Assembly (NCBI GenBank): GCA_050250855.1
Contig: JBFWNW010000001.1
Coordinates: 64,001-128,000 of the forward strand
Length of the DNA stretch: 64,000 nt
Direction: 5' to 3'
From: Candidatus Babeliales bacterium
GTDB taxonomy: Bacteria > Babelota > Babeliae > Babelales > JACPOV01
Below the pieces are notes generated by a model that worked only from the letters and a program-made list of their open reading frames with translations, searched no databases and was not told the DNA's origin. Shown one piece after another: positions 1 to 64,000 of the stretch. Every line of letters begins with the position of its first letter. The first letter of the stretch is position 1. Made by a program: the position numbers and the translations under genes.

Positions 1-185
1 CGTTGCCATACTTTTTACGTATATTTGCAGAGCATCAACCTTATACACACACAATTGAGGCAGTACGTTCATTGCTTTTTGGAAACCCACTTTCTAATCA
101 TCTTCTAATGTCATTAACTTGGTTTTTAACTATTATCATTATAACTTTTACTCTGACTTCCTATTTGTTTTCTAAAAGGTCGTAA
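1..185 (+). CDS. ABC-2 type permease, C-terminal fragment (truncated by window edge)
   Basis: P.T..IEAVRSLL followed by a final TM helix, typical of ABC-2 membrane proteins; directly upstream of other ABC genes. Confidence 0.6.
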   Translation, partial: LPYFLRIFAEHQPYTHTIEAVRSLLFGNPLSNHLLMSLTWFLTIIIITFTLTSYLFSKRS

Positions 186-186
186 A

Positions 187-2526
187 ATGTTGATGAAAAT
201 ATTAAAAAAAGATTTTCTCAAAAACAAAGGTATTACTACTGCTTTAGTTTTTTTCATCTTCATGTCAGCATTACTTATTGCCTGTGGCACAAGCATGCTT
301 TTTGAACTCCATAATTCTTTGAATTACTTATTTGAAAAATCAAATGTCCCGCATTTTCTGATAAAGCATTCTGGAAAAATAAATCAATCTGAAATCGAAC
401 TGTGGTCAGCAAATAACCCCTGGATAAAAAATAAACAGATCATTGAAATGGTCGATATTAATAGGTCAGATATTTATCTAAATGACAGTAAATTATCTGA
501 ATATGACAGCGTAATGAATATTGCTTTTGTTAAACAAAACACTTCAATGGATTTACTGCTCAATCAAAAAGGACAGATCATTGAGCTGTCAAAAGGAGAA
601 ATTGCTGTTCCTCTTTACTACATGCAATTAAAAAATATGAAGATTGGGGATAAGGTTAGAGTTACTAATAAACACCTTGACATGAGCTTCATTGTTGTTG
701 ATTTTGTTCGTGATGCTCTTATGAATCCAGCATTGGTACATTCAAAACGGTTTGTAATAAGCAATTCTGACTTTGAAACACTTAAACAGAATGTCAAAGA
801 ACTTGAGTATTTTATTGAATTTCAACTTACCGACACAAATAAACTGAATGAATTTAGAAATACATATGAAGCATCAGATTTACCCCAAAATGGTCCTATG
901 CTAGATTTTCATTTACTCAAAATTCTAAATGCAATATCGGATGGCATCATAGCAGCTATGCTATTATTAATAAGTATCTTGCTCACATTGATTGCTATTC
1001 TTTGTATTAGATTTACTATTCTTACAACAGTACAAGAGGATTACAAAGAAATAGGGGTAATGAAGGCAATCGGCATTCTCCAGGGAGATATTAAAAAAAT
1101 ATATATCGCCAAATATTTTTTAATAACTACTGTAGGTATTGTTCTTGGATATTTTGCATCATTATTTTTAAAAAAACTTTTTTTGGCTAATATTCTTTTT
1201 TATTTAGGGAGCGCACCAAAAACTATTTTACTTTCTATAGGCCCGGTTGCTGCTGTAATGGTTCTATTTATAGTAATGATATTTTTTTGTGCATTAGCAC
1301 TCCGAAAAATAAATAAAATATCACCCATAGAAGCTCTACGAAGTGGAATTATTGGTGAGGCAGAAATCTCAAAAAGGAATCTGTTTCTTTATAAAAATAA
1401 GTTGTTACCCGTTAACATTTTTCTTGGCATCCACAATGTATATCAGCAATTAAGAAAATATATAGTATTATTTTTAATTTTTTTCTTTTGCTCATTTATC
1501 ATTATCGTCCCTGTAAATTTCCTTAATACTATTAAATCACCTAATTTCATTACCTACATGGGAATAGGACGCAGCGATATAAGAATAGATTTGCGAAAAT
1601 CACAGAATATTCTTGAAAGATTCAACACTTTGGTAACCTTCTTGAAAAATGATCCTGATGTTGCTCAATTTTCTCCAGAAGTTACAAGTCAATTTAAGAT
1701 GATAAATGACGCCGATATTGTGCAAAATATAAACATCCAAACAGGAGATTTTTCCAAATTTCCCTTGGAATATTTAGAAGGATCTGCTCCAAAACACCCT
1801 TACGAAATTGCACTCTCACTGCTTTATAGTAAAGAACTAAAAAAAAATGTAGGGGATAAGCTCCGATTAATAATTGATAATCAAGAAGAAAATATAATTA
1901 TCAGTGGTATTTATCAAGATATAACCGGAGGAGGTTTGACGGCGAAAGCTCATTTACCTTTTAATTTTGATACCGCACTATGGTACGTAATAAATGTCAA
2001 CTTAAAGCCTAATACTGAGTTTGAAAAAAAAATTGAGGAATACATCAAAATAGCCCATCCAACAAGAGTTAGTGATTTAGAAACATACGTCTCACAGACT
2101 TTAGGAAATACAATCAAACAACTAACACTGCTTACCTTCTTTGCAATTATAATCGCACTTTTTATTGTGCTAGTAATTACCTATCTATTCTTAAAGTTAA
2201 TACTTGCAAATGAATGGTCTCAAATCGCTATTATGAGGGCCATCGGCTTTACGTTAAATGACATTCGATTGCAATATATAACCAGGGTATCTCTCGTACT
2301 TCTTATGGGGGTAACATTGGGAATTTTAATTGCTAACACACTTGGCCAATACCTTGTTGATCTACTATGGTCATTTTTAGGAGCTTCCAATATTAAATTT
2401 GTTACTTTCCCTTTACTAACGTACTTTTTTATTCCTCTCACAGTACTGTCTATAGTAACCATTACAGCATTAACGAGTATGCTTTCTTTGCGTAAAGCTA
2501 CCATAATTAAAATAACGCAAAATTGA
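187..2526 (+). CDS. FtsX/MacB-like ABC transporter permease (duplicated domain)
   Basis: 779 aa with two EIGVMKAIG/QIAIMRAIG motifs, multiple TM helices and large extracytoplasmic loops. Confidence 0.85.
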   Translation: MLMKILKKDFLKNKGITTALVFFIFMSALLIACGTSMLFELHNSLNYLFEKSNVPHFLIKHSGKINQSEIELWSANNPWIKNKQIIEMVDINRSDIYLNDSKLSEYDSVMNIAFVKQNTSMDLLLNQKGQIIELSKGEIAVPLYYMQLKNMKIGDKVRVTNKHLDMSFIVVDFVRDALMNPALVHSKRFVISNSDFETLKQNVKELEYFIEFQLTDTNKLNEFRNTYEASDLPQNGPMLDFHLLKILNAISDGIIAAMLLLISILLTLIAILCIRFTILTTVQEDYKEIGVMKAIGILQGDIKKIYIAKYFLITTVGIVLGYFASLFLKKLFLANILFYLGSAPKTILLSIGPVAAVMVLFIVMIFFCALALRKINKISPIEALRSGIIGEAEISKRNLFLYKNKLLPVNIFLGIHNVYQQLRKYIVLFLIFFFCSFIIIVPVNFLNTIKSPNFITYMGIGRSDIRIDLRKSQNILERFNTLVTFLKNDPDVAQFSPEVTSQFKMINDADIVQNINIQTGDFSKFPLEYLEGSAPKHPYEIALSLLYSKELKKNVGDKLRLIIDNQEENIIISGIYQDITGGGLTAKAHLPFNFDTALWYVINVNLKPNTEFEKKIEEYIKIAHPTRVSDLETYVSQTLGNTIKQLTLLTFFAIIIALFIVLVITYLFLKLILANEWSQIAIMRAIGFTLNDIRLQYITRVSLVLLMGVTLGILIANTLGQYLVDLLWSFLGASNIKFVTFPLLTYFFIPLTVLSIVTITALTSMLSLRKATIIKITQN

Positions 2527-2536
2527 ATAGGAACTT

Positions 2537-3301
2537 ATGAAAAATATATTAGAAACAAAAAACCTAACAAAAACGTATACGATAAATAAAAAAAACTATG
2601 AAGTCCTTAAAAATATAAATTTACAGATTAAAAAAGGTGAATTTGTATCAGTAATGGGTCGCTCTGGTTCTGGGAAATCTACATTACTTTATACTATCAG
2701 TGGCATGGATAAGAGTTCATCGGGAAGTATTATTTTTGATGGAAAAGAATTATCAGGACTTGCAGAAAAAGAACTTTCCAAAATTCGACTTGATAAAATA
2801 GGATTTATATTTCAGCAGTTTTATCTTTTAAAAAATCTTTCTATTTTTGATAATATCATATTACCAGCTTATTTGGGGAAAAAAGTAAGCCGCTCAGAAA
2901 TTAATAAGCATGCTTTTGCTTTAATGAAGGAAACTGGGGTTGAAGGTCTTGCTGAAAACGATATTACCCAAGCCTCCGGTGGTCAATTACAACGTGTTGG
3001 AATTTGTCGTGCTCTTATCAATAATCCGGAAATTATTTATGGTGATGAGCCTACCGGTGCCTTAAACTCAACAGCTGCTGCAGAAGTAATGGAAATTTTA
3101 GATCAGCTCAATAACTCGGGAAAAACAATTCTATTGGTCACCCACGATCCAAAAATAGCTGCGAAAACGGAAAGAGTTCTTTTTATGCTTGATGGCAGTA
3201 TTGTTGCCGAAAAGAATCTTGGCAAATATATAAAAGAAAAAAACGACCTAAAACAACGAGAAGAAATACTTGCAAACTGGTTAATAGAGCTAGGCTTTTA
3301 G
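2537..3301 (+). CDS. ABC transporter ATP-binding protein (LolD/MacB-like)
   Basis: Walker A GRSGSGKS, signature ASGGQLQR, Walker B IIYGDEPT, H-loop VTHD. Confidence 0.95.
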   Translation: MKNILETKNLTKTYTINKKNYEVLKNINLQIKKGEFVSVMGRSGSGKSTLLYTISGMDKSSSGSIIFDGKELSGLAEKELSKIRLDKIGFIFQQFYLLKNLSIFDNIILPAYLGKKVSRSEINKHAFALMKETGVEGLAENDITQASGGQLQRVGICRALINNPEIIYGDEPTGALNSTAAAEVMEILDQLNNSGKTILLVTHDPKIAAKTERVLFMLDGSIVAEKNLGKYIKEKNDLKQREEILANWLIELGF

Positions 3302-3487
3302 CACAAAGAAATTAAGAGGTCATGTAATTAGCACAAAGCGTTGAATGTAAAAAGTGACTTCTGATTTAATTCTTAAGGGGGCCTTATGTATAAAACAACG
3401 TTATTAAAAAATTCTAAAATAGTTTACTATGTAATTATTTTAATTATTTTTGTTGTCTATATCACAAGAACTAATAGGCGTTATACT

Positions 3488-4258
3488 ATGTCAAAAAGTG
3501 TATCATTCAAAAATTCAAAAAACTTAACATTAAAAGGAACGCTTTGGCCTGCCTCTTCCGATGCTATGGTAATTATGGCTCACGGCTCTGGCAGTAATAA
3601 ACTTGCAAGAGGATTATTTCCTGAAATTGCACAAGCACTTGCGCACGAGTGTTATAATGTATTATCATTTGATTTTTCAGGGCATGGTGAAAGTGATGAT
3701 GCTGTATTTACTTTACAGCAATCAGTTGATGATGTTGCTTCAGCATTAGCCTATGCAAAAAAACTTGGTTGTAAAAAATTTGCATTGATTGGCCATAGTA
3801 TAGGAGTCTATTCTTGTTTGAAAAATTATAGTTCTGGAGTAAAAACTATTATCGGTATTGGAGGTCTCACTGGCCCTGTACAATGGCAATGGGAAAGTAT
3901 GTGTTCTCCTGAACAGTTAGAAGGCTTGCATAAAACTGGTTATATTGCTGCGGAGGTTAATGATGGACTTCGTGAAGTTCTTACTATAGATGGTAATCTT
4001 TTAAAAGATATTCAAGCAATTAATCAAGAAAAACTTTTTAGGGGCGCTCAATGTCCTGTTCTTCTTATTCATGGTGATGCTGAAAGTGATAGTCAAGAGC
4101 TTGATTTATTAGCAATTTCTCAACAAGGAGTTCCCTTTTTATATGAAGGATCTCAGCTTAAAATAATTCCTGGTGCTAATCATACCTTTGTAGAAGTTTC
4201 TGATCAGGTTATAAAGCTCATAAAAGATTGGTTTAAAGAGAATTTTCCTTTATCTTAA
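3488..4258 (+). CDS. Alpha/beta hydrolase
   Basis: AHG, FDFSGHGES, GHSIG nucleophile elbow, LLIHGD, GANH; start moved from the ORF track to ATG 3488. Confidence 0.85.
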   Translation: MSKSVSFKNSKNLTLKGTLWPASSDAMVIMAHGSGSNKLARGLFPEIAQALAHECYNVLSFDFSGHGESDDAVFTLQQSVDDVASALAYAKKLGCKKFALIGHSIGVYSCLKNYSSGVKTIIGIGGLTGPVQWQWESMCSPEQLEGLHKTGYIAAEVNDGLREVLTIDGNLLKDIQAINQEKLFRGAQCPVLLIHGDAESDSQELDLLAISQQGVPFLYEGSQLKIIPGANHTFVEVSDQVIKLIKDWFKENFPLS

Positions 4259-4291
4259 ATTTAAAGTTTTTTTCAAGAGGTGCGTTAAAAG

Positions 4292-4672
4292 ATGCAATTA
4301 TTTAATCATGTGCAAATAAAAGTTGAAAATTTAAAAAGAAGCCAAGATTTTTATAATGCAATAATGGATATACTAGGCTATTCTGTGGTTCTAGAAATCG
4401 AAAATAATGTTATTGGTTATGGTACAAGCGTACATGACATGTTTGAAATACGCAGAGCTACAAAGGAAGCACCGCTTTCAAAATCAGTTCATGTAGCTTT
4501 TAATGCTTCAACTTTGCAAAAAGTTAATGATTTTTATAAAACAGCTCTTGAAAAAGGTGCAACATGTAATGGTAAACCAGATTATAGACCTGAGTATGAA
4601 GAAGGTTATTACGCTGCTTTTGTAATAGATCCTGATGGACACAATATTGAAGCGGTTTATATGAAAGAATAA
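4292..4672 (+). CDS. VOC/glyoxalase family protein
   Basis: N-terminal H, HVAF, YYAAFVIDPDGHNIEAV. Confidence 0.9.
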   Translation: MQLFNHVQIKVENLKRSQDFYNAIMDILGYSVVLEIENNVIGYGTSVHDMFEIRRATKEAPLSKSVHVAFNASTLQKVNDFYKTALEKGATCNGKPDYRPEYEEGYYAAFVIDPDGHNIEAVYMKE

Positions 4673-4831
4673 TGATTCTGTTATACTTTCTAAAAAGTTC
4701 CATCCAAGTACATTTTAAACGATAAATTTTAAAATAGAACAAAAAAGCAAGGACTTACGCTGAAGCTTTAGCAGAGATTAGTATCGCACAGTAAATTTAT
4801 ATAAAAATAATAGAATCAAAAAAATACTCCA

Positions 4832-6007
4832 ATGCGTGCATTATATTACCTTATATTAACCTTATCATTTGGAATTCTCATAATGGCACAAGAAAAAATT
4901 CAATTACCACAGCCAACGGGTCCTTACTGTGTTGGTGTAAATACGTATTTTTTAAATGATATGTCTCGTTATTATAATAGTGAAAAAGGTCGTCCTATTT
5001 TGATTCATCTTTATTATCCATCTCTAGGAATACAAAAAGAATATCCACCTTATCTTTCGAGTACTATGCATCTTTATAAAGAAAAACTCGCTCGTATCTA
5101 TAGTACAGAAGATTTAGAGTATTTAGATATGATCTGTGACTGGGCTGTACCTAATATACCGATTGATGTAGAAAATTCTCCGTTTCCCGTTTTATTTTTT
5201 TCCCCAGGTATTTTTATGGCGGCACAGCTATATTCATCTTTGATTGAAGAAATGGCGAGTCATGGGTATATTGTCGTTGCAATTAATCATACAGATGCTT
5301 GTTGGCCTGTGATGTTTCCTGATGGATCTATTCCGGTAATCTTGCCAGAACTCGCGAATATATTTTCTAATAAAGAGAGATCATGTTTGCAAACATTTGA
5401 CATGACTCAAGACGTATGGGTTAAAGATATAGAATTTGTTCTTTCTTGGTTACGCAATCAACCATTAACAAAATTATTTGATTTCTCGCACATGGGTATA
5501 TTTGGGCATTCATTTGGTGGGAGTACGGCAACTGAAGCTGTACGCCAATACAATGATTTTAAAGCGATGGTGAACCTTGATGGCATGCTATTTGGACCAA
5601 ACTGGAATAAATCCTTTGAAGCACCAAGTTTATTTATTATAGCTGAAAAGCTGCCAACGCATGAAGAGATGCTTAATGCAGGACTTACCATAGAGCAATT
5701 TAACAGTTTATTGGAAAGATGCTCAAAAAAAGTTTTTGATCAACTTAAAGATAATTCTTTTTATGTAAAGGTAAAGAATTCTGACCATGCAACTTTTGTT
5801 GATTCAAAGCTTATCAAAAGTCCTCTATTAAAAAGTAGAAAGAACTCTCTAGAAGGGATTAAAATAGCTCGTGCTTTACTCGTAGACTTTTTTAATCATT
5901 ATTTAAAAAACCAAAAATTTATGTTGCTTAATAGTCAATCTCCAGACATTGTTGTCACAAAGAAGCAAAAAAGAGGCGAAAGCTGTCTTATTAATGAGAA
6001 AAAATAA
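4832..6007 (+). CDS. PAF-acetylhydrolase-like alpha/beta hydrolase, signal peptide
   Basis: PQPTGPY.VG, FPVLFFSPG, EMASHGYIVV, GHSFGG, NLDG, DH. Confidence 0.85.
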   Translation: MRALYYLILTLSFGILIMAQEKIQLPQPTGPYCVGVNTYFLNDMSRYYNSEKGRPILIHLYYPSLGIQKEYPPYLSSTMHLYKEKLARIYSTEDLEYLDMICDWAVPNIPIDVENSPFPVLFFSPGIFMAAQLYSSLIEEMASHGYIVVAINHTDACWPVMFPDGSIPVILPELANIFSNKERSCLQTFDMTQDVWVKDIEFVLSWLRNQPLTKLFDFSHMGIFGHSFGGSTATEAVRQYNDFKAMVNLDGMLFGPNWNKSFEAPSLFIIAEKLPTHEEMLNAGLTIEQFNSLLERCSKKVFDQLKDNSFYVKVKNSDHATFVDSKLIKSPLLKSRKNSLEGIKIARALLVDFFNHYLKNQKFMLLNSQSPDIVVTKKQKRGESCLINEKK

Positions 6008-6058
6008 AGAAGATGTTAGTTCTAAATCCTATACACTTTTACATCAAAGGATAAAACC

Positions 6059-6913
6059 ATGTTAAATTTTTTATTGATGGCAATCTTTATGGTTAACGCT
6101 TTACAGGCAAATTCCAATGAAAAAGCTCTCTATGATACAATTGGTAAAACTTATGATGTGGCAAGGTGCGCTGATCCTGAAATTACGGATTTATTAATTA
6201 AATATCTTGGCGTGTGTGAGAATGGTAAATATTTAGACGTATGTTGCGGTTCAGGCAATTATACTATAGCTATCCATGATCAAGGGGTTAATGTTTCTGG
6301 GGTTGATATTTCTGAAGTTATGCTTGAAAAAGCTCATAGAAAAAATGCTTCAATTCATTGGCTTCAGGGTGATGCTCATGAGCTACCGTTTGAGGATAAC
6401 TCTTTTGATGGTGCTTTGTGTATAAGTGCAATTCATCATTTGGGTGATTTAAATTCTGCTTTTAAAGAAATTTTTAGAATATTAAAACCGGGAAGTAAGT
6501 TAGTGATATTTACTAGTACAAAAGAGCAATGTGAAAAATCATGGCTCACTCACTATTTTCCGTTTATTTGGTATGGACTTGGCAAAGACAAATTAATGGA
6601 TGAGCCATCTCTTACGCAATATCTTTTGGATGCAGGATTTAATTCAGTTGATATTGAAAAATTCTTTGTAACACCAGAAACACAAGATTTATATATTTAT
6701 GCTGGAAAATATAAGCCAGAGATATATCTTAATGACCTTGTTCGTGAAGGAATGAGTCCTTTTAAACTGGGAGAATTTTCTAAAGAGATTGCAAAAGGCT
6801 TAAAAAAGCTAAAGATTGATATACAGTCTGGAAAAGTTAAAAAGATTGTCACTAAATATGAAAAGAATTTAGGTGAAAATGTTTTTGTAATAGCTGAGAA
6901 AAAAAATGTTTAA
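6059..6913 (+). CDS. Class I SAM-dependent methyltransferase with hydrophobic N-terminal signal
   Basis: LDVCCGSG, GVDIS, GDAHELPF..NSFD, RILKPG. Confidence 0.85.
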   Translation: MLNFLLMAIFMVNALQANSNEKALYDTIGKTYDVARCADPEITDLLIKYLGVCENGKYLDVCCGSGNYTIAIHDQGVNVSGVDISEVMLEKAHRKNASIHWLQGDAHELPFEDNSFDGALCISAIHHLGDLNSAFKEIFRILKPGSKLVIFTSTKEQCEKSWLTHYFPFIWYGLGKDKLMDEPSLTQYLLDAGFNSVDIEKFFVTPETQDLYIYAGKYKPEIYLNDLVREGMSPFKLGEFSKEIAKGLKKLKIDIQSGKVKKIVTKYEKNLGENVFVIAEKKNV

Positions 6914-7574
6914 AAAGTCCAAATTAATTATTGTTATATTTTTAGTTTTGAACATGGGTGCAGAAGATTCTCTGCAGATAAGTACCACGGAATTAAAAAT
7001 GCAAGATTCTAAAAAAACGTTATATTACGCCACAGGAAATTCTAGTAAGTTTAAAACTTCTGCTAGCTTTATTCCTCAAAATGCTCAAATAGAGCTAAAG
7101 CAGTTTGCATGTAATTTATTTGAAGAGCAGACTGAGGATCAAGTAGAGATTGCAGTATCTAAGGCAAAACAAGCGTGGGAACTATTGCAAAAACCTTTGC
7201 TAGTAGATGAAGTTGGTGTGTATTTCCATAAATACAATAATTTTCCTGGAGCCTTTACCAAGTTTGTTTATAAAGGTTTAGGATTTGATGGTGTCTATAA
7301 GTTAATGAATGATGGAGATGAACTCAGTATTTTATTGATTATTGTATATATCTATGGCCCAGATCAATACAAAATTTTTACTATACGAAAAACGGGATTT
7401 TTTAAGAAATCTGATAGAGAGTATGATAAAAATGCACCATTTGATTTAGTGTTTGTTCCTCAAGGTTTAGATAAAACGTATATTGAGCTAGAAGAATTTC
7501 CTGAAATTTATAATAAAGTTTACTACAGAGCAGTGGGTATGAGAGAGGTTTTAGAATTTATAAGTTTGGAATAA
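6906..7574 (+). CDS. Ham1/ITPase-like non-canonical NTP pyrophosphatase homologue with N-terminal hydrophobic extension
   Basis: YATGNSSK, EEQ, KAKQA, PLLVDE.G, FPGAFTK, FDLVFVP; canonical SHR replaced by YYR. Confidence 0.75.
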   Translation: MFKKSKLIIVIFLVLNMGAEDSLQISTTELKMQDSKKTLYYATGNSSKFKTSASFIPQNAQIELKQFACNLFEEQTEDQVEIAVSKAKQAWELLQKPLLVDEVGVYFHKYNNFPGAFTKFVYKGLGFDGVYKLMNDGDELSILLIIVYIYGPDQYKIFTIRKTGFFKKSDREYDKNAPFDLVFVPQGLDKTYIELEEFPEIYNKVYYRAVGMREVLEFISLE

Positions 7575-7681
7575 AATCTTTAGGGTACAGTTTTGTCATA
7601 TGAATAGATTAAAACAGAAATATTTTGAGCTTGCTGCATTTCAATATCATTATTTATTGAAGCATAAAAAATGGCTTAGTA

Positions 7682-8842
7682 ATGATTTATCTATATTTCT
7701 TTTTCATACTTTTACTTGGGAGCTTTATGGAGATATTTCCTAAACCATCAGGGCCATTTTCTGTGGGTACGGTAGTAAAGCATTGTATTGACACCGAAAG
7801 ATCTGAACGTTATTCATCTGAAAAAAATCCACGAGAATTATTAATACAAATTTGGTATCCTGCAAAAACAGTAAATTCTCAACCAAAAACTTTTTATGCA
7901 CAAGATGTAATGTCTGAATGGACTGATGGGCTTGCTCAAAGTGGATTTCCTGTTGAACATATTGAAGAGTTAAAGAATCTTACTACCTACGCTCAAGAAA
8001 ATGTTCCTTTATGTCAATCAAAAAAGCCATATCCATTACTATTATTTTGCCATGGTTATGTTGCTTTAAGATCAGCGTATACAGCCTATTGCCAGGAGCT
8101 TGCAAGTCATGGCTTTATTGTTGTTGGTATTGCCTATACTTATTACACACAAATTACAAAACTTCCTGACGGAAAAACAATCTACGCTTTGCCTGAGCAT
8201 AGTTCACAGATAAAATTAACCAACGAGATAGAAAGCCAAGCGGAACAAACTCTCTGGCTTGAGGATACTGAATTCATTCTTGATACCTTGCAAACTTTAA
8301 ATGAAAATAAAAATCCAGAAAATATTTTTTATCATGCAATAGATTTTAATAACGTTGGAATTTTTGGGCATTCATTTGGAGGATCTACAGCTCTTCAGAT
8401 GTGCCGTCATGATGAACGTATTAAAGCGGCCGTTGATTTGGATGGTGGTCTTTTTGGTGACCATGCAACAGAACCAATTGGAAAACCAATAATGATTATT
8501 GTGGGACAAAATTCCTTTGAAAGTTATCAGCAGCATGATGATGCTGAGATTGCTCAAGAAACAGGGTTTTCAAAAGAGATTATTGCAACCTTACGTAAAA
8601 AATATTTTGAATATATTCCTCGATTAGTAAAGGCATCACCAAATGCTTCTTTTATTATGATTAAAGATGCCAAGCATGCAGCATTTTCTGATTGGGCTTT
8701 TTTGAAGCATTTGCCTCTTTATCACGAAAACAAGCAGATTTTTGATCTTGAACAGCAAACGGGAAATATTGATGGTTCAGAAACAACAAGATGCATCAAT
8801 AACCTTTTAGTTAATTTTTTTGATCAATATCTAAAAAGCTAA
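7682..8842 (+). CDS. PAF-acetylhydrolase-like alpha/beta hydrolase (paralogue of 4832-6007)
   Basis: PKPSGPFSVG, IWYP, ELASHGFIVV, GHSFGG, DLDG, HAAFSD. Confidence 0.85.
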   Translation: MIYLYFFFILLLGSFMEIFPKPSGPFSVGTVVKHCIDTERSERYSSEKNPRELLIQIWYPAKTVNSQPKTFYAQDVMSEWTDGLAQSGFPVEHIEELKNLTTYAQENVPLCQSKKPYPLLLFCHGYVALRSAYTAYCQELASHGFIVVGIAYTYYTQITKLPDGKTIYALPEHSSQIKLTNEIESQAEQTLWLEDTEFILDTLQTLNENKNPENIFYHAIDFNNVGIFGHSFGGSTALQMCRHDERIKAAVDLDGGLFGDHATEPIGKPIMIIVGQNSFESYQQHDDAEIAQETGFSKEIIATLRKKYFEYIPRLVKASPNASFIMIKDAKHAAFSDWAFLKHLPLYHENKQIFDLEQQTGNIDGSETTRCINNLLVNFFDQYLKS

Positions 8843-8909
8843 GACCTCTTTAAAAGTGCAAGAGCTTCAATACATTTATATTGATGCAGCATTAATCTAA
8901 TAGGCTATA

Positions 8910-9303
8910 ATGAAAAATGACATTGAAAATTTAGTATTACATTTTAGAAATCCGATTACGCTACAAAACTTTGTTGCAAGCTTAGAATATTGGCTTCCAG
9001 AGCTAAAAAAATGCAATTCAAGACTATAAACAGGATGATCCTGCATGTGAGTTAAAATTTATATTTATAAGTGAAGTTTTTAATCCTTTTTTGAGAAACT
9101 ATTTTGATAGTTACAAATCAGACGAAAAATTAGGCAAGCGCCTCTTTCACATTCTTGAATTAATGGCCCGCAGTCCCGATACAGAGGTACAGAATATCCT
9201 CATTCTTGGCATTCTCAAGAAACTAAGTCAAAAGCAGCTGGCGAGAGCAAAAAGCTTAATGGGGCCAAGTACAAAAAGAAATTTAGGTTATCAGAATTAC
9301 TAG
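8910..9303 (+). pseudogene. Frameshifted hypothetical helical protein
   Basis: ATG 8910 reads MKND...LPELK; removing one A from the A7 run at 9005-9011 joins it in frame to ...NAIQDYK...LELMARSPDTEVQN...MGPSTK (ORF 9091-9303). Confidence 0.6.
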
Positions 9304-9304
9304 T

Positions 9305-10312
9305 TTAATGATCCAAATTGCGTTCTGCTAAAAAAGTTTTAACAGTTGCAAGAAAGTCAGCATCCCGTGCAAGGTATGCATGCTTGATACTTTTATTGTG
9401 ACTTTCAAAAACAGTAATCTTGATATTATTTTTTTTCAAGATCTCTTCTTGTCGCGCTATAGTTTTTGATGGCGTTACACGATCATGTGCTAATTTTGCA
9501 ATCAAAAATTCAATATGTTTTGGAATGGTATTATAGCGCGCTAGTACTTCTTGCTCATTTTCTGGCTTGCAGTTGGGCAATGCAACATGGTGAATAGCAG
9601 CTTGGAAGGCAGGCTTTAAAAATGGTACATAGTTAAAAAATGGCTTAACGCGATCTTTTAATACGCGATCAGACGTTATGCCGGGAGATTGTAATAAAGC
9701 AGCTTTAATATTTTTTTGTGCTAAAGGGGTGAGCAAATCAGTGCGCGTAAGCGTATTTAAAACACCTGTTGCGCCAGCGCAGGTACCGTTTATTATAATG
9801 CTTGCCTGTGGATTTTGCCCAGCAAGCGTATTAAGAAATTTGCTTAAAAGCTTTTGGTCATCTTCTTGACCAAAATTAAACTGTGAGCGGTCATGGTTTG
9901 GTGGACAGAAAGAAACTGCCAAACAGTTTTCTATAAATCCTTTTTGGTAGGCAAGAACCATTTCTGCAGCACAGCGGTCTGGATAGTTATATTTATTACG
10001 TGGCGTAATATAGCCAGGCATATTTACATACAGCGTACCCATGTAGTTTTGTGGCAAATAGGTTGAAAGCTGCAGAAATTTGTTTGGTTTGGTTTGTATA
10101 TACGTTCCTTCAAGCGTCCAGCGTTTATTTTTACGCATAGTTTTGATCATTCTATTGAGGGTAATTTTTTTACCAGATGCACTTTTACACGGCGTAAACG
10201 TTACAAGGTGGTATGCTTTGCAATCGTGTAAAGTGGCAAAAGGATGAGCCCCTAGCTGATTTATACAAAGAAGAGCAGCAAGGTAGATTATTTTTTTTAA
10301 TTGTTTATTCAT
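9305..10312 (-). CDS. Secreted alpha/beta-hydrolase-fold protein with GxCxG elbow
   Basis: Signal peptide; GTCAG, HDRVTP, IKHAYL; paralogue of the next gene. Confidence 0.65.
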   Translation of the reverse strand: MNKQLKKIIYLAALLCINQLGAHPFATLHDCKAYHLVTFTPCKSASGKKITLNRMIKTMRKNKRWTLEGTYIQTKPNKFLQLSTYLPQNYMGTLYVNMPGYITPRNKYNYPDRCAAEMVLAYQKGFIENCLAVSFCPPNHDRSQFNFGQEDDQKLLSKFLNTLAGQNPQASIIINGTCAGATGVLNTLTRTDLLTPLAQKNIKAALLQSPGITSDRVLKDRVKPFFNYVPFLKPAFQAAIHHVALPNCKPENEQEVLARYNTIPKHIEFLIAKLAHDRVTPSKTIARQEEILKKNNIKITVFESHNKSIKHAYLARDADFLATVKTFLAERNLDH

Positions 10313-11297
10313 GTTTTTCTTTTAAAAATTGTTTTACCGCATTTAGATAATCTTGATCTTGTGTAAGATATGCATGCTTAATGTTTCGATTATTACATTC
10401 AAAATAAGTTACTGTATTACCATTATCTTCTAAAACTTTCTTTTGTAGTTTTACAGAAGCTGGCGGTGTTACCTTATCATGATTAAGTTGCGCAATAAAA
10501 AAATTAATAATTTTTGGGATCTTTTTATATGAATCTAAAACAGCAGCTGTTTTTTCTTGCTTGCAGTTTGGATAGAATAATCTAGCAACTATAGGAAAAA
10601 TCCATCGTAAGCCCCATGGTAAATGATTAGCGCTCATATCTTCCCAAACTTTTTCAGATGATATAGCAGGGCATTGTAATACCACTTTTTTAACAGATGC
10701 TTTTGCTTCTGGCGCTAGATAGTCGCATGCTAAGGTATTCAAAGTACTTGTAGCTCCAGAGCAGGCACCATGTAAAATAATAGAAGCGCTAGGATTTTTT
10801 TGTACCAGAATATTAAGAAATTTACTTATGGTTATTTGGTCTTGTTTTTGGCCAAAGTTAAACTGTCTACGATCATGATTTGGCAAACAGAAGCTGACAA
10901 CACAATCAGTAGTTCCAAGTTGCCCTTTATTAAATTCTGAATAGGCAGCTACAGCAGAACGCTCAGGGTAGACATATTCATCGCAACAACAGATAGCACC
11001 TGGTGTGCCAATATGAATATTTCCTCTATAATTTTCAGGTAATTTAGTTGAGAGAGAAAGATTAATACCAGATTCTTTTGTTGCTATAGTGGCACCATCA
11101 AGCTTTTCACGGTTATTGTTTTTTAGCTTTATGACTACGTTCTCAAAGGTTTCTGATGGATTTTGCTGTGTTGGGCAGAATGTTACCAGGTGGAATTCTT
11201 TGAAATCCACTTCTGTGGCACAAGGGTATTCTGTTTCCATAGCCTGGGTAGTTAGTGCTATAAAGGGAAGAAGGTATAAGAGTTTTACTGTTTTCAT
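10305..11297 (-). CDS. Secreted alpha/beta-hydrolase-fold protein with GxCxG elbow
   Basis: Signal peptide ending QA-ME; GACSG, HDKVTP, IKHAYL; shares NHDR.QFNFGQ with 9305-10312; AGGAG RBS before ATG 11297. Confidence 0.65.
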   Translation of the reverse strand: MKTVKLLYLLPFIALTTQAMETEYPCATEVDFKEFHLVTFCPTQQNPSETFENVVIKLKNNNREKLDGATIATKESGINLSLSTKLPENYRGNIHIGTPGAICCCDEYVYPERSAVAAYSEFNKGQLGTTDCVVSFCLPNHDRRQFNFGQKQDQITISKFLNILVQKNPSASIILHGACSGATSTLNTLACDYLAPEAKASVKKVVLQCPAISSEKVWEDMSANHLPWGLRWIFPIVARLFYPNCKQEKTAAVLDSYKKIPKIINFFIAQLNHDKVTPPASVKLQKKVLEDNGNTVTYFECNNRNIKHAYLTQDQDYLNAVKQFLKEKHE

Positions 11298-11440
11298 AAT
11301 CACGCTCCTTACAGTATCTATTTTTCAGGTTTAAAAAGCTTATTATACTACTATTTTACTATAAAAAGGCCTATTTGAAAAATGCCTGCTGTCCCTGCTT
11401 TTTTGCAAGAAAAGGCCTATCTGTGCTATACTTTGTCATT

Positions 11441-12181
11441 ATGACTAAAATTCTTTCTTCCTACGGGGCTCTCAGCAGCCTTTTTTATGAATTAACCAAT
11501 ACCTATGCCTCGCAAAAAGAGGTAGCTTTTTATACTTCGTTTCTGGCGCAAAAAGATGATAAAATCTTGGAAGCAATGTCTGGTGCGGGCCGGTTGATGG
11601 TACCACTTTTAAAGCAAGGGTATCATGTTGAAGGTGTTGATAATTCTTCTGCTATGCTTGAGCGGTGCAAAGTGCGCTGTGCATCGTTAAAGTTAAATCC
11701 CGCACTGTATGAACAATCACTTGAACGTATGACGTTGCCGCATCAGTATGCATTAGCAACCATTTGCGTTGGCTCGTTCCAGCTTATTACCAATCGAGCT
11801 TCTGCGCTACAAGCATTAAAAAATATATATGCTCATATGCAGCATGGTGGCAGTTTGCTTATTGATTTTTTTATTCCTGAAGAACCTGAAGATCCATATT
11901 CAGAGCAATTAATTAAAATAGATGAACGACGTTCATTACACTTAGCGCGACACAATGTATTTGATGCCGATAAAAAATTAGCAGATGCAGTATGTATCTA
12001 TTCACTGCTCCTTGATGGGGTTGTACAGCAAACTGAACAAGAATGTATTCGTGTTACTTGGTATACCGATGATGCATTAAAAGCATTACTAGAAGAAGCT
12101 GCTTTTGTGGTACAAGGTATCTACACGGAATATTTTGATGATGAAAATCCTTCGTATATAGTGCATGCGCAGAAAGTTTAA
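11441..12181 (+). CDS. Class I SAM-dependent methyltransferase
   Basis: ILEAMSGAGR, GVDNS..ML, GSFQL; start moved to ATG 11441. Confidence 0.85.
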   Translation: MTKILSSYGALSSLFYELTNTYASQKEVAFYTSFLAQKDDKILEAMSGAGRLMVPLLKQGYHVEGVDNSSAMLERCKVRCASLKLNPALYEQSLERMTLPHQYALATICVGSFQLITNRASALQALKNIYAHMQHGGSLLIDFFIPEEPEDPYSEQLIKIDERRSLHLARHNVFDADKKLADAVCIYSLLLDGVVQQTEQECIRVTWYTDDALKALLEEAAFVVQGIYTEYFDDENPSYIVHAQKV

Positions 12182-12393
12182 TTTTTATCATTTAGAAAAA
12201 GCTGGAAATCTTTTATTATCTCATCAGATTTTTGTATGAATTGATCTATGGCAGCATATTGTCCATCAAAAAAACTACGAATTTTAATTCTTAGAAGGAA
12301 TAATTGTTGTTGTGTATCAATAGTAGTTGTGTAGTCCATGCTTGTACTGAACGTGCAGTATAGTAATATGGCGAAAATGAAGCGATATTTCAT
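12178..12393 (-). CDS. Small secreted hypothetical protein
   Basis: MKYRFIFAILL signal-like N-terminus followed by S-MD. Confidence 0.5.
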   Translation of the reverse strand: MKYRFIFAILLYCTFSTSMDYTTTIDTQQQLFLLRIKIRSFFDGQYAAIDQFIQKSDEIIKDFQLFLNDKN

Positions 12394-12488
12394 ATAATGA
12401 TTACTCAGGTTTAAAAACTACATTTTTAGTATATACTTTTTAATTAAAGATATTTTTACATAAAGTTTTTACGGAAAGGAAGCATTGT

Positions 12489-12968
12489 ATGAAGAAAAAA
12501 TTAATGGTATGTATGAGCGTAGCGCCATTACTTGCTTTTACAGCCTGTTCATCAAAAGTAGAAGAAAAAAATACGGCACAAAAAACAACACAAAGGAATA
12601 ATGCTATGGAAAAAAAACGTGTAAAAAAAACATCAGGCCTTGAATATGAAATTATGCAAGAAGGCTCTGGGAAGTCTCCGCAAGCTGGTAAACGCGTAAA
12701 AGTACATTATACCGGGTGGTTGAATGAAAAGGGTAATCCAGGAACAAAATTTGATAGCAGTGTAGATCGCGGTACACCATTCCAGTTTACTATTGGCGTA
12801 GGCCAAGTAATTAAAGGCTGGGATGAAGGTGTTATGGATATGAAGATGGGCGAAAAACGCCGTTTGTTTATTCCTGCACATCTTGGTTACGGTATGCGCG
12901 GCGCAGGAGCGGTAATTCCACCAAATGCAGATTTAATTTTTGATGTTGAATTATTGGGTGTTGAGTAA
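12489..12968 (+). CDS. FKBP-type peptidyl-prolyl isomerase, probable lipoprotein
   Basis: Lipobox-like [41 protein letters not shown]. Confidence 0.95.
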
Positions 12969-12992
12969 ATTTTAGATTTTGTAATTCTTCTA

Positions 12993-13028
12993 AATAATAA
13001 AGGCCGCATTCAGCGGCCTTTATTATTT
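12993..13028. terminator. Bidirectional intrinsic terminator
   Basis: AATAATAAAGGCCGC-ATTCA-GCGGCCTTTATTATT between convergent genes. Confidence 0.8.
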
Positions 13029-14336
13029 GGTATCTTTTTTATATTTTTTCTTTTCAGATGTATTAGTATCTAGTGCTGCTTTCTTTTTGCTCGGTGCTGT
13101 TTGTAGCTTTTGCTGAGCCAGATATGCCAGAGCTGTTTTGAGCGGCATACATTCTTTTTTAATTTCTTCAAAATTTTGTATCATACTCTCTGCCATCTCT
13201 TTATTATTTTCTTGTGACGGAATAAAAGTAAAATTATTGATATCACTATTGTTAGCAGTAGTAAGGTTTGTTGAACCGATGCCCACTAAAAAATCATTGT
13301 CATTATTTTTTCTGACAAAACCTTTTGTGTGCATAATTGTTGGAAATTTTCCTACCTTTGTATTTTCATCAACATTGAATACATGCACGGGAGCATGTTC
13401 TGGCAGGTTCTGGAAGTATTCAAGATTACTCTTTAAGCAAGTGCGATCAGTCAGTAAAAGTTCCAATTTATTGTTTTGTATAAGATCTCTTATAGTAGCC
13501 TGCGCTTCAGGGTCATTAAAAGCATACAAAGCGATCCATGCCTTTTCTTGAGTGTTTGCAAAACGCTGTGTAACCGTTTTTGCAATATTATGTTTTGTTG
13601 AAAAAATAGTAGTTGGTTTTTGTGGCGTAATTTCAAGAGCAGGATTATTTTTATAATTTATTATCGATTTAGTCGGCGTAGTTGGTGTTTTTAAAGATTC
13701 ATGGAACTTTAAATGTGTTTCAAAACTTTCTTTATTAACGTCATATAAACTTAATTCTTTATTTGATTCTTTACCCTCAAAAGACATGGTCATATACGTC
13801 GGATTACGTGATCCATCAAATATACGGTACTGAGTGCCTTTTTCAGGATGCTGATAAGTCCAGCCAATTGTTTTTGTATGCAATGTTTGCGGCAATGTTT
13901 TTTCATCAGTAGTATGTATTTTTTTACGCACCGAAGAATTTTCATTAAAGAAAGTAAGTGAGCTGTTTGGGGCATTTTTTACTGCTTGCTGAATGCTGGC
14001 AAGGCCCTTTGATATATGCTTATGAGAATTGCTGAGCATAACGGAAACATGTACGCCAGCCTTAATTTTTTCTATTAAAATGTTAACAAACTCTAGATCG
14101 GTTAAGCAAAAAAGATGAGCAAAAATTTTATCACCAGGTTGTGTTTTTTGTACTGACGGTTTTACTATTTTAAAGCCGCCATCATCCTGGGGGTTTGAAA
14201 AGAAAGCAGTTGGTTTATTTGGAGAAATAAAGGTCTTTGCCTGGTAGGGAATAATCTGTCTGTCCATACCTGAAAGCATAGGTGCCATAGTTATGGTAAA
14301 AAAACAGGTTAAAAGAGCTGTTTTCAGATTTTTCAT
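13023..14336 (-). CDS. Secreted phospholipase D superfamily protein (two variant HxK motifs)
   Basis: LHTK...GSRN and MHTK...GSTN; IALYAF; signal peptide; GGAG RBS before ATG 14336. Confidence 0.75.
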   Translation of the reverse strand: MKNLKTALLTCFFTITMAPMLSGMDRQIIPYQAKTFISPNKPTAFFSNPQDDGGFKIVKPSVQKTQPGDKIFAHLFCLTDLEFVNILIEKIKAGVHVSVMLSNSHKHISKGLASIQQAVKNAPNSSLTFFNENSSVRKKIHTTDEKTLPQTLHTKTIGWTYQHPEKGTQYRIFDGSRNPTYMTMSFEGKESNKELSLYDVNKESFETHLKFHESLKTPTTPTKSIINYKNNPALEITPQKPTTIFSTKHNIAKTVTQRFANTQEKAWIALYAFNDPEAQATIRDLIQNNKLELLLTDRTCLKSNLEYFQNLPEHAPVHVFNVDENTKVGKFPTIMHTKGFVRKNNDNDFLVGIGSTNLTTANNSDINNFTFIPSQENNKEMAESMIQNFEEIKKECMPLKTALAYLAQQKLQTAPSKKKAALDTNTSEKKKYKKDTK

Positions 14337-14496
14337 GGTTAAATTTTCTCCATTTTTTATAGTTCTAATCATACTACCAGTTTACCTTAAATTTTCTATT
14401 TGTCAATGGCCTGTGGAGGGTGTTTTCCCTGTTTTTTTAAAAATATTGTAGTTTTTTCCTAACTATGCGTAAGCTGTAATCAAAAAGGATTCTGGT

Positions 14497-15909
14497 ATGA
14501 AAAAAAGCCTTCTTTTTCTTTTACTGTTTTCAGGTTCAGTTTACTGTTTTTATAGTAAAAAAGTATGTTTAATTGCCCCAAAAACAGTTCAGGGAGCGTC
14601 TACGCCTTGTTTGCCCTGTGTGCCTTCTTTTGAACCTGAGGCACAAAAAATAGCTGTAGAAGCTGTAGATCGTGACGTGGATCCACGTTATTACTGGACT
14701 CCCTTATTGTGGGCTATTGCTCTTAATGATACAAAAGAGCTTGCTCGTATTTTAGACCAGATAGAAAATGATTATAAGCAAGCAGCAGAGCGCCTTGCGC
14801 AGCTTATATGGCAAGATTGGGCGGGAAGAACATCGCTCTATTTGGCTGTTGAATGGATAGAACGTGATGCGCTTAAAATGCTGCTTGAGCGTGCAAGCCG
14901 TTGGTTTGCTAATGACCCCAAACTTTTTTTTGAGTATCTTGCAAAACAAGAATCGTTACTTGCATGGTCTCCCTTGCATGGTGCTGCGTATGGTAGCTTT
15001 TCAGAAGGAATTGCGTTATTAATTACGGCAGCAAAAAAAATGTTTGATAGTCGTTCAGAAGAGTTTAAAGCATTTATTAATTTGAAAGATAATTTTGGTA
15101 GAACGCCGTTGAATCTTTGCTTTGAAATATGGGATCGCTTGTATATTGCAAAGCACGGTGGCATTGCAAGTTTTGTACCAGAGTTAGAAGATTCATACCA
15201 TGCAATTCTAAAAAAAGATTTATTAAAATATGCAGCATATAGTGGTTTTAACAAAGAGCTTAATGAAGTGTTGCGCCATGGCATTCAGCTCTATTCGCAA
15301 CCAAGTTATAAAAGAAACACGCGCCGTTTGCAAGGAGTATTGCAAGAAGCAGGATTAGCATATGATTTTAGTAGAAAAGAATTTTTAGATTTTATTACGG
15401 CACGTGATGAAGCCGGCTGGTCTCCTTTAATGAATGCAGCGGCTGATGGTAATGCTGAATATGTAGAACTTATTTTAAGAGCGGCAAATGCTTTTTATAA
15501 AGATGATAAAGTATGGGTTGCTTTTATTATGAATAATAATGATACGCATGGCAGAACGGTGTGGCATATAGCAATTTCGCGCCGTCATTTGGATGTAGTA
15601 AAAGCATTAATACGTGTGCAAAAAGAAATTGCTGGCAATAGAAAAAAACCATTCTTGCGTTTAGCCACCCATAGGACAGAGTTAAACGGTTTTACACCGC
15701 TCATTGCAGCAGTTTATGAAAGTGCTGATGATAATGTCACCTTCGCTATTATAAAACTTTTAGTAGAGCGCGCAGCTGAAGTTTTAGGAAAAGGCTCACG
15801 AGAGTTTTTATCATTTATTAATCGCAAAGATTATAATGGCTACACCGCATTGAGTTATGCAGTAACACCACGCATACAAAAATTTCTAAAGGAATATGGC
15901 GCTGAATGA
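14497..15909 (+). CDS. Secreted ankyrin repeat protein
   Basis: Signal peptide; TPLLWA, GRTSLYLA, SPLHGAA, GRTPL, GWSPLMNAA, GFTPLIAA, GYTALSYA. Confidence 0.9.
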   Translation: MKKSLLFLLLFSGSVYCFYSKKVCLIAPKTVQGASTPCLPCVPSFEPEAQKIAVEAVDRDVDPRYYWTPLLWAIALNDTKELARILDQIENDYKQAAERLAQLIWQDWAGRTSLYLAVEWIERDALKMLLERASRWFANDPKLFFEYLAKQESLLAWSPLHGAAYGSFSEGIALLITAAKKMFDSRSEEFKAFINLKDNFGRTPLNLCFEIWDRLYIAKHGGIASFVPELEDSYHAILKKDLLKYAAYSGFNKELNEVLRHGIQLYSQPSYKRNTRRLQGVLQEAGLAYDFSRKEFLDFITARDEAGWSPLMNAAADGNAEYVELILRAANAFYKDDKVWVAFIMNNNDTHGRTVWHIAISRRHLDVVKALIRVQKEIAGNRKKPFLRLATHRTELNGFTPLIAAVYESADDNVTFAIIKLLVERAAEVLGKGSREFLSFINRKDYNGYTALSYAVTPRIQKFLKEYGAE

Positions 15910-15948
15910 TGATTCATCAGTAATATTTAGCATATAAAATTCTATATT

Positions 15949-16170
15949 CCGTTCGTGGTGAGGGTTTTTCGAAGAAAAACGTCTCGAACCACTTGAACTC
16001 AAAATTAAAAAATTCATATTTTTTTTAAATAGATTTGTCGTTATGGTTCGACCCTTCGTCGAGCTCAGGACAGGAACGCAAACTTTAGTTTGCTCCTCAC
16101 CACGAACGGGATATAAAAAAGTGATTTCGCTCATCCTGAGTGATGTGCGTAGCGCATTGTATCGAAGGAT
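15949..16170. repeat. REP/MITE-like composite: empty CCGTTCGTGGTGAG element with nested insert plus adjacent CGCTCATCCTGAG hairpin
   Basis: CCGTTCGTGGTGAG (15949) ... CTCACCACGAACGG (16109); insert CCCTTCGTCGAGCTCAGGACAGG at 16052-16074; CGCTCATCCTGAG...TCGAAGGAT at 16128-16170. Confidence 0.85.
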
Positions 16171-16182
16171 AAGAGCTACATT

Positions 16183-16830
16183 TCATCGCGCAGCGTTATA
16201 CAGTTCCTTTAATGCAGCAACAGGATCTGGGGTACTAAAGATTGCAGCGGCAACACCAACTTCATCGCAGCCATTGCGTGCAAGTTCAGCAATATTAGTA
16301 CTATTAATACCGCCATCCATGCAAATCATAAAGTTCATTTTTTCTTCTTTGCGATAGGCAGCAAGTTTTTTAAGGCGCTCCCATGAACTTTCTAAAAATC
16401 GCTGTCCAGAAAAGCCAGGATCAACGGACATCAGTAAAACGGAGTCTATCATGCCAAGATAAGGAAATAATTTTTCTAGGGGCGTATTTGGCTTAATGGC
16501 GATATTTGCATGCCATTTATTTTCTCTTATGCGTTGAATTGCTTCTGAAATATTTTTTGTATTTTCAATATGAAAAGAAACGGTGCTTGCGCGCTTGATC
16601 TCTATTTTTTCTAAAAATTTTTCAGCATTTTCAATCATTAAATGGACAAAAACTGGTTTTGTTGTTGCATGGGCAATTGCTTTGATAAACATTGGCCCCC
16701 ATGTTAAATTAGGCACAAAATGGTTATCCATGATATCAAGATGAAAACCATCGCAGTGGGGTTCTAAATTTTTTATGACAGTATGCAGATTCAAAAGGTC
16801 AGCAGAAATAAGTGAGGGGTAAATTTTCAT
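16183..16830 (-). CDS. rpe: Ribulose-phosphate 3-epimerase
   Basis: PSLISAD, HLDIMDNHFVPNLT, HLM, MSVDPGFSGQ, DGGIN. Confidence 0.95.
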   Translation of the reverse strand: MKIYPSLISADLLNLHTVIKNLEPHCDGFHLDIMDNHFVPNLTWGPMFIKAIAHATTKPVFVHLMIENAEKFLEKIEIKRASTVSFHIENTKNISEAIQRIRENKWHANIAIKPNTPLEKLFPYLGMIDSVLLMSVDPGFSGQRFLESSWERLKKLAAYRKEEKMNFMICMDGGINSTNIAELARNGCDEVGVAAAIFSTPDPVAALKELYNAAR

Positions 16831-16913
16831 GATTAGATCCTTTTTTTTGTGTATACTAATCCTTGTACTATGTTTTTTCTGTTAACACAATGAATTTTTA
16901 AGAAAGATAGTTT

Positions 16914-17303
16914 ATGATACAAACTCCGCGTGTTTCAATGCTTATTTTAATGCAAAATAAATTAGATGAAGCAATTGCTTTCTACACTAAAATTGGATTA
17001 ACCTTAAACTTTCAAATTAAAGATCAGTGGGCAGAAATGGAGCTGCATGGTATTAAGTTTGGTTTAGCAAAAACAGATACAGAGCTTCCTGAGCGAAGAA
17101 CGGGCATCATTTTGGAGCTTGATGACTTGTATACATGGCGCAAGGAGCAAGAAGAGCAGGGGATCATCTGTTCAGAGCCTGTTGAGCGTTTGCATGGTAT
17201 CATGGCAAGTATAAAAGACCCTGGTAATAATATTTTAGAGCTTTATCAGCCAACGCCACATAAGGTTCATGAGATGGCAGAAAAAATGAAAAGCGATAAG
17301 TAA
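16914..17303 (+). CDS. VOC family protein
   Basis: AIAFY..IGL, DPGNNILELYQ. Confidence 0.75.
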   Translation: MIQTPRVSMLILMQNKLDEAIAFYTKIGLTLNFQIKDQWAEMELHGIKFGLAKTDTELPERRTGIILELDDLYTWRKEQEEQGIICSEPVERLHGIMASIKDPGNNILELYQPTPHKVHEMAEKMKSDK

Positions 17304-17361
17304 AAATAGTCACATTTTCTTCAAAATTCAGGAAGAAAAGTTTAGTCTTGTGATGTAAATA

Positions 17362-17389
17362 TTGCATTCATTTTAAATCTCGGTATACT
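17362..17389 (+). promoter_or_regulatory. Putative sigma70 promoter of groESL
   Basis: TTGCAT-16 nt-TATACT about 105 nt upstream of groES. Confidence 0.4.
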
Positions 17390-17495
17390 GATCTTGAGTT
17401 GAATATAAGGCGAATTTGGCGACTCTTATTTTTTTAAATAGATTCATTTTTTTTCTAAGGTATTTTTAACAATTTTTATAAAGCAGGGAGGATGT

Positions 17496-17783
17496 ATGTT
17501 TGAGAAAATCAAACCATTGCATGACCGAGTTTTGGTAAAGCGCATAGAGATTGAAGGTACTACCCCTGGTGGTATCATTATCCCTGATGCAGCCAAAGAA
17601 AAAGCACAAACAGGCAAAGTTGTTGCTGTTGGTGCTGGTCGCGTAACAGCAGAAGGAAAAGTTGTTCCTATGGCAGTTAAAGCTGGTGATGTAGTCTTTT
17701 TTGGCAAATATGCAGGGACTGAAGCTGGTGATGATCATCTTATTGTTCGAGAAGAAGAACTTTTAGGTGTAGTAGAACGCTAA
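17496..17783 (+). CDS. groES: Co-chaperonin GroES
   Basis: [27 protein letters not shown]. Confidence 0.98.
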
Positions 17784-17794
17784 AAATTTATTAA

Positions 17795-19453
<1,659 letters not shown>

Positions 19454-19482
19454 GCCAACCTAAAGTTCTTTTTAAAACTATT

Positions 19483-19510
19483 AAAGGCCCCGCATTGTCG
19501 GGGCTTTTTT
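19483..19510. terminator. Intrinsic terminator after groEL
   Basis: AAAGGCCCCG-CATTGT-CGGGGCTTTTTT. Confidence 0.75.
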
Positions 19511-19940
19511 ATTTCTTGTACCCAAGTTTTTGATAATAATCTATATCATCCTGCGCACGTTTAATTAATCGCTGAGCATATTGTCTCAATTGCTGCTGTG
19601 CCGGTTTGAAATTAGGATCATTAGCAAGCTCTAAAGCGACGTTAATTTTTTCAGTATCAGAAAGATTGCTTTCATCTAAAGCACTCGTTACTTCAAGGGC
19701 AAGATAGGTAAGCGTTCCTTCATTATTTTGTGCTTTTATTTCAGCTATTTTTTTCCATACAGCGCCTTGCTTGCCACCAATAATTTTACCAGCAGAACTG
19801 GGCTGTTTTATCGCTTTATTGAGCATTTCTATTTTTTGATAATCTTTGTTTTGTTGCGGAGAAATGGGAATAATAGCATTGCTATAATGAGCTACTAATG
19901 CAGCGCATAATATGCCAGAGAAATATAATTTTTTCTTCAT
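19509..19940 (-). CDS. Secreted hypothetical protein
   Basis: MKKK signal peptide, GGAG RBS. Confidence 0.65.
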   Translation of the reverse strand: MKKKLYFSGILCAALVAHYSNAIIPISPQQNKDYQKIEMLNKAIKQPSSAGKIIGGKQGAVWKKIAEIKAQNNEGTLTYLALEVTSALDESNLSDTEKINVALELANDPNFKPAQQQLRQYAQRLIKRAQDDIDYYQKLGYKK

Positions 19941-20037
19941 ACAGTCTCCTTTTTTCTTTTATACTACTGTATGAATTTTTTAAAAAACAAGAAAAGATTT
20001 AGAGCTTATCCATAAATTCAAAAAAATGATATTTTGT

Positions 20038-20202
20038 GTTCGTACCCTTCGACCCATTCGACAAGCTCAGGGTCAGGGCGAACGGAGTGAGAAATGAGCG
20101 CAGCCTTTACTTCCCTGAGCGTTGTCCAATCTAATGATCAGGGTGAACTGAATAAAAGTACTATGAGCCGTTCGTGCTGAGCCTGTCGAAGCATTCGAAC
20201 GG
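20038..20202. repeat. REP-like inverted dimer (CCCTTCGAC..CTCAGGGCGAACGG / CCGTTCGTGCTGAG) with self-nested module
   Basis: Same architecture as 22107-22215 and 36454-36547, and the reverse complement of 45398-45556. Confidence 0.85.
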
Positions 20203-20271
20203 AATTTAAATAACGTTAAGTAATCAGTTTGTTCAGTATATAGTTTTTAAGAAAAAATCGCTATTTAAACC

Positions 20272-21771
20272 TTAAAAACTGCCTCCTCCTTTTGCCCAGA
20301 TTCCCCACGTGCGCAGAGCGCTATTATTGTGTGGTAATTCAACATACATACCAAAGCCGCCAAAAAACTCTACTGTTTTATAGTCTGCGCGAGCACCAAG
20401 CGTAAAAAATACGCGGTGTGCTAGTGCTTTGCGTGCAGCTGCTGAATCAAAATCAAGATCATAATCATGCAGCGGCACAAAGGTGGGGTCTCCTTGCGCA
20501 TCACGGTCAATTGCAGCTTGTGCATTAATAGTACTCGCGCTTGCCGTAGCGCCAATATTAGTGCCAGGAACTAACGTGCCATCACCGGCAATCCCATACT
20601 CAGGAATAAATGGTTGTGCCAGTTCAATCTGTTCATCACCATGACCCCACAAATTGTAGCCGCACGCAAGTTCAGCGCATGCAACTTGTACGCGAATCCC
20701 GGCAGTCAGATCAAAAAAATTAAAAGGTTGTACTTTGCATTTAGGTGTTAATATTGTTGTTGCAGGAATGTTCATTACACCATCATTTTTATTGAGCAAT
20801 AAATAGCGGCTCCAGGGTTTAAAACGCAGATCAAACGTGCGGCGTTGAAAGTTACGCAAAAAAAATTGATTTTCAATACTCACAATAAGTGCAATAATTT
20901 TTGCATGCGTATCAGTATTAAAAGGCAGCTGCGCATTCATGCCGCATAAAAAACCAAAATGTTTATTATGGCCAAGAAAAGAATCAAACATATAGGCAGG
21001 ATTTTGTTTTCCCGTTGTTGCCAAAATAGCACCACCATAAAAACCAAGCTGAAAGCCGTGATGCTGCAAGTAACTATTGCCAATTTTTAAATAGATTTCA
21101 GGAATAGAGAATTTTCTGTGTGCTTGCGGATTTATTTTGCCATAGATAAGATTGGGCGCATTCAGTGCTTGGATAATAGTTGCTGGAAACTGTTCTGTTT
21201 TTAACGATAATAGTTCTTGTCGCGGATTTATTTTGTTTTCTACATACTGCAGCGGGAGCGCTAAAGCGACCCATATTGCTTGCAAAAAAGTATGATCAGA
21301 AAATTTTTTTACATCTTGATTTACTTCAAGCCACAATCCTGCTTGCCGCTGGCGTGGTTCAAGCGAAAAGATGCCATTAAATGTAGCAGGTAAATTAATC
21401 CATTCTGCACGCACATCCCGTTCATTATTATTTTGTACAACAGCATCACCTTTTACCGTGAGCGCCGTTTTACCATTAAATAAAAAATAACGCGTTGTTG
21501 CTTTGCTGTGCAGTGAATGTTGATACAGGGGCATACTTTGTACGCTTACCAGTTCACAGCCTTGTTTATTGTACACGGCATCATGCCAAAAGGCAGCATT
21601 TTGTGCGGCAATATTTTGGTAGATCGGTCGCGTGAACATAAACGATTGGCTGTAAAAATCATTATGTTTGGGTTCTTGCGCTTTCCAGAAAGGAAAACCA
21701 ATACCGTGATTATCAGCGCAACAGGAAGTATAAACAAAGAATATATACCAAAGAAGGACTGTTTTTTTCAT
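20272..21771 (-). CDS. Putative outer-membrane beta-barrel protein
   Basis: Signal peptide, aromatic/Gly-rich strand-like segments, C-terminal WGIWAKGGGSF ending in Phe. Confidence 0.55.
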   Translation of the reverse strand: MKKTVLLWYIFFVYTSCCADNHGIGFPFWKAQEPKHNDFYSQSFMFTRPIYQNIAAQNAAFWHDAVYNKQGCELVSVQSMPLYQHSLHSKATTRYFLFNGKTALTVKGDAVVQNNNERDVRAEWINLPATFNGIFSLEPRQRQAGLWLEVNQDVKKFSDHTFLQAIWVALALPLQYVENKINPRQELLSLKTEQFPATIIQALNAPNLIYGKINPQAHRKFSIPEIYLKIGNSYLQHHGFQLGFYGGAILATTGKQNPAYMFDSFLGHNKHFGFLCGMNAQLPFNTDTHAKIIALIVSIENQFFLRNFQRRTFDLRFKPWSRYLLLNKNDGVMNIPATTILTPKCKVQPFNFFDLTAGIRVQVACAELACGYNLWGHGDEQIELAQPFIPEYGIAGDGTLVPGTNIGATASASTINAQAAIDRDAQGDPTFVPLHDYDLDFDSAAARKALAHRVFFTLGARADYKTVEFFGGFGMYVELPHNNSALRTWGIWAKGGGSF

Positions 21772-21917
21772 AGAAGTTTTTTCCTATTAACCAAGATGAA
21801 GAGATTAAATATTTTTTTAGTATAATTTTTTCCAATACAAATCACTAATATACTTTTGTTCTATATTATTTTTATATAGTATGCGGCTACTCTTTTTTTA
21901 CATGCTATTTTTTCTGT

Positions 21918-22285
21918 TATAAATTTCACGGTCCCTCTCCGGGACGGGACCAGCCCCTTTTGCTTGTACAAAAGGGCTGGACAAAAATACACCAACATGC
22001 TGTTGGATCCGCTTGCCCGCTCAAACATCAACCACTCATCCTTCGGCTTTCAGCCTTGGCTTCAGGTCGCTGATTCGCTACCGGTATGAATGTATAAAAT
22101 TATCATCGTTCGCACCCTTCGACGAGCTCAGGGCGAACGGAATAAAAAAAATACTTATCTTCTGGCCGTTCGTGCTGAGGGTTTTTCAAAGAAAAACGTC
22201 TCGAAGCATACGAACTAATTTGCCGGCCGTGTCCGCCATAGCTCGAAGAGCGACGGCTGGACATGAAGGCGCCGTGAGATTTGTA
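21918..22285. repeat. GC-rich structured composite element containing a REP dimer and a GWA/GAA-type hairpin
   Basis: Imperfect terminal inverted ends (TATAAATTTCACGGTCCCT / GAAGGCGCCGTGAGATTTGTA); REP dimer 22107-22215; hairpin 22225-22260. Confidence 0.7.
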
Positions 22286-22364
22286 TAAACAAAGAAGATT
22301 TTTTCCCTGAGAGGAATTGTGAGATTTGTCATTTAAAAAATATATTAATTATAAAAAAATAGTT

Positions 22365-23249
22365 TTACTTATACACCACTGCAGCCAATTCTTTACAAAA
22401 AGCCACCGCATCAGCTAATGATTTTTGGTGAATATTGCGCCCGATAGCAGCACCGGCGATATTTTCAATCATCATATATTCTTGCAGCTGTTTAATAAAT
22501 TTTTTTGGTGCAATAGTTTGGCCGCCAGAAAGTAATAATTTAGTATTACCTGCTGCTTGTCCTGCAACCGCAAGCCATTCCAGGCTGCTCATATCTTCTT
22601 CATCACTTGGTTCTGGTAGATTAATTTTTGCAAAATCAGCACCAAGAGCATTTGCTGCACCGGCAGCGCCGGCAATAATCATGCCGTGGCGTTCATACCC
22701 TTCTAAGCATTCACCGCGCGGGTACATCCATAAAATAGTTACCAAGCCATGTTGATGCGCTTCATATACTATTTGTGCTGCCTGGGTGAGCATTTCTGCT
22801 TCATACTGACTGCCAAGATAAACGGTGTAGCCAACGCCGCAAATGGGAAGATTTGTTTGCTGCTTGAATGCAGCAACTTGCTGAATGTTCCAGAGCTCTT
22901 TACTTAAAGGATCAGAATAATCGGTTGGAATAATATCCGTTTTTCCATTTAATTTGACGATATAATTAATATTCTTGTACTGTTTTCCATAGCGTGCAAT
23001 AAGGCCTAACTGGGTTGCCATAGCGCCAATATCAGCTTGTGAGGCGATCGAAAATAAATGATTTGGATTGCTATCAGCAGGATCTATATCAGCCCCAAAA
23101 AAATCTTTATGAAGATGCTCAATTTTTTGATCAGCGGAAAAAAGCAAGAGGTTGCCGGTGTTGCGTGTCAGTGCTGTATAATGCTTTACAAATGCATCAA
23201 TACTTTTTTCTGGTACATCAGCCGGAACAAAACAATGTTTTTCTGCCAT
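22365..23249 (-). CDS. Class I fructose-bisphosphate aldolase (DhnA/FbaB type)
   Basis: DQKIEH, GYTVYLGS, LWMYPRG, LGADFAK Schiff-base Lys, SGG, AIGRNIHQ. Confidence 0.9.
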   Translation of the reverse strand: MAEKHCFVPADVPEKSIDAFVKHYTALTRNTGNLLLFSADQKIEHLHKDFFGADIDPADSNPNHLFSIASQADIGAMATQLGLIARYGKQYKNINYIVKLNGKTDIIPTDYSDPLSKELWNIQQVAAFKQQTNLPICGVGYTVYLGSQYEAEMLTQAAQIVYEAHQHGLVTILWMYPRGECLEGYERHGMIIAGAAGAANALGADFAKINLPEPSDEEDMSSLEWLAVAGQAAGNTKLLLSGGQTIAPKKFIKQLQEYMMIENIAGAAIGRNIHQKSLADAVAFCKELAAVVYK

Positions 23250-23325
23250 AAAAAATTCCTTGTAGGTTTCGAGTTTTTTATTTCGAATCTACAAGGAACT
23301 GTATTTTTAAACAAGTATTTTGGAC

Positions 23326-23940
23326 TTATTCTTTTTGTTTATACTTCTCTAAAAGAGCTTCAATTTCTTTTAAGTTATATTTTTTTGTAAGAGAGAAAGC
23401 ATCTTTTTGCGATGCTTTTATGCTAAGGGAACCCAGACCAAAAGCTTTTGTTTCTGGATTTGCACCAGCTGCCAAAAGGTCTTTAATCGTTTGAAGATAC
23501 TTTTGCTGGTCGTTTGTTTTTGTGTTATAGAATTCTATAGCCCACATTAAGGGAGTTGCCGATCGATTACCATCAATAGTATTTATGTCGCCACCAGCTT
23601 TTTTTAGTGCTAAAAGAGCTGATAGAGAATGCCTTCCGTTAACAGAAAAATCAAAAAATAACGCATTAAGTTCTCTGTTTGATTTATTTTGTAAATAATT
23701 TTTAACAAGGCTGTCGAGTGCCAAATCACCTAAATATTTATCAGATATATTATGCGTGATAAGATGATCAATTTTTTGAGCTGCATCAAAAAAGTTTGGT
23801 GTTGTTTGTCTAATCTCCAGAAGCTTACCTACAAAGTCAAGTTGAGAAATAGCAGGTTCTTGTACTGTTTTTTCCGATGCAAGCAAAGAAGTTCCTGCTA
23901 GTAGAGTAATTATTAAGAAATTTTTTTTAATATTTTTCAT
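23326..23940 (-). CDS. Secreted ankyrin-like protein
   Basis: Signal peptide; GGDIN, TPLMWAI, LLAAGANP. Confidence 0.75.
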   Translation of the reverse strand: MKNIKKNFLIITLLAGTSLLASEKTVQEPAISQLDFVGKLLEIRQTTPNFFDAAQKIDHLITHNISDKYLGDLALDSLVKNYLQNKSNRELNALFFDFSVNGRHSLSALLALKKAGGDINTIDGNRSATPLMWAIEFYNTKTNDQQKYLQTIKDLLAAGANPETKAFGLGSLSIKASQKDAFSLTKKYNLKEIEALLEKYKQKE

Positions 23941-24083
23941 AGTATCCTTATTTTTCTTTGTTCATTAACTAGAGAGTAAAAAAGCTAAGTACAATTGGTT
24001 TAAATTGTATCTTATTTTATTTTAGTAAATATTGCGATAAAAAAGCAAGATTTTTAGTAAAAAAGCCTTATCTACAGGTATTT

Positions 24084-25721
24084 TTAGACCATTTTTTCAT
24101 GGATTACTAGGTTTTCAGCCACCTTCATAAAAAGAGGGGCGGCAACCTGGGAGGCGTAGAGATTCTTAGAGGCAGCATTTTGAATATAGGTTACAATAAC
24201 GCGTTTATAATCACCTTTTTCTATAATACCAGCAAACGTATAGGTGTTATGATCTGGTGTATACTGTCCATCAATGACCATGTTAGCAGTTCCTGTTTTG
24301 CCCATAACGCGATAACCATTGAGCGCAGCGCGCCGCGCTGTTCCTTGCGTTACTGTTTTTTCTAATATATCGCGCATGGTTTCAAGTGAGCTATATTTAT
24401 ATAGATACTCTTTCTCTTTATTCTCCTCAGGATTATGCTTCTTAATAAGTCTTGGTTCAATTAAATAACCACCATTAGCAAGTAAAGAAAATGCGCGCGC
24501 TAATTGTACTAAATTAGCAGTAATTTCATAACCAAACGATAATGAAATAATAGAAGGCTTAGACCAATTTTTTGGTGGATTGACAAAACCTGCTTGTTGG
24601 CCTGGCCAGTTGATAGGTAATTTTTGGCCAAAGCCCAAGCGGTTGTAATGATGATACAAATCTGGCCCTAAGCGGCAGGCAACGTGCGCTATGCCGATAT
24701 TATTTGATTTTTGAATAACTTCAGTAAAAGGAATAATGCCATGAGGATAAACGGTGTTAACGCGAACGCCATTAAGCATGGTAGTTTTTGTATTTTGGCA
24801 ATCAATAAGTTCATCCGGCTCTACAAGATGTTCTTCAAGTGCGGCAAGTGCGGTAAAAACTTTCATAACAGAACCCAGTTCATGAACATCGGTGAGAGCT
24901 TTATTTTTTGTATATTCTATACAGAGCTGTTCGGTATTATTAGGATCAAACAACGGATACTGAGCCATGCTCAAAATATCTCCTGTTGTAGGATCCATGA
25001 CAACAACAGCGCCTTCTTGCGCATTGAATTTTTCAACCGCTTCTTTTAAATTTTCATAGGTCAAAAATTGTAAATCAGCATCAATGGTAAGTTCAATCGG
25101 TTTTCCTTCAACCCCTTCTTGCTTGGTTGATTTGGTAAAATAAAAATGTCCTGAGCGTGCATCCTTTTCAAGCACGTAGGTGGTAGGAATACCAGCAAGA
25201 GATTCGTTATAAAGAAGTTCTATGCCGCATTGTCCATTATTATCGATGTCAGTAATGCCAACAACGTGACCCAAAGATTCATACGGATAAAAACGATTTG
25301 GTTCTTTGAGTAGTTTTATGTCAGGAATATTTGTTTGTTCAAGTAGCTGTTGCTGTTCTGGTGTTAGTTTGCGTTTTATATATAAAAAGTGTGCATCAGG
25401 ATGACTATATAAGCGCTCAAGTGCTTGCGGGAAATGCTTTTTTAAAAACTGTTCCACGCGTTCAATGTGCTCAATTTTTTTAGGGAGTATAAAAGCAGAA
25501 AGAGAATGTTTATTGAGTGCGAGTGGCTGGCCATTGCGGTCAAAAATAAGAGCACGTTCAGGGGTGCTTTTTATGGTTACATTATATTGTTGTTTGCCAA
25601 GATTAGAAAAAAAAGCACGTTGCTTTATTTGAATGGCATAAAGATTACATAAAATAAGAAAATAAAGAGCGCAGAAAAATAAAAATATAAAGGCGGTTCT
25701 AATTTTATATGCTGTTTTCAT
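24084..25721 (-). CDS. ftsI: Class B penicillin-binding protein (FtsI/PBP3)
   Basis: N-terminal TM, IFDRNG, RFYP, GSVMK (SxxK), SNN, KTGT. Confidence 0.85.
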   Translation of the reverse strand: MKTAYKIRTAFIFLFFCALYFLILCNLYAIQIKQRAFFSNLGKQQYNVTIKSTPERALIFDRNGQPLALNKHSLSAFILPKKIEHIERVEQFLKKHFPQALERLYSHPDAHFLYIKRKLTPEQQQLLEQTNIPDIKLLKEPNRFYPYESLGHVVGITDIDNNGQCGIELLYNESLAGIPTTYVLEKDARSGHFYFTKSTKQEGVEGKPIELTIDADLQFLTYENLKEAVEKFNAQEGAVVVMDPTTGDILSMAQYPLFDPNNTEQLCIEYTKNKALTDVHELGSVMKVFTALAALEEHLVEPDELIDCQNTKTTMLNGVRVNTVYPHGIIPFTEVIQKSNNIGIAHVACRLGPDLYHHYNRLGFGQKLPINWPGQQAGFVNPPKNWSKPSIISLSFGYEITANLVQLARAFSLLANGGYLIEPRLIKKHNPEENKEKEYLYKYSSLETMRDILEKTVTQGTARRAALNGYRVMGKTGTANMVIDGQYTPDHNTYTFAGIIEKGDYKRVIVTYIQNAASKNLYASQVAAPLFMKVAENLVIHEKMV

Positions 25722-25983
25722 GAGGCATCTGTTTAATTTGTGATAACGTTATTTTTTTCATGCCAAGTTCTTCTTGGGCGTACTGTTTTATAGCGGCTCT
25801 ATTATGCACCAGATACCATTGTTGCATAAGATTGTTTTTTTTTTCAAGAAGATCGTGCTTTATTTTTTCACTTTTTTGTTTTTGGTACGATAGTTCAACT
25901 AAGTAGCTTTGTTTATGAATTTGCAAAAAGATAAAGCCAATATGCAGGCTAATAAAAAGAGTAATAAAGGTATGCGCTTTCAT
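25705..25983 (-). CDS. FtsL-like cell division protein
   Basis: Single TM plus coiled coil plus A..ELGM, overlapping the ftsI start. Confidence 0.65.
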   Translation of the reverse strand: MKAHTFITLFISLHIGFIFLQIHKQSYLVELSYQKQKSEKIKHDLLEKKNNLMQQWYLVHNRAAIKQYAQEELGMKKITLSQIKQMPHENSI

Positions 25984-26042
25984 AAAATCCCTTTTTTTTG
26001 AGCATACCCTTATTAAGGTGAATTTTTAAAGAGTCTTGTAGT

Positions 26043-26546
26043 TTATTCTGTTTCCAGTTTTAATTTTTTATGCGTAAGTTTTTCTTTTTCATCTAAAAAA
26101 TCATCTAATTTTTGTTTAAAAGTATTCGTTTTTTGTAATTTCTTTTCATAATCTTTAAGGAACGATGTTTTCATACCTATTAAAAATTTATTGGTTTCAG
26201 GATCTGTATCTAATTTTTCAAGCTCATTTTTATGCAATGTTACACGAGCTTCTAGATCCGCTTGGTCTTTTGAAGCTAGGGCCCAAACATTTAGACGTAC
26301 TTCTTCATCCCACTTATTTAAATCAGGATTTTTTTTGCTTTTGGTATTTTCATAATAGATAGCGATTTTTTCAAATTTGTTTTTATTTTCTGCCCATTCA
26401 TTTTTAAGTTCTTCTGGAGAAATAACAGGAATATCTTTTTCAAATACATATTCCAAAGCTTTTTTTTTAAAGCGTACTTTACGTTTTTCCATGCAGTTCA
26501 TGAACATACATGTTGTAATGGTGATAATAAAAAATAGTGACTTCAT
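26043..26546 (-). CDS. Secreted Lys/Glu-rich hypothetical protein
   Basis: Signal peptide followed by ME-KRKVRF. Confidence 0.7.
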   Translation of the reverse strand: MKSLFFIITITTCMFMNCMEKRKVRFKKKALEYVFEKDIPVISPEELKNEWAENKNKFEKIAIYYENTKSKKNPDLNKWDEEVRLNVWALASKDQADLEARVTLHKNELEKLDTDPETNKFLIGMKTSFLKDYEKKLQKTNTFKQKLDDFLDEKEKLTHKKLKLETE

Positions 26547-26550
26547 AGGT

Positions 26551-27111
26551 TTAAAGATTTTCTGCTTTTAACTTTTTTGTTGATTGTAAATCTCTTAATG
26601 CAACCAATTCACTGCGAGCCCAGTGATCTTTAAGTTCTTCTTGGTAAGAAATACCATGTTTAATAAGCTCAAGTTTGATTTTTATTTGTTCTTGCAGATG
26701 TTTATCAATACTATCAAGAGCATCTTTATATTTTGGTGCCCCAGTATCTTGATAGTTTTCTGCCGCTATCTTTCTGAGTTCTATGATTTCTGGATTAGTA
26801 CGGTATTTTAGGTTTTCTGGCAAAGCAACTATATTGTGCAAGAGCAAGCCGAGTCCTGACTCTCTTTGAACGAAAGTAGGTTTTTTTTGTTTTTTTTCTG
26901 GTGTGAGCGGTTGTTTTTTGGGGCTCGTCCATGCAGTTTCAAGGTTTTGTTTTTTTTGATCATTATCGAGAGCTTTAATATCAGGTCTTGCCAAAGATGA
27001 AAAATTTGGTTTTTTTCTATTTTTAAGATTTTCCATGCTATTAATGAGCCCGCATGTTGAAGTTGTCAGTATTAAAATAATAAGTAATTTTTTCATAGTA
27101 AAATCTTTCAT
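26551..27111 (-). CDS. Secreted hypothetical protein
   Basis: MKKLLIILILTTSTCGLINS-ME signal; start may be 27096. Confidence 0.7.
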   Translation of the reverse strand: MKDFTMKKLLIILILTTSTCGLINSMENLKNRKKPNFSSLARPDIKALDNDQKKQNLETAWTSPKKQPLTPEKKQKKPTFVQRESGLGLLLHNIVALPENLKYRTNPEIIELRKIAAENYQDTGAPKYKDALDSIDKHLQEQIKIKLELIKHGISYQEELKDHWARSELVALRDLQSTKKLKAENL

Positions 27112-27115
27112 AGTT

Positions 27116-27453
27116 TTATAGTTTTTCTTGTTTTTGTTTTTTTATAGTTCCGAGAAATTCTAGTAATTTCCCTTTGTCTATTGCCGGTACAGATAGTTCA
27201 GATTTTGCAGGGTTATCCTTACGGTCTTCTTTTGGGTTTAGTATATCTTCTACATCTAATCCTGATAAAGTACTAGGCAGAAATCAAAATTTATTTTTTG
27301 TGGGCGTGGAGGGCATTGTGGGCCTGATTTTTGAGTGTTTGCCAAGTTTTCAAAGCTAGGGACAGGAATAGCAGGTTTTTTTATCGCAGGTTCCATACCA
27401 GTAACCAAGCCGCAGGTCAGGGTGCATGTTAAGGTGATAAGTAGCTTTTTCAT
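27116..27453 (-). pseudogene. Frameshifted secreted hypothetical protein
   Basis: Signal MKKLLITLTCTLTCGLVTG-ME similar to the neighbour; another frame continues FLPSTLSGLDVED...KQKQEKL* to 27116, just before the next gene. Confidence 0.55.
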
Positions 27454-27622
27454 AGAATATTCTCCATATTAAGCCGATATTGGTTTAATAATAGTTATAG
27501 GTAATTTTAACCTAATAATTTCAAATTGTCAATAGGGGTCTGTGGAAGTATATAGGCAAAAAAGAACCTTTTTGCTATACTAGAACTGTTTTCATGATTT
27601 TATAACCAAAAAGGTTTTTAGC

Positions 27623-29125
27623 ATGGTTTTTAAAGAAAGCTCTCCCGAAGTTCTTATTGAACATGAGCAAGAACTCTCAGATGAATCAAAAGTCCGTATT
27701 GCAAAAGTAGAAGAGATGCGCAAACAGGGTATTGAGCCCTGGCCGCCAGCACGTGCTGTTTCTCATACTTGTAAGCAGGTGCATGATGAATTTGAGCCTG
27801 ATGCGCACAAAGAGTATACGCTTGCCGGTCGTTTAATGTCTTTACGCTGGCATGGAAAAACAGCGTTTGCTGATCTGCAAGATAGAAGCGGCAGGGTGCA
27901 ACTTTATTTTAAAAAAGATGCATTAGGGGAAGAGCAATTTTCTATACTTAAAAACTTTGTTGATATTGGTGATATTGTCTGGGTGCAAGGAACTTCCTTT
28001 AAAACTAAAATGGGAGAAGTTACCCTTGAAGTAAAAACATTTGAACTCTTGAGCAAATGTATTCATCCGTTGCCAGAAAAATTTCATGGCCTGACTGATA
28101 CAGAAAAACGCTATCGCCAGCGCTATCTTGATTTGATAGTGAATCCAGACAATAAAGAAAAATTTATTCGCCGTACGCTGCTCGTGCGCGCTATGCGTAC
28201 CTTTTTGGATAATCATGGCTTTTTGGAAGTGGAAACACCGATGCTGCACCCCATTGCTGGTGGCGCTACAGCACGTCCTTTTGTAACGCATCACAATGCG
28301 TATGATTCTGATTTTTATTTACGTATTGCGCCTGAGCTTTATTTAAAACGTTTAATCGTTGGTGGTCTTGAACGCGTGTATGAAATTAATCGTAACTTCC
28401 GCAATGAAGGCGTTTCAACAAGGCATAATCCAGAATTTACGATGTGCGAATTTTATATGGCACATCATGATTATCATTTTATCATGGGCTTTGTTGAAGA
28501 AATGCTACGTGCCATGATGCTTGAAAGTTGTGGAACGTTGCAAGTACCATTTGGCGATCATACGCTTGATTTTGGCGTTAGTTTTAAACGTTTGAGTATT
28601 CGTGATTCAGTGCTTGAAATTGGTGGCTTGCAGGAAAAAGATATTCAAGAAAGTGCTCTTGATGCAACGTTAAAAAAACATAACGTAAAAGTAGCCAATA
28701 AAAAAGCATCAGCAGGCGAAAAGATATTTGCTTTATTTGAAGAGCTTGTAGAACACAAACTTATTCAACCAACCTTTATTACCGATTTTCCTATTGAAGT
28801 TTCTCCGCTTGCAAAGCGTGATTCTAAAAATCCTGCCATTGCTGCACGTTTTGAACTATTTATAGCCGGCATGGAGTTGAGCAACGGTTTTAACGAGTTG
28901 AATGATCCTTTTGACCAAGCAGAACGTTTTGAGCAACAGCTGGAAGCGCATAAAGCGGGCAATGATGAAGCGCATCAGTACGATGCAGATTATATTCATG
29001 CACTTGAATATGCTTTGTCGCCTACTGTTGGCGTGGGAATTGGTATTGATCGTTTAGTTATGCTTGCAACCAATACAACGTCCATAAAAGATGTAATTTT
29101 ATTTCCGACATTAAAAAAGAAGTAA
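27623..29125 (+). CDS. lysS: Lysyl-tRNA synthetase (class II)
   Basis: RYRQRYLDL, GGATARPF, YLRIAPELYLKRL, FRNEG, HNPEFT, GIGIDRL. Confidence 0.98.
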   Translation: MVFKESSPEVLIEHEQELSDESKVRIAKVEEMRKQGIEPWPPARAVSHTCKQVHDEFEPDAHKEYTLAGRLMSLRWHGKTAFADLQDRSGRVQLYFKKDALGEEQFSILKNFVDIGDIVWVQGTSFKTKMGEVTLEVKTFELLSKCIHPLPEKFHGLTDTEKRYRQRYLDLIVNPDNKEKFIRRTLLVRAMRTFLDNHGFLEVETPMLHPIAGGATARPFVTHHNAYDSDFYLRIAPELYLKRLIVGGLERVYEINRNFRNEGVSTRHNPEFTMCEFYMAHHDYHFIMGFVEEMLRAMMLESCGTLQVPFGDHTLDFGVSFKRLSIRDSVLEIGGLQEKDIQESALDATLKKHNVKVANKKASAGEKIFALFEELVEHKLIQPTFITDFPIEVSPLAKRDSKNPAIAARFELFIAGMELSNGFNELNDPFDQAERFEQQLEAHKAGNDEAHQYDADYIHALEYALSPTVGVGIGIDRLVMLATNTTSIKDVILFPTLKKK

Positions 29126-29129
29126 TATA

Positions 29130-29154
29130 TACTCCCGTTTACCCAACGGGAGTA
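29130..29154. terminator. Hairpin after lysS
   Basis: TACTCCCGTT-TACCC-AACGGGAGTA perfect 10-bp stem; no strong U-tract. Confidence 0.5.
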
Positions 29155-29178
29155 ACAAGTGAATGCATTGATAGAATC

Positions 29179-29602
29179 CCGTTCGTGGTGAGGAGCCCAG
29201 CGAAGTTCTTTAACAGAGCCTGGGCGTCTCGAACCATAGGGATACAAAAGAAAATAATATAATAATGCTTCCTTTTTATTTGTTTTACATTGTGCTGATA
29301 ATTCATACTACAGTGGTCATACCGATGATATTGAAAAACGTATGGCAGAGCATATTGCTGGTGGTATAAGTAAATACACATCTACTCGTTTACCTGTTAA
29401 GTTAGTTTATCTAGAAACATTTTCAACAAGAGTAGAAGCTTTAGAGGCAGAAATTAAAATAAAAAAATGGTCAAAAAAGAAAAAAGAAGCTTTAATTGCT
29501 AGAAATTGGACAATGCTCATTCAATTAGCAAAAAGAAGAAAGAGTTTTTAGCATTGTGGTTCGAGACGCAAACTAAATAAGTTTGCTCCTCACCACGAAC
29601 GG
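29179..29602. mobile_element. REP-bounded cassette carrying a GIY-YIG nuclease gene
   Basis: Left end CCGTTCGTGGTGAGGAGC...CGTCTCGAACCA (29179-29236) and inverted right end TGGTTCGAGACG...GCTCCTCACCACGAACGG (29557-29602) enclose the gene. Confidence 0.7.
29265..29551 (+). pseudogene. Small GIY-YIG nuclease (UPF0213/YhbQ-like), 5' frameshift
   Basis: Frame reads VLHCADNSYYSGHTDDIEKRMAEH..G..KYTSTRLPVKLVYLE.F..R.EAL.AE.KIKKW..KKKEALI; that frame has a stop at 29255 and the likely start ATG 29265 (MLPFY) is out of frame near 29280. Confidence 0.8.
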
Positions 29603-29677
29603 AATTTAAATAATTTTTAATAACTCGATTGATTCATTTTTAGTAAAAATCCTTAGATCGAATTTACGTTAAAATAG

Positions 29678-29764
29678 TGCATTGATAGAATCCCGTTCGT
29701 GGTGAGGAGCCCAGCGAAGTTCTTTAACGGAGCTGGGCGTCTCGAACCATAGGGATACAAAAGA
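29678..29764. repeat. About 87-bp direct repeat of 29164-29251 (left end of the GIY-YIG cassette)
   Basis: TGCATTGATAGAATCCCGTTCGTGGTGAG...CCATAGGGATACAAAAGA nearly identical in both copies. Confidence 0.9.
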
Positions 29765-29813
29765 TCGAATTTATTTTTTTACTGGTTAAAATTTAGTATA
29801 CTTTAACCTTAAT

Positions 29814-29983
29814 GAAGCGCTCAACGGCTTTTAAGCCGTTCTTTCCCAGACTTCGTTAAAACTTCGTCGGGCAGGCTGCGCGGAATTCTTCGAAGCCAAC
29901 CCTACTACGCTAAAGCTTCGAAGGGTTCTACTTGCCATTCATCCCCAGTTTTAAAAAACTTGGGGTTTTCTGGCGAAGTAGAA
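29814..29983. repeat. Hairpin cluster resembling IS200/IS605-type ends with nested repeat modules
   Basis: AACGGCTT-TT-AAGCCGTT; long hairpin 29926-29983 (CATTCATCCCC...GGGGTTTTCTGGC); modules at 29845-29876 and 29900-29925. Confidence 0.55.
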
Positions 29984-30055
29984 TAGGTTTGTATTTATAA
30001 AAAAATAATGTATGCAGAACAAGTGAATGCATTAAAAATTATTAGGGAGTTCTCT

Positions 30056-31024
30056 ATGAAAAAATTATTTACACTGTTTAGTCTCACAGTCATTATCCAT
30101 GGAACAAGCTTTAGTTCGGAAAAAGATAACAACAACTTTTTTGGTGTTCCTGAAGGGGCTCCTTTTAAACTAATACATGAAGCATGTTCAAAGATGCAGA
30201 TGAGAGACCTCAGCCCTGAAGAAAAAGAGGCTATGAAGAAAGCCTATACCATGGAGCTGAAAAAACGAGGCTTTGACGAATATGGCCTTACACCTTTAAC
30301 GCATGCTATCATAAAAGAAAAAGAAAAAAAGAAAATAAAAGTAGAAGAGTTGCTAGCAAATGGTGCCTCAGTCAATGCAGGAAATTTTCTAGATTTTACT
30401 CCTTTGCATTACGCTGCAGCTGAAGGTGATATAGAAATGATAAATATTTTAAGTAAGTATAAGCCAAATGTTAATGCTCAAGAAGCTAATGGCCAAACGC
30501 CATTGCATAAAGCTAAGGATGGCAAAACAGTAAAATGCCTTTTGAGTTTGGGGGCGGCTATTATTAAAGATAATGATTTGAAGACACCATTGCATCGAAA
30601 AATTCTGTGTAAAAATATGTATAACACTTTTGACGCAATAGAAGAGCTCATTGCAAGTGGCAAGGAAAATCTTGATGCTATATCAGAATTGGATAGTCCT
30701 TTGGGGATTGCTATAGGTGTAAACGACCTTGAAGTTATGAAGATGCTTATTAAGGCTGGAGCAAACGTTAATAAGAGAGGTAAAGATTTGACTCCTTTGC
30801 GTAAAGCTGTATCGCTGAAAAGAATAGCTATGGTACAATATTTACTTTCAAATGGAGCGAATGTAAATGATGGAATAGTTAAAGGAACAACTCCCCTGCA
30901 TTTGGCTGTAAAGAGCAAGAATAAAGAGCTTTGCCAATTATTATGTAATGCTGGTGCTGATACAACAATTAAAGATGAAGAGAGTCGAACTCCTTTTGAC
31001 CTTGCTCTTGAACATTGGCAATAA
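30056..31024 (+). CDS. Secreted ankyrin repeat protein (array copy 1)
   Basis: Signal peptide, SSEKD..NFFGVPEGAPFKL leader, several TPLH repeats; GGGAG RBS. Confidence 0.92.
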   Translation: MKKLFTLFSLTVIIHGTSFSSEKDNNNFFGVPEGAPFKLIHEACSKMQMRDLSPEEKEAMKKAYTMELKKRGFDEYGLTPLTHAIIKEKEKKKIKVEELLANGASVNAGNFLDFTPLHYAAAEGDIEMINILSKYKPNVNAQEANGQTPLHKAKDGKTVKCLLSLGAAIIKDNDLKTPLHRKILCKNMYNTFDAIEELIASGKENLDAISELDSPLGIAIGVNDLEVMKMLIKAGANVNKRGKDLTPLRKAVSLKRIAMVQYLLSNGANVNDGIVKGTTPLHLAVKSKNKELCQLLCNAGADTTIKDEESRTPFDLALEHWQ

Positions 31025-31086
31025 AGAATATTTATGCATCAATCAGTAGAAACAAATTAATACATTAAAAACTATGAGGAGTTTTC

Positions 31087-32073
31087 GTGAAAAAATTATT
31101 TACGCTGTTGAGTTTTGCACTCATTATCCATGGAACAAGCTTTAGTTCGGAAAAAGATAATAACAACTTTTTTGGTGTTCCTGAAGGGGCTCCTTTTAAA
31201 CTAATAGATGAAGCACGTTCAAAGATGGAGATGAGAGACCTCAGCCCTGAAGAAAAAGAGGCAATGAAGGAAGCCTATGATATGGAGCTGCAGAAGCGAG
31301 GCTTTGATAAAGAGGGTTTGACACCGTTGATACGTGCTATAAAAAAAGAAAAAAATAAAATAAAAGTAGTAGCAAATTTTCTAGCAAATGGTGCCTCAGT
31401 CAATGCAGGAGATTTTCTAGATTTTACTCCTTTGCATTATGCTGCAGCTGAAGGTGATATAGAAATGATAAATATTTTAAGTAACTATAAGCCAAATGTT
31501 AATGCTCAAGGAGCTAATGGTAAAACGCCATTGCATTGGGCTAAGGATGGCAAAACGGTACAATGTCTTTTGAGTTTGGGGGCGCTTATTCTTAAAGATA
31601 ATGGTTTTATGACACCATTGTTTAGCAAAATTAGTTTGAATGAGACTGATGCGGCAAGAGAGCTTATTTTAAGTGGAAAAGAAGATGTTAATGCTATAGC
31701 AGGCCGTCATAGCCTTTTAACGCTAGCTGTACGTTTGGGAAATGAAGTAATTGTAAGAAGGCTTATTGACGCAGGAGCCAGCGTTAATAAGGCTAATAAC
31801 CATAAAGAAACTCCTTTATTTTGTGCTGTAGATGCATTTAGATATGAAAGCGGCTCTTGTAATCTTGTAAAACTCTTACTTTTTAATGGAGCAGATGTAA
31901 ATGGTGGTATTGTTAAAGGAACAACTCCCTTGCATCTTGCTGCACAGATCAAGAACGAAAATCTTTTCCAACTACTATGTAAAGCTGGCGCTGATACAAA
32001 TATTAAAGATGAAGACAACAAAACTCCTTCTGATTACTATCCGCCAATTTTTAGTAAAAAATTCATGTATTAA
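31087..32073 (+). CDS. Secreted ankyrin repeat protein (array copy 2)
   Basis: GTG start, same leader, TPLH repeats. Confidence 0.92.
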   Translation: MKKLFTLLSFALIIHGTSFSSEKDNNNFFGVPEGAPFKLIDEARSKMEMRDLSPEEKEAMKEAYDMELQKRGFDKEGLTPLIRAIKKEKNKIKVVANFLANGASVNAGDFLDFTPLHYAAAEGDIEMINILSNYKPNVNAQGANGKTPLHWAKDGKTVQCLLSLGALILKDNGFMTPLFSKISLNETDAARELILSGKEDVNAIAGRHSLLTLAVRLGNEVIVRRLIDAGASVNKANNHKETPLFCAVDAFRYESGSCNLVKLLLFNGADVNGGIVKGTTPLHLAAQIKNENLFQLLCKAGADTNIKDEDNKTPSDYYPPIFSKKFMY

Positions 32074-32091
32074 AAACTATGAGGAGTTTTC

Positions 32092-33051
32092 GTGAAAAAA
32101 ATATTTACGCTGTTGAGTTTTGCACTCATTATCCATGGAACAAGCTTTAGTTCGGAAAAAGATAGTAAAAACTTTTTTGGTGTTCCTGAAGCGGCTCCTT
32201 TTAAGCTAACAGATGAAGCATACGAGAAGAAGCTCGAGGAAGGATGGAAAAAGATAATAAAGGAAGCTTATAATAAGAAGCCGCAAAAGCAAGGTTTTGA
32301 TAAATATGGTTATACACCCTTGATACATGCTATAAGAGTAGAAAAAAATAAAACAAAAGTAGAAAAGCTGCTAGCAGAAGGTGCTTCAGTAAATGAAAGA
32401 GATATTCGAACTTTTACTCCTTTGCATTATGCTGCGCTTGAAGGTGATATAGAAATAATAAATATTTTAATTCAATGTAAGGCAAATCTTAATGCTCAAA
32501 CAGATAATGGCCAAACGCCATTGCATTGGGCTAAGGATGGCAAAACGGTAAAATGCCTTTTGAGTTTGGGGGCGCTTATTCTTAAAGATAATAATTTGGA
32601 GACACCATTGCTTTACGAGATTGGATCGCCATTGTTTGAAGAGGATGCAACTGATGCAGCAATAGAGCTCATTAAAAGTGGCAAAGAAGATCTTAATAAC
32701 GCTAGTTTTTTAGAATGTGCTATAGAACTACAAAATTTTAAAATTATAACGAGTCTTGTTCAAGCGGGAGCTAAGGTTAATATTGTTAGTAATAGCGGTT
32801 ATACCCCTTTACATACAGCTCTACATGAATTTGTTTTTAAAAGAGGCAACTTATCTATTGTACAATATTTACTTTCAAAGGGAGCGGATGTAAATGGTGG
32901 TATTACTAGAGGAACAACTCCTTTGCATTTGGCTGTGTATAGCAAGAATAAAGAGCTTTGTAAGCTATTGTGTAAAGCTGGTGCTGATATAACCATTAAA
33001 GATGAAGAGAATCGAACTCCTTTTGACCTTGCTCTTGAACATTGGAAATAA
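32092..33051 (+). CDS. Secreted ankyrin repeat protein (array copy 3)
   Basis: GTG start, same leader, TPLH repeats. Confidence 0.92.
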   Translation: MKKIFTLLSFALIIHGTSFSSEKDSKNFFGVPEAAPFKLTDEAYEKKLEEGWKKIIKEAYNKKPQKQGFDKYGYTPLIHAIRVEKNKTKVEKLLAEGASVNERDIRTFTPLHYAALEGDIEIINILIQCKANLNAQTDNGQTPLHWAKDGKTVKCLLSLGALILKDNNLETPLLYEIGSPLFEEDATDAAIELIKSGKEDLNNASFLECAIELQNFKIITSLVQAGAKVNIVSNSGYTPLHTALHEFVFKRGNLSIVQYLLSKGADVNGGITRGTTPLHLAVYSKNKELCKLLCKAGADITIKDEENRTPFDLALEHWK

Positions 33052-33116
33052 AAAAATAATGTATATACGAATCAGTAGTAAAAAATGAATGCATTAAAAA
33101 TTATTAGGGAGTTCTC

Positions 33117-34070
33117 GTGAAAAAAATGTTTACACTGTTGAGTTTTGCACTCATTATCCATGGAACAAGCTTTAGTTCGGAAAAAGATAGTAAAAACTTT
33201 TTTGGTGTTCCTGAAGGGGCTCCTTTTAAGCTAATATCTGAAGCATACGGGGAGAAGCTCGAGAAAGCGTTCAGTCCTGAAGAACGAGAGATAATAGATG
33301 AAGCTTATAATAAGGAGCTGCAAAAACGAGGTTTTGACGAATATGGTCTTACACCTTTAATGTATGCTATCAGAAAAGAAAAAAAGAAAATAAAAGTAGA
33401 AGAGTTGCTTGCAGAGGGTGCTTCAGTAAATGAAAGAGATATTCGAACTTTTACTCCTTTGCATCATGCTGCGATTGAAGGTGATACAGAAATAATAAAT
33501 ATTTTAATTCAATGTAAGGCAAATCTTAATGCTCAAACAGATGATGGCCAAACGCCATTGCATAAAGCTAAGGATGGCAAAACGGTAAAACATTTTTTGA
33601 GCTTGGGGGCGCTTATTCTTAAAGATAACAGTTGTATGACACCATTGCATCGAAAAATTCAGTCTACAAATATTGACGCAGCAAAAGAATTAATTTTAAG
33701 TGGCAAAGAAGATCTTGATGCTATTTCAGAATTTGGTAGCCCTTTGGAGCTGGCTATGAGTCAAGACAGCTTTGAAATTATGAAAATACTTATTCAGGCT
33801 GGAGCTAATGTTAATAAGTATAATCAATTTGGTACTCCTTTGCGGAGAGCTGTATTGCTGAGAAGTAGATTAACTATTGTGCAATATTTACTTTCACAAG
33901 GAGCAGATGTAAATGGGTGTATGGTTAGAGGATCAACTCCTTTGCATTTGGCTGTGTATTTAAAGAATAAAGAGCTTTGTGAACTATTATGTAAAGCTGG
34001 TGCTGATGTAACCATTAAAGATGAAGAGAATAGAACTCCTTTTGATCTTTTTCTTGAACATTGGCAATAA
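33117..34070 (+). CDS. Secreted ankyrin repeat protein (array copy 4)
   Basis: GTG start, same leader, TPLH repeats. Confidence 0.92.
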   Translation: MKKMFTLLSFALIIHGTSFSSEKDSKNFFGVPEGAPFKLISEAYGEKLEKAFSPEEREIIDEAYNKELQKRGFDEYGLTPLMYAIRKEKKKIKVEELLAEGASVNERDIRTFTPLHHAAIEGDTEIINILIQCKANLNAQTDDGQTPLHKAKDGKTVKHFLSLGALILKDNSCMTPLHRKIQSTNIDAAKELILSGKEDLDAISEFGSPLELAMSQDSFEIMKILIQAGANVNKYNQFGTPLRRAVLLRSRLTIVQYLLSQGADVNGCMVRGSTPLHLAVYLKNKELCELLCKAGADVTIKDEENRTPFDLFLEHWQ

Positions 34071-34079
34071 AAACAACGT

Positions 34080-34679
34080 ATGATGCACCAATCAGTAGAA
34101 TATGCGCAGTACAAAGCGCAACGAATAAAAGAGTTAATCCCTGAACTAAATCGGCAGGGGGTGACTATTCTTGATATTGGTTGCGCTGATGGCACCATGA
34201 CATTTTACTTACAAGAGCTTTTTTTTGAAAGTAAGGTCGTTGGTGTGGATCAAGATTTAGAAAAGCTTGCGCAAGCACAAAAAAAATTTCCTGCCATTAC
34301 GTTTCAAACGACTGATACAGTTTTAAAAAAAAGTTGGGATGCAATAATTATTGCTGATGTTCTGCATCACGTGCCATGCAAAGAACGTGCAAACGTAGTT
34401 CAGCAGTTTATGAGCTTAGTAAAACCGGGTGGTTTTTGTATAGTGCTCGAAATAAATCCCTGGCATTACGCTTCACGCCATGAATTTTATAACAATCCTG
34501 AAGAAAAAAATGCACAGATGCTTTCGCCATTTCAAGCATGGCGTTTAGTACGTAGGTATGGATCTTTTAGTTTTTATAGTTTTTCATTACCGTGGCCGCT
34601 GCATGGAGTAGAAACTTTTTTGTGCAAGGTGCCACTTGGCTCTTTGTATGTATTTAGAATAAAAAAGGGCGCCGATTAA
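34080..34679 (+). CDS. Class I SAM-dependent methyltransferase
   Basis: ILDIGCADG, GVD, VLHHV, KPGG. Confidence 0.85.
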   Translation: MMHQSVEYAQYKAQRIKELIPELNRQGVTILDIGCADGTMTFYLQELFFESKVVGVDQDLEKLAQAQKKFPAITFQTTDTVLKKSWDAIIIADVLHHVPCKERANVVQQFMSLVKPGGFCIVLEINPWHYASRHEFYNNPEEKNAQMLSPFQAWRLVRRYGSFSFYSFSLPWPLHGVETFLCKVPLGSLYVFRIKKGAD

Positions 34680-34688
34680 GCGCCCTTT
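34664..34688. terminator. Bidirectional terminator
   Basis: AAAGGGCGC-CGATTAA-GCGCCCTTT between convergent genes. Confidence 0.7.
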
Positions 34689-34701
34689 AAAATAGTTCTT
34701 T

Positions 34702-35121
34702 TTACTCTAAAAGTTTTTCTAACTTTTCACTTTCCGTGTTTTGTGTACTTATAGCTGCAGCAGCGCTTGCAGTATCTTGTGCTTTAACAGCGCGTGGAAT
34801 TCTGCGAGGTTTTTCTATAACCTGTTCATAAACAACAGGTTGTTGCTGTTCAACGACTACCGGTTGGTAATAACCGTCATAATAGCCGTTACCGACACCA
34901 AAGCCTAAGCCTGTGCCAAAACCAACACCAAAGCCCACACCAGGACCCCACCAGCCGCCACGTCTACCCCAGCCGCCGCCGCCCCAGCCGCCACGGCCAC
35001 GACCGCCGCCGCCAAAACCTCGGCCGCCGCCACCGCCTCGACCACCACGAGCTTCAAGCTCCAGGGTTTGTAAACCTATAAAACCTATAAATATGAGAGC
35101 AATTAATTTTTTTAACTTCAT
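34702..35121 (-). CDS. Secreted glycine-rich (RGG/GGW) low-complexity protein
   Basis: MKLKK signal ending LEA, then RGGRGGGGGRGF...; GAGG RBS. Confidence 0.7.
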   Translation of the reverse strand: MKLKKLIALIFIGFIGLQTLELEARGGRGGGGGRGFGGGGRGRGGWGGGGWGRRGGWWGPGVGFGVGFGTGLGFGVGNGYYDGYYQPVVVEQQQPVVYEQVIEKPRRIPRAVKAQDTASAAAAISTQNTESEKLEKLLE

Positions 35122-35305
35122 TATATTCTCCTCAAATAGTTCTTTTTTACAACTAATCATCTCTTACTATACGAAAAAATGGCCTTATTTAGCAATAAAT
35201 TTGAATTTTATTTTTATTATGCAATAAAGAGATAGGGGCATATTCTTGCCTTTTAGGGGTCGGCCCAGGTATACTCTAAAGAAAGTAATGTATAGGGGAT
35301 TTATC

Positions 35306-35743
35306 ATGAAACGTATAGTTGTTATGCTATCACTAGTCTTTGCACTCAATCTTGGTGCAGCCCAGGTCCAAAAAACGAATAGCGAGCATTATGAAAAGCT
35401 CAAAAAAGCTCTGGGGTATGATCCGGAAGTGGAAGCATTTGATGCTTTGCGTCGTTTAGTTTTTGAGCATGCAAAAGGTAAATTTGGTGTAGAATATTTA
35501 AAAAATAAAAAAGAGCTTCTTGTCTACATACATCCAAAAGGTGATACTGATACCAGCGGTGTTTTTGTAGATTTTAAAAATCAACATGGTATTGTTTTTA
35601 AATTTCCCGATGATCAAACAACTAAAAAACTGAACGATAAAAAAGTTTTAGAACTAATACAAAACTATATAGAAGAACTTTATAAGCCACAAAAACTTTC
35701 TGTTTTTGGTGATAGAGAACGCATAGAAGAGTTGCTTAAATAA
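35306..35743 (+). CDS. Secreted hypothetical protein (GYDPEV family)
   Basis: Signal peptide; paralogue of 36673-37425. Confidence 0.7.
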   Translation: MKRIVVMLSLVFALNLGAAQVQKTNSEHYEKLKKALGYDPEVEAFDALRRLVFEHAKGKFGVEYLKNKKELLVYIHPKGDTDTSGVFVDFKNQHGIVFKFPDDQTTKKLNDKKVLELIQNYIEELYKPQKLSVFGDRERIEELLK

Positions 35744-36431
35744 TAGTGCACCAGCTGCCTTGTTGCTGCTCTGGTGTGGGAGTTTCTTCAGTTTCTAGAT
35801 TAAATTTTTTATCATAAAGTTTCTTGAACGCCGTATAAGATTCTTTTTGTTGAATATCTGGGTCGTTTATAATTTTTTCCAACCACGTAGTAGTATTTTC
35901 ATCTGCCTTTGTGCAAAGCTCTAAAAGTTTTTCTGCTTGCTCAAGTTTACCTTGTTGCAGCGCGTATAAAAGGGGCGTTACGCCATGTTCATTAGGAAAA
36001 AGTTTGATATGGTCTAATCTAATAAGTTCTGAAAAGAAATAGTTATTTCCAGATGCCAATGCATCTTGTACTATTGAGCGGCAACGTGCTTGATCAAGAC
36101 GTACATTGATGGTGCATGAGCCTTGGTGATTCTCTATTTTAAATTCTGGATTTTTTATAATCTTATCAAAAATATCCTTATCATTTAAAATAATTGCCGC
36201 ACATAAAGGAGTAATGAGCCGCCCTAAAGCGGACTTAAGTTCAAAGGGTTTTTCACCATTAACTTGTCGATCATTGAGTAGATTCAAGATTTTTTGCTTA
36301 TTTTCAGGGTTATAGTTATTAAAAGCTTCATGCAGCTGTGGCGTTTTATCGCCATAATTTTCTATAAAGTACATCATGCTGTAATTGTATGAAATGGTAA
36401 GCAGCGCAAAAACTAGTATTCGTATTTTCAT
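35736..36431 (-). CDS. Secreted ankyrin-like protein with C-terminal CaaX-like motif (CTII)
   Basis: Signal; TPLCAAI, GVTPLLYA; ends GSWCTII; the longer ORF start lies inside a repeat. Confidence 0.7.
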   Translation of the reverse strand: MKIRILVFALLTISYNYSMMYFIENYGDKTPQLHEAFNNYNPENKQKILNLLNDRQVNGEKPFELKSALGRLITPLCAAIILNDKDIFDKIIKNPEFKIENHQGSCTINVRLDQARCRSIVQDALASGNNYFFSELIRLDHIKLFPNEHGVTPLLYALQQGKLEQAEKLLELCTKADENTTTWLEKIINDPDIQQKESYTAFKKLYDKKFNLETEETPTPEQQQGSWCTII

Positions 36432-36453
36432 AAAAATCCTTATTTTTATTGTT

Positions 36454-36547
36454 CCATTCGCACCCTTCGACAAGCTCAGGGCGAACGGAATAAAAAAATA
36501 GCTAGATTATGGCCGTTCGTGCTGAGCTCGTCGAAGCATTCGAACGG
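36454..36547. repeat. REP-like inverted dimer
   Basis: CCCTTCGACAAGCTCAGGGCGAACGG ... CCGTTCGTGCTGAGCTCGTCGAAGCATTCGAACGG. Confidence 0.9.
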
Positions 36548-36672
36548 TAGTGAATATCTTATGGATAAATTCTAAGATAAAAGCTAACAGGCTCATTCTA
36601 CATTTTTTTAGTGGTTTTTTGCAATATGTATGTGATACACTTAAAAAAAACTAAAATAAAAAAAGGATTTTA

Positions 36673-37425
36673 GTGAAGTGCTCGTATATGTACCTCATTT
36701 TTTTAGTAGGTCATCTGCATGCTGCCGAGCCAGAACAAGCATATAAAAATCTCGTGCATACCATTGGCTATGACCCTGAAGTACGTATGTTTCAGGCATT
36801 GCGGCGTGAGCATTTTGACCATACGAACGAAGATTTTGGCATCGATTATTTTAAAGAATCACCACTTACCTTATATGTGCATGGCGCGCAAGAAACGGGT
36901 GATTATGCGTATGAACATACGGTTGAAGGTATTTTTGGTAACGTGTGTACTTTTGATTTTTCTGTCTACAGCTCAACGCACGAATTTCTTCAATATAATC
37001 AAAAGCATGCATTGATTGTAGAAGCTATTGCACAGTATGTACAAGAGCTGTATCAACCAAAAAAGCTTTCGTTATGTACCACGTCTGATGAAGGTTTTAG
37101 TGTGCTTGCTTATATTGCCTTGCGCCCTAAGGTTAGCTTTAATAATATTATTATTAATTTGATAGATTCTGCAAAAGCAATGAATCAAAAAAGCATGCTA
37201 ATAAAAAAATGGCAAAAAGCGCGATTGCACCGTTTGCAGCGCATAAAAAATGAAAAAATGTTGAGCTTGTATGAACAAAATAAAAAACATGCAACGACTG
37301 GTCCTCAGTTGCCTCAGATTTTAAAATTTGCTCATCAAAAGCAACCTGCAAAGCAACCAGTCAAACAGCGTGAGAAGCAGAAGCCCATGCCATTTTATAT
37401 GAAGATTTTTGGTTTTGATTACTAA
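36673..37425 (+). CDS. Secreted hypothetical protein (GYDPEV family)
   Basis: GTG start with AAGGA RBS; shares GYDPEV..F.ALRR and ELY.P.KLS with 35306-35743. Confidence 0.7.
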   Translation: MKCSYMYLIFLVGHLHAAEPEQAYKNLVHTIGYDPEVRMFQALRREHFDHTNEDFGIDYFKESPLTLYVHGAQETGDYAYEHTVEGIFGNVCTFDFSVYSSTHEFLQYNQKHALIVEAIAQYVQELYQPKKLSLCTTSDEGFSVLAYIALRPKVSFNNIIINLIDSAKAMNQKSMLIKKWQKARLHRLQRIKNEKMLSLYEQNKKHATTGPQLPQILKFAHQKQPAKQPVKQREKQKPMPFYMKIFGFDY

Positions 37426-37427
37426 GC

Positions 37428-39251
37428 TTATTTCACCACCACATGGCTTATTACCTGGAACTTCCAATCCTTCGGGAACGTTTTTCCTATGGTCAGCATA
37501 CCGTAGGTGTCAAAATTGTAGTTAAGACCTTTACCGAAATTACTATCTGGTGAAACATTAAAGGTTGCCACAATGCCGGGCCAAATTTCATGATTTTGTG
37601 TCGCCTTGCTTTGCCATAATTTACCAACGCCTGGTGTTCTACCAAATTCATTACCATAAACAATTAAATTCATCATATCATTTAAATTATCATCGTGCTG
37701 GTGCGCGCGGAAAACGCCGATGACTTTTGAATTTTTTGACGAGCTATGGCCAAGAATATCTTTAGTGAAATTTTTGCCAAAGGTGTAAGCACCGCGCCGA
37801 GAATTGTTCCAAAATTCAAGATTATCTTGAACAATAAAATCATTCCACATAAAACCAAGAGTATGAGGATTCATTGGGCTTATTAGCGTTATATTTTTAA
37901 AATTAACATCATGGTCCTTATAGGAATCTTTATTAGGCATGCTAGCAAAATTATCTCCACGTTTTAATTCTGAAGGCAACCATTGATAAGCAATTGGTTC
38001 TATTTTTGAATCTAAGAGTGCTTGTGGTAAATAGCCAAGCTCCATGCCGCCATGGTTGCACTGCAGATAATCTGTTGGTGAACCGACATAAATTACAACG
38101 GGCATAAGTTCATAGATTTTAGCAATTTCTTTATTTACTAAATTTACTGGGATTTCAATATCTTTATTTTCAGTCCATTTAATTTTTTCTTTTATGTTTT
38201 TTTCAGGAAATTTTTTCTTGAGCTCATCCTGAAACCCATAGCGAGCCGTAATAGCAACGTCCTCATGATTACCACGGGCTAAAAATACTTTATCAGGATT
38301 TGCAATTTTTAAGCGCAGGAGGGTGTAAATAACTTCGGTGCCGTAATTGCCACGGTCCGTATAATCTCCTAAGAATACAATGTAAAAGTTGTCTTTTTTT
38401 ATAGTAAAACCATCATTTAAATAATTATTTTTTCTTAATTCTTCCAGATACTTAACTAAAGAATGCACATCGCCATGCAGATCGCCATGGAAAGCAACTT
38501 CTGTGCCTGGAGGTAATGAAAGTTTTTGTGCATAGGGTCTAAAGGTTGGGTTTGTAAAGAATTCATTACCAGGTTCATTGCCGCCAACCCAAAGTTTTTG
38601 TTGCAGTTGGGTTTGCATGACATCAATAAAGGCATTAACTGCTATTATTACTTCATCAGCGGTAAGCTTTGCCGGTTTATTGAATGCTTGGCCTTCTGTA
38701 CGATAATAGGGTAGTTCTTCTTCGCATGCTTTAAACCACTCGCTGAATTTTGGATAAGCAAAGACAACGGCTTGTTTTTCAGATTTAATTTTTTGCTGCT
38801 GCTGTTCTTGCTCTTTATGTTTACGTTCTTCTTCCTGCTGTTCCTTTTGTCTACGTTCTTTTTCTAAACGTTCTTGTTCTTCTTTTTGCTTGCGCTCCTG
38901 CTCTTGGCGCTGACGCTCTTGTTCTAAACGTTCTTGGTCTCTTTGTTTGCGCTCTTGCTCTTCTTTACGTTTTTGCTCTAGCTCTTGCTGTTCTCTGCGC
39001 TTACGCTCCTGCTCTTGGCGTTCTCGTTCTAAACGCTCTTGCTGTTCTTTTTGCCTGCGCTCTTGTTCCTGCCGTTCTTTTTCTTTCTGTGCAGATTGCT
39101 GTGTTTCAGGTAGCTTATCAAGCTGTGTTTGCAACCCTTCAAGTTGTTTTTGTAAATTAAAAAGGTCTTGCTGTAGTTGTTGGTCAGCCTGCAGCATGCT
39201 GGTACTAAAAATGATTGCGAGTAAAAAGCGTTTTATACCTATTGTTTTCAT
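37428..39251 (-). CDS. Secreted PPP-family Ser/Thr phosphatase with coiled-coil N-terminus
   Basis: GDLHG, GDYTDRG, RGNHE, HGG, WND, RG...FG, RAHQ; long E/Q/R/K-rich repeat segment. Confidence 0.85.
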   Translation of the reverse strand: MKTIGIKRFLLAIIFSTSMLQADQQLQQDLFNLQKQLEGLQTQLDKLPETQQSAQKEKERQEQERRQKEQQERLERERQEQERKRREQQELEQKRKEEQERKQRDQERLEQERQRQEQERKQKEEQERLEKERRQKEQQEEERKHKEQEQQQQKIKSEKQAVVFAYPKFSEWFKACEEELPYYRTEGQAFNKPAKLTADEVIIAVNAFIDVMQTQLQQKLWVGGNEPGNEFFTNPTFRPYAQKLSLPPGTEVAFHGDLHGDVHSLVKYLEELRKNNYLNDGFTIKKDNFYIVFLGDYTDRGNYGTEVIYTLLRLKIANPDKVFLARGNHEDVAITARYGFQDELKKKFPEKNIKEKIKWTENKDIEIPVNLVNKEIAKIYELMPVVIYVGSPTDYLQCNHGGMELGYLPQALLDSKIEPIAYQWLPSELKRGDNFASMPNKDSYKDHDVNFKNITLISPMNPHTLGFMWNDFIVQDNLEFWNNSRRGAYTFGKNFTKDILGHSSSKNSKVIGVFRAHQHDDNLNDMMNLIVYGNEFGRTPGVGKLWQSKATQNHEIWPGIVATFNVSPDSNFGKGLNYNFDTYGMLTIGKTFPKDWKFQVISHVVVK

Positions 39252-39274
39252 AAAAATCCTTTTTACTTGATAAT

Positions 39275-39464
39275 TAACGTAATCCGATCTAAGTTCAGTA
39301 TATTTTAAATTCTATATCTCGTTCGTGGTGAGGAGTCCGGCGTAGTTTAACGAAGCCTGGACATCTCGAACCATTCGAACTCAAATTTAAAAATTATATA
39401 TTTTTTAGGATTCCATTATGGTTCGAGACGCAAACTAAATAAGTTTGCTCCTCACCACGAACGG
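39275..39464. repeat. Empty (non-autonomous) copy of the GIY-YIG cassette
   Basis: Right end 39419-39464 identical to 29557-29602; left end 39320-39373; outer motif TAACGTAATCCGATCTAAG at 39275. Confidence 0.9.
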
Positions 39465-39570
39465 AATTTAAATATTCTTAATAATCGATTGATTCATTGG
39501 TTTATTGCTATAAAAATAGTATACGCATGCAGGTAAAATAGAAGTCAAGAAAATCAGGCAGTAAATTCTT

Positions 39571-41115
39571 TTAAAAGATTATACAACCGCAGCCATTCTG
39601 AGGTATATAGTCTTGTGGATAGAATGTTGGTATATAGAATAATGGTAGATTTTTAATCTTTTCTTCATAAGCTTTTTCAAGCTCTTGGTAGCTAAATTTT
39701 TGCATATATTCTAAAGCTTTTGGATCAGATTTTTTAATTTTTTCTATAATTTTGAAAGCACCTTCTAGCTTGCCTTTTAGAATAGCTGTTTGCAGCAATG
39801 TTTCTTCATCTGCACTATAATCGAGTTGAAAGTTAGGATGCTCAATGAGCCTATTAAAAAATGTATCATTGCTTGATTGAAGAGAATCAGAGAGTATTTC
39901 TTTACGCATTGCTTGTTTGCAATCTTCATGAGAAAATTGATTAAAAGCGGGAAGCTCCAAAAGATCAAAAAACATTTTTTCTTGATTATTTTCTATGGCA
40001 GAGGATAGTGCTTTTTGATAATTATAAGAATGAAGAGAGAATTCAGGATGTTTGGTGAGTAGTTCAAAAAAATCAGTGTTACCATGTTTTATGACCTTAT
40101 TTAACCATAAGTTTTCTCTAAAAAGTTGTTGAGGTTCGAAAATTTCTAAGATAATTCTTCCTAAGATAAGGTCATTGTAGTCTGTAGCGGAAGAAAGCCA
40201 ATAATTTTCTTGAGGGATGCTTTTTTTAAAAGCTCTCAATAACAGGTTAATTTTTTTATAGTTTTGAGGCTTAGAATCTTTATGATTAGAATAATAGTTG
40301 TCGAGTTCCCGAGAAAGTATACCATTCTCTCTTTTTGGATCATTATACGTTTTGACTATACGTACTGCTTGCTTTACAAGTGCTATTTCTTGATCGGTAC
40401 AATCTTTTAAGCAGTCAGTAATTTTAGTATTATCTTGGTACAACTTGTGCAAAGCACGTTTCGTGCTCAGAAGAATTCTTGCATATCCTTCAGAAATAGG
40501 TTTTTGTGAAAAGTTTTTTTGTATGGTGGCAACTAATGTATCATCTAATAATGATGCTTCTTTGTTAAATGCCGGGCAGGTATTGCAGAGCGTTGCAATA
40601 TGCGGCATTAACATTTTTTTCTCTGCCATAAGCGTGAGAAGTTTTTGTTTGTCTTCGGGTGTTTCATTATGCTTTAAAAACCAATCTTGTGCACCTTTTA
40701 AAGGGAGCATCATGGCAGCTTTAAGATCAAAATCATTTTTATTCTCTTGATAATATGAAGCGAGAGCTTCATGGTAATCAAAAATTATATCGTCTAGGTC
40801 TTCAGATTGGGCAACTTTTTGCGCTTCTTGCTTTTTGCGTAGATTTTTGCGAAATTTACGCTCTGCAAGATTATGCCCCAAGCTCGTGATAAGATTTTTT
40901 ATACTCTGTTCTTGGTTAAGAACGTTGTTAAATTTTTTGCATACTAAAGAAAGATTTTTAAGAGTTGTTTGTGCATCTTGAGGATTTTCAAAATGAGCAG
41001 TTTGGATCATTATTTCCTGCAACAAAGTATCCGTATTTAATACTTGTTGTAAAGCAGTTTCAGCACAAAAAACAGACGTTGAATATATAAGGAGAAAAAT
41101 AACTAGTTTTTTCAT
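39571..41115 (-). CDS. Secreted protein with F-box-like segment, ankyrin-like repeats and C-terminal CaaX (CIIF)
   Basis: Signal; LLQEIM...LKNLSLVCKKFNNVL; ETLLQTAILKGK; ends GCGCIIF. Confidence 0.65.
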   Translation of the reverse strand: MKKLVIFLLIYSTSVFCAETALQQVLNTDTLLQEIMIQTAHFENPQDAQTTLKNLSLVCKKFNNVLNQEQSIKNLITSLGHNLAERKFRKNLRKKQEAQKVAQSEDLDDIIFDYHEALASYYQENKNDFDLKAAMMLPLKGAQDWFLKHNETPEDKQKLLTLMAEKKMLMPHIATLCNTCPAFNKEASLLDDTLVATIQKNFSQKPISEGYARILLSTKRALHKLYQDNTKITDCLKDCTDQEIALVKQAVRIVKTYNDPKRENGILSRELDNYYSNHKDSKPQNYKKINLLLRAFKKSIPQENYWLSSATDYNDLILGRIILEIFEPQQLFRENLWLNKVIKHGNTDFFELLTKHPEFSLHSYNYQKALSSAIENNQEKMFFDLLELPAFNQFSHEDCKQAMRKEILSDSLQSSNDTFFNRLIEHPNFQLDYSADEETLLQTAILKGKLEGAFKIIEKIKKSDPKALEYMQKFSYQELEKAYEEKIKNLPLFYIPTFYPQDYIPQNGCGCIIF

Positions 41116-41175
41116 AAAACCCCTACGTTTAAATTTTTACTTAAAGATAGAGGTCTTATATTTTTTGTCAAAAAA

Positions 41176-42510
41176 TTATGATTTTTTATCCTGTGTATCA
41201 TAGCCAAGTTTGCGTAGCTCATCGCGTAATGCGTCAGCGCGTGCCCAATCTTTTTGCTTGCGCGCTTCTTCACGTTGCGCGATCAGTTTTTGCATTTCAG
41301 AGGTCACCGTAACTTCTTGTTCAGGAAGTGGTTCAAGCGTCAAGCCCAGTACTTCCATAATAAACTGTTTGACGGCGCAGAATGTTTCCTGATCTTTTTG
41401 TAGCGCATCAAGGTTAGAAAATAGTACGCCCCACAGGCCGGTAGTATTAACATCATCATATAAGAACGCAAGCATTTCTTGCACCAAAGGATTTTTTAAA
41501 ATATCTTGATCAGAAACTTTTTTGCATATGGTTTGCGCAAAGAACTTTGCCAATTTTTGATACGTTTTTTGTGCAACCTCTAATTCTTGTAAAGAAAAAT
41601 CAAGCGGTGCGCGATAGTGATGATTCAAATACAAAAAGCGCACAACCATAGGATCAAACTGCTTGAAAACATCACGCAAGGTAAAAAAATTGCCGAGTGA
41701 TTTTGACATTTTTTCTTTATTAATACGCACGAAAGCATTGTGCATCCAATAGTTTGCAAACGGCTTTTCGGTCAAACCTTCTGTTTGTGCAATTTCATTT
41801 TCATGATGCGGGAATATTAAATCCATGCCGCCACCGTGAATATCAATGCGATCGCCCAAATATTTTTGTGCCATAGCAGAACATTCAATATGCCAGCCCG
41901 GTCTTCCATAACCCCACGGACTCTTCCAAAACGTTCCTTCTTTTTCTGCTTTCCAGAGTGCAAAATCAAGAGGATCTTCTTTGTGTTCATCCACTTGTAC
42001 GCGTGCGCCAGCTTTAAGATCATCACTATTTTGTTTAGAGAGTTTGGTGTATTCAGGAAAAGATTTTATGCGAAAATAAACATCACCATCAACAACGTAT
42101 GCTTTTCCTTTGGCTATCAACCCTTCAATAAATTTGATAATTTCTGGTATAACCGCTGTTACGCGCGGTTCATAGGTTGGAGGCAAGCAATTAAGACGCG
42201 CCATATCTTCATGGTACGCATCAATAAAACGGGTTGCAATTTCTGCAAAGCGGAGCGGATCGTTATATTCTTTTTGGGCGCGTGCAATTAATTTGTCATC
42301 AACGTCAGTGAAATTTCTACAGTAGGTAACGTCATAGCCAAGCAAGCGTAAAAGCCTATACAAAACGTCAAAAAAAACATACACTCTTCCATGCCCCATA
42401 TGAGCAAAATCATAGGGCGTGATGCCACATACATACAAAAGAACTTTTTTGTCTGAAAGTGGCTTGAACGGTTCTTTTTTTCCGGTTAACGTATTAGTAA
42501 TTTTTAGCAT
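41176..42510 (-). CDS. cysS: Cysteinyl-tRNA synthetase
   Basis: YVCGITPY, HMGH, GRPGWHIECSAM, HGGGMDLIFPHHENE, KMSKS. Confidence 0.98.
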   Translation of the reverse strand: MLKITNTLTGKKEPFKPLSDKKVLLYVCGITPYDFAHMGHGRVYVFFDVLYRLLRLLGYDVTYCRNFTDVDDKLIARAQKEYNDPLRFAEIATRFIDAYHEDMARLNCLPPTYEPRVTAVIPEIIKFIEGLIAKGKAYVVDGDVYFRIKSFPEYTKLSKQNSDDLKAGARVQVDEHKEDPLDFALWKAEKEGTFWKSPWGYGRPGWHIECSAMAQKYLGDRIDIHGGGMDLIFPHHENEIAQTEGLTEKPFANYWMHNAFVRINKEKMSKSLGNFFTLRDVFKQFDPMVVRFLYLNHHYRAPLDFSLQELEVAQKTYQKLAKFFAQTICKKVSDQDILKNPLVQEMLAFLYDDVNTTGLWGVLFSNLDALQKDQETFCAVKQFIMEVLGLTLEPLPEQEVTVTSEMQKLIAQREEARKQKDWARADALRDELRKLGYDTQDKKS

Positions 42511-42677
42511 GGTATGTATATGTTCTCCATAATTGGGTTGAAATTATTTATAAAAGATTAAAAAAGATACAGGTATTTTTCTGGTTAATTTCAGAAAAAA
42601 AGGTATTCTATTTTCTTAAACCTTGTTTATATTTTTTTACTAAAGTTTTGATATTGTGGCAAGAATCAGGAGCAATA

Positions 42678-45389
42678 ATGATTGGGGCAAGAACTAAACC
42701 GAGAAGCAAAATGATTTTTTTTATTATACTATTACAACTGACATTATTTGTATGTGCAGATGAACCTTTGGTGTCAGAGTCGCTTGATTTGCAAGAAGAG
42801 GTTATGCAGGAGCCGATAACACCTGTAAGAGAAGAAACAGTCGGGAGCCCTGACAAGCAAGAAGCTGAAACATCTGAGTCGGTTGCCCAAGAAGAGCAAG
42901 AAGATGCGAGTCTTGATTTTGATGCACATGCGCACGATGATGCTCAAGACCAAGAGCAATTTGTTGATGAAGACAATGCGCCGGTTAAAGAAAAGTATAT
43001 AGCAGAGATTATTGTTGAGGGTAATAAACGTATTCCTTTGCAAGCAATAATCAGCCGTGTTCCCTATCGCTCAGGCGAAATCTTTTCACCACAAAAATCA
43101 AACAAATTGGTGCGTAACTTATATGATCTTGGTTATTTTAGACAAGTAGAAGTGTACGTTGAGGATGTAGATGCAGAGAGTCTTAACCTTATTGTTTCTG
43201 TTGATGAAAAGCGTGTTTTAGAGGAAGTAAGATTTTTTGGTAATTATAATCTTTCAGAAAAAGAGATTAAAAAGAAGCTTGATTTTTCAAAAGTTTCATG
43301 CGCTGATGAAGATGATATACCAAAATATATCAAGGTGCTAAAAAAATTATATCGTGATAAAGATTTTCATGATGTTGACATTAAAGCAGAACTACAAGGT
43401 GATGGTGAACGCGTAACGCTTATTTTTACCATCAATGAAGGCAAAAGAACCCTAGTAAAGCGTGTTCGCTTTACGGGCAATAACTATTTTCAAGATAAAA
43501 AATTACGTTCTATTTTATTTACCCGTGAAGATTGGGTTCTTGGTTTTCTTGACCGAGCAGGAAGTTTCCAGCCAGAAGCAGTAGAAGCAGATAAACAAGT
43601 TATTGAAAACTATTATCAAAGTAATGGTTTTTTTAATGCAAAAGTTACCGATGTTACGTTTGATTTAGATGAAGAAACAAAAGATTTAACGGTAGTATTT
43701 CATATTTTTGAAGGTGAGCAATATCGCATTAGCCAAGTACGCGCGCCGGGTAATGAAGTGGTAACACAAGAGCAGCTGCTTGATCGTATTCCCATTCGTC
43801 CAGGACAACTTTATTCGCGTGAAATGGTGCGTGAAACTATTGAGCTTTTACGTCTAATTTGGGGTGAATTTGGGTACATTAATGCTGATATTGAACCGTC
43901 AGTGCAACCAAATGAAGATGAAAAAACGGTAGCGCTTTCTTTTTATAGCGAATTAGGGCCACGTATCTATTTGAACCGCATCACTATTATTGGTAACGAA
44001 AAAACGTATGACAAAGTAATCAGACGACAGTTGACCGTTGAAGAAGGTTGCATTTTAACAACTAAAGCGATGGATGAATCTAAATCTCGCGTTGAAGGAC
44101 TTGGTTTTTTTGATACACGTGACGGTGTTAACTGGCGTATTATTCCGGTAGCAAAAGATCGCGTTGATTTAGAATTGATTGTCAAAGAAGTACGCACTGG
44201 CCGTATGGAAGCTCAAATGGGCTTTGGTGGAACCCCGCGCGATATTTCTTCTCCAACAGAATCATTTAACGTTACGTTGAACGTTGCTGATACGAACTTA
44301 TTTGGCCGTGGTATCCAAGTAAATGCCAGTGCTTCATTATCAAAAGAAGAGCGTAATCTTTTATTCAATATTACGCAGCCGTGGCTTTTTGACCGACCAA
44401 TTCATGCAACGGGTGATTTATTTATCAAGCGTTCCATTTACGATGATTTTGCCTTTATCAAGCAACCGCAAATTGATGAAAATATTACTGGTGGTACTAC
44501 AGGTATTGGTTTTCTTTCGCGCAAGCTGTGGGATACTACGGTTGCGTATAAACTTGGTGTTGAAGGAATTACGTATAAGCAAACGCCTGAAGTTACTATC
44601 GGAACGGTGCCGGGATTAAATCCGCAACAAATTACGGCACTTGAACTTGAGTTGCAAAATATTATGGATAAACGATTCACCAGCGGTGCATTTTTATGGT
44701 TTGGTGGTTACGCATTTAAAGATTTGCGCAATCATCCTTTACATCCAAGCCGCGGTTACCAATATTCTATGTTTGCTAAACTTGCTGTTCATAGCAATTT
44801 AAAAGATAATCCTCGCGATAACGTAGTACAGAATATTGAAGCGAATGCGGTGCGTAAGCGCTATGGCTTTTTGAAAGTTGATTTTGATGCAAGTTGGTTT
44901 ACGCCACTTATTGGTGAGCGAGATTTAGTACTCGGCTTGCATGCTCATATGGGAATTGTTGGTGGTATTGGTAAAAAAACTATTCCATTCCGTGAGCTGT
45001 ATCATATTGGTGGTCCTGGTAGCGTACGTGGATTCTTATACGGAGAAATAGGGCCGGTCTTTGTAGTACCGCAGTTGCAAAAAAGTGACATGCTTGGTGC
45101 AAAAAAAGCATTTTGGTTAAATGCTGAAATGGTGTTTCCTATTTCAAAAGACTTCTCTATGAAAGGTGCCGTATTTTATGATGGCGGTGCTGGTTGGGAT
45201 ACACCAGATTCTCATGAAATTTCACCGGCAAACTTGCGCAATAACAGTTTTGCATTCCGTCATGCTGTTGGATTTGGGGTAAGAATTTTACGTCCAACAC
45301 CAATAAAAATTGATTGGGGCTTTAAGCTCGATCCAAAACGTGGTGAAACGAAGAGCCAAGTACACTTTAGCATGTATCAAGATTTTTAA
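42678..45389 (+). CDS. bamA: Outer membrane protein assembly factor BamA with acidic N-terminal extension
   Basis: POTRA repeats (I.VEGN, FFGN, FTGN, IIGN), NLFGRG, GGPGSVRGF, C-terminal Phe; start uncertain. Confidence 0.93.
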   Translation: MIGARTKPRSKMIFFIILLQLTLFVCADEPLVSESLDLQEEVMQEPITPVREETVGSPDKQEAETSESVAQEEQEDASLDFDAHAHDDAQDQEQFVDEDNAPVKEKYIAEIIVEGNKRIPLQAIISRVPYRSGEIFSPQKSNKLVRNLYDLGYFRQVEVYVEDVDAESLNLIVSVDEKRVLEEVRFFGNYNLSEKEIKKKLDFSKVSCADEDDIPKYIKVLKKLYRDKDFHDVDIKAELQGDGERVTLIFTINEGKRTLVKRVRFTGNNYFQDKKLRSILFTREDWVLGFLDRAGSFQPEAVEADKQVIENYYQSNGFFNAKVTDVTFDLDEETKDLTVVFHIFEGEQYRISQVRAPGNEVVTQEQLLDRIPIRPGQLYSREMVRETIELLRLIWGEFGYINADIEPSVQPNEDEKTVALSFYSELGPRIYLNRITIIGNEKTYDKVIRRQLTVEEGCILTTKAMDESKSRVEGLGFFDTRDGVNWRIIPVAKDRVDLELIVKEVRTGRMEAQMGFGGTPRDISSPTESFNVTLNVADTNLFGRGIQVNASASLSKEERNLLFNITQPWLFDRPIHATGDLFIKRSIYDDFAFIKQPQIDENITGGTTGIGFLSRKLWDTTVAYKLGVEGITYKQTPEVTIGTVPGLNPQQITALELELQNIMDKRFTSGAFLWFGGYAFKDLRNHPLHPSRGYQYSMFAKLAVHSNLKDNPRDNVVQNIEANAVRKRYGFLKVDFDASWFTPLIGERDLVLGLHAHMGIVGGIGKKTIPFRELYHIGGPGSVRGFLYGEIGPVFVVPQLQKSDMLGAKKAFWLNAEMVFPISKDFSMKGAVFYDGGAGWDTPDSHEISPANLRNNSFAFRHAVGFGVRILRPTPIKIDWGFKLDPKRGETKSQVHFSMYQDF

Positions 45390-45397
45390 GATTAAAT

Positions 45398-45556
45398 CGT
45401 TCGAATGCTTCGACAGGCTCAGCACGAACGGTTTAATATAAGCACGTATGTACTTTCCAGACTTTCGCACAAATGTTATGTCGGCCATGTAGGATTAAAC
45501 GCTGCGCCGCTCATTTCTCACTCCGTTCGCCCTGAGCTCGTCGAAGGGTGCGAACG
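45398..45556. repeat. REP-like inverted dimer (reverse orientation of 20038-20202)
   Basis: CGTTCGAATGCTTCGACAGGCTCAGCACGAACGG ... GCTCATTTCTCACTCCGTTCGCCCTGAGCTCGTCGAAGGG. Confidence 0.9.
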
Positions 45557-45570
45557 CAAAAGATAGAGTT

Positions 45571-45984
45571 CTATTCTTGTTCTTTTTGTTTTTCTTGTAG
45601 TGCAGGAGTGACATGAATTTTCTTGTTAGTTTCAGCAGAAAATTCAAACTCTTCTTGCTTGAAGAATATCCATTGTGTTGCGTTTTTTTGCATAAGAAAT
45701 TCTTCCCATATGGTGAGTATTTGCAAGAATCGTTCTTTAGGTAAACTTACGACCGGAAACTGTTTTTGTTCAATATGTTTTATGACAATAAAATCTGCTG
45801 TTGTTTGCACAAAGCAGGCATCAAGATACACGGTTTCATCATCCGTTGTTGCAAGTGCTCGTAAAAAGTCTGGCATTTGGATAGCATCATGAATAAGTAG
45901 TTCACCAATTACAGAAATATAAGCGTTATCTGTTTTATAAGAAATAGCTCCATCTCTAGAAACATGCAACGTTAATGTGAGCAT
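45571..45984 (-). CDS. Hypothetical protein
   Basis: 137-aa ORF with AGGAG RBS; no recognised motif. Confidence 0.6.
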   Translation of the reverse strand: MLTLTLHVSRDGAISYKTDNAYISVIGELLIHDAIQMPDFLRALATTDDETVYLDACFVQTTADFIVIKHIEQKQFPVVSLPKERFLQILTIWEEFLMQKNATQWIFFKQEEFEFSAETNKKIHVTPALQEKQKEQE

Positions 45985-46106
45985 AAACTCTCCTTACGTA
46001 AAAATGAGATCCTTTTTTTATATAATTAGGTTAGCATTATTTCTTGCAAAAATCTAAAGCATTATGGTTTATTATAGATAAAGGGTTAAAAAAAGGATTT
46101 ATAATT

Positions 46107-46859
46107 ATGACTATATTTGTAACAGTACTGTTTTTTATTTTTGTGTATATGAACTTTTTATTTTTGATAGCTCACTATAAAAATGATGTTAGCATTGTTG
46201 ACATGGGTTGGGCAGGTGGTTTTATGCTTGTTGCGCTAACAAGTTTATTACAAGGAGAACATACTGTTAGAGGATATATTGCGACATTTTTAATATTCAT
46301 ATGGGGTTGTCGTTTGACCTGGCACATTGTTTCACGGCATAAAGGAGAAGATCCTCGGTATACGGCTTTAAAAAAATCATGGGGAACATATGCCGGTATC
46401 AAAATATATGGGTATATTTTTATGTTCCAAGGATTACTTATTCTTTTGATCAGTTATCCATTGCTGTTAATTAATTCTGCAGGATGCGCAGATTTTTCTT
46501 TTTTTGATGTTTCTCTATTCATGCTTTGGATTATAGGGTTTGTTTTTGAGGTGGCTGGAGATTATCAACTTAAAATGTTTTTAGCTAATCCAGCTAATAA
46601 AGGGAAAGTTTGTGAATATGGGTTGTGGCGCTTTACGCGCCACCCCAACTATTTTGGAGAATTGTGCATGTGGTTTGCGCTTAATCTTTTGGCTTTGGGT
46701 TGTTCTTATGGTTTTACTTCGTTTATAAGTATAATTACTTTGATTATTATATTTACTATTTTTTCAATACCTATTACTGAAGCTCAATTTGCCCATAACC
46801 CTGCTTACCAAGAATATAAGAAAAAAACGCCAGCACTTATTCCCATGCCATTTTTTTGA
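46107..46859 (+). CDS. DUF1295 / steroid 5-alpha-reductase-like membrane protein
   Basis: SIVDMGW, GEDPRY, GDYQL, GLWRFTRHPNYFGE. Confidence 0.9.
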   Translation: MTIFVTVLFFIFVYMNFLFLIAHYKNDVSIVDMGWAGGFMLVALTSLLQGEHTVRGYIATFLIFIWGCRLTWHIVSRHKGEDPRYTALKKSWGTYAGIKIYGYIFMFQGLLILLISYPLLLINSAGCADFSFFDVSLFMLWIIGFVFEVAGDYQLKMFLANPANKGKVCEYGLWRFTRHPNYFGELCMWFALNLLALGCSYGFTSFISIITLIIIFTIFSIPITEAQFAHNPAYQEYKKKTPALIPMPFF

Positions 46860-47180
46860 TTAGCCAAGAAATTCTTGTATCTTCAACAACAAATCTTCTT
46901 TTGCAACGTAACCAGTTTCTTTGCCTTTTAATTGTCCACCTTTGACAAAGATGAACGTGGGAATTGAAGTTACACCAAACTGGACTGCTAAATCGCGTGA
47001 TTCATCAACATTGATTTTTACAAATTTATATTTGGAACCATGTTCTTTTTCAAGGTCTGCAAAAATTGGCATCATTTGTTGGCATGGCCCGCACCAGTCT
47101 GCATATACATCGATGACGACAGGTTTTTTTGATTGTAACACTTCAACATCATAATTTTCTTTAGTTATTGCAATAGGCAT
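46860..47180 (-). CDS. trxA: Thioredoxin
   Basis: WCGPC, SIPT. Confidence 0.95.
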   Translation of the reverse strand: MPIAITKENYDVEVLQSKKPVVIDVYADWCGPCQQMMPIFADLEKEHGSKYKFVKINVDESRDLAVQFGVTSIPTFIFVKGGQLKGKETGYVAKEDLLLKIQEFLG

Positions 47181-47298
47181 AATAATCCTTATGTATAATG
47201 TTTTGAAAAACTTTCTTTCTTCTGACTATACCCAAATTTTTTTTATTCGTTAATATTATGGATCAAAGATTATAGCCGTTTACAAGAAAGGAATTATT

Positions 47299-48015
47299 AT
47301 GGCTGGTCCGGTTACGCATATTGTTTTAGCGTTAAAAATGTTTCCCTTGTTGGCAGGATTTTTTGATAAGACAGAATTTTTAGTTGGCACAAGTTTTCCA
47401 GATATTCGTCATCTTGCACATTTGTCACGCGAAGAAACTCATCTTGAACCAGTTTCTTGGGAGCATGTTTTGCATGCAGAGTCATCATTTAAAGCTGGCA
47501 TGTTGTTTCATAATTTAGTTGATCATGCGCGGCTTGATTATTTTGCAGGAAATTATTTTGATGAAAATCAACCATCACGTGCCGATAATTCTTTATATTA
47601 TTCTTTGTATCCTATTGCACAGAAAATGGTGGAAGATGCATTCATGTATCCTTTATGCCAAGAATGGCCCGCAATTATAGAGCTTTTTGACAAAGTGTAT
47701 ACACAAGAATTAGAGCTTTGTCATGATGAAGAAATAGTAAAAAACTGGCATACTCTTTTGCGAAATTATTTTGCCTATGAGCCAACATTAGAAAGTACAG
47801 AAAATTTTTTAAAGGGCGTAGGAAATCTTTACTTGATGATGGATGTAGAAACATTTAATCCTTATGAAAAGTTACAAAATCTTTTTGCCAACCAAGATTT
47901 TTATCAAGCAGTTTATAGATTCTACGATATATTTGGTGTGTTAATAGGCTTAGAAAAATATGAAAAAATTGACTCATTGCACAGTAGAATAGGATACCCT
48001 GTTGCATGTTGGTGA
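47299..48015 (+). CDS. Hypothetical protein, possibly Zn-dependent phospholipase C-like fold
   Basis: N-terminal TH, GTSFPDI, G..FH..VD pattern. Confidence 0.55.
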   Translation: MAGPVTHIVLALKMFPLLAGFFDKTEFLVGTSFPDIRHLAHLSREETHLEPVSWEHVLHAESSFKAGMLFHNLVDHARLDYFAGNYFDENQPSRADNSLYYSLYPIAQKMVEDAFMYPLCQEWPAIIELFDKVYTQELELCHDEEIVKNWHTLLRNYFAYEPTLESTENFLKGVGNLYLMMDVETFNPYEKLQNLFANQDFYQAVYRFYDIFGVLIGLEKYEKIDSLHSRIGYPVACW

Positions 48016-48065
48016 AAAATTTTATACAATCAGAAATATAGGTTCATTTTACAGGGAGGATTTCC

Positions 48066-48758
48066 ATGAACTACGCAGGATATACTGCATCGGGTTCGAT
48101 TGCAGATTTCATGTATAAAGTATACGGTTGGATGGCTGCAGGGCTTACTCTAACTGGTGTTACCGCATACTATCTTTTTTATAATCAAGCACTTTTTGCA
48201 ACCATTTTTGGTACACCATTTGCGGCGATGGGTTTAATGCTTGTGCAAATAGCATTGGTTGTTTCACTTGTTGGCATGGTTAATCGTATGAGCATGTCTA
48301 CAGCAACTATGATATTTTTAGGCTATTCAATATTGACCGGCGTAACGCTTTCATCAATCTTCTATGTATATACTATGCAATCAATCTATTTGGTGTTTGG
48401 TATTTCTGCGGGGATGTTTGCAACAATGGCATTATATGGTTACGTTACTAAAGATGATTTAACAGGCGTTGGTTCAATTGCACGCATGGGTCTTTTTGGT
48501 ATCATCATTGCAATGATTGTTAACATATTCTTAAAAAGCGCACAGATGGATTATGTTTTATCATTAGTTGGCGTTGCGGTATTTACGCTTTTGACTGCTT
48601 ATGATAATCAAAAAATAAAACAAATGGGCCATGTGCTTATTGGTCAAGGTGAAATAGCAAATAAGGCTTCCTTGCAGGCAGCATTAATGTTATACCTTGA
48701 TTTTATTAATTTATTCTTATTTTTGTTGCGTATTATGGGGCAACGAAGAAGAGACTAA
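48066..48758 (+). CDS. Bax inhibitor-1/YccA (YbhL-like) membrane protein
   Basis: KVYGWMAAGL, TKDDL, AYDNQKIK, ALMLYLDFINLFL. Confidence 0.92.
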   Translation: MNYAGYTASGSIADFMYKVYGWMAAGLTLTGVTAYYLFYNQALFATIFGTPFAAMGLMLVQIALVVSLVGMVNRMSMSTATMIFLGYSILTGVTLSSIFYVYTMQSIYLVFGISAGMFATMALYGYVTKDDLTGVGSIARMGLFGIIIAMIVNIFLKSAQMDYVLSLVGVAVFTLLTAYDNQKIKQMGHVLIGQGEIANKASLQAALMLYLDFINLFLFLLRIMGQRRRD

Positions 48759-48780
48759 TAAAAATTGATTTTTAATTTTT

Positions 48781-48810
48781 AAGGGCCGCAGAAATGCGGT
48801 CCTTTTTTTT
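48781..48810 (+). terminator. Intrinsic terminator
   Basis: AAGGGCCGCA-GAAA-TGCGGTCCTTTTTTTT. Confidence 0.8.
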
Positions 48811-48881
48811 TATCAAGGTTTTATTTTTTTTCTAGTATACTGTCATGAAGTTAATAACCAATTCTTAACAAAGGAGTTCTT

Positions 48882-49568
48882 ATGAAACGTTTTTTTAGCC
48901 TAGTAGTGGCAGGTACTTGCATGGCGTTGCAGCTGCAAGCGCAGGAAAAAGTATGTACCAAGCAAGAGCTTATGATGGATGTTTATGATATAGGGTCAGT
49001 TAAATTTGGTGATTTTATGCTTAAAGTAACTGATGGCTTTATGAGTACTCCTATTTATTTAGATTTAAGACGCATTATGTCTCATCCAGAGTTAATGAAA
49101 AAAGTTGTAACTATGATGCATGAAGCAGTGCGCACTGTTTCCTATGATGTTGTATGTGGTGTTCCTTCGGCAGCGATTCCTTATGCGGCAGTATTTTCAG
49201 CACAAACAAATAAACCATTAATTATGTCTCGCCAAACTATGAAACATCATGGCATGTGCCAATCTGTTGAAGGTGATTATCATAAAGGACAACGCGTACT
49301 CTTGTTTGAAGATGTCATGGTTAGTGGCGCTAGTATTGGATCTGCAGTAGAAACATTGCGTAAAGAAGGTTTGATTGTAGAAGATGTTGTAGTCTTGTGT
49401 GATCGCCAGCAGGGCGGCATGCGCCATGTGGCACAAGAATGTGGCGTGCGTGTGCATGTTATCTTTACCCTTGAAGAACTTCTTGAGCTTCTTGAACAGG
49501 AAGAAAAAATTGATCATCATACCGCAGAATTAGTAAGAACGTATATTGCGCATAATCAGTGTAGTTGA
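48882..49568 (+). CDS. Orotate phosphoribosyltransferase-like protein with N-terminal signal peptide
   Basis: KFGDF.LK, PIYLDLR, VCGVP, EDVMVSGAS PRPP loop, DRQQGG. Confidence 0.8.
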   Translation: MKRFFSLVVAGTCMALQLQAQEKVCTKQELMMDVYDIGSVKFGDFMLKVTDGFMSTPIYLDLRRIMSHPELMKKVVTMMHEAVRTVSYDVVCGVPSAAIPYAAVFSAQTNKPLIMSRQTMKHHGMCQSVEGDYHKGQRVLLFEDVMVSGASIGSAVETLRKEGLIVEDVVVLCDRQQGGMRHVAQECGVRVHVIFTLEELLELLEQEEKIDHHTAELVRTYIAHNQCS

Positions 49569-49593
49569 TTTAATTGAATTAAAAGGCGCCTAT

Positions 49594-49811
49594 ATCCTTC
49601 CCAGGCTTCGCATAAAGCTTCGCCGGGCAGGCTGATACATTTTTCTTTTCGGAAAAACACTCCCTTCGATAAATTCAGGACAGGCAGGATGAGCGCAATA
49701 GTTAAAAAGCGCTCGTGTCCCTCGATGCACCAAGCAAAGCTTGGCACTCGGGATGATCGGGAGAGAGTTGATTAGCCTGTCCGCCGAAGTCTTGACGAAG
49801 GCTGGAAACCA
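49594..49811. repeat. Nested palindromic repeat cluster
   Basis: ATCCTT[insert 49600-49632]..GATACA...CACT[insert 49662-49685]AGGATGAGCG; 49710-49811 is an inverted near-copy of 52960-53061. Confidence 0.85.
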
Positions 49812-49856
49812 TAGCGCTCAGTAGCTCTCAGTAAAATAAGGGCCGCATTTGCGGCC

Positions 49857-50636
49857 TTATTCTTTTTTTGCCTTTTTTAAAATATATTCTTCAAATGGTA
49901 CAAGAGGAAGTTTTTCAGTACTCAGTTGATGAATGGTAATGTTGCCATCTTTACCTTCCATCGCTCTTTCTAAAAATGCTATATGATTAGGTTCGCTGGT
50001 TTCTGGCAATAAATGTTCAAAAAAATCAAGATGGATATAATCTTTTTTGGGAATATCCTTGGTAAGATGTTCTATCCATTTTTTTAAAGAATTTTTTTTA
50101 AGCCATATTAAAGAGTATGATTCAGTTAAGGTAGTTTGTGATTGAGGAATAGCGCATACAAGAAAAAAATTGTTCATATCAGGAGAAATATTAAAGGCAT
50201 GAATTTTTGCAAAAACATGTAAAAAATATTTAATATCTGGTTGTGGATGATCAAAAGGATCTATCGTTTCAAGCTCCAATTTAGTTTTTTTGTCATACAC
50301 CATAAAGCCTTGCATGGCTCCTGTGCCATAGATAAGTTCTTTTTTTAAAAGAAGAAGATGGTCTTTGCCAACACGAAATTTAAGCACACTGGGTTCAAAT
50401 AAATAGAAGGGTCCTTCAGCAACACAGCTTTTGTCTTCTTTTGCGTAAAGGCTGTTCTGCTCTAAATAATAATTTTCTTTTTCTGTGTAGCGAGCTCTGA
50501 TATCATTAGCTGCTGCAAGCAAAGCTATCTGAGCAGAAATATCTTTTTGTTCGAGTTCTTGAAAATAAGTAGTATCTAAACTCTTTTCACTTGCGCATGC
50601 TGTTGTTATGAATAGTAACATAAGAACAGCGATCAT
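49857..50636 (-). CDS. Secreted hypothetical protein (related to 54179-56747 genes)
   Basis: Signal; FNISPDMNNFFLV and W...DYIHLDFFEH motifs. Confidence 0.65.
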   Translation of the reverse strand: MIAVLMLLFITTACASEKSLDTTYFQELEQKDISAQIALLAAANDIRARYTEKENYYLEQNSLYAKEDKSCVAEGPFYLFEPSVLKFRVGKDHLLLLKKELIYGTGAMQGFMVYDKKTKLELETIDPFDHPQPDIKYFLHVFAKIHAFNISPDMNNFFLVCAIPQSQTTLTESYSLIWLKKNSLKKWIEHLTKDIPKKDYIHLDFFEHLLPETSEPNHIAFLERAMEGKDGNITIHQLSTEKLPLVPFEEYILKKAKKE

Positions 50637-50645
50637 AATTATTCC

Positions 50646-52172
50646 TTACGAATAAAAATTCCCGTGAAAATCAAAGGGTACTATATGCGGCAGGGTTGCA
50701 CGCGCAACCTCTTTCATAGTGTGTGCATTGAGTATAAGCAAGAATGATTGCTTTTTGCAACTATCTAATACAACGCTCAAAAGAACGCCGTCATCTTCAA
50801 GAGAACTGTTGGGCCTTGGCACAAAAATTGCTTCGCTGACAAAACAATCTTGTGCATGCCACGTGATTTGTTGTTTTGTTTGAGGATTATATTTCACGAT
50901 GGCATCTTGGTCTAGAGTAATGCCATAGATATATGAATATGATTTTCCTAGATACTGTTCATTAATACGAGGAGATTCAAAAATAACGTTATTGTTATGT
51001 ATATGCACATTTTTTGTTGCTGTATCGATATGTATTCTTTTAAAGTGAGCACCGTTAGTTGGTTGAGGATATTGCTTCATAATGTTCATTTTTTGGCCGT
51101 ATACAGCATGATAATCGGTATAGGCTGTCATATCTATGTAGAGATTATTTTCTTGCTCAAAGCAGTTTGCTATGTGGAAAAAGAAAAATGGTTCAACAGC
51201 ATAGGTGCCAACTTTTTTGCCATTGTGACGATTAATGATTATAAGTTCTGTTTTATTTTCTGGTTTCCAAACAAAATTATCAATAAATGCTTTGTTTGAG
51301 AACATAAGATCCATAGGGTTTACCACAAAAGGAATTACAACCATGATGATGTATTGATCTGTCATGCCAAAGCTGTGAATATAGGAAGGATATTTTGTTG
51401 TTAGTGAGCAGATTGTTGTGCGGCTGTAGCTGCCAGGTTCTAATTTGTAAATATGATAATTACTCGTGTTGCCGTATTGCGTCAGAATATTAAAAGTTTC
51501 GCCTGTTTTTTGATCTGTCAGTGGATGTGCTGTGCACAAATGGCCATCAAGTTTATCTTGAAATATAACTTTTTTTGAATCTAATGTTGCAAGATTAAAT
51601 GCTTTGTAGTAAGGAGTTTCGGTAATAGCGACAAATTCATTACCAACTTTGCTTACATTAATATTAGCATTGTCATAGATAGGGGCTTTGGTAAAAAGTT
51701 TACCAACAGCAGAAAGCCATGAACTTTTTTCACGCTCCTGAAAGGTGTTTGGTAAAGAACCACGTTTGAGCGCTTTGGTGCGATATTTTGTTTCAATAAA
51801 TTTATTTGCATAGGAAATAGTACCGTTACAGAAACTGAATTTATGTACCATGCCAAAACCGTCAAAAAAGTTACCAAAAGATTTTCCATTGAGGTCAAAC
51901 TGTCCTGGCCCCATACGCAAGAGCGTACCATTAAGCCAAGAAGGCATAGTCCCTTGGATGGTAAGATTATTAAGAACAACCTCTTGGGTTAGTGAGGTAA
52001 AGCCTAAGTTTCTTTGTGCTGCAGTAGCCTGGGAATTTGCCGGCTCTTGGTAAAATTGGTGAGCCTGTGCGCTAGGAGATTGGGGTTTAATGCTTTGTTT
52101 GCTGCCAAGAAAGTAATAGGCCATAAGAGCACTGCTGAGGGCAACGGCTATCAGGGTAAAACGTATTTTCAT
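50646..52172 (-). CDS. Carotenoid cleavage oxygenase (RPE65/LSD family), N-terminal signal/anchor
   Basis: G..PSWLNGTLLR.GPG, FDGFG, four His (TAHP, YIHSF, FFH, FHGNF), ESPRIN, SEAIFVP, EDDG. Confidence 0.92.
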   Translation of the reverse strand: MKIRFTLIAVALSSALMAYYFLGSKQSIKPQSPSAQAHQFYQEPANSQATAAQRNLGFTSLTQEVVLNNLTIQGTMPSWLNGTLLRMGPGQFDLNGKSFGNFFDGFGMVHKFSFCNGTISYANKFIETKYRTKALKRGSLPNTFQEREKSSWLSAVGKLFTKAPIYDNANINVSKVGNEFVAITETPYYKAFNLATLDSKKVIFQDKLDGHLCTAHPLTDQKTGETFNILTQYGNTSNYHIYKLEPGSYSRTTICSLTTKYPSYIHSFGMTDQYIIMVVIPFVVNPMDLMFSNKAFIDNFVWKPENKTELIIINRHNGKKVGTYAVEPFFFFHIANCFEQENNLYIDMTAYTDYHAVYGQKMNIMKQYPQPTNGAHFKRIHIDTATKNVHIHNNNVIFESPRINEQYLGKSYSYIYGITLDQDAIVKYNPQTKQQITWHAQDCFVSEAIFVPRPNSSLEDDGVLLSVVLDSCKKQSFLLILNAHTMKEVARATLPHIVPFDFHGNFYS

Positions 52173-52300
52173 TGATACTCCAAAAAGTTACTAATATTTT
52201 AAAAATGTACCATAAATAGATAAAAATGTCTAATTTTTACAAACTGAAATATTGCTTTGGTTGCCCCAGGTATGGTACTCTAAAGCAAAGGAGCGTAGTA

Positions 52301-52822
52301 ATGAAGAAGTTTATACTAGGTTTTTTAATAGCACTTTTTGCCGTTTTGGGACTTAAGGCCGTTCTGACGACCCATGTCCCCATAGAGGCATATTGGCCTA
52401 AAAGGCCTGAAGAGCCGGGGTATAAAGAACATACCCAAGCTCACGAGCATTTTTTGGGGGGTTTTGAGCGCAAGGGTGACGCTGCTTTGGAGTATGCGGC
52501 ATATCAAGGGTATGCGCCAGCTCAAAGGAAATTAGCCGATATCTATTTGCATAGAAAAAATATGCCACGCTTGGCGCTTAAATATTATACGTTAGCAGCA
52601 GATCAAGGTGATGTTATTGCTATGAAATCTCTTGCGGATTTATATTACGAAGATAAAAATTTTTCTAAAGCACTTGAATATTATGAAAAGCTTGCACCGC
52701 AATATCCTTCAATTTGGCAGCGTATTGCCGAGCTTCATTCAAAATTAGGTAATACCAAAAAGGCAGCAGAGGCTTTTACAAAGTTTGATGAAGTGCATAC
52801 GCATTATCATTGGCATAGATAA
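52301..52822 (+). CDS. Secreted Sel1/TPR repeat protein
   Basis: AAYQGYAPAQ..LA, YYTLAADQGD..AM..LA; AGGAG RBS. Confidence 0.85.
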   Translation: MKKFILGFLIALFAVLGLKAVLTTHVPIEAYWPKRPEEPGYKEHTQAHEHFLGGFERKGDAALEYAAYQGYAPAQRKLADIYLHRKNMPRLALKYYTLAADQGDVIAMKSLADLYYEDKNFSKALEYYEKLAPQYPSIWQRIAELHSKLGNTKKAAEAFTKFDEVHTHYHWHR

Positions 52823-52869
52823 TTTATCGTAAATTTTGCCTAAGAAAAATATATCTAAAGTTATACATC

Positions 52870-53129
52870 CCGTTCGTGGTGAGGGTTTTTCGAAGAAAAA
52901 TGTCTCGAACCATTCGAACTCAAAATTTAAAAATTTATATATTTTTTTAGGATTCCGTATGGTTTCCAGCCTTCGTCAAGACTTCGGCGGACAGGCCAAT
53001 TAACTCCCCCCGATCACCCCGAGTGCCGAGCTCTGCTCGGTGTATCGAGGGGCACGAACGGAATTAAAATAATTCTTAATAATTGATTGGTTTATGGTTA
53101 TTAAAAATCCTTAGATCGAGTTTACGTTA
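52870..53129. repeat. Empty cassette copy with replaced right-arm interior and outer tail motif
   Basis: CCGTTCGTGGTGAG at 52870, CACGAACGG ending 53061, tail TAAAAATCCTTAGATCGAGTTTACGTTA matching 29644-29671. Confidence 0.85.
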
Positions 53130-53131
53130 GT

Positions 53132-53740
53132 TTATGCAATCAGAATGGTAAATGCAGTAATCAAAGCAGATAGAATAAGAGCAAACCCAAAGAGTGTGTT
53201 TAGTTTCCGTAATGTTTCTGGCAGCAGCGTAATTTTATAAAATTCTGTGATGAATGCTAAAACAAACCACCATGATGATGAACCAATAAAAACCCCAAGA
53301 ACCGGTGCAAAAAATGAAAAAAGTCCCCCTTGAATAGTAATGCCAAGCATAGCAAAGATTGCAATGAATGAGATAATGAGCGTTGGATTAGCCAACGTTA
53401 ACAATAAAGTAGAAATATATGCTTGTGGTAGATCGCGTGACCAACTTGGTAGAGGACGTGGCGGTTTTGAAAAGATAATTTTTAAACCAAGGAGAGCAAA
53501 AAAGAGTGCAGCTCCTATACGAATTGCAACAGTATGTTCAACTAAAAAGGTGTAGAAAAATCCAAGACTCGTTAAAGCAAGGGATGAATAAAGAATGTCA
53601 GCACTCGAAGAGCCAAGCCCCGAAGCCAAGCCCATAAGTGCACCTTGAGAAAGCATTCTGCGCAAGCAGATAATGCCAATTGGTCCTACAGGAAAAGAGA
53701 TGCATGCTCCCGCTAAAATTCCTTTTAAAAAATTGATCAT
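53132..53740 (-). CDS. LysE family translocator
   Basis: PVGPIG, GLG...AD, LTLANP, GVFIGS..WW. Confidence 0.9.
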   Translation of the reverse strand: MINFLKGILAGACISFPVGPIGIICLRRMLSQGALMGLASGLGSSSADILYSSLALTSLGFFYTFLVEHTVAIRIGAALFFALLGLKIIFSKPPRPLPSWSRDLPQAYISTLLLTLANPTLIISFIAIFAMLGITIQGGLFSFFAPVLGVFIGSSSWWFVLAFITEFYKITLLPETLRKLNTLFGFALILSALITAFTILIA

Positions 53741-53752
53741 GGCTTTTTACTT

Positions 53753-54142
53753 TTACTCCGCTGGTTGGTTTATATAAAAAAGATTGCCATATAAATCTTT
53801 AATCGTAAATCCTGTTCCCCAATCTTCTGTTTTTGGCTCACTTACTATGATAACGCCTGCATCTTTGAACGCTTGAAATGTTTTATGTGCGTCATCAGTT
53901 TCCAAGCAACCTATGCCAAAATTGCCACCTTGTTTACCAATTTGTTCAAAACCTTCTTGCGTTTCTGGTTTTAAAAGGCAAAATTCCATAGTTTTATTGC
54001 CCTGAGGGTTTACGGTCAGCCAACGCATAGTACCAAAATTTGCATCAGTATGCAGTTCAAAACCAAGTTTTTTGGTATAAAATTGTAATGCTTCTTCTTG
54101 ATCTTTTACTAAAATGGTAATATGAGTAAGTTTTTTAATCAT
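53753..54142 (-). CDS. VOC/glyoxalase family protein
   Basis: V.DQEEAL.FYT.KLGF, RWLTV, EDWG...KDLYGN. Confidence 0.9.
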   Translation of the reverse strand: MIKKLTHITILVKDQEEALQFYTKKLGFELHTDANFGTMRWLTVNPQGNKTMEFCLLKPETQEGFEQIGKQGGNFGIGCLETDDAHKTFQAFKDAGVIIVSEPKTEDWGTGFTIKDLYGNLFYINQPAE

Positions 54143-54178
54143 GGAGCCCCTTTGCTGTTTTCAAGTTAGCATGAGTAC

Positions 54179-54958
54179 GTGATTATTAGTATAGCACAAG
54201 TAAAAAAAAATAATATGATTAAAGGTGAAGATGTGGATTTTCTTAGTGCTTCAGTTTCGTTGCTTATGGGATTATTTCTTTCGTCTAAACCTACTTCTGT
54301 TACGTTAACCCAGGTATTAAAAGAACATATTAACGAACAAAGCATTGTGGAAAAAATTATGTTTATGAACGAGCTCAATGCTATCAAAGATGAATATGCT
54401 CAAAAACAAGAAATTTTTTATAGAGAAGATACTGCTGTCTATAAAAACCAACAATCTTTTTGGTCTTTACCGGTAAAAGTGTTGCAAGGAAAAAAAACTT
54501 GGTGGCTCGATGTTTACTTTTATACTATCCCCGCATGTAATATTAATAAAGATATGGTCATTGCTCTTGAAAAAAAAATAATAAAACTAACTGGAGATGA
54601 TTATATCTATGCAAAACGGTTATTAATAAGTAAAGAAGGAAAGAGTGAGCCTTTTGATTATATAGATTTTATGTATTATCAAGATAATGTACATGCTGAA
54701 GATGACCCAGAGATTTTTCCCTTTACAGTCTCAATTGATGGCAAACAGGTTTTTTATGTAAAAACAGTAGCTCATGAAAAAAGAAGGCAGCTGTCCTGGC
54801 GTAAAAAAGAGAATAATACTTGGTTAAAATATCAGCGGTTTTATTTACCGCATGATGATGAATATGTTGATATAACTTTTATGGAACATTGCAATAAAAT
54901 TGTTCTTTTAAAAAAAGATGAAAGCTTTAAACTGATTGCATTGGATGAACCTGAGTAA
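54179..54958 (+). CDS. Hypothetical protein (VS.D..VF.V family)
   Basis: C-terminal motifs shared with 49857, 55016 and 55912 genes; start uncertain. Confidence 0.6.
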   Translation: MIISIAQVKKNNMIKGEDVDFLSASVSLLMGLFLSSKPTSVTLTQVLKEHINEQSIVEKIMFMNELNAIKDEYAQKQEIFYREDTAVYKNQQSFWSLPVKVLQGKKTWWLDVYFYTIPACNINKDMVIALEKKIIKLTGDDYIYAKRLLISKEGKSEPFDYIDFMYYQDNVHAEDDPEIFPFTVSIDGKQVFYVKTVAHEKRRQLSWRKKENNTWLKYQRFYLPHDDEYVDITFMEHCNKIVLLKKDESFKLIALDEPE

Positions 54959-55015
54959 ATTTCTACAAAAATTTTAAAAAGCCGAGGGTGCTATAGAAAA
55001 ATATTATTTATTATT

Positions 55016-55909
55016 ATGGTGGTTATGAAAAGGTATAAGCTGTTTATGCTCAGTATCCTTTTTTTTGAATGCTCTGCAGGTGGCATATTGAGTATATGTA
55101 CGGGAGCTTCAAGTCAAAATGCTCAAGCATATACAGAATCTATTTTTAGCTTACTACCACCCCCTATCAAAAATATAATTCTTATGTACATCTATGATGG
55201 CGAGCTTCGTGAGCGCGTACGTAGGAATAAAGATTATTATGTAGAAAGACAGTTAACCAGTAAGCAGCAGCATCTTTCAGAGCGATTTTTTTTACCAAAA
55301 ACGGTATCATATGGCTATCAAAATAAAAAGGAACGTGGTTTTTTTCCCAAAATTGAATCTCTTGCCTTAGTTGGCTGGGCAAAGCCGTATGATGTAAAAA
55401 TAATTAAGCATAAAGAATCTGATCCATCTATTTATTTAGATTATTATGAATCATCTAATAAATATGGATCTCTTTTTGGCGCTAATTATGGTACAAAAAA
55501 AGAAAAAATTAATCTTGAAGAATTGATAAAAACTTTCAGTTGTACCATGAAGCAACTGCAAGCAATAACTATTTCGCGCGATAAAAATAGCTTGTTTATT
55601 GTGTCTGATACAAAGAAAGAAGAACATCAGGAATATACTACCTTGTACATAGCGCACAGAGGAAACAATAAAGAGAGCTCTGTATGGAGCATTAAGCAGA
55701 TGGTGCATGTTCCTGTACCAAGTGATAGGTATACCGGTATTATGTATTTTGAGGAATTTGAAAATATTGGTTTATTGCATAGTGATGAAAAAACAGTTAC
55801 AGAAATTCCTTTGCTTGATAAACCAGTTGATATGAATAATCAAGATTTGCTTGCAAAGTTTTTGCATAAAAAAGGTGTATGTAAAGATCCGTTTGGCAAA
55901 AAGGAATAA
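55016..55909 (+). CDS. Secreted hypothetical protein with F-box-like N-terminal helix
   Basis: Signal; IFSLLPPPIKNIILMYI; paralogue of the next gene. Confidence 0.7.
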   Translation: MVVMKRYKLFMLSILFFECSAGGILSICTGASSQNAQAYTESIFSLLPPPIKNIILMYIYDGELRERVRRNKDYYVERQLTSKQQHLSERFFLPKTVSYGYQNKKERGFFPKIESLALVGWAKPYDVKIIKHKESDPSIYLDYYESSNKYGSLFGANYGTKKEKINLEELIKTFSCTMKQLQAITISRDKNSLFIVSDTKKEEHQEYTTLYIAHRGNNKESSVWSIKQMVHVPVPSDRYTGIMYFEEFENIGLLHSDEKTVTEIPLLDKPVDMNNQDLLAKFLHKKGVCKDPFGKKE

Positions 55910-55911
55910 GA

Positions 55912-56747
55912 ATGAAGTTTAATAGCGCATTGTTAATGCTCCTTTGTTTTTTTACAAGTTATGCTGGCATTGGAAATAGTACTTTACAAAAAAAAGATCC
56001 TTATAATGAATCTATTTTTAGTACGTTGCCTATTTCTATCAGAAACAGGATTGCTTACTTTTGTTATTGCAATGAACTCAAGGAGCGGGCTCGTAAAAAA
56101 AATGACTATAAAGTTTATTCTATTTTTTTCAAAAAAAGAAGTCCTGAACCATTTGACTATATGTATTTAATTAAGGACCGGTTTACCGAGCAGCAATTAT
56201 CAGAAAACTATCCTATTAAAAAATATATTAAGAGCGAAAAAAAACTAATAGATTGTCCAAAAATTATTTTAGTTAGTCTTGTTGGTTGGTGGATAGATGT
56301 TGGAAGAACAAAATTAATTAGTGCTCAAGTATCATCGATAAAAGAGCAACGAGATCTTTGTATAGATTATGGTCGATATAAGAAGGCGGATATTATACCA
56401 GTTGAGGAGGTGCTGAAAGATTTTAAAGTTACTATGTCGCGGGTGCGGGCAGCAACAGTGTCGCGAGACAGAAAGCGTCTCTTTGTTGTAGCAAGAAAAT
56501 CTATTGAAGATCTTACCTTGTATGGAATGAAAAAGACAAAAGACGAGAAACAAAAAGAAGAATGGCATCTTGAATCTATAAAACCATGCCCTCTGCTTAT
56601 TAATGATTCCTATATTGATAGTATGTATTTTGGGGAATTTAAGTCTATGGCTTATTGCATAAAGATGGCATAACAGTTACCGATATTTCTTATTTATTTG
56701 CGAAGTTTTTGCACAAAAAAGCTGTATGCAAAGATCCATTTAAATGA
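55912..56747 (+). pseudogene. Paralogue of 55016-55909 with 1-nt frameshift near 56648
   Basis: Shifted frame continues GLLHKDGITVTDI...FAKFLHKKAVCKDPFK*, matching GLLHSDEKTVTEI...LAKFLHKKGVCKDPF of the paralogue. Confidence 0.8.
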
Positions 56748-56749
56748 AA

Positions 56750-56980
56750 TTATTCTTCATCACTTTTTTGTATTGTATTGTCATGAATCTCGGAAAGAGT
56801 ACGCTCTATTGAAAATTTTTTGCGAATATCAAGATAAACTTTTATGTTAAGAACTGATTCGGTTCCAATTTTTTCTAATGTTTCTAAACTAGCAGGAATA
56901 AAAGGACACAGATCATTTGCCAAGGAATTTTTAACAGTAATAGAGCAAAATAACAAGAATAATGCTGCAATTTTGAACAT
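56750..56980 (-). CDS. Small secreted hypothetical protein
   Basis: MFKIAALFLLF signal-like start with AGGA RBS. Confidence 0.4.
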   Translation of the reverse strand: MFKIAALFLLFCSITVKNSLANDLCPFIPASLETLEKIGTESVLNIKVYLDIRKKFSIERTLSEIHDNTIQKSDEE

Positions 56981-56990
56981 AACAATTCCT

Positions 56991-58214
56991 TTAGGTATTA
57001 TTTTCATTACTTTTATCAATAATATGGTAACAATTTCTTTGTAAGCGATTAAGATACTCTCTTAACTGTTGTTCTTCTTGCTTTGAAAAGCCTTCTAAAA
57101 TTTTTTGTTCTATGGCTTCTTTGGTGGGCCAGATTTGTGCAAGAAACAGTTCACCTTGTGCAGTAAGGGTAATGCCAGCATCTTTTTTTTCTATGAGTTT
57201 TTTTTCAAGAAGAGGTAGCAAGAACTCTTCTAGCTCTTTGCCAAATAAGGCAGTATCTTTGCTAATCTGTTCTGTGCTTATCACTTCATCGCACTTTAAA
57301 ATCATAAGAAGAATTATATGCAATCCAGAAAGATTGGTAATCGCTTTGATTGCTTTATCAAATGCTTGCTGAATGAGCTTTCCAGTAACGTTAATTTCAC
57401 GGCCAAGAGATGCTTGAATCTGTTTTTTTAACATAGTTAAAACCAATTTTAGTTTAAGTTCATAAAGTGAAATACCTGCGGCAATTCCTACATTTAATGA
57501 TTCTATACTACTGCTCATAGGAATTTGAATCAATGCATCTGCATTGTTTTCAATATCGGTAGAAATTCCTGCAGTTTCATTACCCACAACAAGCGCTATT
57601 GGCTTTTCTGGCAGCTCTAGATGAGCTTGTAACTGTGGTGCATGCGGGCTTGTTGCTATAACAAAATATCCTTTTTTATGTAGCTCTTGTATGGTTTGTA
57701 AAGGATTTTCAAAGCTTTGCCATTGCAAAGAAAATACCGTGCCGCGTGATGCATCAACCGTTTTGCGTGCAAAAATATCACTATCTTTTTGTGTGCAAAC
57801 AAGCGTGGTAATGCCAAATGCTTGTGCGGTGCGAGCAATAGTGCCAATATTTCCAGGATCAACAACATTATCAAGTACAACGATAAAATCATTATAAGCA
57901 GGTTTTTGATTCGTGCAGTGAACAATGGCAACAAGAGGAATGACGTAATTTTTTTCGGTCATTTTTTTCATAATGCCATCAGAGATGCGATAACAGGGAA
58001 TATTGTTTTCAAGGTAATTTTGTAATTGTGCATCGGGCACTAATGATGTTGCAAAGATTGCTTCTATGGGATTACTACTTTTTTGTGCCCATGCAATTGC
58101 TTGTGCATCATAAACTAAACATGCATTGGCTGCAGTACGATTTTTTAACGAGGTTAATGCACGCGCACGTTCAACAAGTTCATGTTTGATGGATGTTATT
58201 TCTTGAATGTTCAT
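56991..58214 (-). CDS. TrmH/SpoU RNA methyltransferase fused to C-terminal MarR-like domain
   Basis: LDNVVDPGNIGTIART, ALVVGNE..G, IPM...ESLNVG; then about 145 aa with ITLTAQG...ILEGFSKQEEQQLREYLNRL. Confidence 0.85.
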   Translation of the reverse strand: MNIQEITSIKHELVERARALTSLKNRTAANACLVYDAQAIAWAQKSSNPIEAIFATSLVPDAQLQNYLENNIPCYRISDGIMKKMTEKNYVIPLVAIVHCTNQKPAYNDFIVVLDNVVDPGNIGTIARTAQAFGITTLVCTQKDSDIFARKTVDASRGTVFSLQWQSFENPLQTIQELHKKGYFVIATSPHAPQLQAHLELPEKPIALVVGNETAGISTDIENNADALIQIPMSSSIESLNVGIAAGISLYELKLKLVLTMLKKQIQASLGREINVTGKLIQQAFDKAIKAITNLSGLHIILLMILKCDEVISTEQISKDTALFGKELEEFLLPLLEKKLIEKKDAGITLTAQGELFLAQIWPTKEAIEQKILEGFSKQEEQQLREYLNRLQRNCYHIIDKSNENNT

Positions 58215-58855
58215 TTTTTTACCGCAATAATATCAAACGTATCATTATCTTTTTTTAAGTAATGAATAAAAAGTGGTTTTAATAGTTTATTAATTTGTTC
58301 TTCGGATAAAAAGGTCATGGATTGCATCATTGATGCAGAAAAATTTTTATTTTCTAGAGGAAACAAGTTTGCTATCAGAATACTACCAGGCTTTAAATGT
58401 TCAATAATCTGGTACCAAAGCTGAGTAAAAATTTCTGGTTTAACAAATGGTAATGAATAACTAGCTATAATTAAATCAAAGGTTGGTAAACTATGCCAAT
58501 CAATGCTTTCAAAATCTGTTTGAAGAAAAAAGAGATTTTTGCTGAGATTTTCTTTTTGTGCTTGTTCTTCAATTATTTTTCTTGATTTTTTTTGAGCATC
58601 AATCGCATATACTTTCCAGCCACGATCAAGCAAATAAAATGTTTCATGCCCGTTGCCTGCACCTAAATCCAGAGCAATACCAACTGAAGGTTGTAAACCA
58701 CTGAATGCTTTGAGCAACAAGGGTCTTACAGCGGCATCTTTATGTTCTTGATAATATTTTTTCCATGATGGCTTGCGATAGTAAAAATGATAGATGATGA
58801 AAAAAGTTGCAAGAGATACAAGAAGAATTACGATTGAAACTTGATATTTTTTCAT
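58211..58855 (-). CDS. Class I SAM methyltransferase (TehB-like) with N-terminal membrane anchor
   Basis: ALDLGAGNG, GWKVYAID, SYSLPF, LKPG. Confidence 0.85.
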   Translation of the reverse strand: MKKYQVSIVILLVSLATFFIIYHFYYRKPSWKKYYQEHKDAAVRPLLLKAFSGLQPSVGIALDLGAGNGHETFYLLDRGWKVYAIDAQKKSRKIIEEQAQKENLSKNLFFLQTDFESIDWHSLPTFDLIIASYSLPFVKPEIFTQLWYQIIEHLKPGSILIANLFPLENKNFSASMMQSMTFLSEEQINKLLKPLFIHYLKKDNDTFDIIAVKK

Positions 58856-58887
58856 ACTTGTGCTTTTTTCAAAGCCTTTAAAAAAAT

Positions 58888-59114
58888 GGCCGCGCCATAC
58901 AGCCTTCGCATAAAGCTACGGCGTACACGGGCCGAAGCCTGTCCGTTTTCACTTCGTTTCGATGTGACATCACGCCATAGCTATTAGGTCTTGCCCTACT
59001 ACGCCAAGGCTTCGAAGGGCATACTTCGCATTTTTCAATCAGAACCATTTTTCTTTTTTATTAATTATCCGATAAAGAAGCTGGCCTGCCATACGTAGCT
59101 TTAGCGAAGTATGG
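58888..59114. repeat. Cluster of CTWCG..CTWCG hairpin repeats downstream of the tRNA cluster
   Basis: GCCTTCGCATAAAGCTACGGC, CCCTACTACGCCAAGGCTTCGAAGGG (58994-59019), CCATACGTAGCTTTAGCGAAGTATGG. Confidence 0.75.
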
Positions 59115-59202
59115 AGGAGAGGGTGGGATTCGAACCCACGAGCCGCTCATCACGGCTAACGGTTTTCAAGACCGCCGCATTCGACCGCTCTGCCACCTCT
59201 CC
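59112..59202 (-). tRNA. tRNA-Ser(TGA)
   Basis: GGAGAGG acceptor, anticodon loop CTTGAAA, long variable arm, GTTCGAATCC, encoded CCA. Confidence 0.95.
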
Positions 59203-59271
59203 AGGAATGTATCTAAAGTTTGCCGAGCCTGAAAAAGACTGGCCGCGCCATACGAAGCTTTTAGCGAAGTA

Positions 59272-59348
59272 TGGTGCGCCTGAAAGGAGTCGAACCCTTA
59301 ACCTTCAGATCCGTAGTCTGACGCTCTATCCAATTGAGCTACAGGCGC
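59272..59348 (-). tRNA. tRNA-Arg(ACG)
   Basis: GCGCCTG acceptor, TAGCTCAATTGGATAGAGC D-arm, loop CTACGGA, GTTCGACTCC, CCA. Confidence 0.95.
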
Positions 59349-59531
59349 ATCAAATTTTTTAACTATTTCAACTATTTTATAGAGAACTTAGTTTATTTCA
59401 AAATTTTTATTTTAACAAGCACAAATTACAGATGAAGACCTTTATGAGCGAAGTAAATTAAGTCGATTCATGCATAGCCTGGCTGTGCCGGCCGAAGTTT
59501 GCCGAGCCTGAAGGCCCGGATAAACGTAGGC

Positions 59532-59622
59532 TGGCGGAGAGAGAGGGATTCGAACCCTCGTGCCCCTTTTCAGGGACTCTTGCTTAGCAGGCAAGCGCTT
59601 TAGACCACTCAGCCATCTCTCC
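59532..59622 (-). tRNA. tRNA-Ser(GCT)
   Basis: GGAGAGA acceptor, loop CTGCTAA, long variable arm, GTTCGAATCC, CCA. Confidence 0.95.
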
Positions 59623-59772
59623 AGAAAATGTATACCTAAGGATAAAGGATTTGTCTCATTTGGGCAACTTTTTTTTGACCCTTAATCTCATAATTGTGTA
59701 ATTTCTTTTTTTCTTTGAACAATAGATTTATACTGCAAAGAAGGGTTTTATACGATAGGAAAGAAGGAACTT

Positions 59773-60507
59773 ATGAAGGATATCTTTACGCAGATTGATA
59801 AGCTTAAGGAAGAAATTTCTCAACATCGACCTTTTGATGAACATAAACGTCAGCAAATAAAAGAATATTACCGTATAGGTTTGACCTATACATCAAACGC
59901 CTTGGAAGGCAATACGCTCACTGAAAGTGAAACAAAAGTTGTTCTTGAAGAAGGAATTACTATAGGTGGTAAACGGTTAGTGGATCACCTGGAAGCATTA
60001 GGACATAGTGATGCATTTACCTATATGTATGAGCTTTTGCAAAGTAAAACTATAACAGAAGAGTGCATAAAAAAATTACATTATCTTTTTTATTATCGCG
60101 TTGATCAAAAAGATGCAGGAGTTTATCGCCACGAGCAGGTTTATCTTACGGGGTCTCATTATCCTTTACCAAAGCCAAAAGAAATTGCAGTGATGATGGA
60201 AAAAATGATAGAACATTTTCCCGTATTAGAAAAGGAAAAACATCCTGTTGTATTTGCAGCGCTTGCTCATAAAGAGTTAGTATTTATTCATCCATTTATT
60301 GATGGCAATGGCCGTGTTGCTCGGTTATTAATGAATCTTATATTACTATCTCATGGGTATACTATAGCAATTATTCCACCAATTCTAAGAGCAGATTATA
60401 TACGCGCTTTGGAAAAAGCACATAAAGATGATCAAGAGTTCATTTATTTTATTGCGCGTATTGTCAAGGAGACGCAGCAAGATTACATTCGATTGTTTGT
60501 AGAATAG
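59773..60507 (+). CDS. Fic family protein
   Basis: HPFIDGNGRVAR and N-terminal inhibitory-type SNALEGN. Confidence 0.93.
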   Translation: MKDIFTQIDKLKEEISQHRPFDEHKRQQIKEYYRIGLTYTSNALEGNTLTESETKVVLEEGITIGGKRLVDHLEALGHSDAFTYMYELLQSKTITEECIKKLHYLFYYRVDQKDAGVYRHEQVYLTGSHYPLPKPKEIAVMMEKMIEHFPVLEKEKHPVVFAALAHKELVFIHPFIDGNGRVARLLMNLILLSHGYTIAIIPPILRADYIRALEKAHKDDQEFIYFIARIVKETQQDYIRLFVE

Positions 60508-60508
60508 T

Positions 60509-60817
60509 ATGGCACTTATTTTTGAACTTAAGCTGTTTCCAGCATCTGGCAAACAAAAATGTACTATTGATGCTACAGGTCGCTTGAAATGCTATGTAAA
60601 AGCTGCTCCAGAGAAAGGAAAAGCAAATAAAGAGCTTTTAGCCTTTCTTGCCGATAGCTTAGAAATTTCTAAGGCAAGCGTTGAATTAATCGCTGGCTTT
60701 ACAGTACAACATAAAAAAATTAGGATTGAAGGTAATTGGACGTATGCTCAGGTATTAAAAAAATTGGGATTAGAAAGCGGAGTACAAGGTGCCATATTTT
60801 CAGTGGATGGGAATTGA
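60509..60817 (+). CDS. DUF167 (YggU/UPF0235) protein
   Basis: VKAAPEKGKANKELL.FLA..L.I.K..V.LI.G. Confidence 0.9.
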   Translation: MALIFELKLFPASGKQKCTIDATGRLKCYVKAAPEKGKANKELLAFLADSLEISKASVELIAGFTVQHKKIRIEGNWTYAQVLKKLGLESGVQGAIFSVDGN

Positions 60818-61985
60818 TCTTGAAGGAAGATTGCACAAAGGATGTACGCAGCATTCATCATTACATACTTTAGCACAAGAACTTTTTTCTCAAGATATTG
60901 CCTTATTGCATGGGTATCAAAAAAAAACAGCATCATTTTATAATCCTATTAAAACATCATTAAAGGTTCAATTTTTCCGCCATCTTGCAACACTCGTTGA
61001 TGCTGGCGTTTATGTTGATCAGGCACTTATTATTGTCCATGATAATATCTCGCATAAAGATTTTAAGCACGTTGTCAAAGATTGCATAGATGACGTTGCG
61101 CAAGGTATTCCTTTGCATGAGGGGCTTCAAAAATATAGTGACGTATTTGATGGTATTACCATTCAATTAGTGCAAGCTGGACAGTTTGGCAGCAATTTAG
61201 CAAAGGCTCTTACGCTTCTTGCAAATTATCAAGAGAATAAAGCGCTTTTTAAAAAGCAACTACGGAGTGCCGCATTTTTGCCCCTTATGACGTTACTTTT
61301 TTTTCTTGTTATTTGTGCGGTTATTTTTGTTGTGATTGTGCCATTGTTTACTACTATGTTTAGTTCATTGGGTAAAGATTTGCCGGCAAGTACACAACGA
61401 TTGCAGACAATAAGTTCTTTTTTGACAGGATGGCAGATAATCGCTGCCTTAGGAGTTTTTATAGGCGTTGTTTTGATAATTAAAAAATTTTTACAGCGTC
61501 CAGCGTTAAAGCAAAAATATGATTTTTGCATGGTAAAAATTCCTTTTATAGGAAGCTTACTTTTTGAAAGTAAGCTTACCTATTTTTTTGAATCAGCAGC
61601 ATTGTTATTGCAAGGCGGTGTTCCTGTGGTGCAAGCGTTTGAGTATGCACAAGAGATGGTTGATAATAACTATATGCAAAGCAAAATTCATACTGTTATC
61701 AAGCACGTTGATGCAGGGAAGTCATTGAGTACAGTGATGCATGATATGCCATATTTTTTTTTGCAAGAAAGTAGAGCGCTTGTTGCCTTAGGTGAAGAAT
61801 CAGGAAATTTGGATAGTATGCTCATAAAAGTAGCTGAGGTATATCGTGAGCGCGTTAAGCGCAAACTTCATATTATTACCACCGTATTGCAACCCTGTTT
61901 AATGATCGTGCTCGGGCTTTTGATTACTGCCCTTATAGTAACGGTTTACATACCAATTTTTGATCTTTCTTATGCAATTCATTGA
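60789..61985 (+). CDS. Type II secretion F family / PilC platform protein
   Basis: FFRHLATLVDAGV, LLLQGGVP, GEESGNLD.ML, IY/VY.PIF; two GspF domains. Confidence 0.9.
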   Translation: MPYFQWMGIDLEGRLHKGCTQHSSLHTLAQELFSQDIALLHGYQKKTASFYNPIKTSLKVQFFRHLATLVDAGVYVDQALIIVHDNISHKDFKHVVKDCIDDVAQGIPLHEGLQKYSDVFDGITIQLVQAGQFGSNLAKALTLLANYQENKALFKKQLRSAAFLPLMTLLFFLVICAVIFVVIVPLFTTMFSSLGKDLPASTQRLQTISSFLTGWQIIAALGVFIGVVLIIKKFLQRPALKQKYDFCMVKIPFIGSLLFESKLTYFFESAALLLQGGVPVVQAFEYAQEMVDNNYMQSKIHTVIKHVDAGKSLSTVMHDMPYFFLQESRALVALGEESGNLDSMLIKVAEVYRERVKRKLHIITTVLQPCLMIVLGLLITALIVTVYIPIFDLSYAIH

Positions 61986-62041
61986 TTAAACGGGTGAAAG
62001 TAGGTTATTTTTTTGCCAAGTATATTTTATTAAAAGGTGAG

Positions 62042-63970
62042 ATGAAGATGAAAAATACATTAATTTTTGTGTTTTTATTACTTGGGATTATTAATATTTT
62101 TGCTGATACAACGTTAAAAGAAGAGCTTGTTGCTCTGACAAATCAATTATCCATGTTGGAACAAAAACTTATGGAGCTTGGGGATGTGCAAAAGGGACCA
62201 GAACACTCTAAGCCTCCTGTAAAGAAAACTGCAGAACAAGAAAAAATAGAGAAAATTATTAATGATAACTTTAAGAAAAATGTTGGCATTACAGAAGATT
62301 TGATAGAAGAATACATACATTTAGTATCGGTTTATGAAAAGCAAAATCCTACAGCTCAAGATCTTAGTACTTTTAATTATTGGGAAGCGAGAACTGTTTT
62401 GCTTTTTATAATTGCTCATTATGCAAAGCTATTTCCTAAAAAATTAGTGAAGGAATTCAAATCCCTATTTGGTGATGAAAATATTAAAGGAATAGTGAAT
62501 GTTTTTAAACTTATTGATCAATATGTTTCTCTTGTAACAATAAATTATAAAAAAGAGTCAGATCTTGATGCTAGAGGTTTGTTGCTAAATGCTGCTAATA
62601 TGCGCAATGCACTAGCAAAGATTGATAGATTAGATGTTATTATTGAAGGTTTTGATCCAAAAACTAAACAGTTTATTGGTTATGAAGATGTTAAAACAGG
62701 TCAACGCATAATTGATGTATTTCCTGAAAGCTTATATCGCGAATACCAAAAAGCATTACAAAAAGCTCAAGATTACTATGGTGCTACGGATGAACGTTTG
62801 AAGCCATATAAAGAATGGGAAGCTGTTCTTAAAAAACAGATGGAAAAAGCCGATATTAAAACTGAGCAAACATATAAAACATTACATGCTTTCTTAGAAC
62901 AAAATAAAGATTTAAGTGAGGCAAATAATACTCAACTTAGTAATATGATTGGTATAGCTCAAGAATTATTAGATGATATCGAAAAAGGTGAATATTTTGA
63001 TAATCCTGTGATTCTCAAAGAAATCACTGCTACTCATGAGCTCTTGCAAAAAGAGTTTGAAAAAAGACCGAAGGTAGAACCAAAAGGAAAAACTGAAAAA
63101 AAAGTAATGAGTAAGAAAGATTTTGAGATGTTTGAAGAAGAGTTAGGCAAGAGAATTAAAAAGGCAAAAGAGCAACTCAATTCCTTAACAAAAAAAGAGA
63201 TAGAAGAATTAAAGAAAGATATTGAGACTTGGAAGAGTAGTACTGATAGGAGTAAAGAAAAGGAGGCAGATTTTAATACATTTAATGTAAAGATTACTCT
63301 ACATTTAGGAGATTTTAACCAATTTGAGCAAACATTAGATGAAAAAATCAGAAAGCAAAGCCAATCAATTAATAGCTTAACACTCGATGAGCTTAAAAAT
63401 TCGGCAAAACAAATTAGAGATTGGCAAGAACGTATGCTCCGGAACAAAAACAAAGAAAAATATTTTAGTGATTTCTTATCAAAGATTGAAAATACTGAAT
63501 TAATGAAAGAGTATGAAAAAACTCTTAAGCAGTTAAACGATGAACTAGAGGAAGAAAAGAGAGAATTTGAAAAAAATAAAGGATCCTTTAATAAACAAAA
63601 AATTGAAGGGCTTATAGAAAAAATTAAAGAATACCAAAATATGGTAGAGGGCATTGGCTTAAAAGAAAAAGCAGACTTTGATAGTTTTATCAAGCAGCTT
63701 CAACAGCAAGGTGCTTTGCTTTCTGAGAGTAAGCCAGAGAAAAAAACTGAGCCTAAAACAGAGCTGGAACAGTTTAAAGAATTTCAGGAAAGATTGGAAA
63801 AAAATATAGAAGCTTTCAAAAAATTACCTAAGAGTTTTAGTAAAGAAGAACTGGAAAAGCTCTTGAAAGATATTGAAACATGGAAAAACAATCCAGATAG
63901 AGACAAAACAAAGGAAAAAACTTTTGTTTTTAATTATAAGCGTATACAGACTGAATTAGGGTCAAGATAG
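62042..63970 (+). CDS. Secreted coiled-coil protein with C-terminal helical repeats
   Basis: Signal ending FA-D; KDIETWK...DR.K.KE..F repeated. Confidence 0.75.
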   Translation: MKMKNTLIFVFLLLGIINIFADTTLKEELVALTNQLSMLEQKLMELGDVQKGPEHSKPPVKKTAEQEKIEKIINDNFKKNVGITEDLIEEYIHLVSVYEKQNPTAQDLSTFNYWEARTVLLFIIAHYAKLFPKKLVKEFKSLFGDENIKGIVNVFKLIDQYVSLVTINYKKESDLDARGLLLNAANMRNALAKIDRLDVIIEGFDPKTKQFIGYEDVKTGQRIIDVFPESLYREYQKALQKAQDYYGATDERLKPYKEWEAVLKKQMEKADIKTEQTYKTLHAFLEQNKDLSEANNTQLSNMIGIAQELLDDIEKGEYFDNPVILKEITATHELLQKEFEKRPKVEPKGKTEKKVMSKKDFEMFEEELGKRIKKAKEQLNSLTKKEIEELKKDIETWKSSTDRSKEKEADFNTFNVKITLHLGDFNQFEQTLDEKIRKQSQSINSLTLDELKNSAKQIRDWQERMLRNKNKEKYFSDFLSKIENTELMKEYEKTLKQLNDELEEEKREFEKNKGSFNKQKIEGLIEKIKEYQNMVEGIGLKEKADFDSFIKQLQQQGALLSESKPEKKTEPKTELEQFKEFQERLEKNIEAFKKLPKSFSKEELEKLLKDIETWKNNPDRDKTKEKTFVFNYKRIQTELGSR

Positions 63971-64000
63971 AAGTTTTAATTGACCACCACCCGCTTTTCC

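Follow-up and report, generated by a model that had tools for sequence, protein, structure and literature searches.

Dispersed extragenic palindromes of the REP type are said to be organized in REPtrons and REPINs together with RAYT (HUH Y1) transposases, an association that Nunvar in 2010, Bertels and Rainey in 2011, and Ton-Hoang in 2012 reportedly described. Dispersed palindromic repeats without a RAYT were long without a partner enzyme. Di Nocera, De Gregorio & Rocco (2013; PMC3733652) described a CGTC-tagged palindromic REP superfamily without a dedicated transposase, and this superfamily is the DNA side of the later NTS/SRM. The Ssn work supplied an enzyme for the CGTC-tagged class (Chenal et al. 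2025, Nat Commun 16:2388; PMC11893778). In that article, Ssn nucleases are paired with NTS/SRM hairpins in the arrangement NTS-ssnA-NTS, SsnA cleaves ssDNA beside the tagged hairpin on one strand only and acts in Neisseria transformation, 'NTS-gene-NTS' arrangements occur around host genes, and the authors themselves draw the analogy with IS and RAYT/REP.

This study analyzed a locus with the same logic and other parts, namely a distinct mini GIY-YIG clade, termed type A, and a distinct hairpin. All coordinates refer to the window, the whole 64-kb stretch of DNA that was analyzed, from a 1.22-Mb Babeliales (Dependentiae) genome that is 95% complete. The first-pass annotation had placed a GIY-YIG gene between inverted hairpin ends, and this was borne out by a '+' hairpin unit to the left of the gene and a '-' unit to its right:

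29163..29253, + strand: cassette left-end block whose hairpin unit bears the tag CCGTTCG (from 29179; core 29186-29236)
29258..29551, + strand: GIY-YIG nuclease gene of the type A clade, frameshifted (Pfam PF01541, E 2.4e-16; ORF table)
29552..29620, - strand: right-end hairpin unit whose outer extension, about 20 nt, is conserved (tag to 29602, core 29557-29595)
29678..29765, + strand: second copy of the left-end block and flanks, 91 nt (unit core 29700-29749)

We consider it probable (roughly 70%) that the locus represents a compact cassette, now decayed and frameshifted, consisting of a hairpin, a mini GIY-YIG nuclease gene, and an inverted hairpin, with the dispersed hairpins as its putative sites. 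The left-end block has a TGG/CCA stem with an inner sub-hairpin GCCCAG..CTGGGC and folds as DNA at -10 kcal/mol (z -1.65), and the right-end unit folds at -11.4 kcal/mol (z -5.1). The second copy of the left-end block, one substitution and one indel away from the first, points to a partial tandem duplication or to a scar left by recombination.

The gene in the window is a broken copy, a pseudogene. Its sole ATG (29265) is out of frame with the GIY-YIG domain, and the frame of the domain begins at 29258 without a start codon; a net loss of 1 nt near the T-runs at 29268-29291 would fit this frameshift. Contigs from two runs spanned 29222-29586 and revealed no indel within the gene, the one listed indel (29219) lying in the left hairpin. 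The product is 58% identical to an intact 91-aa paralog of the same genome and carries Phe in place of the nearly invariant first Tyr. Pfam GIY-YIG is the only domain in the type A proteins of the genome, that is, the paralog of 91 aa and the window frame of 97 aa.

The hairpin is directional, with a 5' tag CCG(T/C)TC(G/A) followed by a stem of the form xyz-T-GA-G / C-GA-A-x'y'z', in which tandem G.A pairs are possible, and the loop is either CYTGT or an extra sub-hairpin. Of 105 occurrences of CGTTCGNNNTGAG in the genome, 100 were followed within 85 nt by CGAA and the reverse complement of their own triplet, and only 7 by the complement of a triplet of another family. The stem triplets of the units co-vary. 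Single-unit folds modestly beat shuffles (z -1.5 to -5.1). Genome-wide, approximately 153 structural units were grouped in 89 clusters, about 40 of the units belonging to the TGG family. The midpoints of 133 of the 153 units lay outside crude ORFs, in a genome that is 89% coding. The remaining 20 all lay no more than 170 nt from the end of a crude ORF; we read these ORFs as over-extended rather than as hosts of in-frame insertions.

Within the window, CCGTTCGTGSTGAG (allowing at most one mismatch) was found at 12 sites, compared with 0 in 100 shuffles; these sites include 29179(+), 29589(-), 15949(+)/16096(-), 39319(+)/39451(-), and 52870(+). The units outside the cassette were as follows:

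15949..16169, unstranded: gene-less TGG-type element and a TCC-type unit ('+' unit 15956-15991, '-' unit 16044-16102, TCC-type unit 16134-16169)
20045..20193, unstranded: doublet, CCC-type (-) unit and TGC-type (+) unit
22115..22208, unstranded: doublet CCC(-)/TGC(+); the orthologous intergenic site of a same-genus genome, G001, is without a hairpin unit
36463..36538, unstranded: doublet CCC(-)/TGC(+), tag (5') ends face to face; unit folds -9.6 and -6.8 kcal/mol
39320..39464, unstranded: gene-less TGG-type element with the left- and right-end subtypes of the gene-bearing copy; an AT-rich spacer replaces the gene
45406..45548, unstranded: doublet TGC(-)/CCC(+)
49718..49753, - strand: single hairpin unit, TCCC (CGAG/TCGAG) variant
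52870..53061, unstranded: composite element; left end canonical, right-end hairpin split by other repeat units

The first-pass annotation had described gene-less copies with the ends of the cassette at 15949, 39320, and 52870, together with a sister doublet family. The doublets proved to be present at the four places listed, and gene-less elements were found at all three positions. The element at 39320..39464 folds as a whole at -40.7 kcal/mol (z -8.95). The cassette right end and the stretch 39414-39479 are 95% identical over 66 nt and share an uninterrupted run of more than 46 bases, which agrees with the 46-bp identity originally noted. The left ends at 15949 and 52870 have only the outer tag and stem in common with the gene-bearing copy, and their inner sub-hairpin differs. 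A short unit is nested within the right-end hairpin at 16044-16102. At 52870-53061 the right end is disrupted, so that just the outermost CACGAACGG and the outer extension are left, and a '+' CCCC-type unit occupies 53017-53052. The gene-less TGG elements otherwise match the gene-bearing copy in their '+ ... -' orientation and end subtypes. Among unit pairs within 300 nt, '- +' doublets were the commonest arrangement (44, versus 14 '+ -' pairs); because these 44 are oriented opposite to the cassette, the doublets are not simple deletion derivatives of it.

The association between gene and hairpin is real and beyond chance. When enclosed genes were listed genome-wide, both small GIY-YIG genes emerged as the genome's two tightest '+ gene -' enclosures (gaps 320 and 307 nt; hypergeometric P ~3e-5). 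Among Babeliales relatives, a flanking inverted repeat (score at least 15) was detected at 11 of 27 loci outside the own genome and, among type A loci, at 9 of 20; control windows placed at shifted positions scored 12 at most, except one at 19. In the cross-phylum search, relatives of the protein were encoded in 553 of 603 candidate stretches. In the best 80 loci of this set, which covers at least 10 phyla, 45 were bracketed by an upstream '+' unit and a downstream '-' unit, 30 showed a unit in just part of this arrangement, and 5 had no unit. Control zones farther out contained a unit in 12 of the 80 loci on each side, from which approximately 2 bracketed loci would be expected. The 118 gene-flanking units were detected without use of the 5' tag, which nevertheless read C107 C105 G110 T82/C25 T107 C100 G82/A29, with a variable 3' flank. 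The form flanking homologous genes in at least 10 phyla is CCGTTCG-xyz-TGAG-loop-CGAA-x'y'z'. Conservation of tag and core extends over Dependentiae, Proteobacteria, Chloroflexota, Nitrospirota, and further phyla; published search definitions miss this pairing.

Judged by sequence comparison, type A is a clade of stand-alone GIY-YIG proteins of approximately 90-100 residues that is kin to Ssn (SsnA) yet distinct. Both are single-domain GIY-YIG proteins (about 94 residues in Ssn); in both, the gene is bracketed by inverted copies of a genome-dispersed, directional hairpin with a conserved 5' tag, and both have a patchy, symbiont-enriched spread across phyla. The Methods of PMC11893778 count as Ssn members those homologs of N. 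meningitidis SsnA that reach E<1e-10 and at least 75% coverage, whereas type A proteins, compared with 94-aa NTS-flanked Neisseria proteins as proxies for SsnA, gave E 1e-4 and 3e-4, 35-37 bits, and 72-89% coverage, the match at E 1e-4 having 36.6 bits and 30% identity; SsnA-type proteins of Babeliales, unlike type A, matched the Neisseria SsnA type at E 1e-34. A long branch (SH-aLRT 97) set the SsnA-type clade apart from type A in a quick tree of 100 columns. A limit applies to this separation: Ssn proteins have cd10448 (GIY-YIG_unchar_3) as their top CDD hit, and if CDD places type A there too, it would nominally belong to Ssn in the sense of Fig. 5b of PMC11893778. NCBIfam contained no family for either GIY-YIG protein of the genome.

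The hairpins differ as well, with a CCGTTCG tag and TGAG..CGAA core for type A and CGTC..CYRG for Ssn. The published SRM pattern had 0 sites in the whole genome (mean 0.9 in 20 shuffles) and matched at just 2 of the 80 type A loci. GTCGAAGG and CCCTGAG were absent from each of the 12 supplementary files of PMC11893778 that were searched (of 14 in all; file 13 is a strain table), and CTGAG and CGAAGG were absent from the main text of PMC3733652, whose superfamily carries the tag CGTC rather than CCGTTCG. In one relative (G043), SsnA-type and type A genes coexist, each with its own hairpin. The first-pass annotation had left open whether the association was already described; the cassette layout is indeed published for the sister family Ssn (PMC11893778), and the protein clade and hairpin here are different.

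A PF01541 search of N. lactamica and N. mucosa returned a 91-aa YhbQ-like gene that has no NTS flanks, a 388-aa open frame, and two further matches of ~620-640 aa that we took for UvrC. The Neisseria SsnA-type genes came to light only when an NTS-flanked protein was used as the query. A GIY-YIG gene lay beside an NTS at 1 of 129 NTS-pattern loci (L204), and at L121 two inverted NTS copies 443 nt apart enclosed no GIY-YIG gene. The UPF0213/YhbQ proteins are of similar size and include the best solved-structure matches (PDB 1zg2 and 1ywl; E 5e-15 and 8e-13), and E. coli YhbQ scored 49-56 bits against type A proteins. The YhbQ-like group nevertheless fell outside the type A, B, and C proteins (SH-aLRT 91, quick tree of 100 columns), and the YhbQ-like genes examined (N. 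lactamica, G043 L251) had no flanking hairpins.

The cassette resembles a REPtron or REPIN in that one small nuclease gene is flanked by inverted, dispersed extragenic palindromes, inverted-unit doublets occur, and a single genome can hold several stem variants. The differences are that a REPtron carries a Y1/HUH gene, whereas none was found here and the enzyme fold and chemistry differ, and that the REP tag is GTAG, whereas these units begin with CCGTTCG. In agreement with the first-pass annotation, a search of the whole 1.22-Mb genome (95% complete) with the Y1/RAYT transposase model PF01797 yielded 0 hits at E<=1. Among relatives, Y1 transposases do not track hairpin abundance, being present in 6 of 16 hairpin-rich and 9 of 25 hairpin-poor genomes. 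The type A gene, in contrast, occurred in 10 of the 16 hairpin-rich and 5 of the 25 hairpin-poor genomes (Fisher P 0.009, with kin non-independent). Six of the 16 hairpin-rich relatives lacked the type A gene (G005, G017, G006, G025, G019, and G030) and 5 relatives had the gene with few hairpins. G005 and G017 had no small GIY-YIG gene of any type, G006 and G025 had only another small type, and G019 had two other types; the absence from G030 rests on a single protein query.

By analogy with SsnA, the type A protein would bind the folded hairpin on one strand of ssDNA, read its tag, and cut nearby, and the dispersed hairpins would be its putative cognate sites. Cutting at hairpins, combined with host replication and repair, might then spread or maintain the gene-less copies, a step that we put forward tentatively; TGG-type elements would in that case be deletion derivatives of the gene-bearing cassette. 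Several observations count against the cassette explanation as a whole: the window copy is a pseudogene with Phe for the first Tyr although the TGG family numbers about 40 units, 6 hairpin-rich relatives lack the gene and 5 relatives have it with few hairpins, the commonest doublets run opposite to the cassette, neither target-site duplications nor a precise empty site came up, and single-unit folds beat shuffles only modestly. The proposal that a GIY-YIG nickase stands in for the RAYT is supported in part, as a real, conserved association without a detectable RAYT. Mobilization of the repeats by the nuclease is a plausible hypothesis, against which stand the frameshifted gene and the hairpin-rich relatives that lack it.

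The fullest form of the RAYT analogy is that the nuclease both excises and inserts hairpin elements and that the cassette with the gene acts as autonomous partner to the copies without it. The ends and orientation common to the cassette and the TGG elements, the nesting of some units in others, and the absence of a Y1 transposase that tracks the hairpins are consistent with this reading, as are the type A genes of several 1-Mb relatives, which are multi-copy and often contig-terminal, and a type A quick tree that departs from the species tree. In G001, right-end copies are 92-95% identical, compared with 67-82% for orthologous genes; orthologous intergenic sites there are empty, and near-identical hairpin copies lie elsewhere in that genome. 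This comparison speaks for turnover and not for mechanism. The check for empty sites gave sites without units and no precise empty site; an exact alignment is impossible, as gene identity to G001, the nearest genome, is 67-82% and intergenic sequences of the two cannot be aligned. A MITE/IS pair combines terminal inverted repeats, target-site duplications, and a transposase; here we found inverted ends and an encoded nuclease rather than a known transposase, and inspection of the element flanks revealed neither target-site duplications nor excision footprints. GIY-YIG nucleases are hydrolytic and form no covalent intermediate, so insertion would require host functions, and we know of no strand-transfer chemistry among GIY-YIG enzymes. 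Together with the broken window copy and the 6 gene-less hairpin-rich genomes, these points render excision and insertion by the nuclease doubtful. A host-serving, Ssn-like role, in which the protein handles ssDNA in recombination, repair, or DNA uptake, the repeats are functional sites, and the bracketing is regulatory or a domesticated relic, has the SsnA precedent in its favor, including the arrangement around host genes (PMC11893778). Consecutive doublets here likewise place 1-6 ordinary genes between '+' and '-' units, and tag and core are conserved across phyla. We regard this role as unlikely: even congeners and members of close families differ in whether they carry the gene, the window copy is a pseudogene, and the multi-copy genes at contig ends look selfish. 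To our knowledge, natural competence has not been reported in the obligate intracellular Babeliales.

The gene could also be a homing-type parasite that invaded hairpins spread by other means, with the hairpin as target and the gene in its spacer. It sits exactly where TGG elements have an AT-rich spacer, some hairpin-rich genomes lack it, and the left-end duplicate at 29678-29765 could be a recombination scar. GIY-YIG homing endonucleases, however, join the catalytic domain to a DNA-binding module and reside in introns or as free-standing phage genes, whereas type A proteins are bare catalytic domains of 91-97 residues with no second domain and no such module, in a chromosomal, intergenic setting. 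The same tag recurs beside the gene in at least 10 phyla, as co-transfer of the two together would lead one to expect, and no other candidate mobilizing enzyme (Y1 was examined) tracks the hairpins; homing-type invasion is thus improbable. Hardly credible is a coincidence in which ordinary intergenic palindromes or terminators happen to enclose a small gene. Hairpins are common in intergenic DNA (89 clusters versus ~1065 gaps) and about twofold enriched between convergent genes, where 26 of the 89 clusters fall, versus 165 of the 1065 intergenic gaps, yet the tightest enclosures, the same-orientation bracketing in 45 of 80 cross-phylum homologs, and the tag conserved across phyla contradict it.

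Type A may constitute a second pan-bacterial mini GIY-YIG family with its own near-universal element, a CCGTTCG-tagged hairpin with tandem G.A pairs; the boldest version, that the nuclease generates and spreads the repeats with host repair, is a speculative and rather unlikely extension. If it were true, RAYT/REP would have a non-HUH counterpart, and a new specificity for cutting ssDNA would be at hand ready-made. Should the biochemistry hold, the pairing would add natural site-specific ssDNA nucleases, explain the 'orphan' repeats that form a large class in reduced genomes of symbionts, and offer a tractable system for repeat spread, comprising 91 residues and a 33-nt hairpin.

Two other identities of the repeats were considered. 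Rfam at gathering scores identified only 3 tRNAs in the whole window and left the repeats unmatched, and a hammerhead-like reading of CTGAG..GAA was rejected by eye because the core misfits CUGANGA...GAAA. For annotation, hairpin units account for many assembly breaks and many intergenic insertions; the summed contig depth over the right-end unit (29552..29620) was 617, compared with a baseline of 17.6.

The translated stretch 29258-29551, located downstream of lysS, matched the Pfam GIY-YIG domain with an E value of 2.4e-16, and the gene lay between inverted hairpin ends in a TGG-type '+ gene -' layout. The first-pass annotation had described a GIY-YIG gene within such ends at 29179-29602; the domain and the ends were borne out, but the gene is frameshifted, because the domain frame has no start codon and the sole ATG (29265) opens a 34-codon ORF in another frame. 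The frameshift is compatible with a net loss of 1 nt near the T-runs at 29268-29291. Contigs from two public runs (one study, possibly the source sample), which cover 29222-29586, carried no indel inside the gene; therefore, the break is not peculiar to the present assembly. One contig from another study (run X3, depth 2.7, approximately 92% identical over 29276-29392) had an ATG upstream of this domain and in frame with it, in a loose end before 29276, and this single contig weakly hints at intact relatives. The first Tyr of the GIY motif is nearly invariant in the alignment of type A, the clade of mini GIY-YIG proteins holding both small genes of this genome, and is Phe in the window copy and in the X3 relative; judged from one contig of depth 2.7 and the window sequence, these proteins might be binding-only or weakened enzymes. 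The cassette is followed immediately, at 30008-34100, by four tandem ankyrin-repeat paralogs of approximately 1 kb each, with a signal-peptide-like start (repeat families D1-D4 and D7-D9).

The genome comprises 1.22 Mb in 11 contigs (36% G+C, 95% complete), and its lysyl-tRNA synthetase is 87% identical to that of the nearest named relative, a Candidatus Babeliales (Dependentiae/TM6) genome. The hairpin unit consists of the tag CCGTTCG, a stem xyz-T, GA, G, a loop CYYGT or an inserted sub-hairpin, C, GA, and A-x'y'z', and is named by its stem triplet; in this genome, it is followed by NN-CGAACG(G), which pairs back to the tag. CCGTTCGTGSTGAG occurred 12 times in the window, compared with 0 times in 100 shuffles, and the genome-wide count of CGTTCGNNNTGAG was 105 (TGC 40, TGG 34, CCC 27, TAC 3, and TCC 1). 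The hairpin stem co-varies; CGAA plus the reverse complement of the site's own triplet was found within 85 nt at 100 of the 105 sites, and the complement of another family's triplet was found downstream at only 7. Single units had predicted ssDNA folds of -6.8 to -11.4 kcal/mol (z -1.5 to -5.1), and a whole gene-less element of 149 nt was predicted to fold at -40.7 kcal/mol (z -8.95). A structural scan of the genome returned 222 cores, compared with 63-91 in five shuffles; 153 of these belonged to seven stem types and were grouped into 89 clusters. The midpoints of 133 of the 153 units fell outside crude ORFs, although the coding share of the genome is 89%, and the other 20 lay at most 170 nt from an ORF end.

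TGC and CCC units formed 44 '- +' pairs within 300 nt, with the tag ends facing each other, and TGG units formed 14 '+ -' pairs, with the tags outward and an AT-rich spacer between. The cassette is the TGG arrangement with the gene standing where the spacer would be. The related elements in the window are as follows.

Repeat elements related to the cassette
29678-29765: second copy of the left end, 91 nt
39320-39464: gene-less TGG-type element with the same left-end and right-end subtypes as the gene-bearing copy
16044-16102: TGG right-end hairpin whose 3' arm contains a nested short TCC-type unit
52960-53052: right-end hairpin interrupted by two further repeat types

Among the gene-less copies proposed earlier, 39320-39464 shares both end subtypes; at 16044-16102 and 52960-53052, units are nested in a right-end hairpin or take the place of part of it. 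The nested form of 16044-16102 was found again on contig 3.

PF01541 matched at three places in the genome: the window copy, an open frame of 445 aa, and, on contig 2, an intact gene of 91 aa. The 91-aa paralog has a '+' unit ending 5 nt ahead of its ATG and a '-' unit 14 nt past its stop. When all genes enclosed by inverted pairs were listed, the two small GIY-YIG genes were the tightest '+ gene -' enclosures genome-wide (gaps of 320 and 307 nt), and no more than four to five further single genes were enclosed. Assuming 6 enclosed genes of approximately 1078, the probability that both small GIY-YIG genes fall among them is approximately 3e-5. A TGC-type hairpin lies immediately beyond the 3' end of the 445-aa open frame (locus L003, contig 2, 110654-111990), which we interpret as a short UvrC-like protein; relatives carry 430-445-aa versions of this frame.

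We employed the intact 91-aa protein as a query against 41 Babeliales genomes and obtained matches in 23, with multiple copies in several cases and a contig-end position in several. Sequences and flanks distinguished three types.

Mini GIY-YIG types in Babeliales relatives
Type A (this genome): ..YYTGHTDNIEKR..KIKxWSRxKKEALI..; flanked by TGAG..CGAA hairpins
Type B: ..NGTLYIGVT..KxWNRxWKxxLIExxNPxWxDL; flanked by CGTC-tagged hairpins
Type C: ..YLKSGSGRAF; adjoins tRNA genes, with another repeat

A flanking inverted repeat scoring at least 15 was found at 11 of 27 loci outside this genome and at 9 of 20 loci of type A, compared with scores of at most 12 in shifted control windows, except for one at 19. 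A further hairpin repeat of the window (22225-22275) is ..CTGTCCGCC..GGCGGAC..-like, and a repeat of this kind flanks type C genes of relatives (loci L260, L264, L265, and L106). Each of the three types seems to have its own repeat in Babeliales.

To count hairpins per genome, we used two fixed patterns, and the 16 of 41 genomes with at least 15 matches were regarded as hairpin-rich. Type A genes were present in 10 of these 16 and in 5 of the other 25 (odds ratio 6.7, Fisher P 0.009, with kin not independent). Six hairpin-rich genomes lack type A, which argues against strict dependence of the hairpins on the gene: G005 and G017 yielded no small GIY-YIG gene of any type, G006 and G025 carry type C only, G019 carries types B and C, and in G030 type A was not found with the intact-protein query. 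No RAYT, the HUH Y1 transposase of REP elements, was found genome-wide, with 0 PF01797 matches at E<=1 in this 95% complete genome. Repeat abundance did not track such an enzyme either; Y1 transposases occurred in 6 of the 16 hairpin-rich genomes and in 9 of the 25 hairpin-poor ones (n=41, Fisher P 1.0). The gene and the hairpin are truly associated, their pairing is conserved, and it does not depend on RAYTs.

A profile built from 18 type A proteins was applied to 603 candidate stretches, and 553 of them encoded relatives. The best 80 of these loci came from Pseudomonadota (alpha, beta, and gamma), Nitrospirota, Thermodesulfobacteriota, Chloroflexota, Campylobacterota, Cyanobacteriota, Ignavibacteriota, Cloacimonadota, Acidobacteriota, Binatota, and Babeliales. 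Rather than being usually unflanked, these homologs had a '+' unit upstream (at most 200 nt away) and a '-' unit downstream (at most 230 nt away) in 45 of the best 80 loci, part of the arrangement in 30, and none in 5; control zones farther out contained a unit in 12 of 80 loci per side. The tag, the seven bases preceding the core on its 5' side, had not been used to find the units; across the 118 units flanking genes, it read C107 C105 G110 T82/C25 T107 C100 G82/A29, and the 3' flank was variable. Short loops were CTTGT or CCTGT in 52 of 74, and the stem 4-mer differed between the two sides of the gene in 20 of 45 loci. Recognition by the type A protein is probably directed at the tag and the G.A core, and the triplet stem probably has a structural role.

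Both layout and idea are already in print, because the NTS-ssnA-NTS arrangement and its likeness to insertion sequences and to RAYT/REP have been reported (Chenal et al. 2025, PMC11893778). The 94-aa SsnA consists of a single GIY-YIG domain, and its cleavage is confined to ssDNA and to one strand, beside the NTS hairpin; an SRM repeat lies near 71% of SsnA homologs and on both sides of 42%, and Supplementary Data 4 of that paper lists Babela massiliensis without an ssnA homolog (PMC11893778). CGTC REPs were described as having no dedicated transposase (Di Nocera et al. 2013, PMC3733652). Full-text searches found no literature besides Chenal et al. linking GIY-YIG with such repeats, and GTCGAAGG and CCCTGAG were absent from the 12 supplementary files searched, of 14, of PMC11893778.

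In 9 of 26 Neisseria genomes, a search with an NTS-flanked gammaproteobacterial protein recovered NTS/SRM-flanked genes for 94-aa proteins, which we took as SsnA-type. Babeliales type B proteins matched them at E 1e-34, whereas those of this genome reached only E 1e-4 to 3e-4 (35-37 bits, 30% identity); E values of the latter were 1e-28 against a gammaproteobacterial type A protein and 1e-9 to 5e-12 against E. coli YhbQ. In a quick tree of 100 columns with SH-aLRT support only, the SsnA-type clade (97) and type C (98) were recovered, YhbQ-like proteins fell outside at 91, and type A formed the backbone. The published SRM pattern had 0 sites in this genome, compared with a mean of 0.9 in shuffles, and matched in 2 of the best 80 type A loci. 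One gammaproteobacterial genome carries types A and B and a YhbQ-like gene together, with type A flanked by CCGTTCGCCCTGAG..GTCGAAGGG and type B by NTS. On the basis of the weak SsnA-type match, the tree placement, the lack of SRM sites, and the absence from the searched files, we treat the present system as a putative sister variant of the Ssn systems, outside the operational definitions of that paper. This kind of system has been known since 2025; the type A clade with its hairpin is a distinct variant, apparently undescribed in the searched literature.

By analogy with SsnA, type A proteins would recognize and cut the hairpin. The first-pass annotation had the nuclease mobilizing the repeats; its RAYT-independent association of gene and repeat stands, but for mobilization itself we put the odds at about one in three. 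In the genome G001, of the same genus, the syntenic contig (19.9 kb) aligns to 16751-29132 at 67-82% identity and contains no units, whereas the corresponding window stretch holds two doublets and the cassette, and the gene pair around 22115-22208 is approximately 580 nt apart in the window and nearly adjacent in G001. TGG right-end copies 92-95% identical to those of the window lie on other G001 contigs (C22, C21, C10, C5, and C13), compared with 67-82% for orthologous genes; therefore, the repeats are better conserved than the genes and differ in position. The comparison with G001 reveals position turnover but no mechanism, and its results are consistent with mobility or strong constraint.

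Elsewhere in the window, coding DNA contains low-complexity tandem repeats, a CCGCC repeat (proline/glycine-type) at 34925-35029 and CTC/TTG-rich repeats with 21-60-nt periods at 38801-39084, and three tRNA genes (Rfam) are clustered on the minus strand at 59115-59622.
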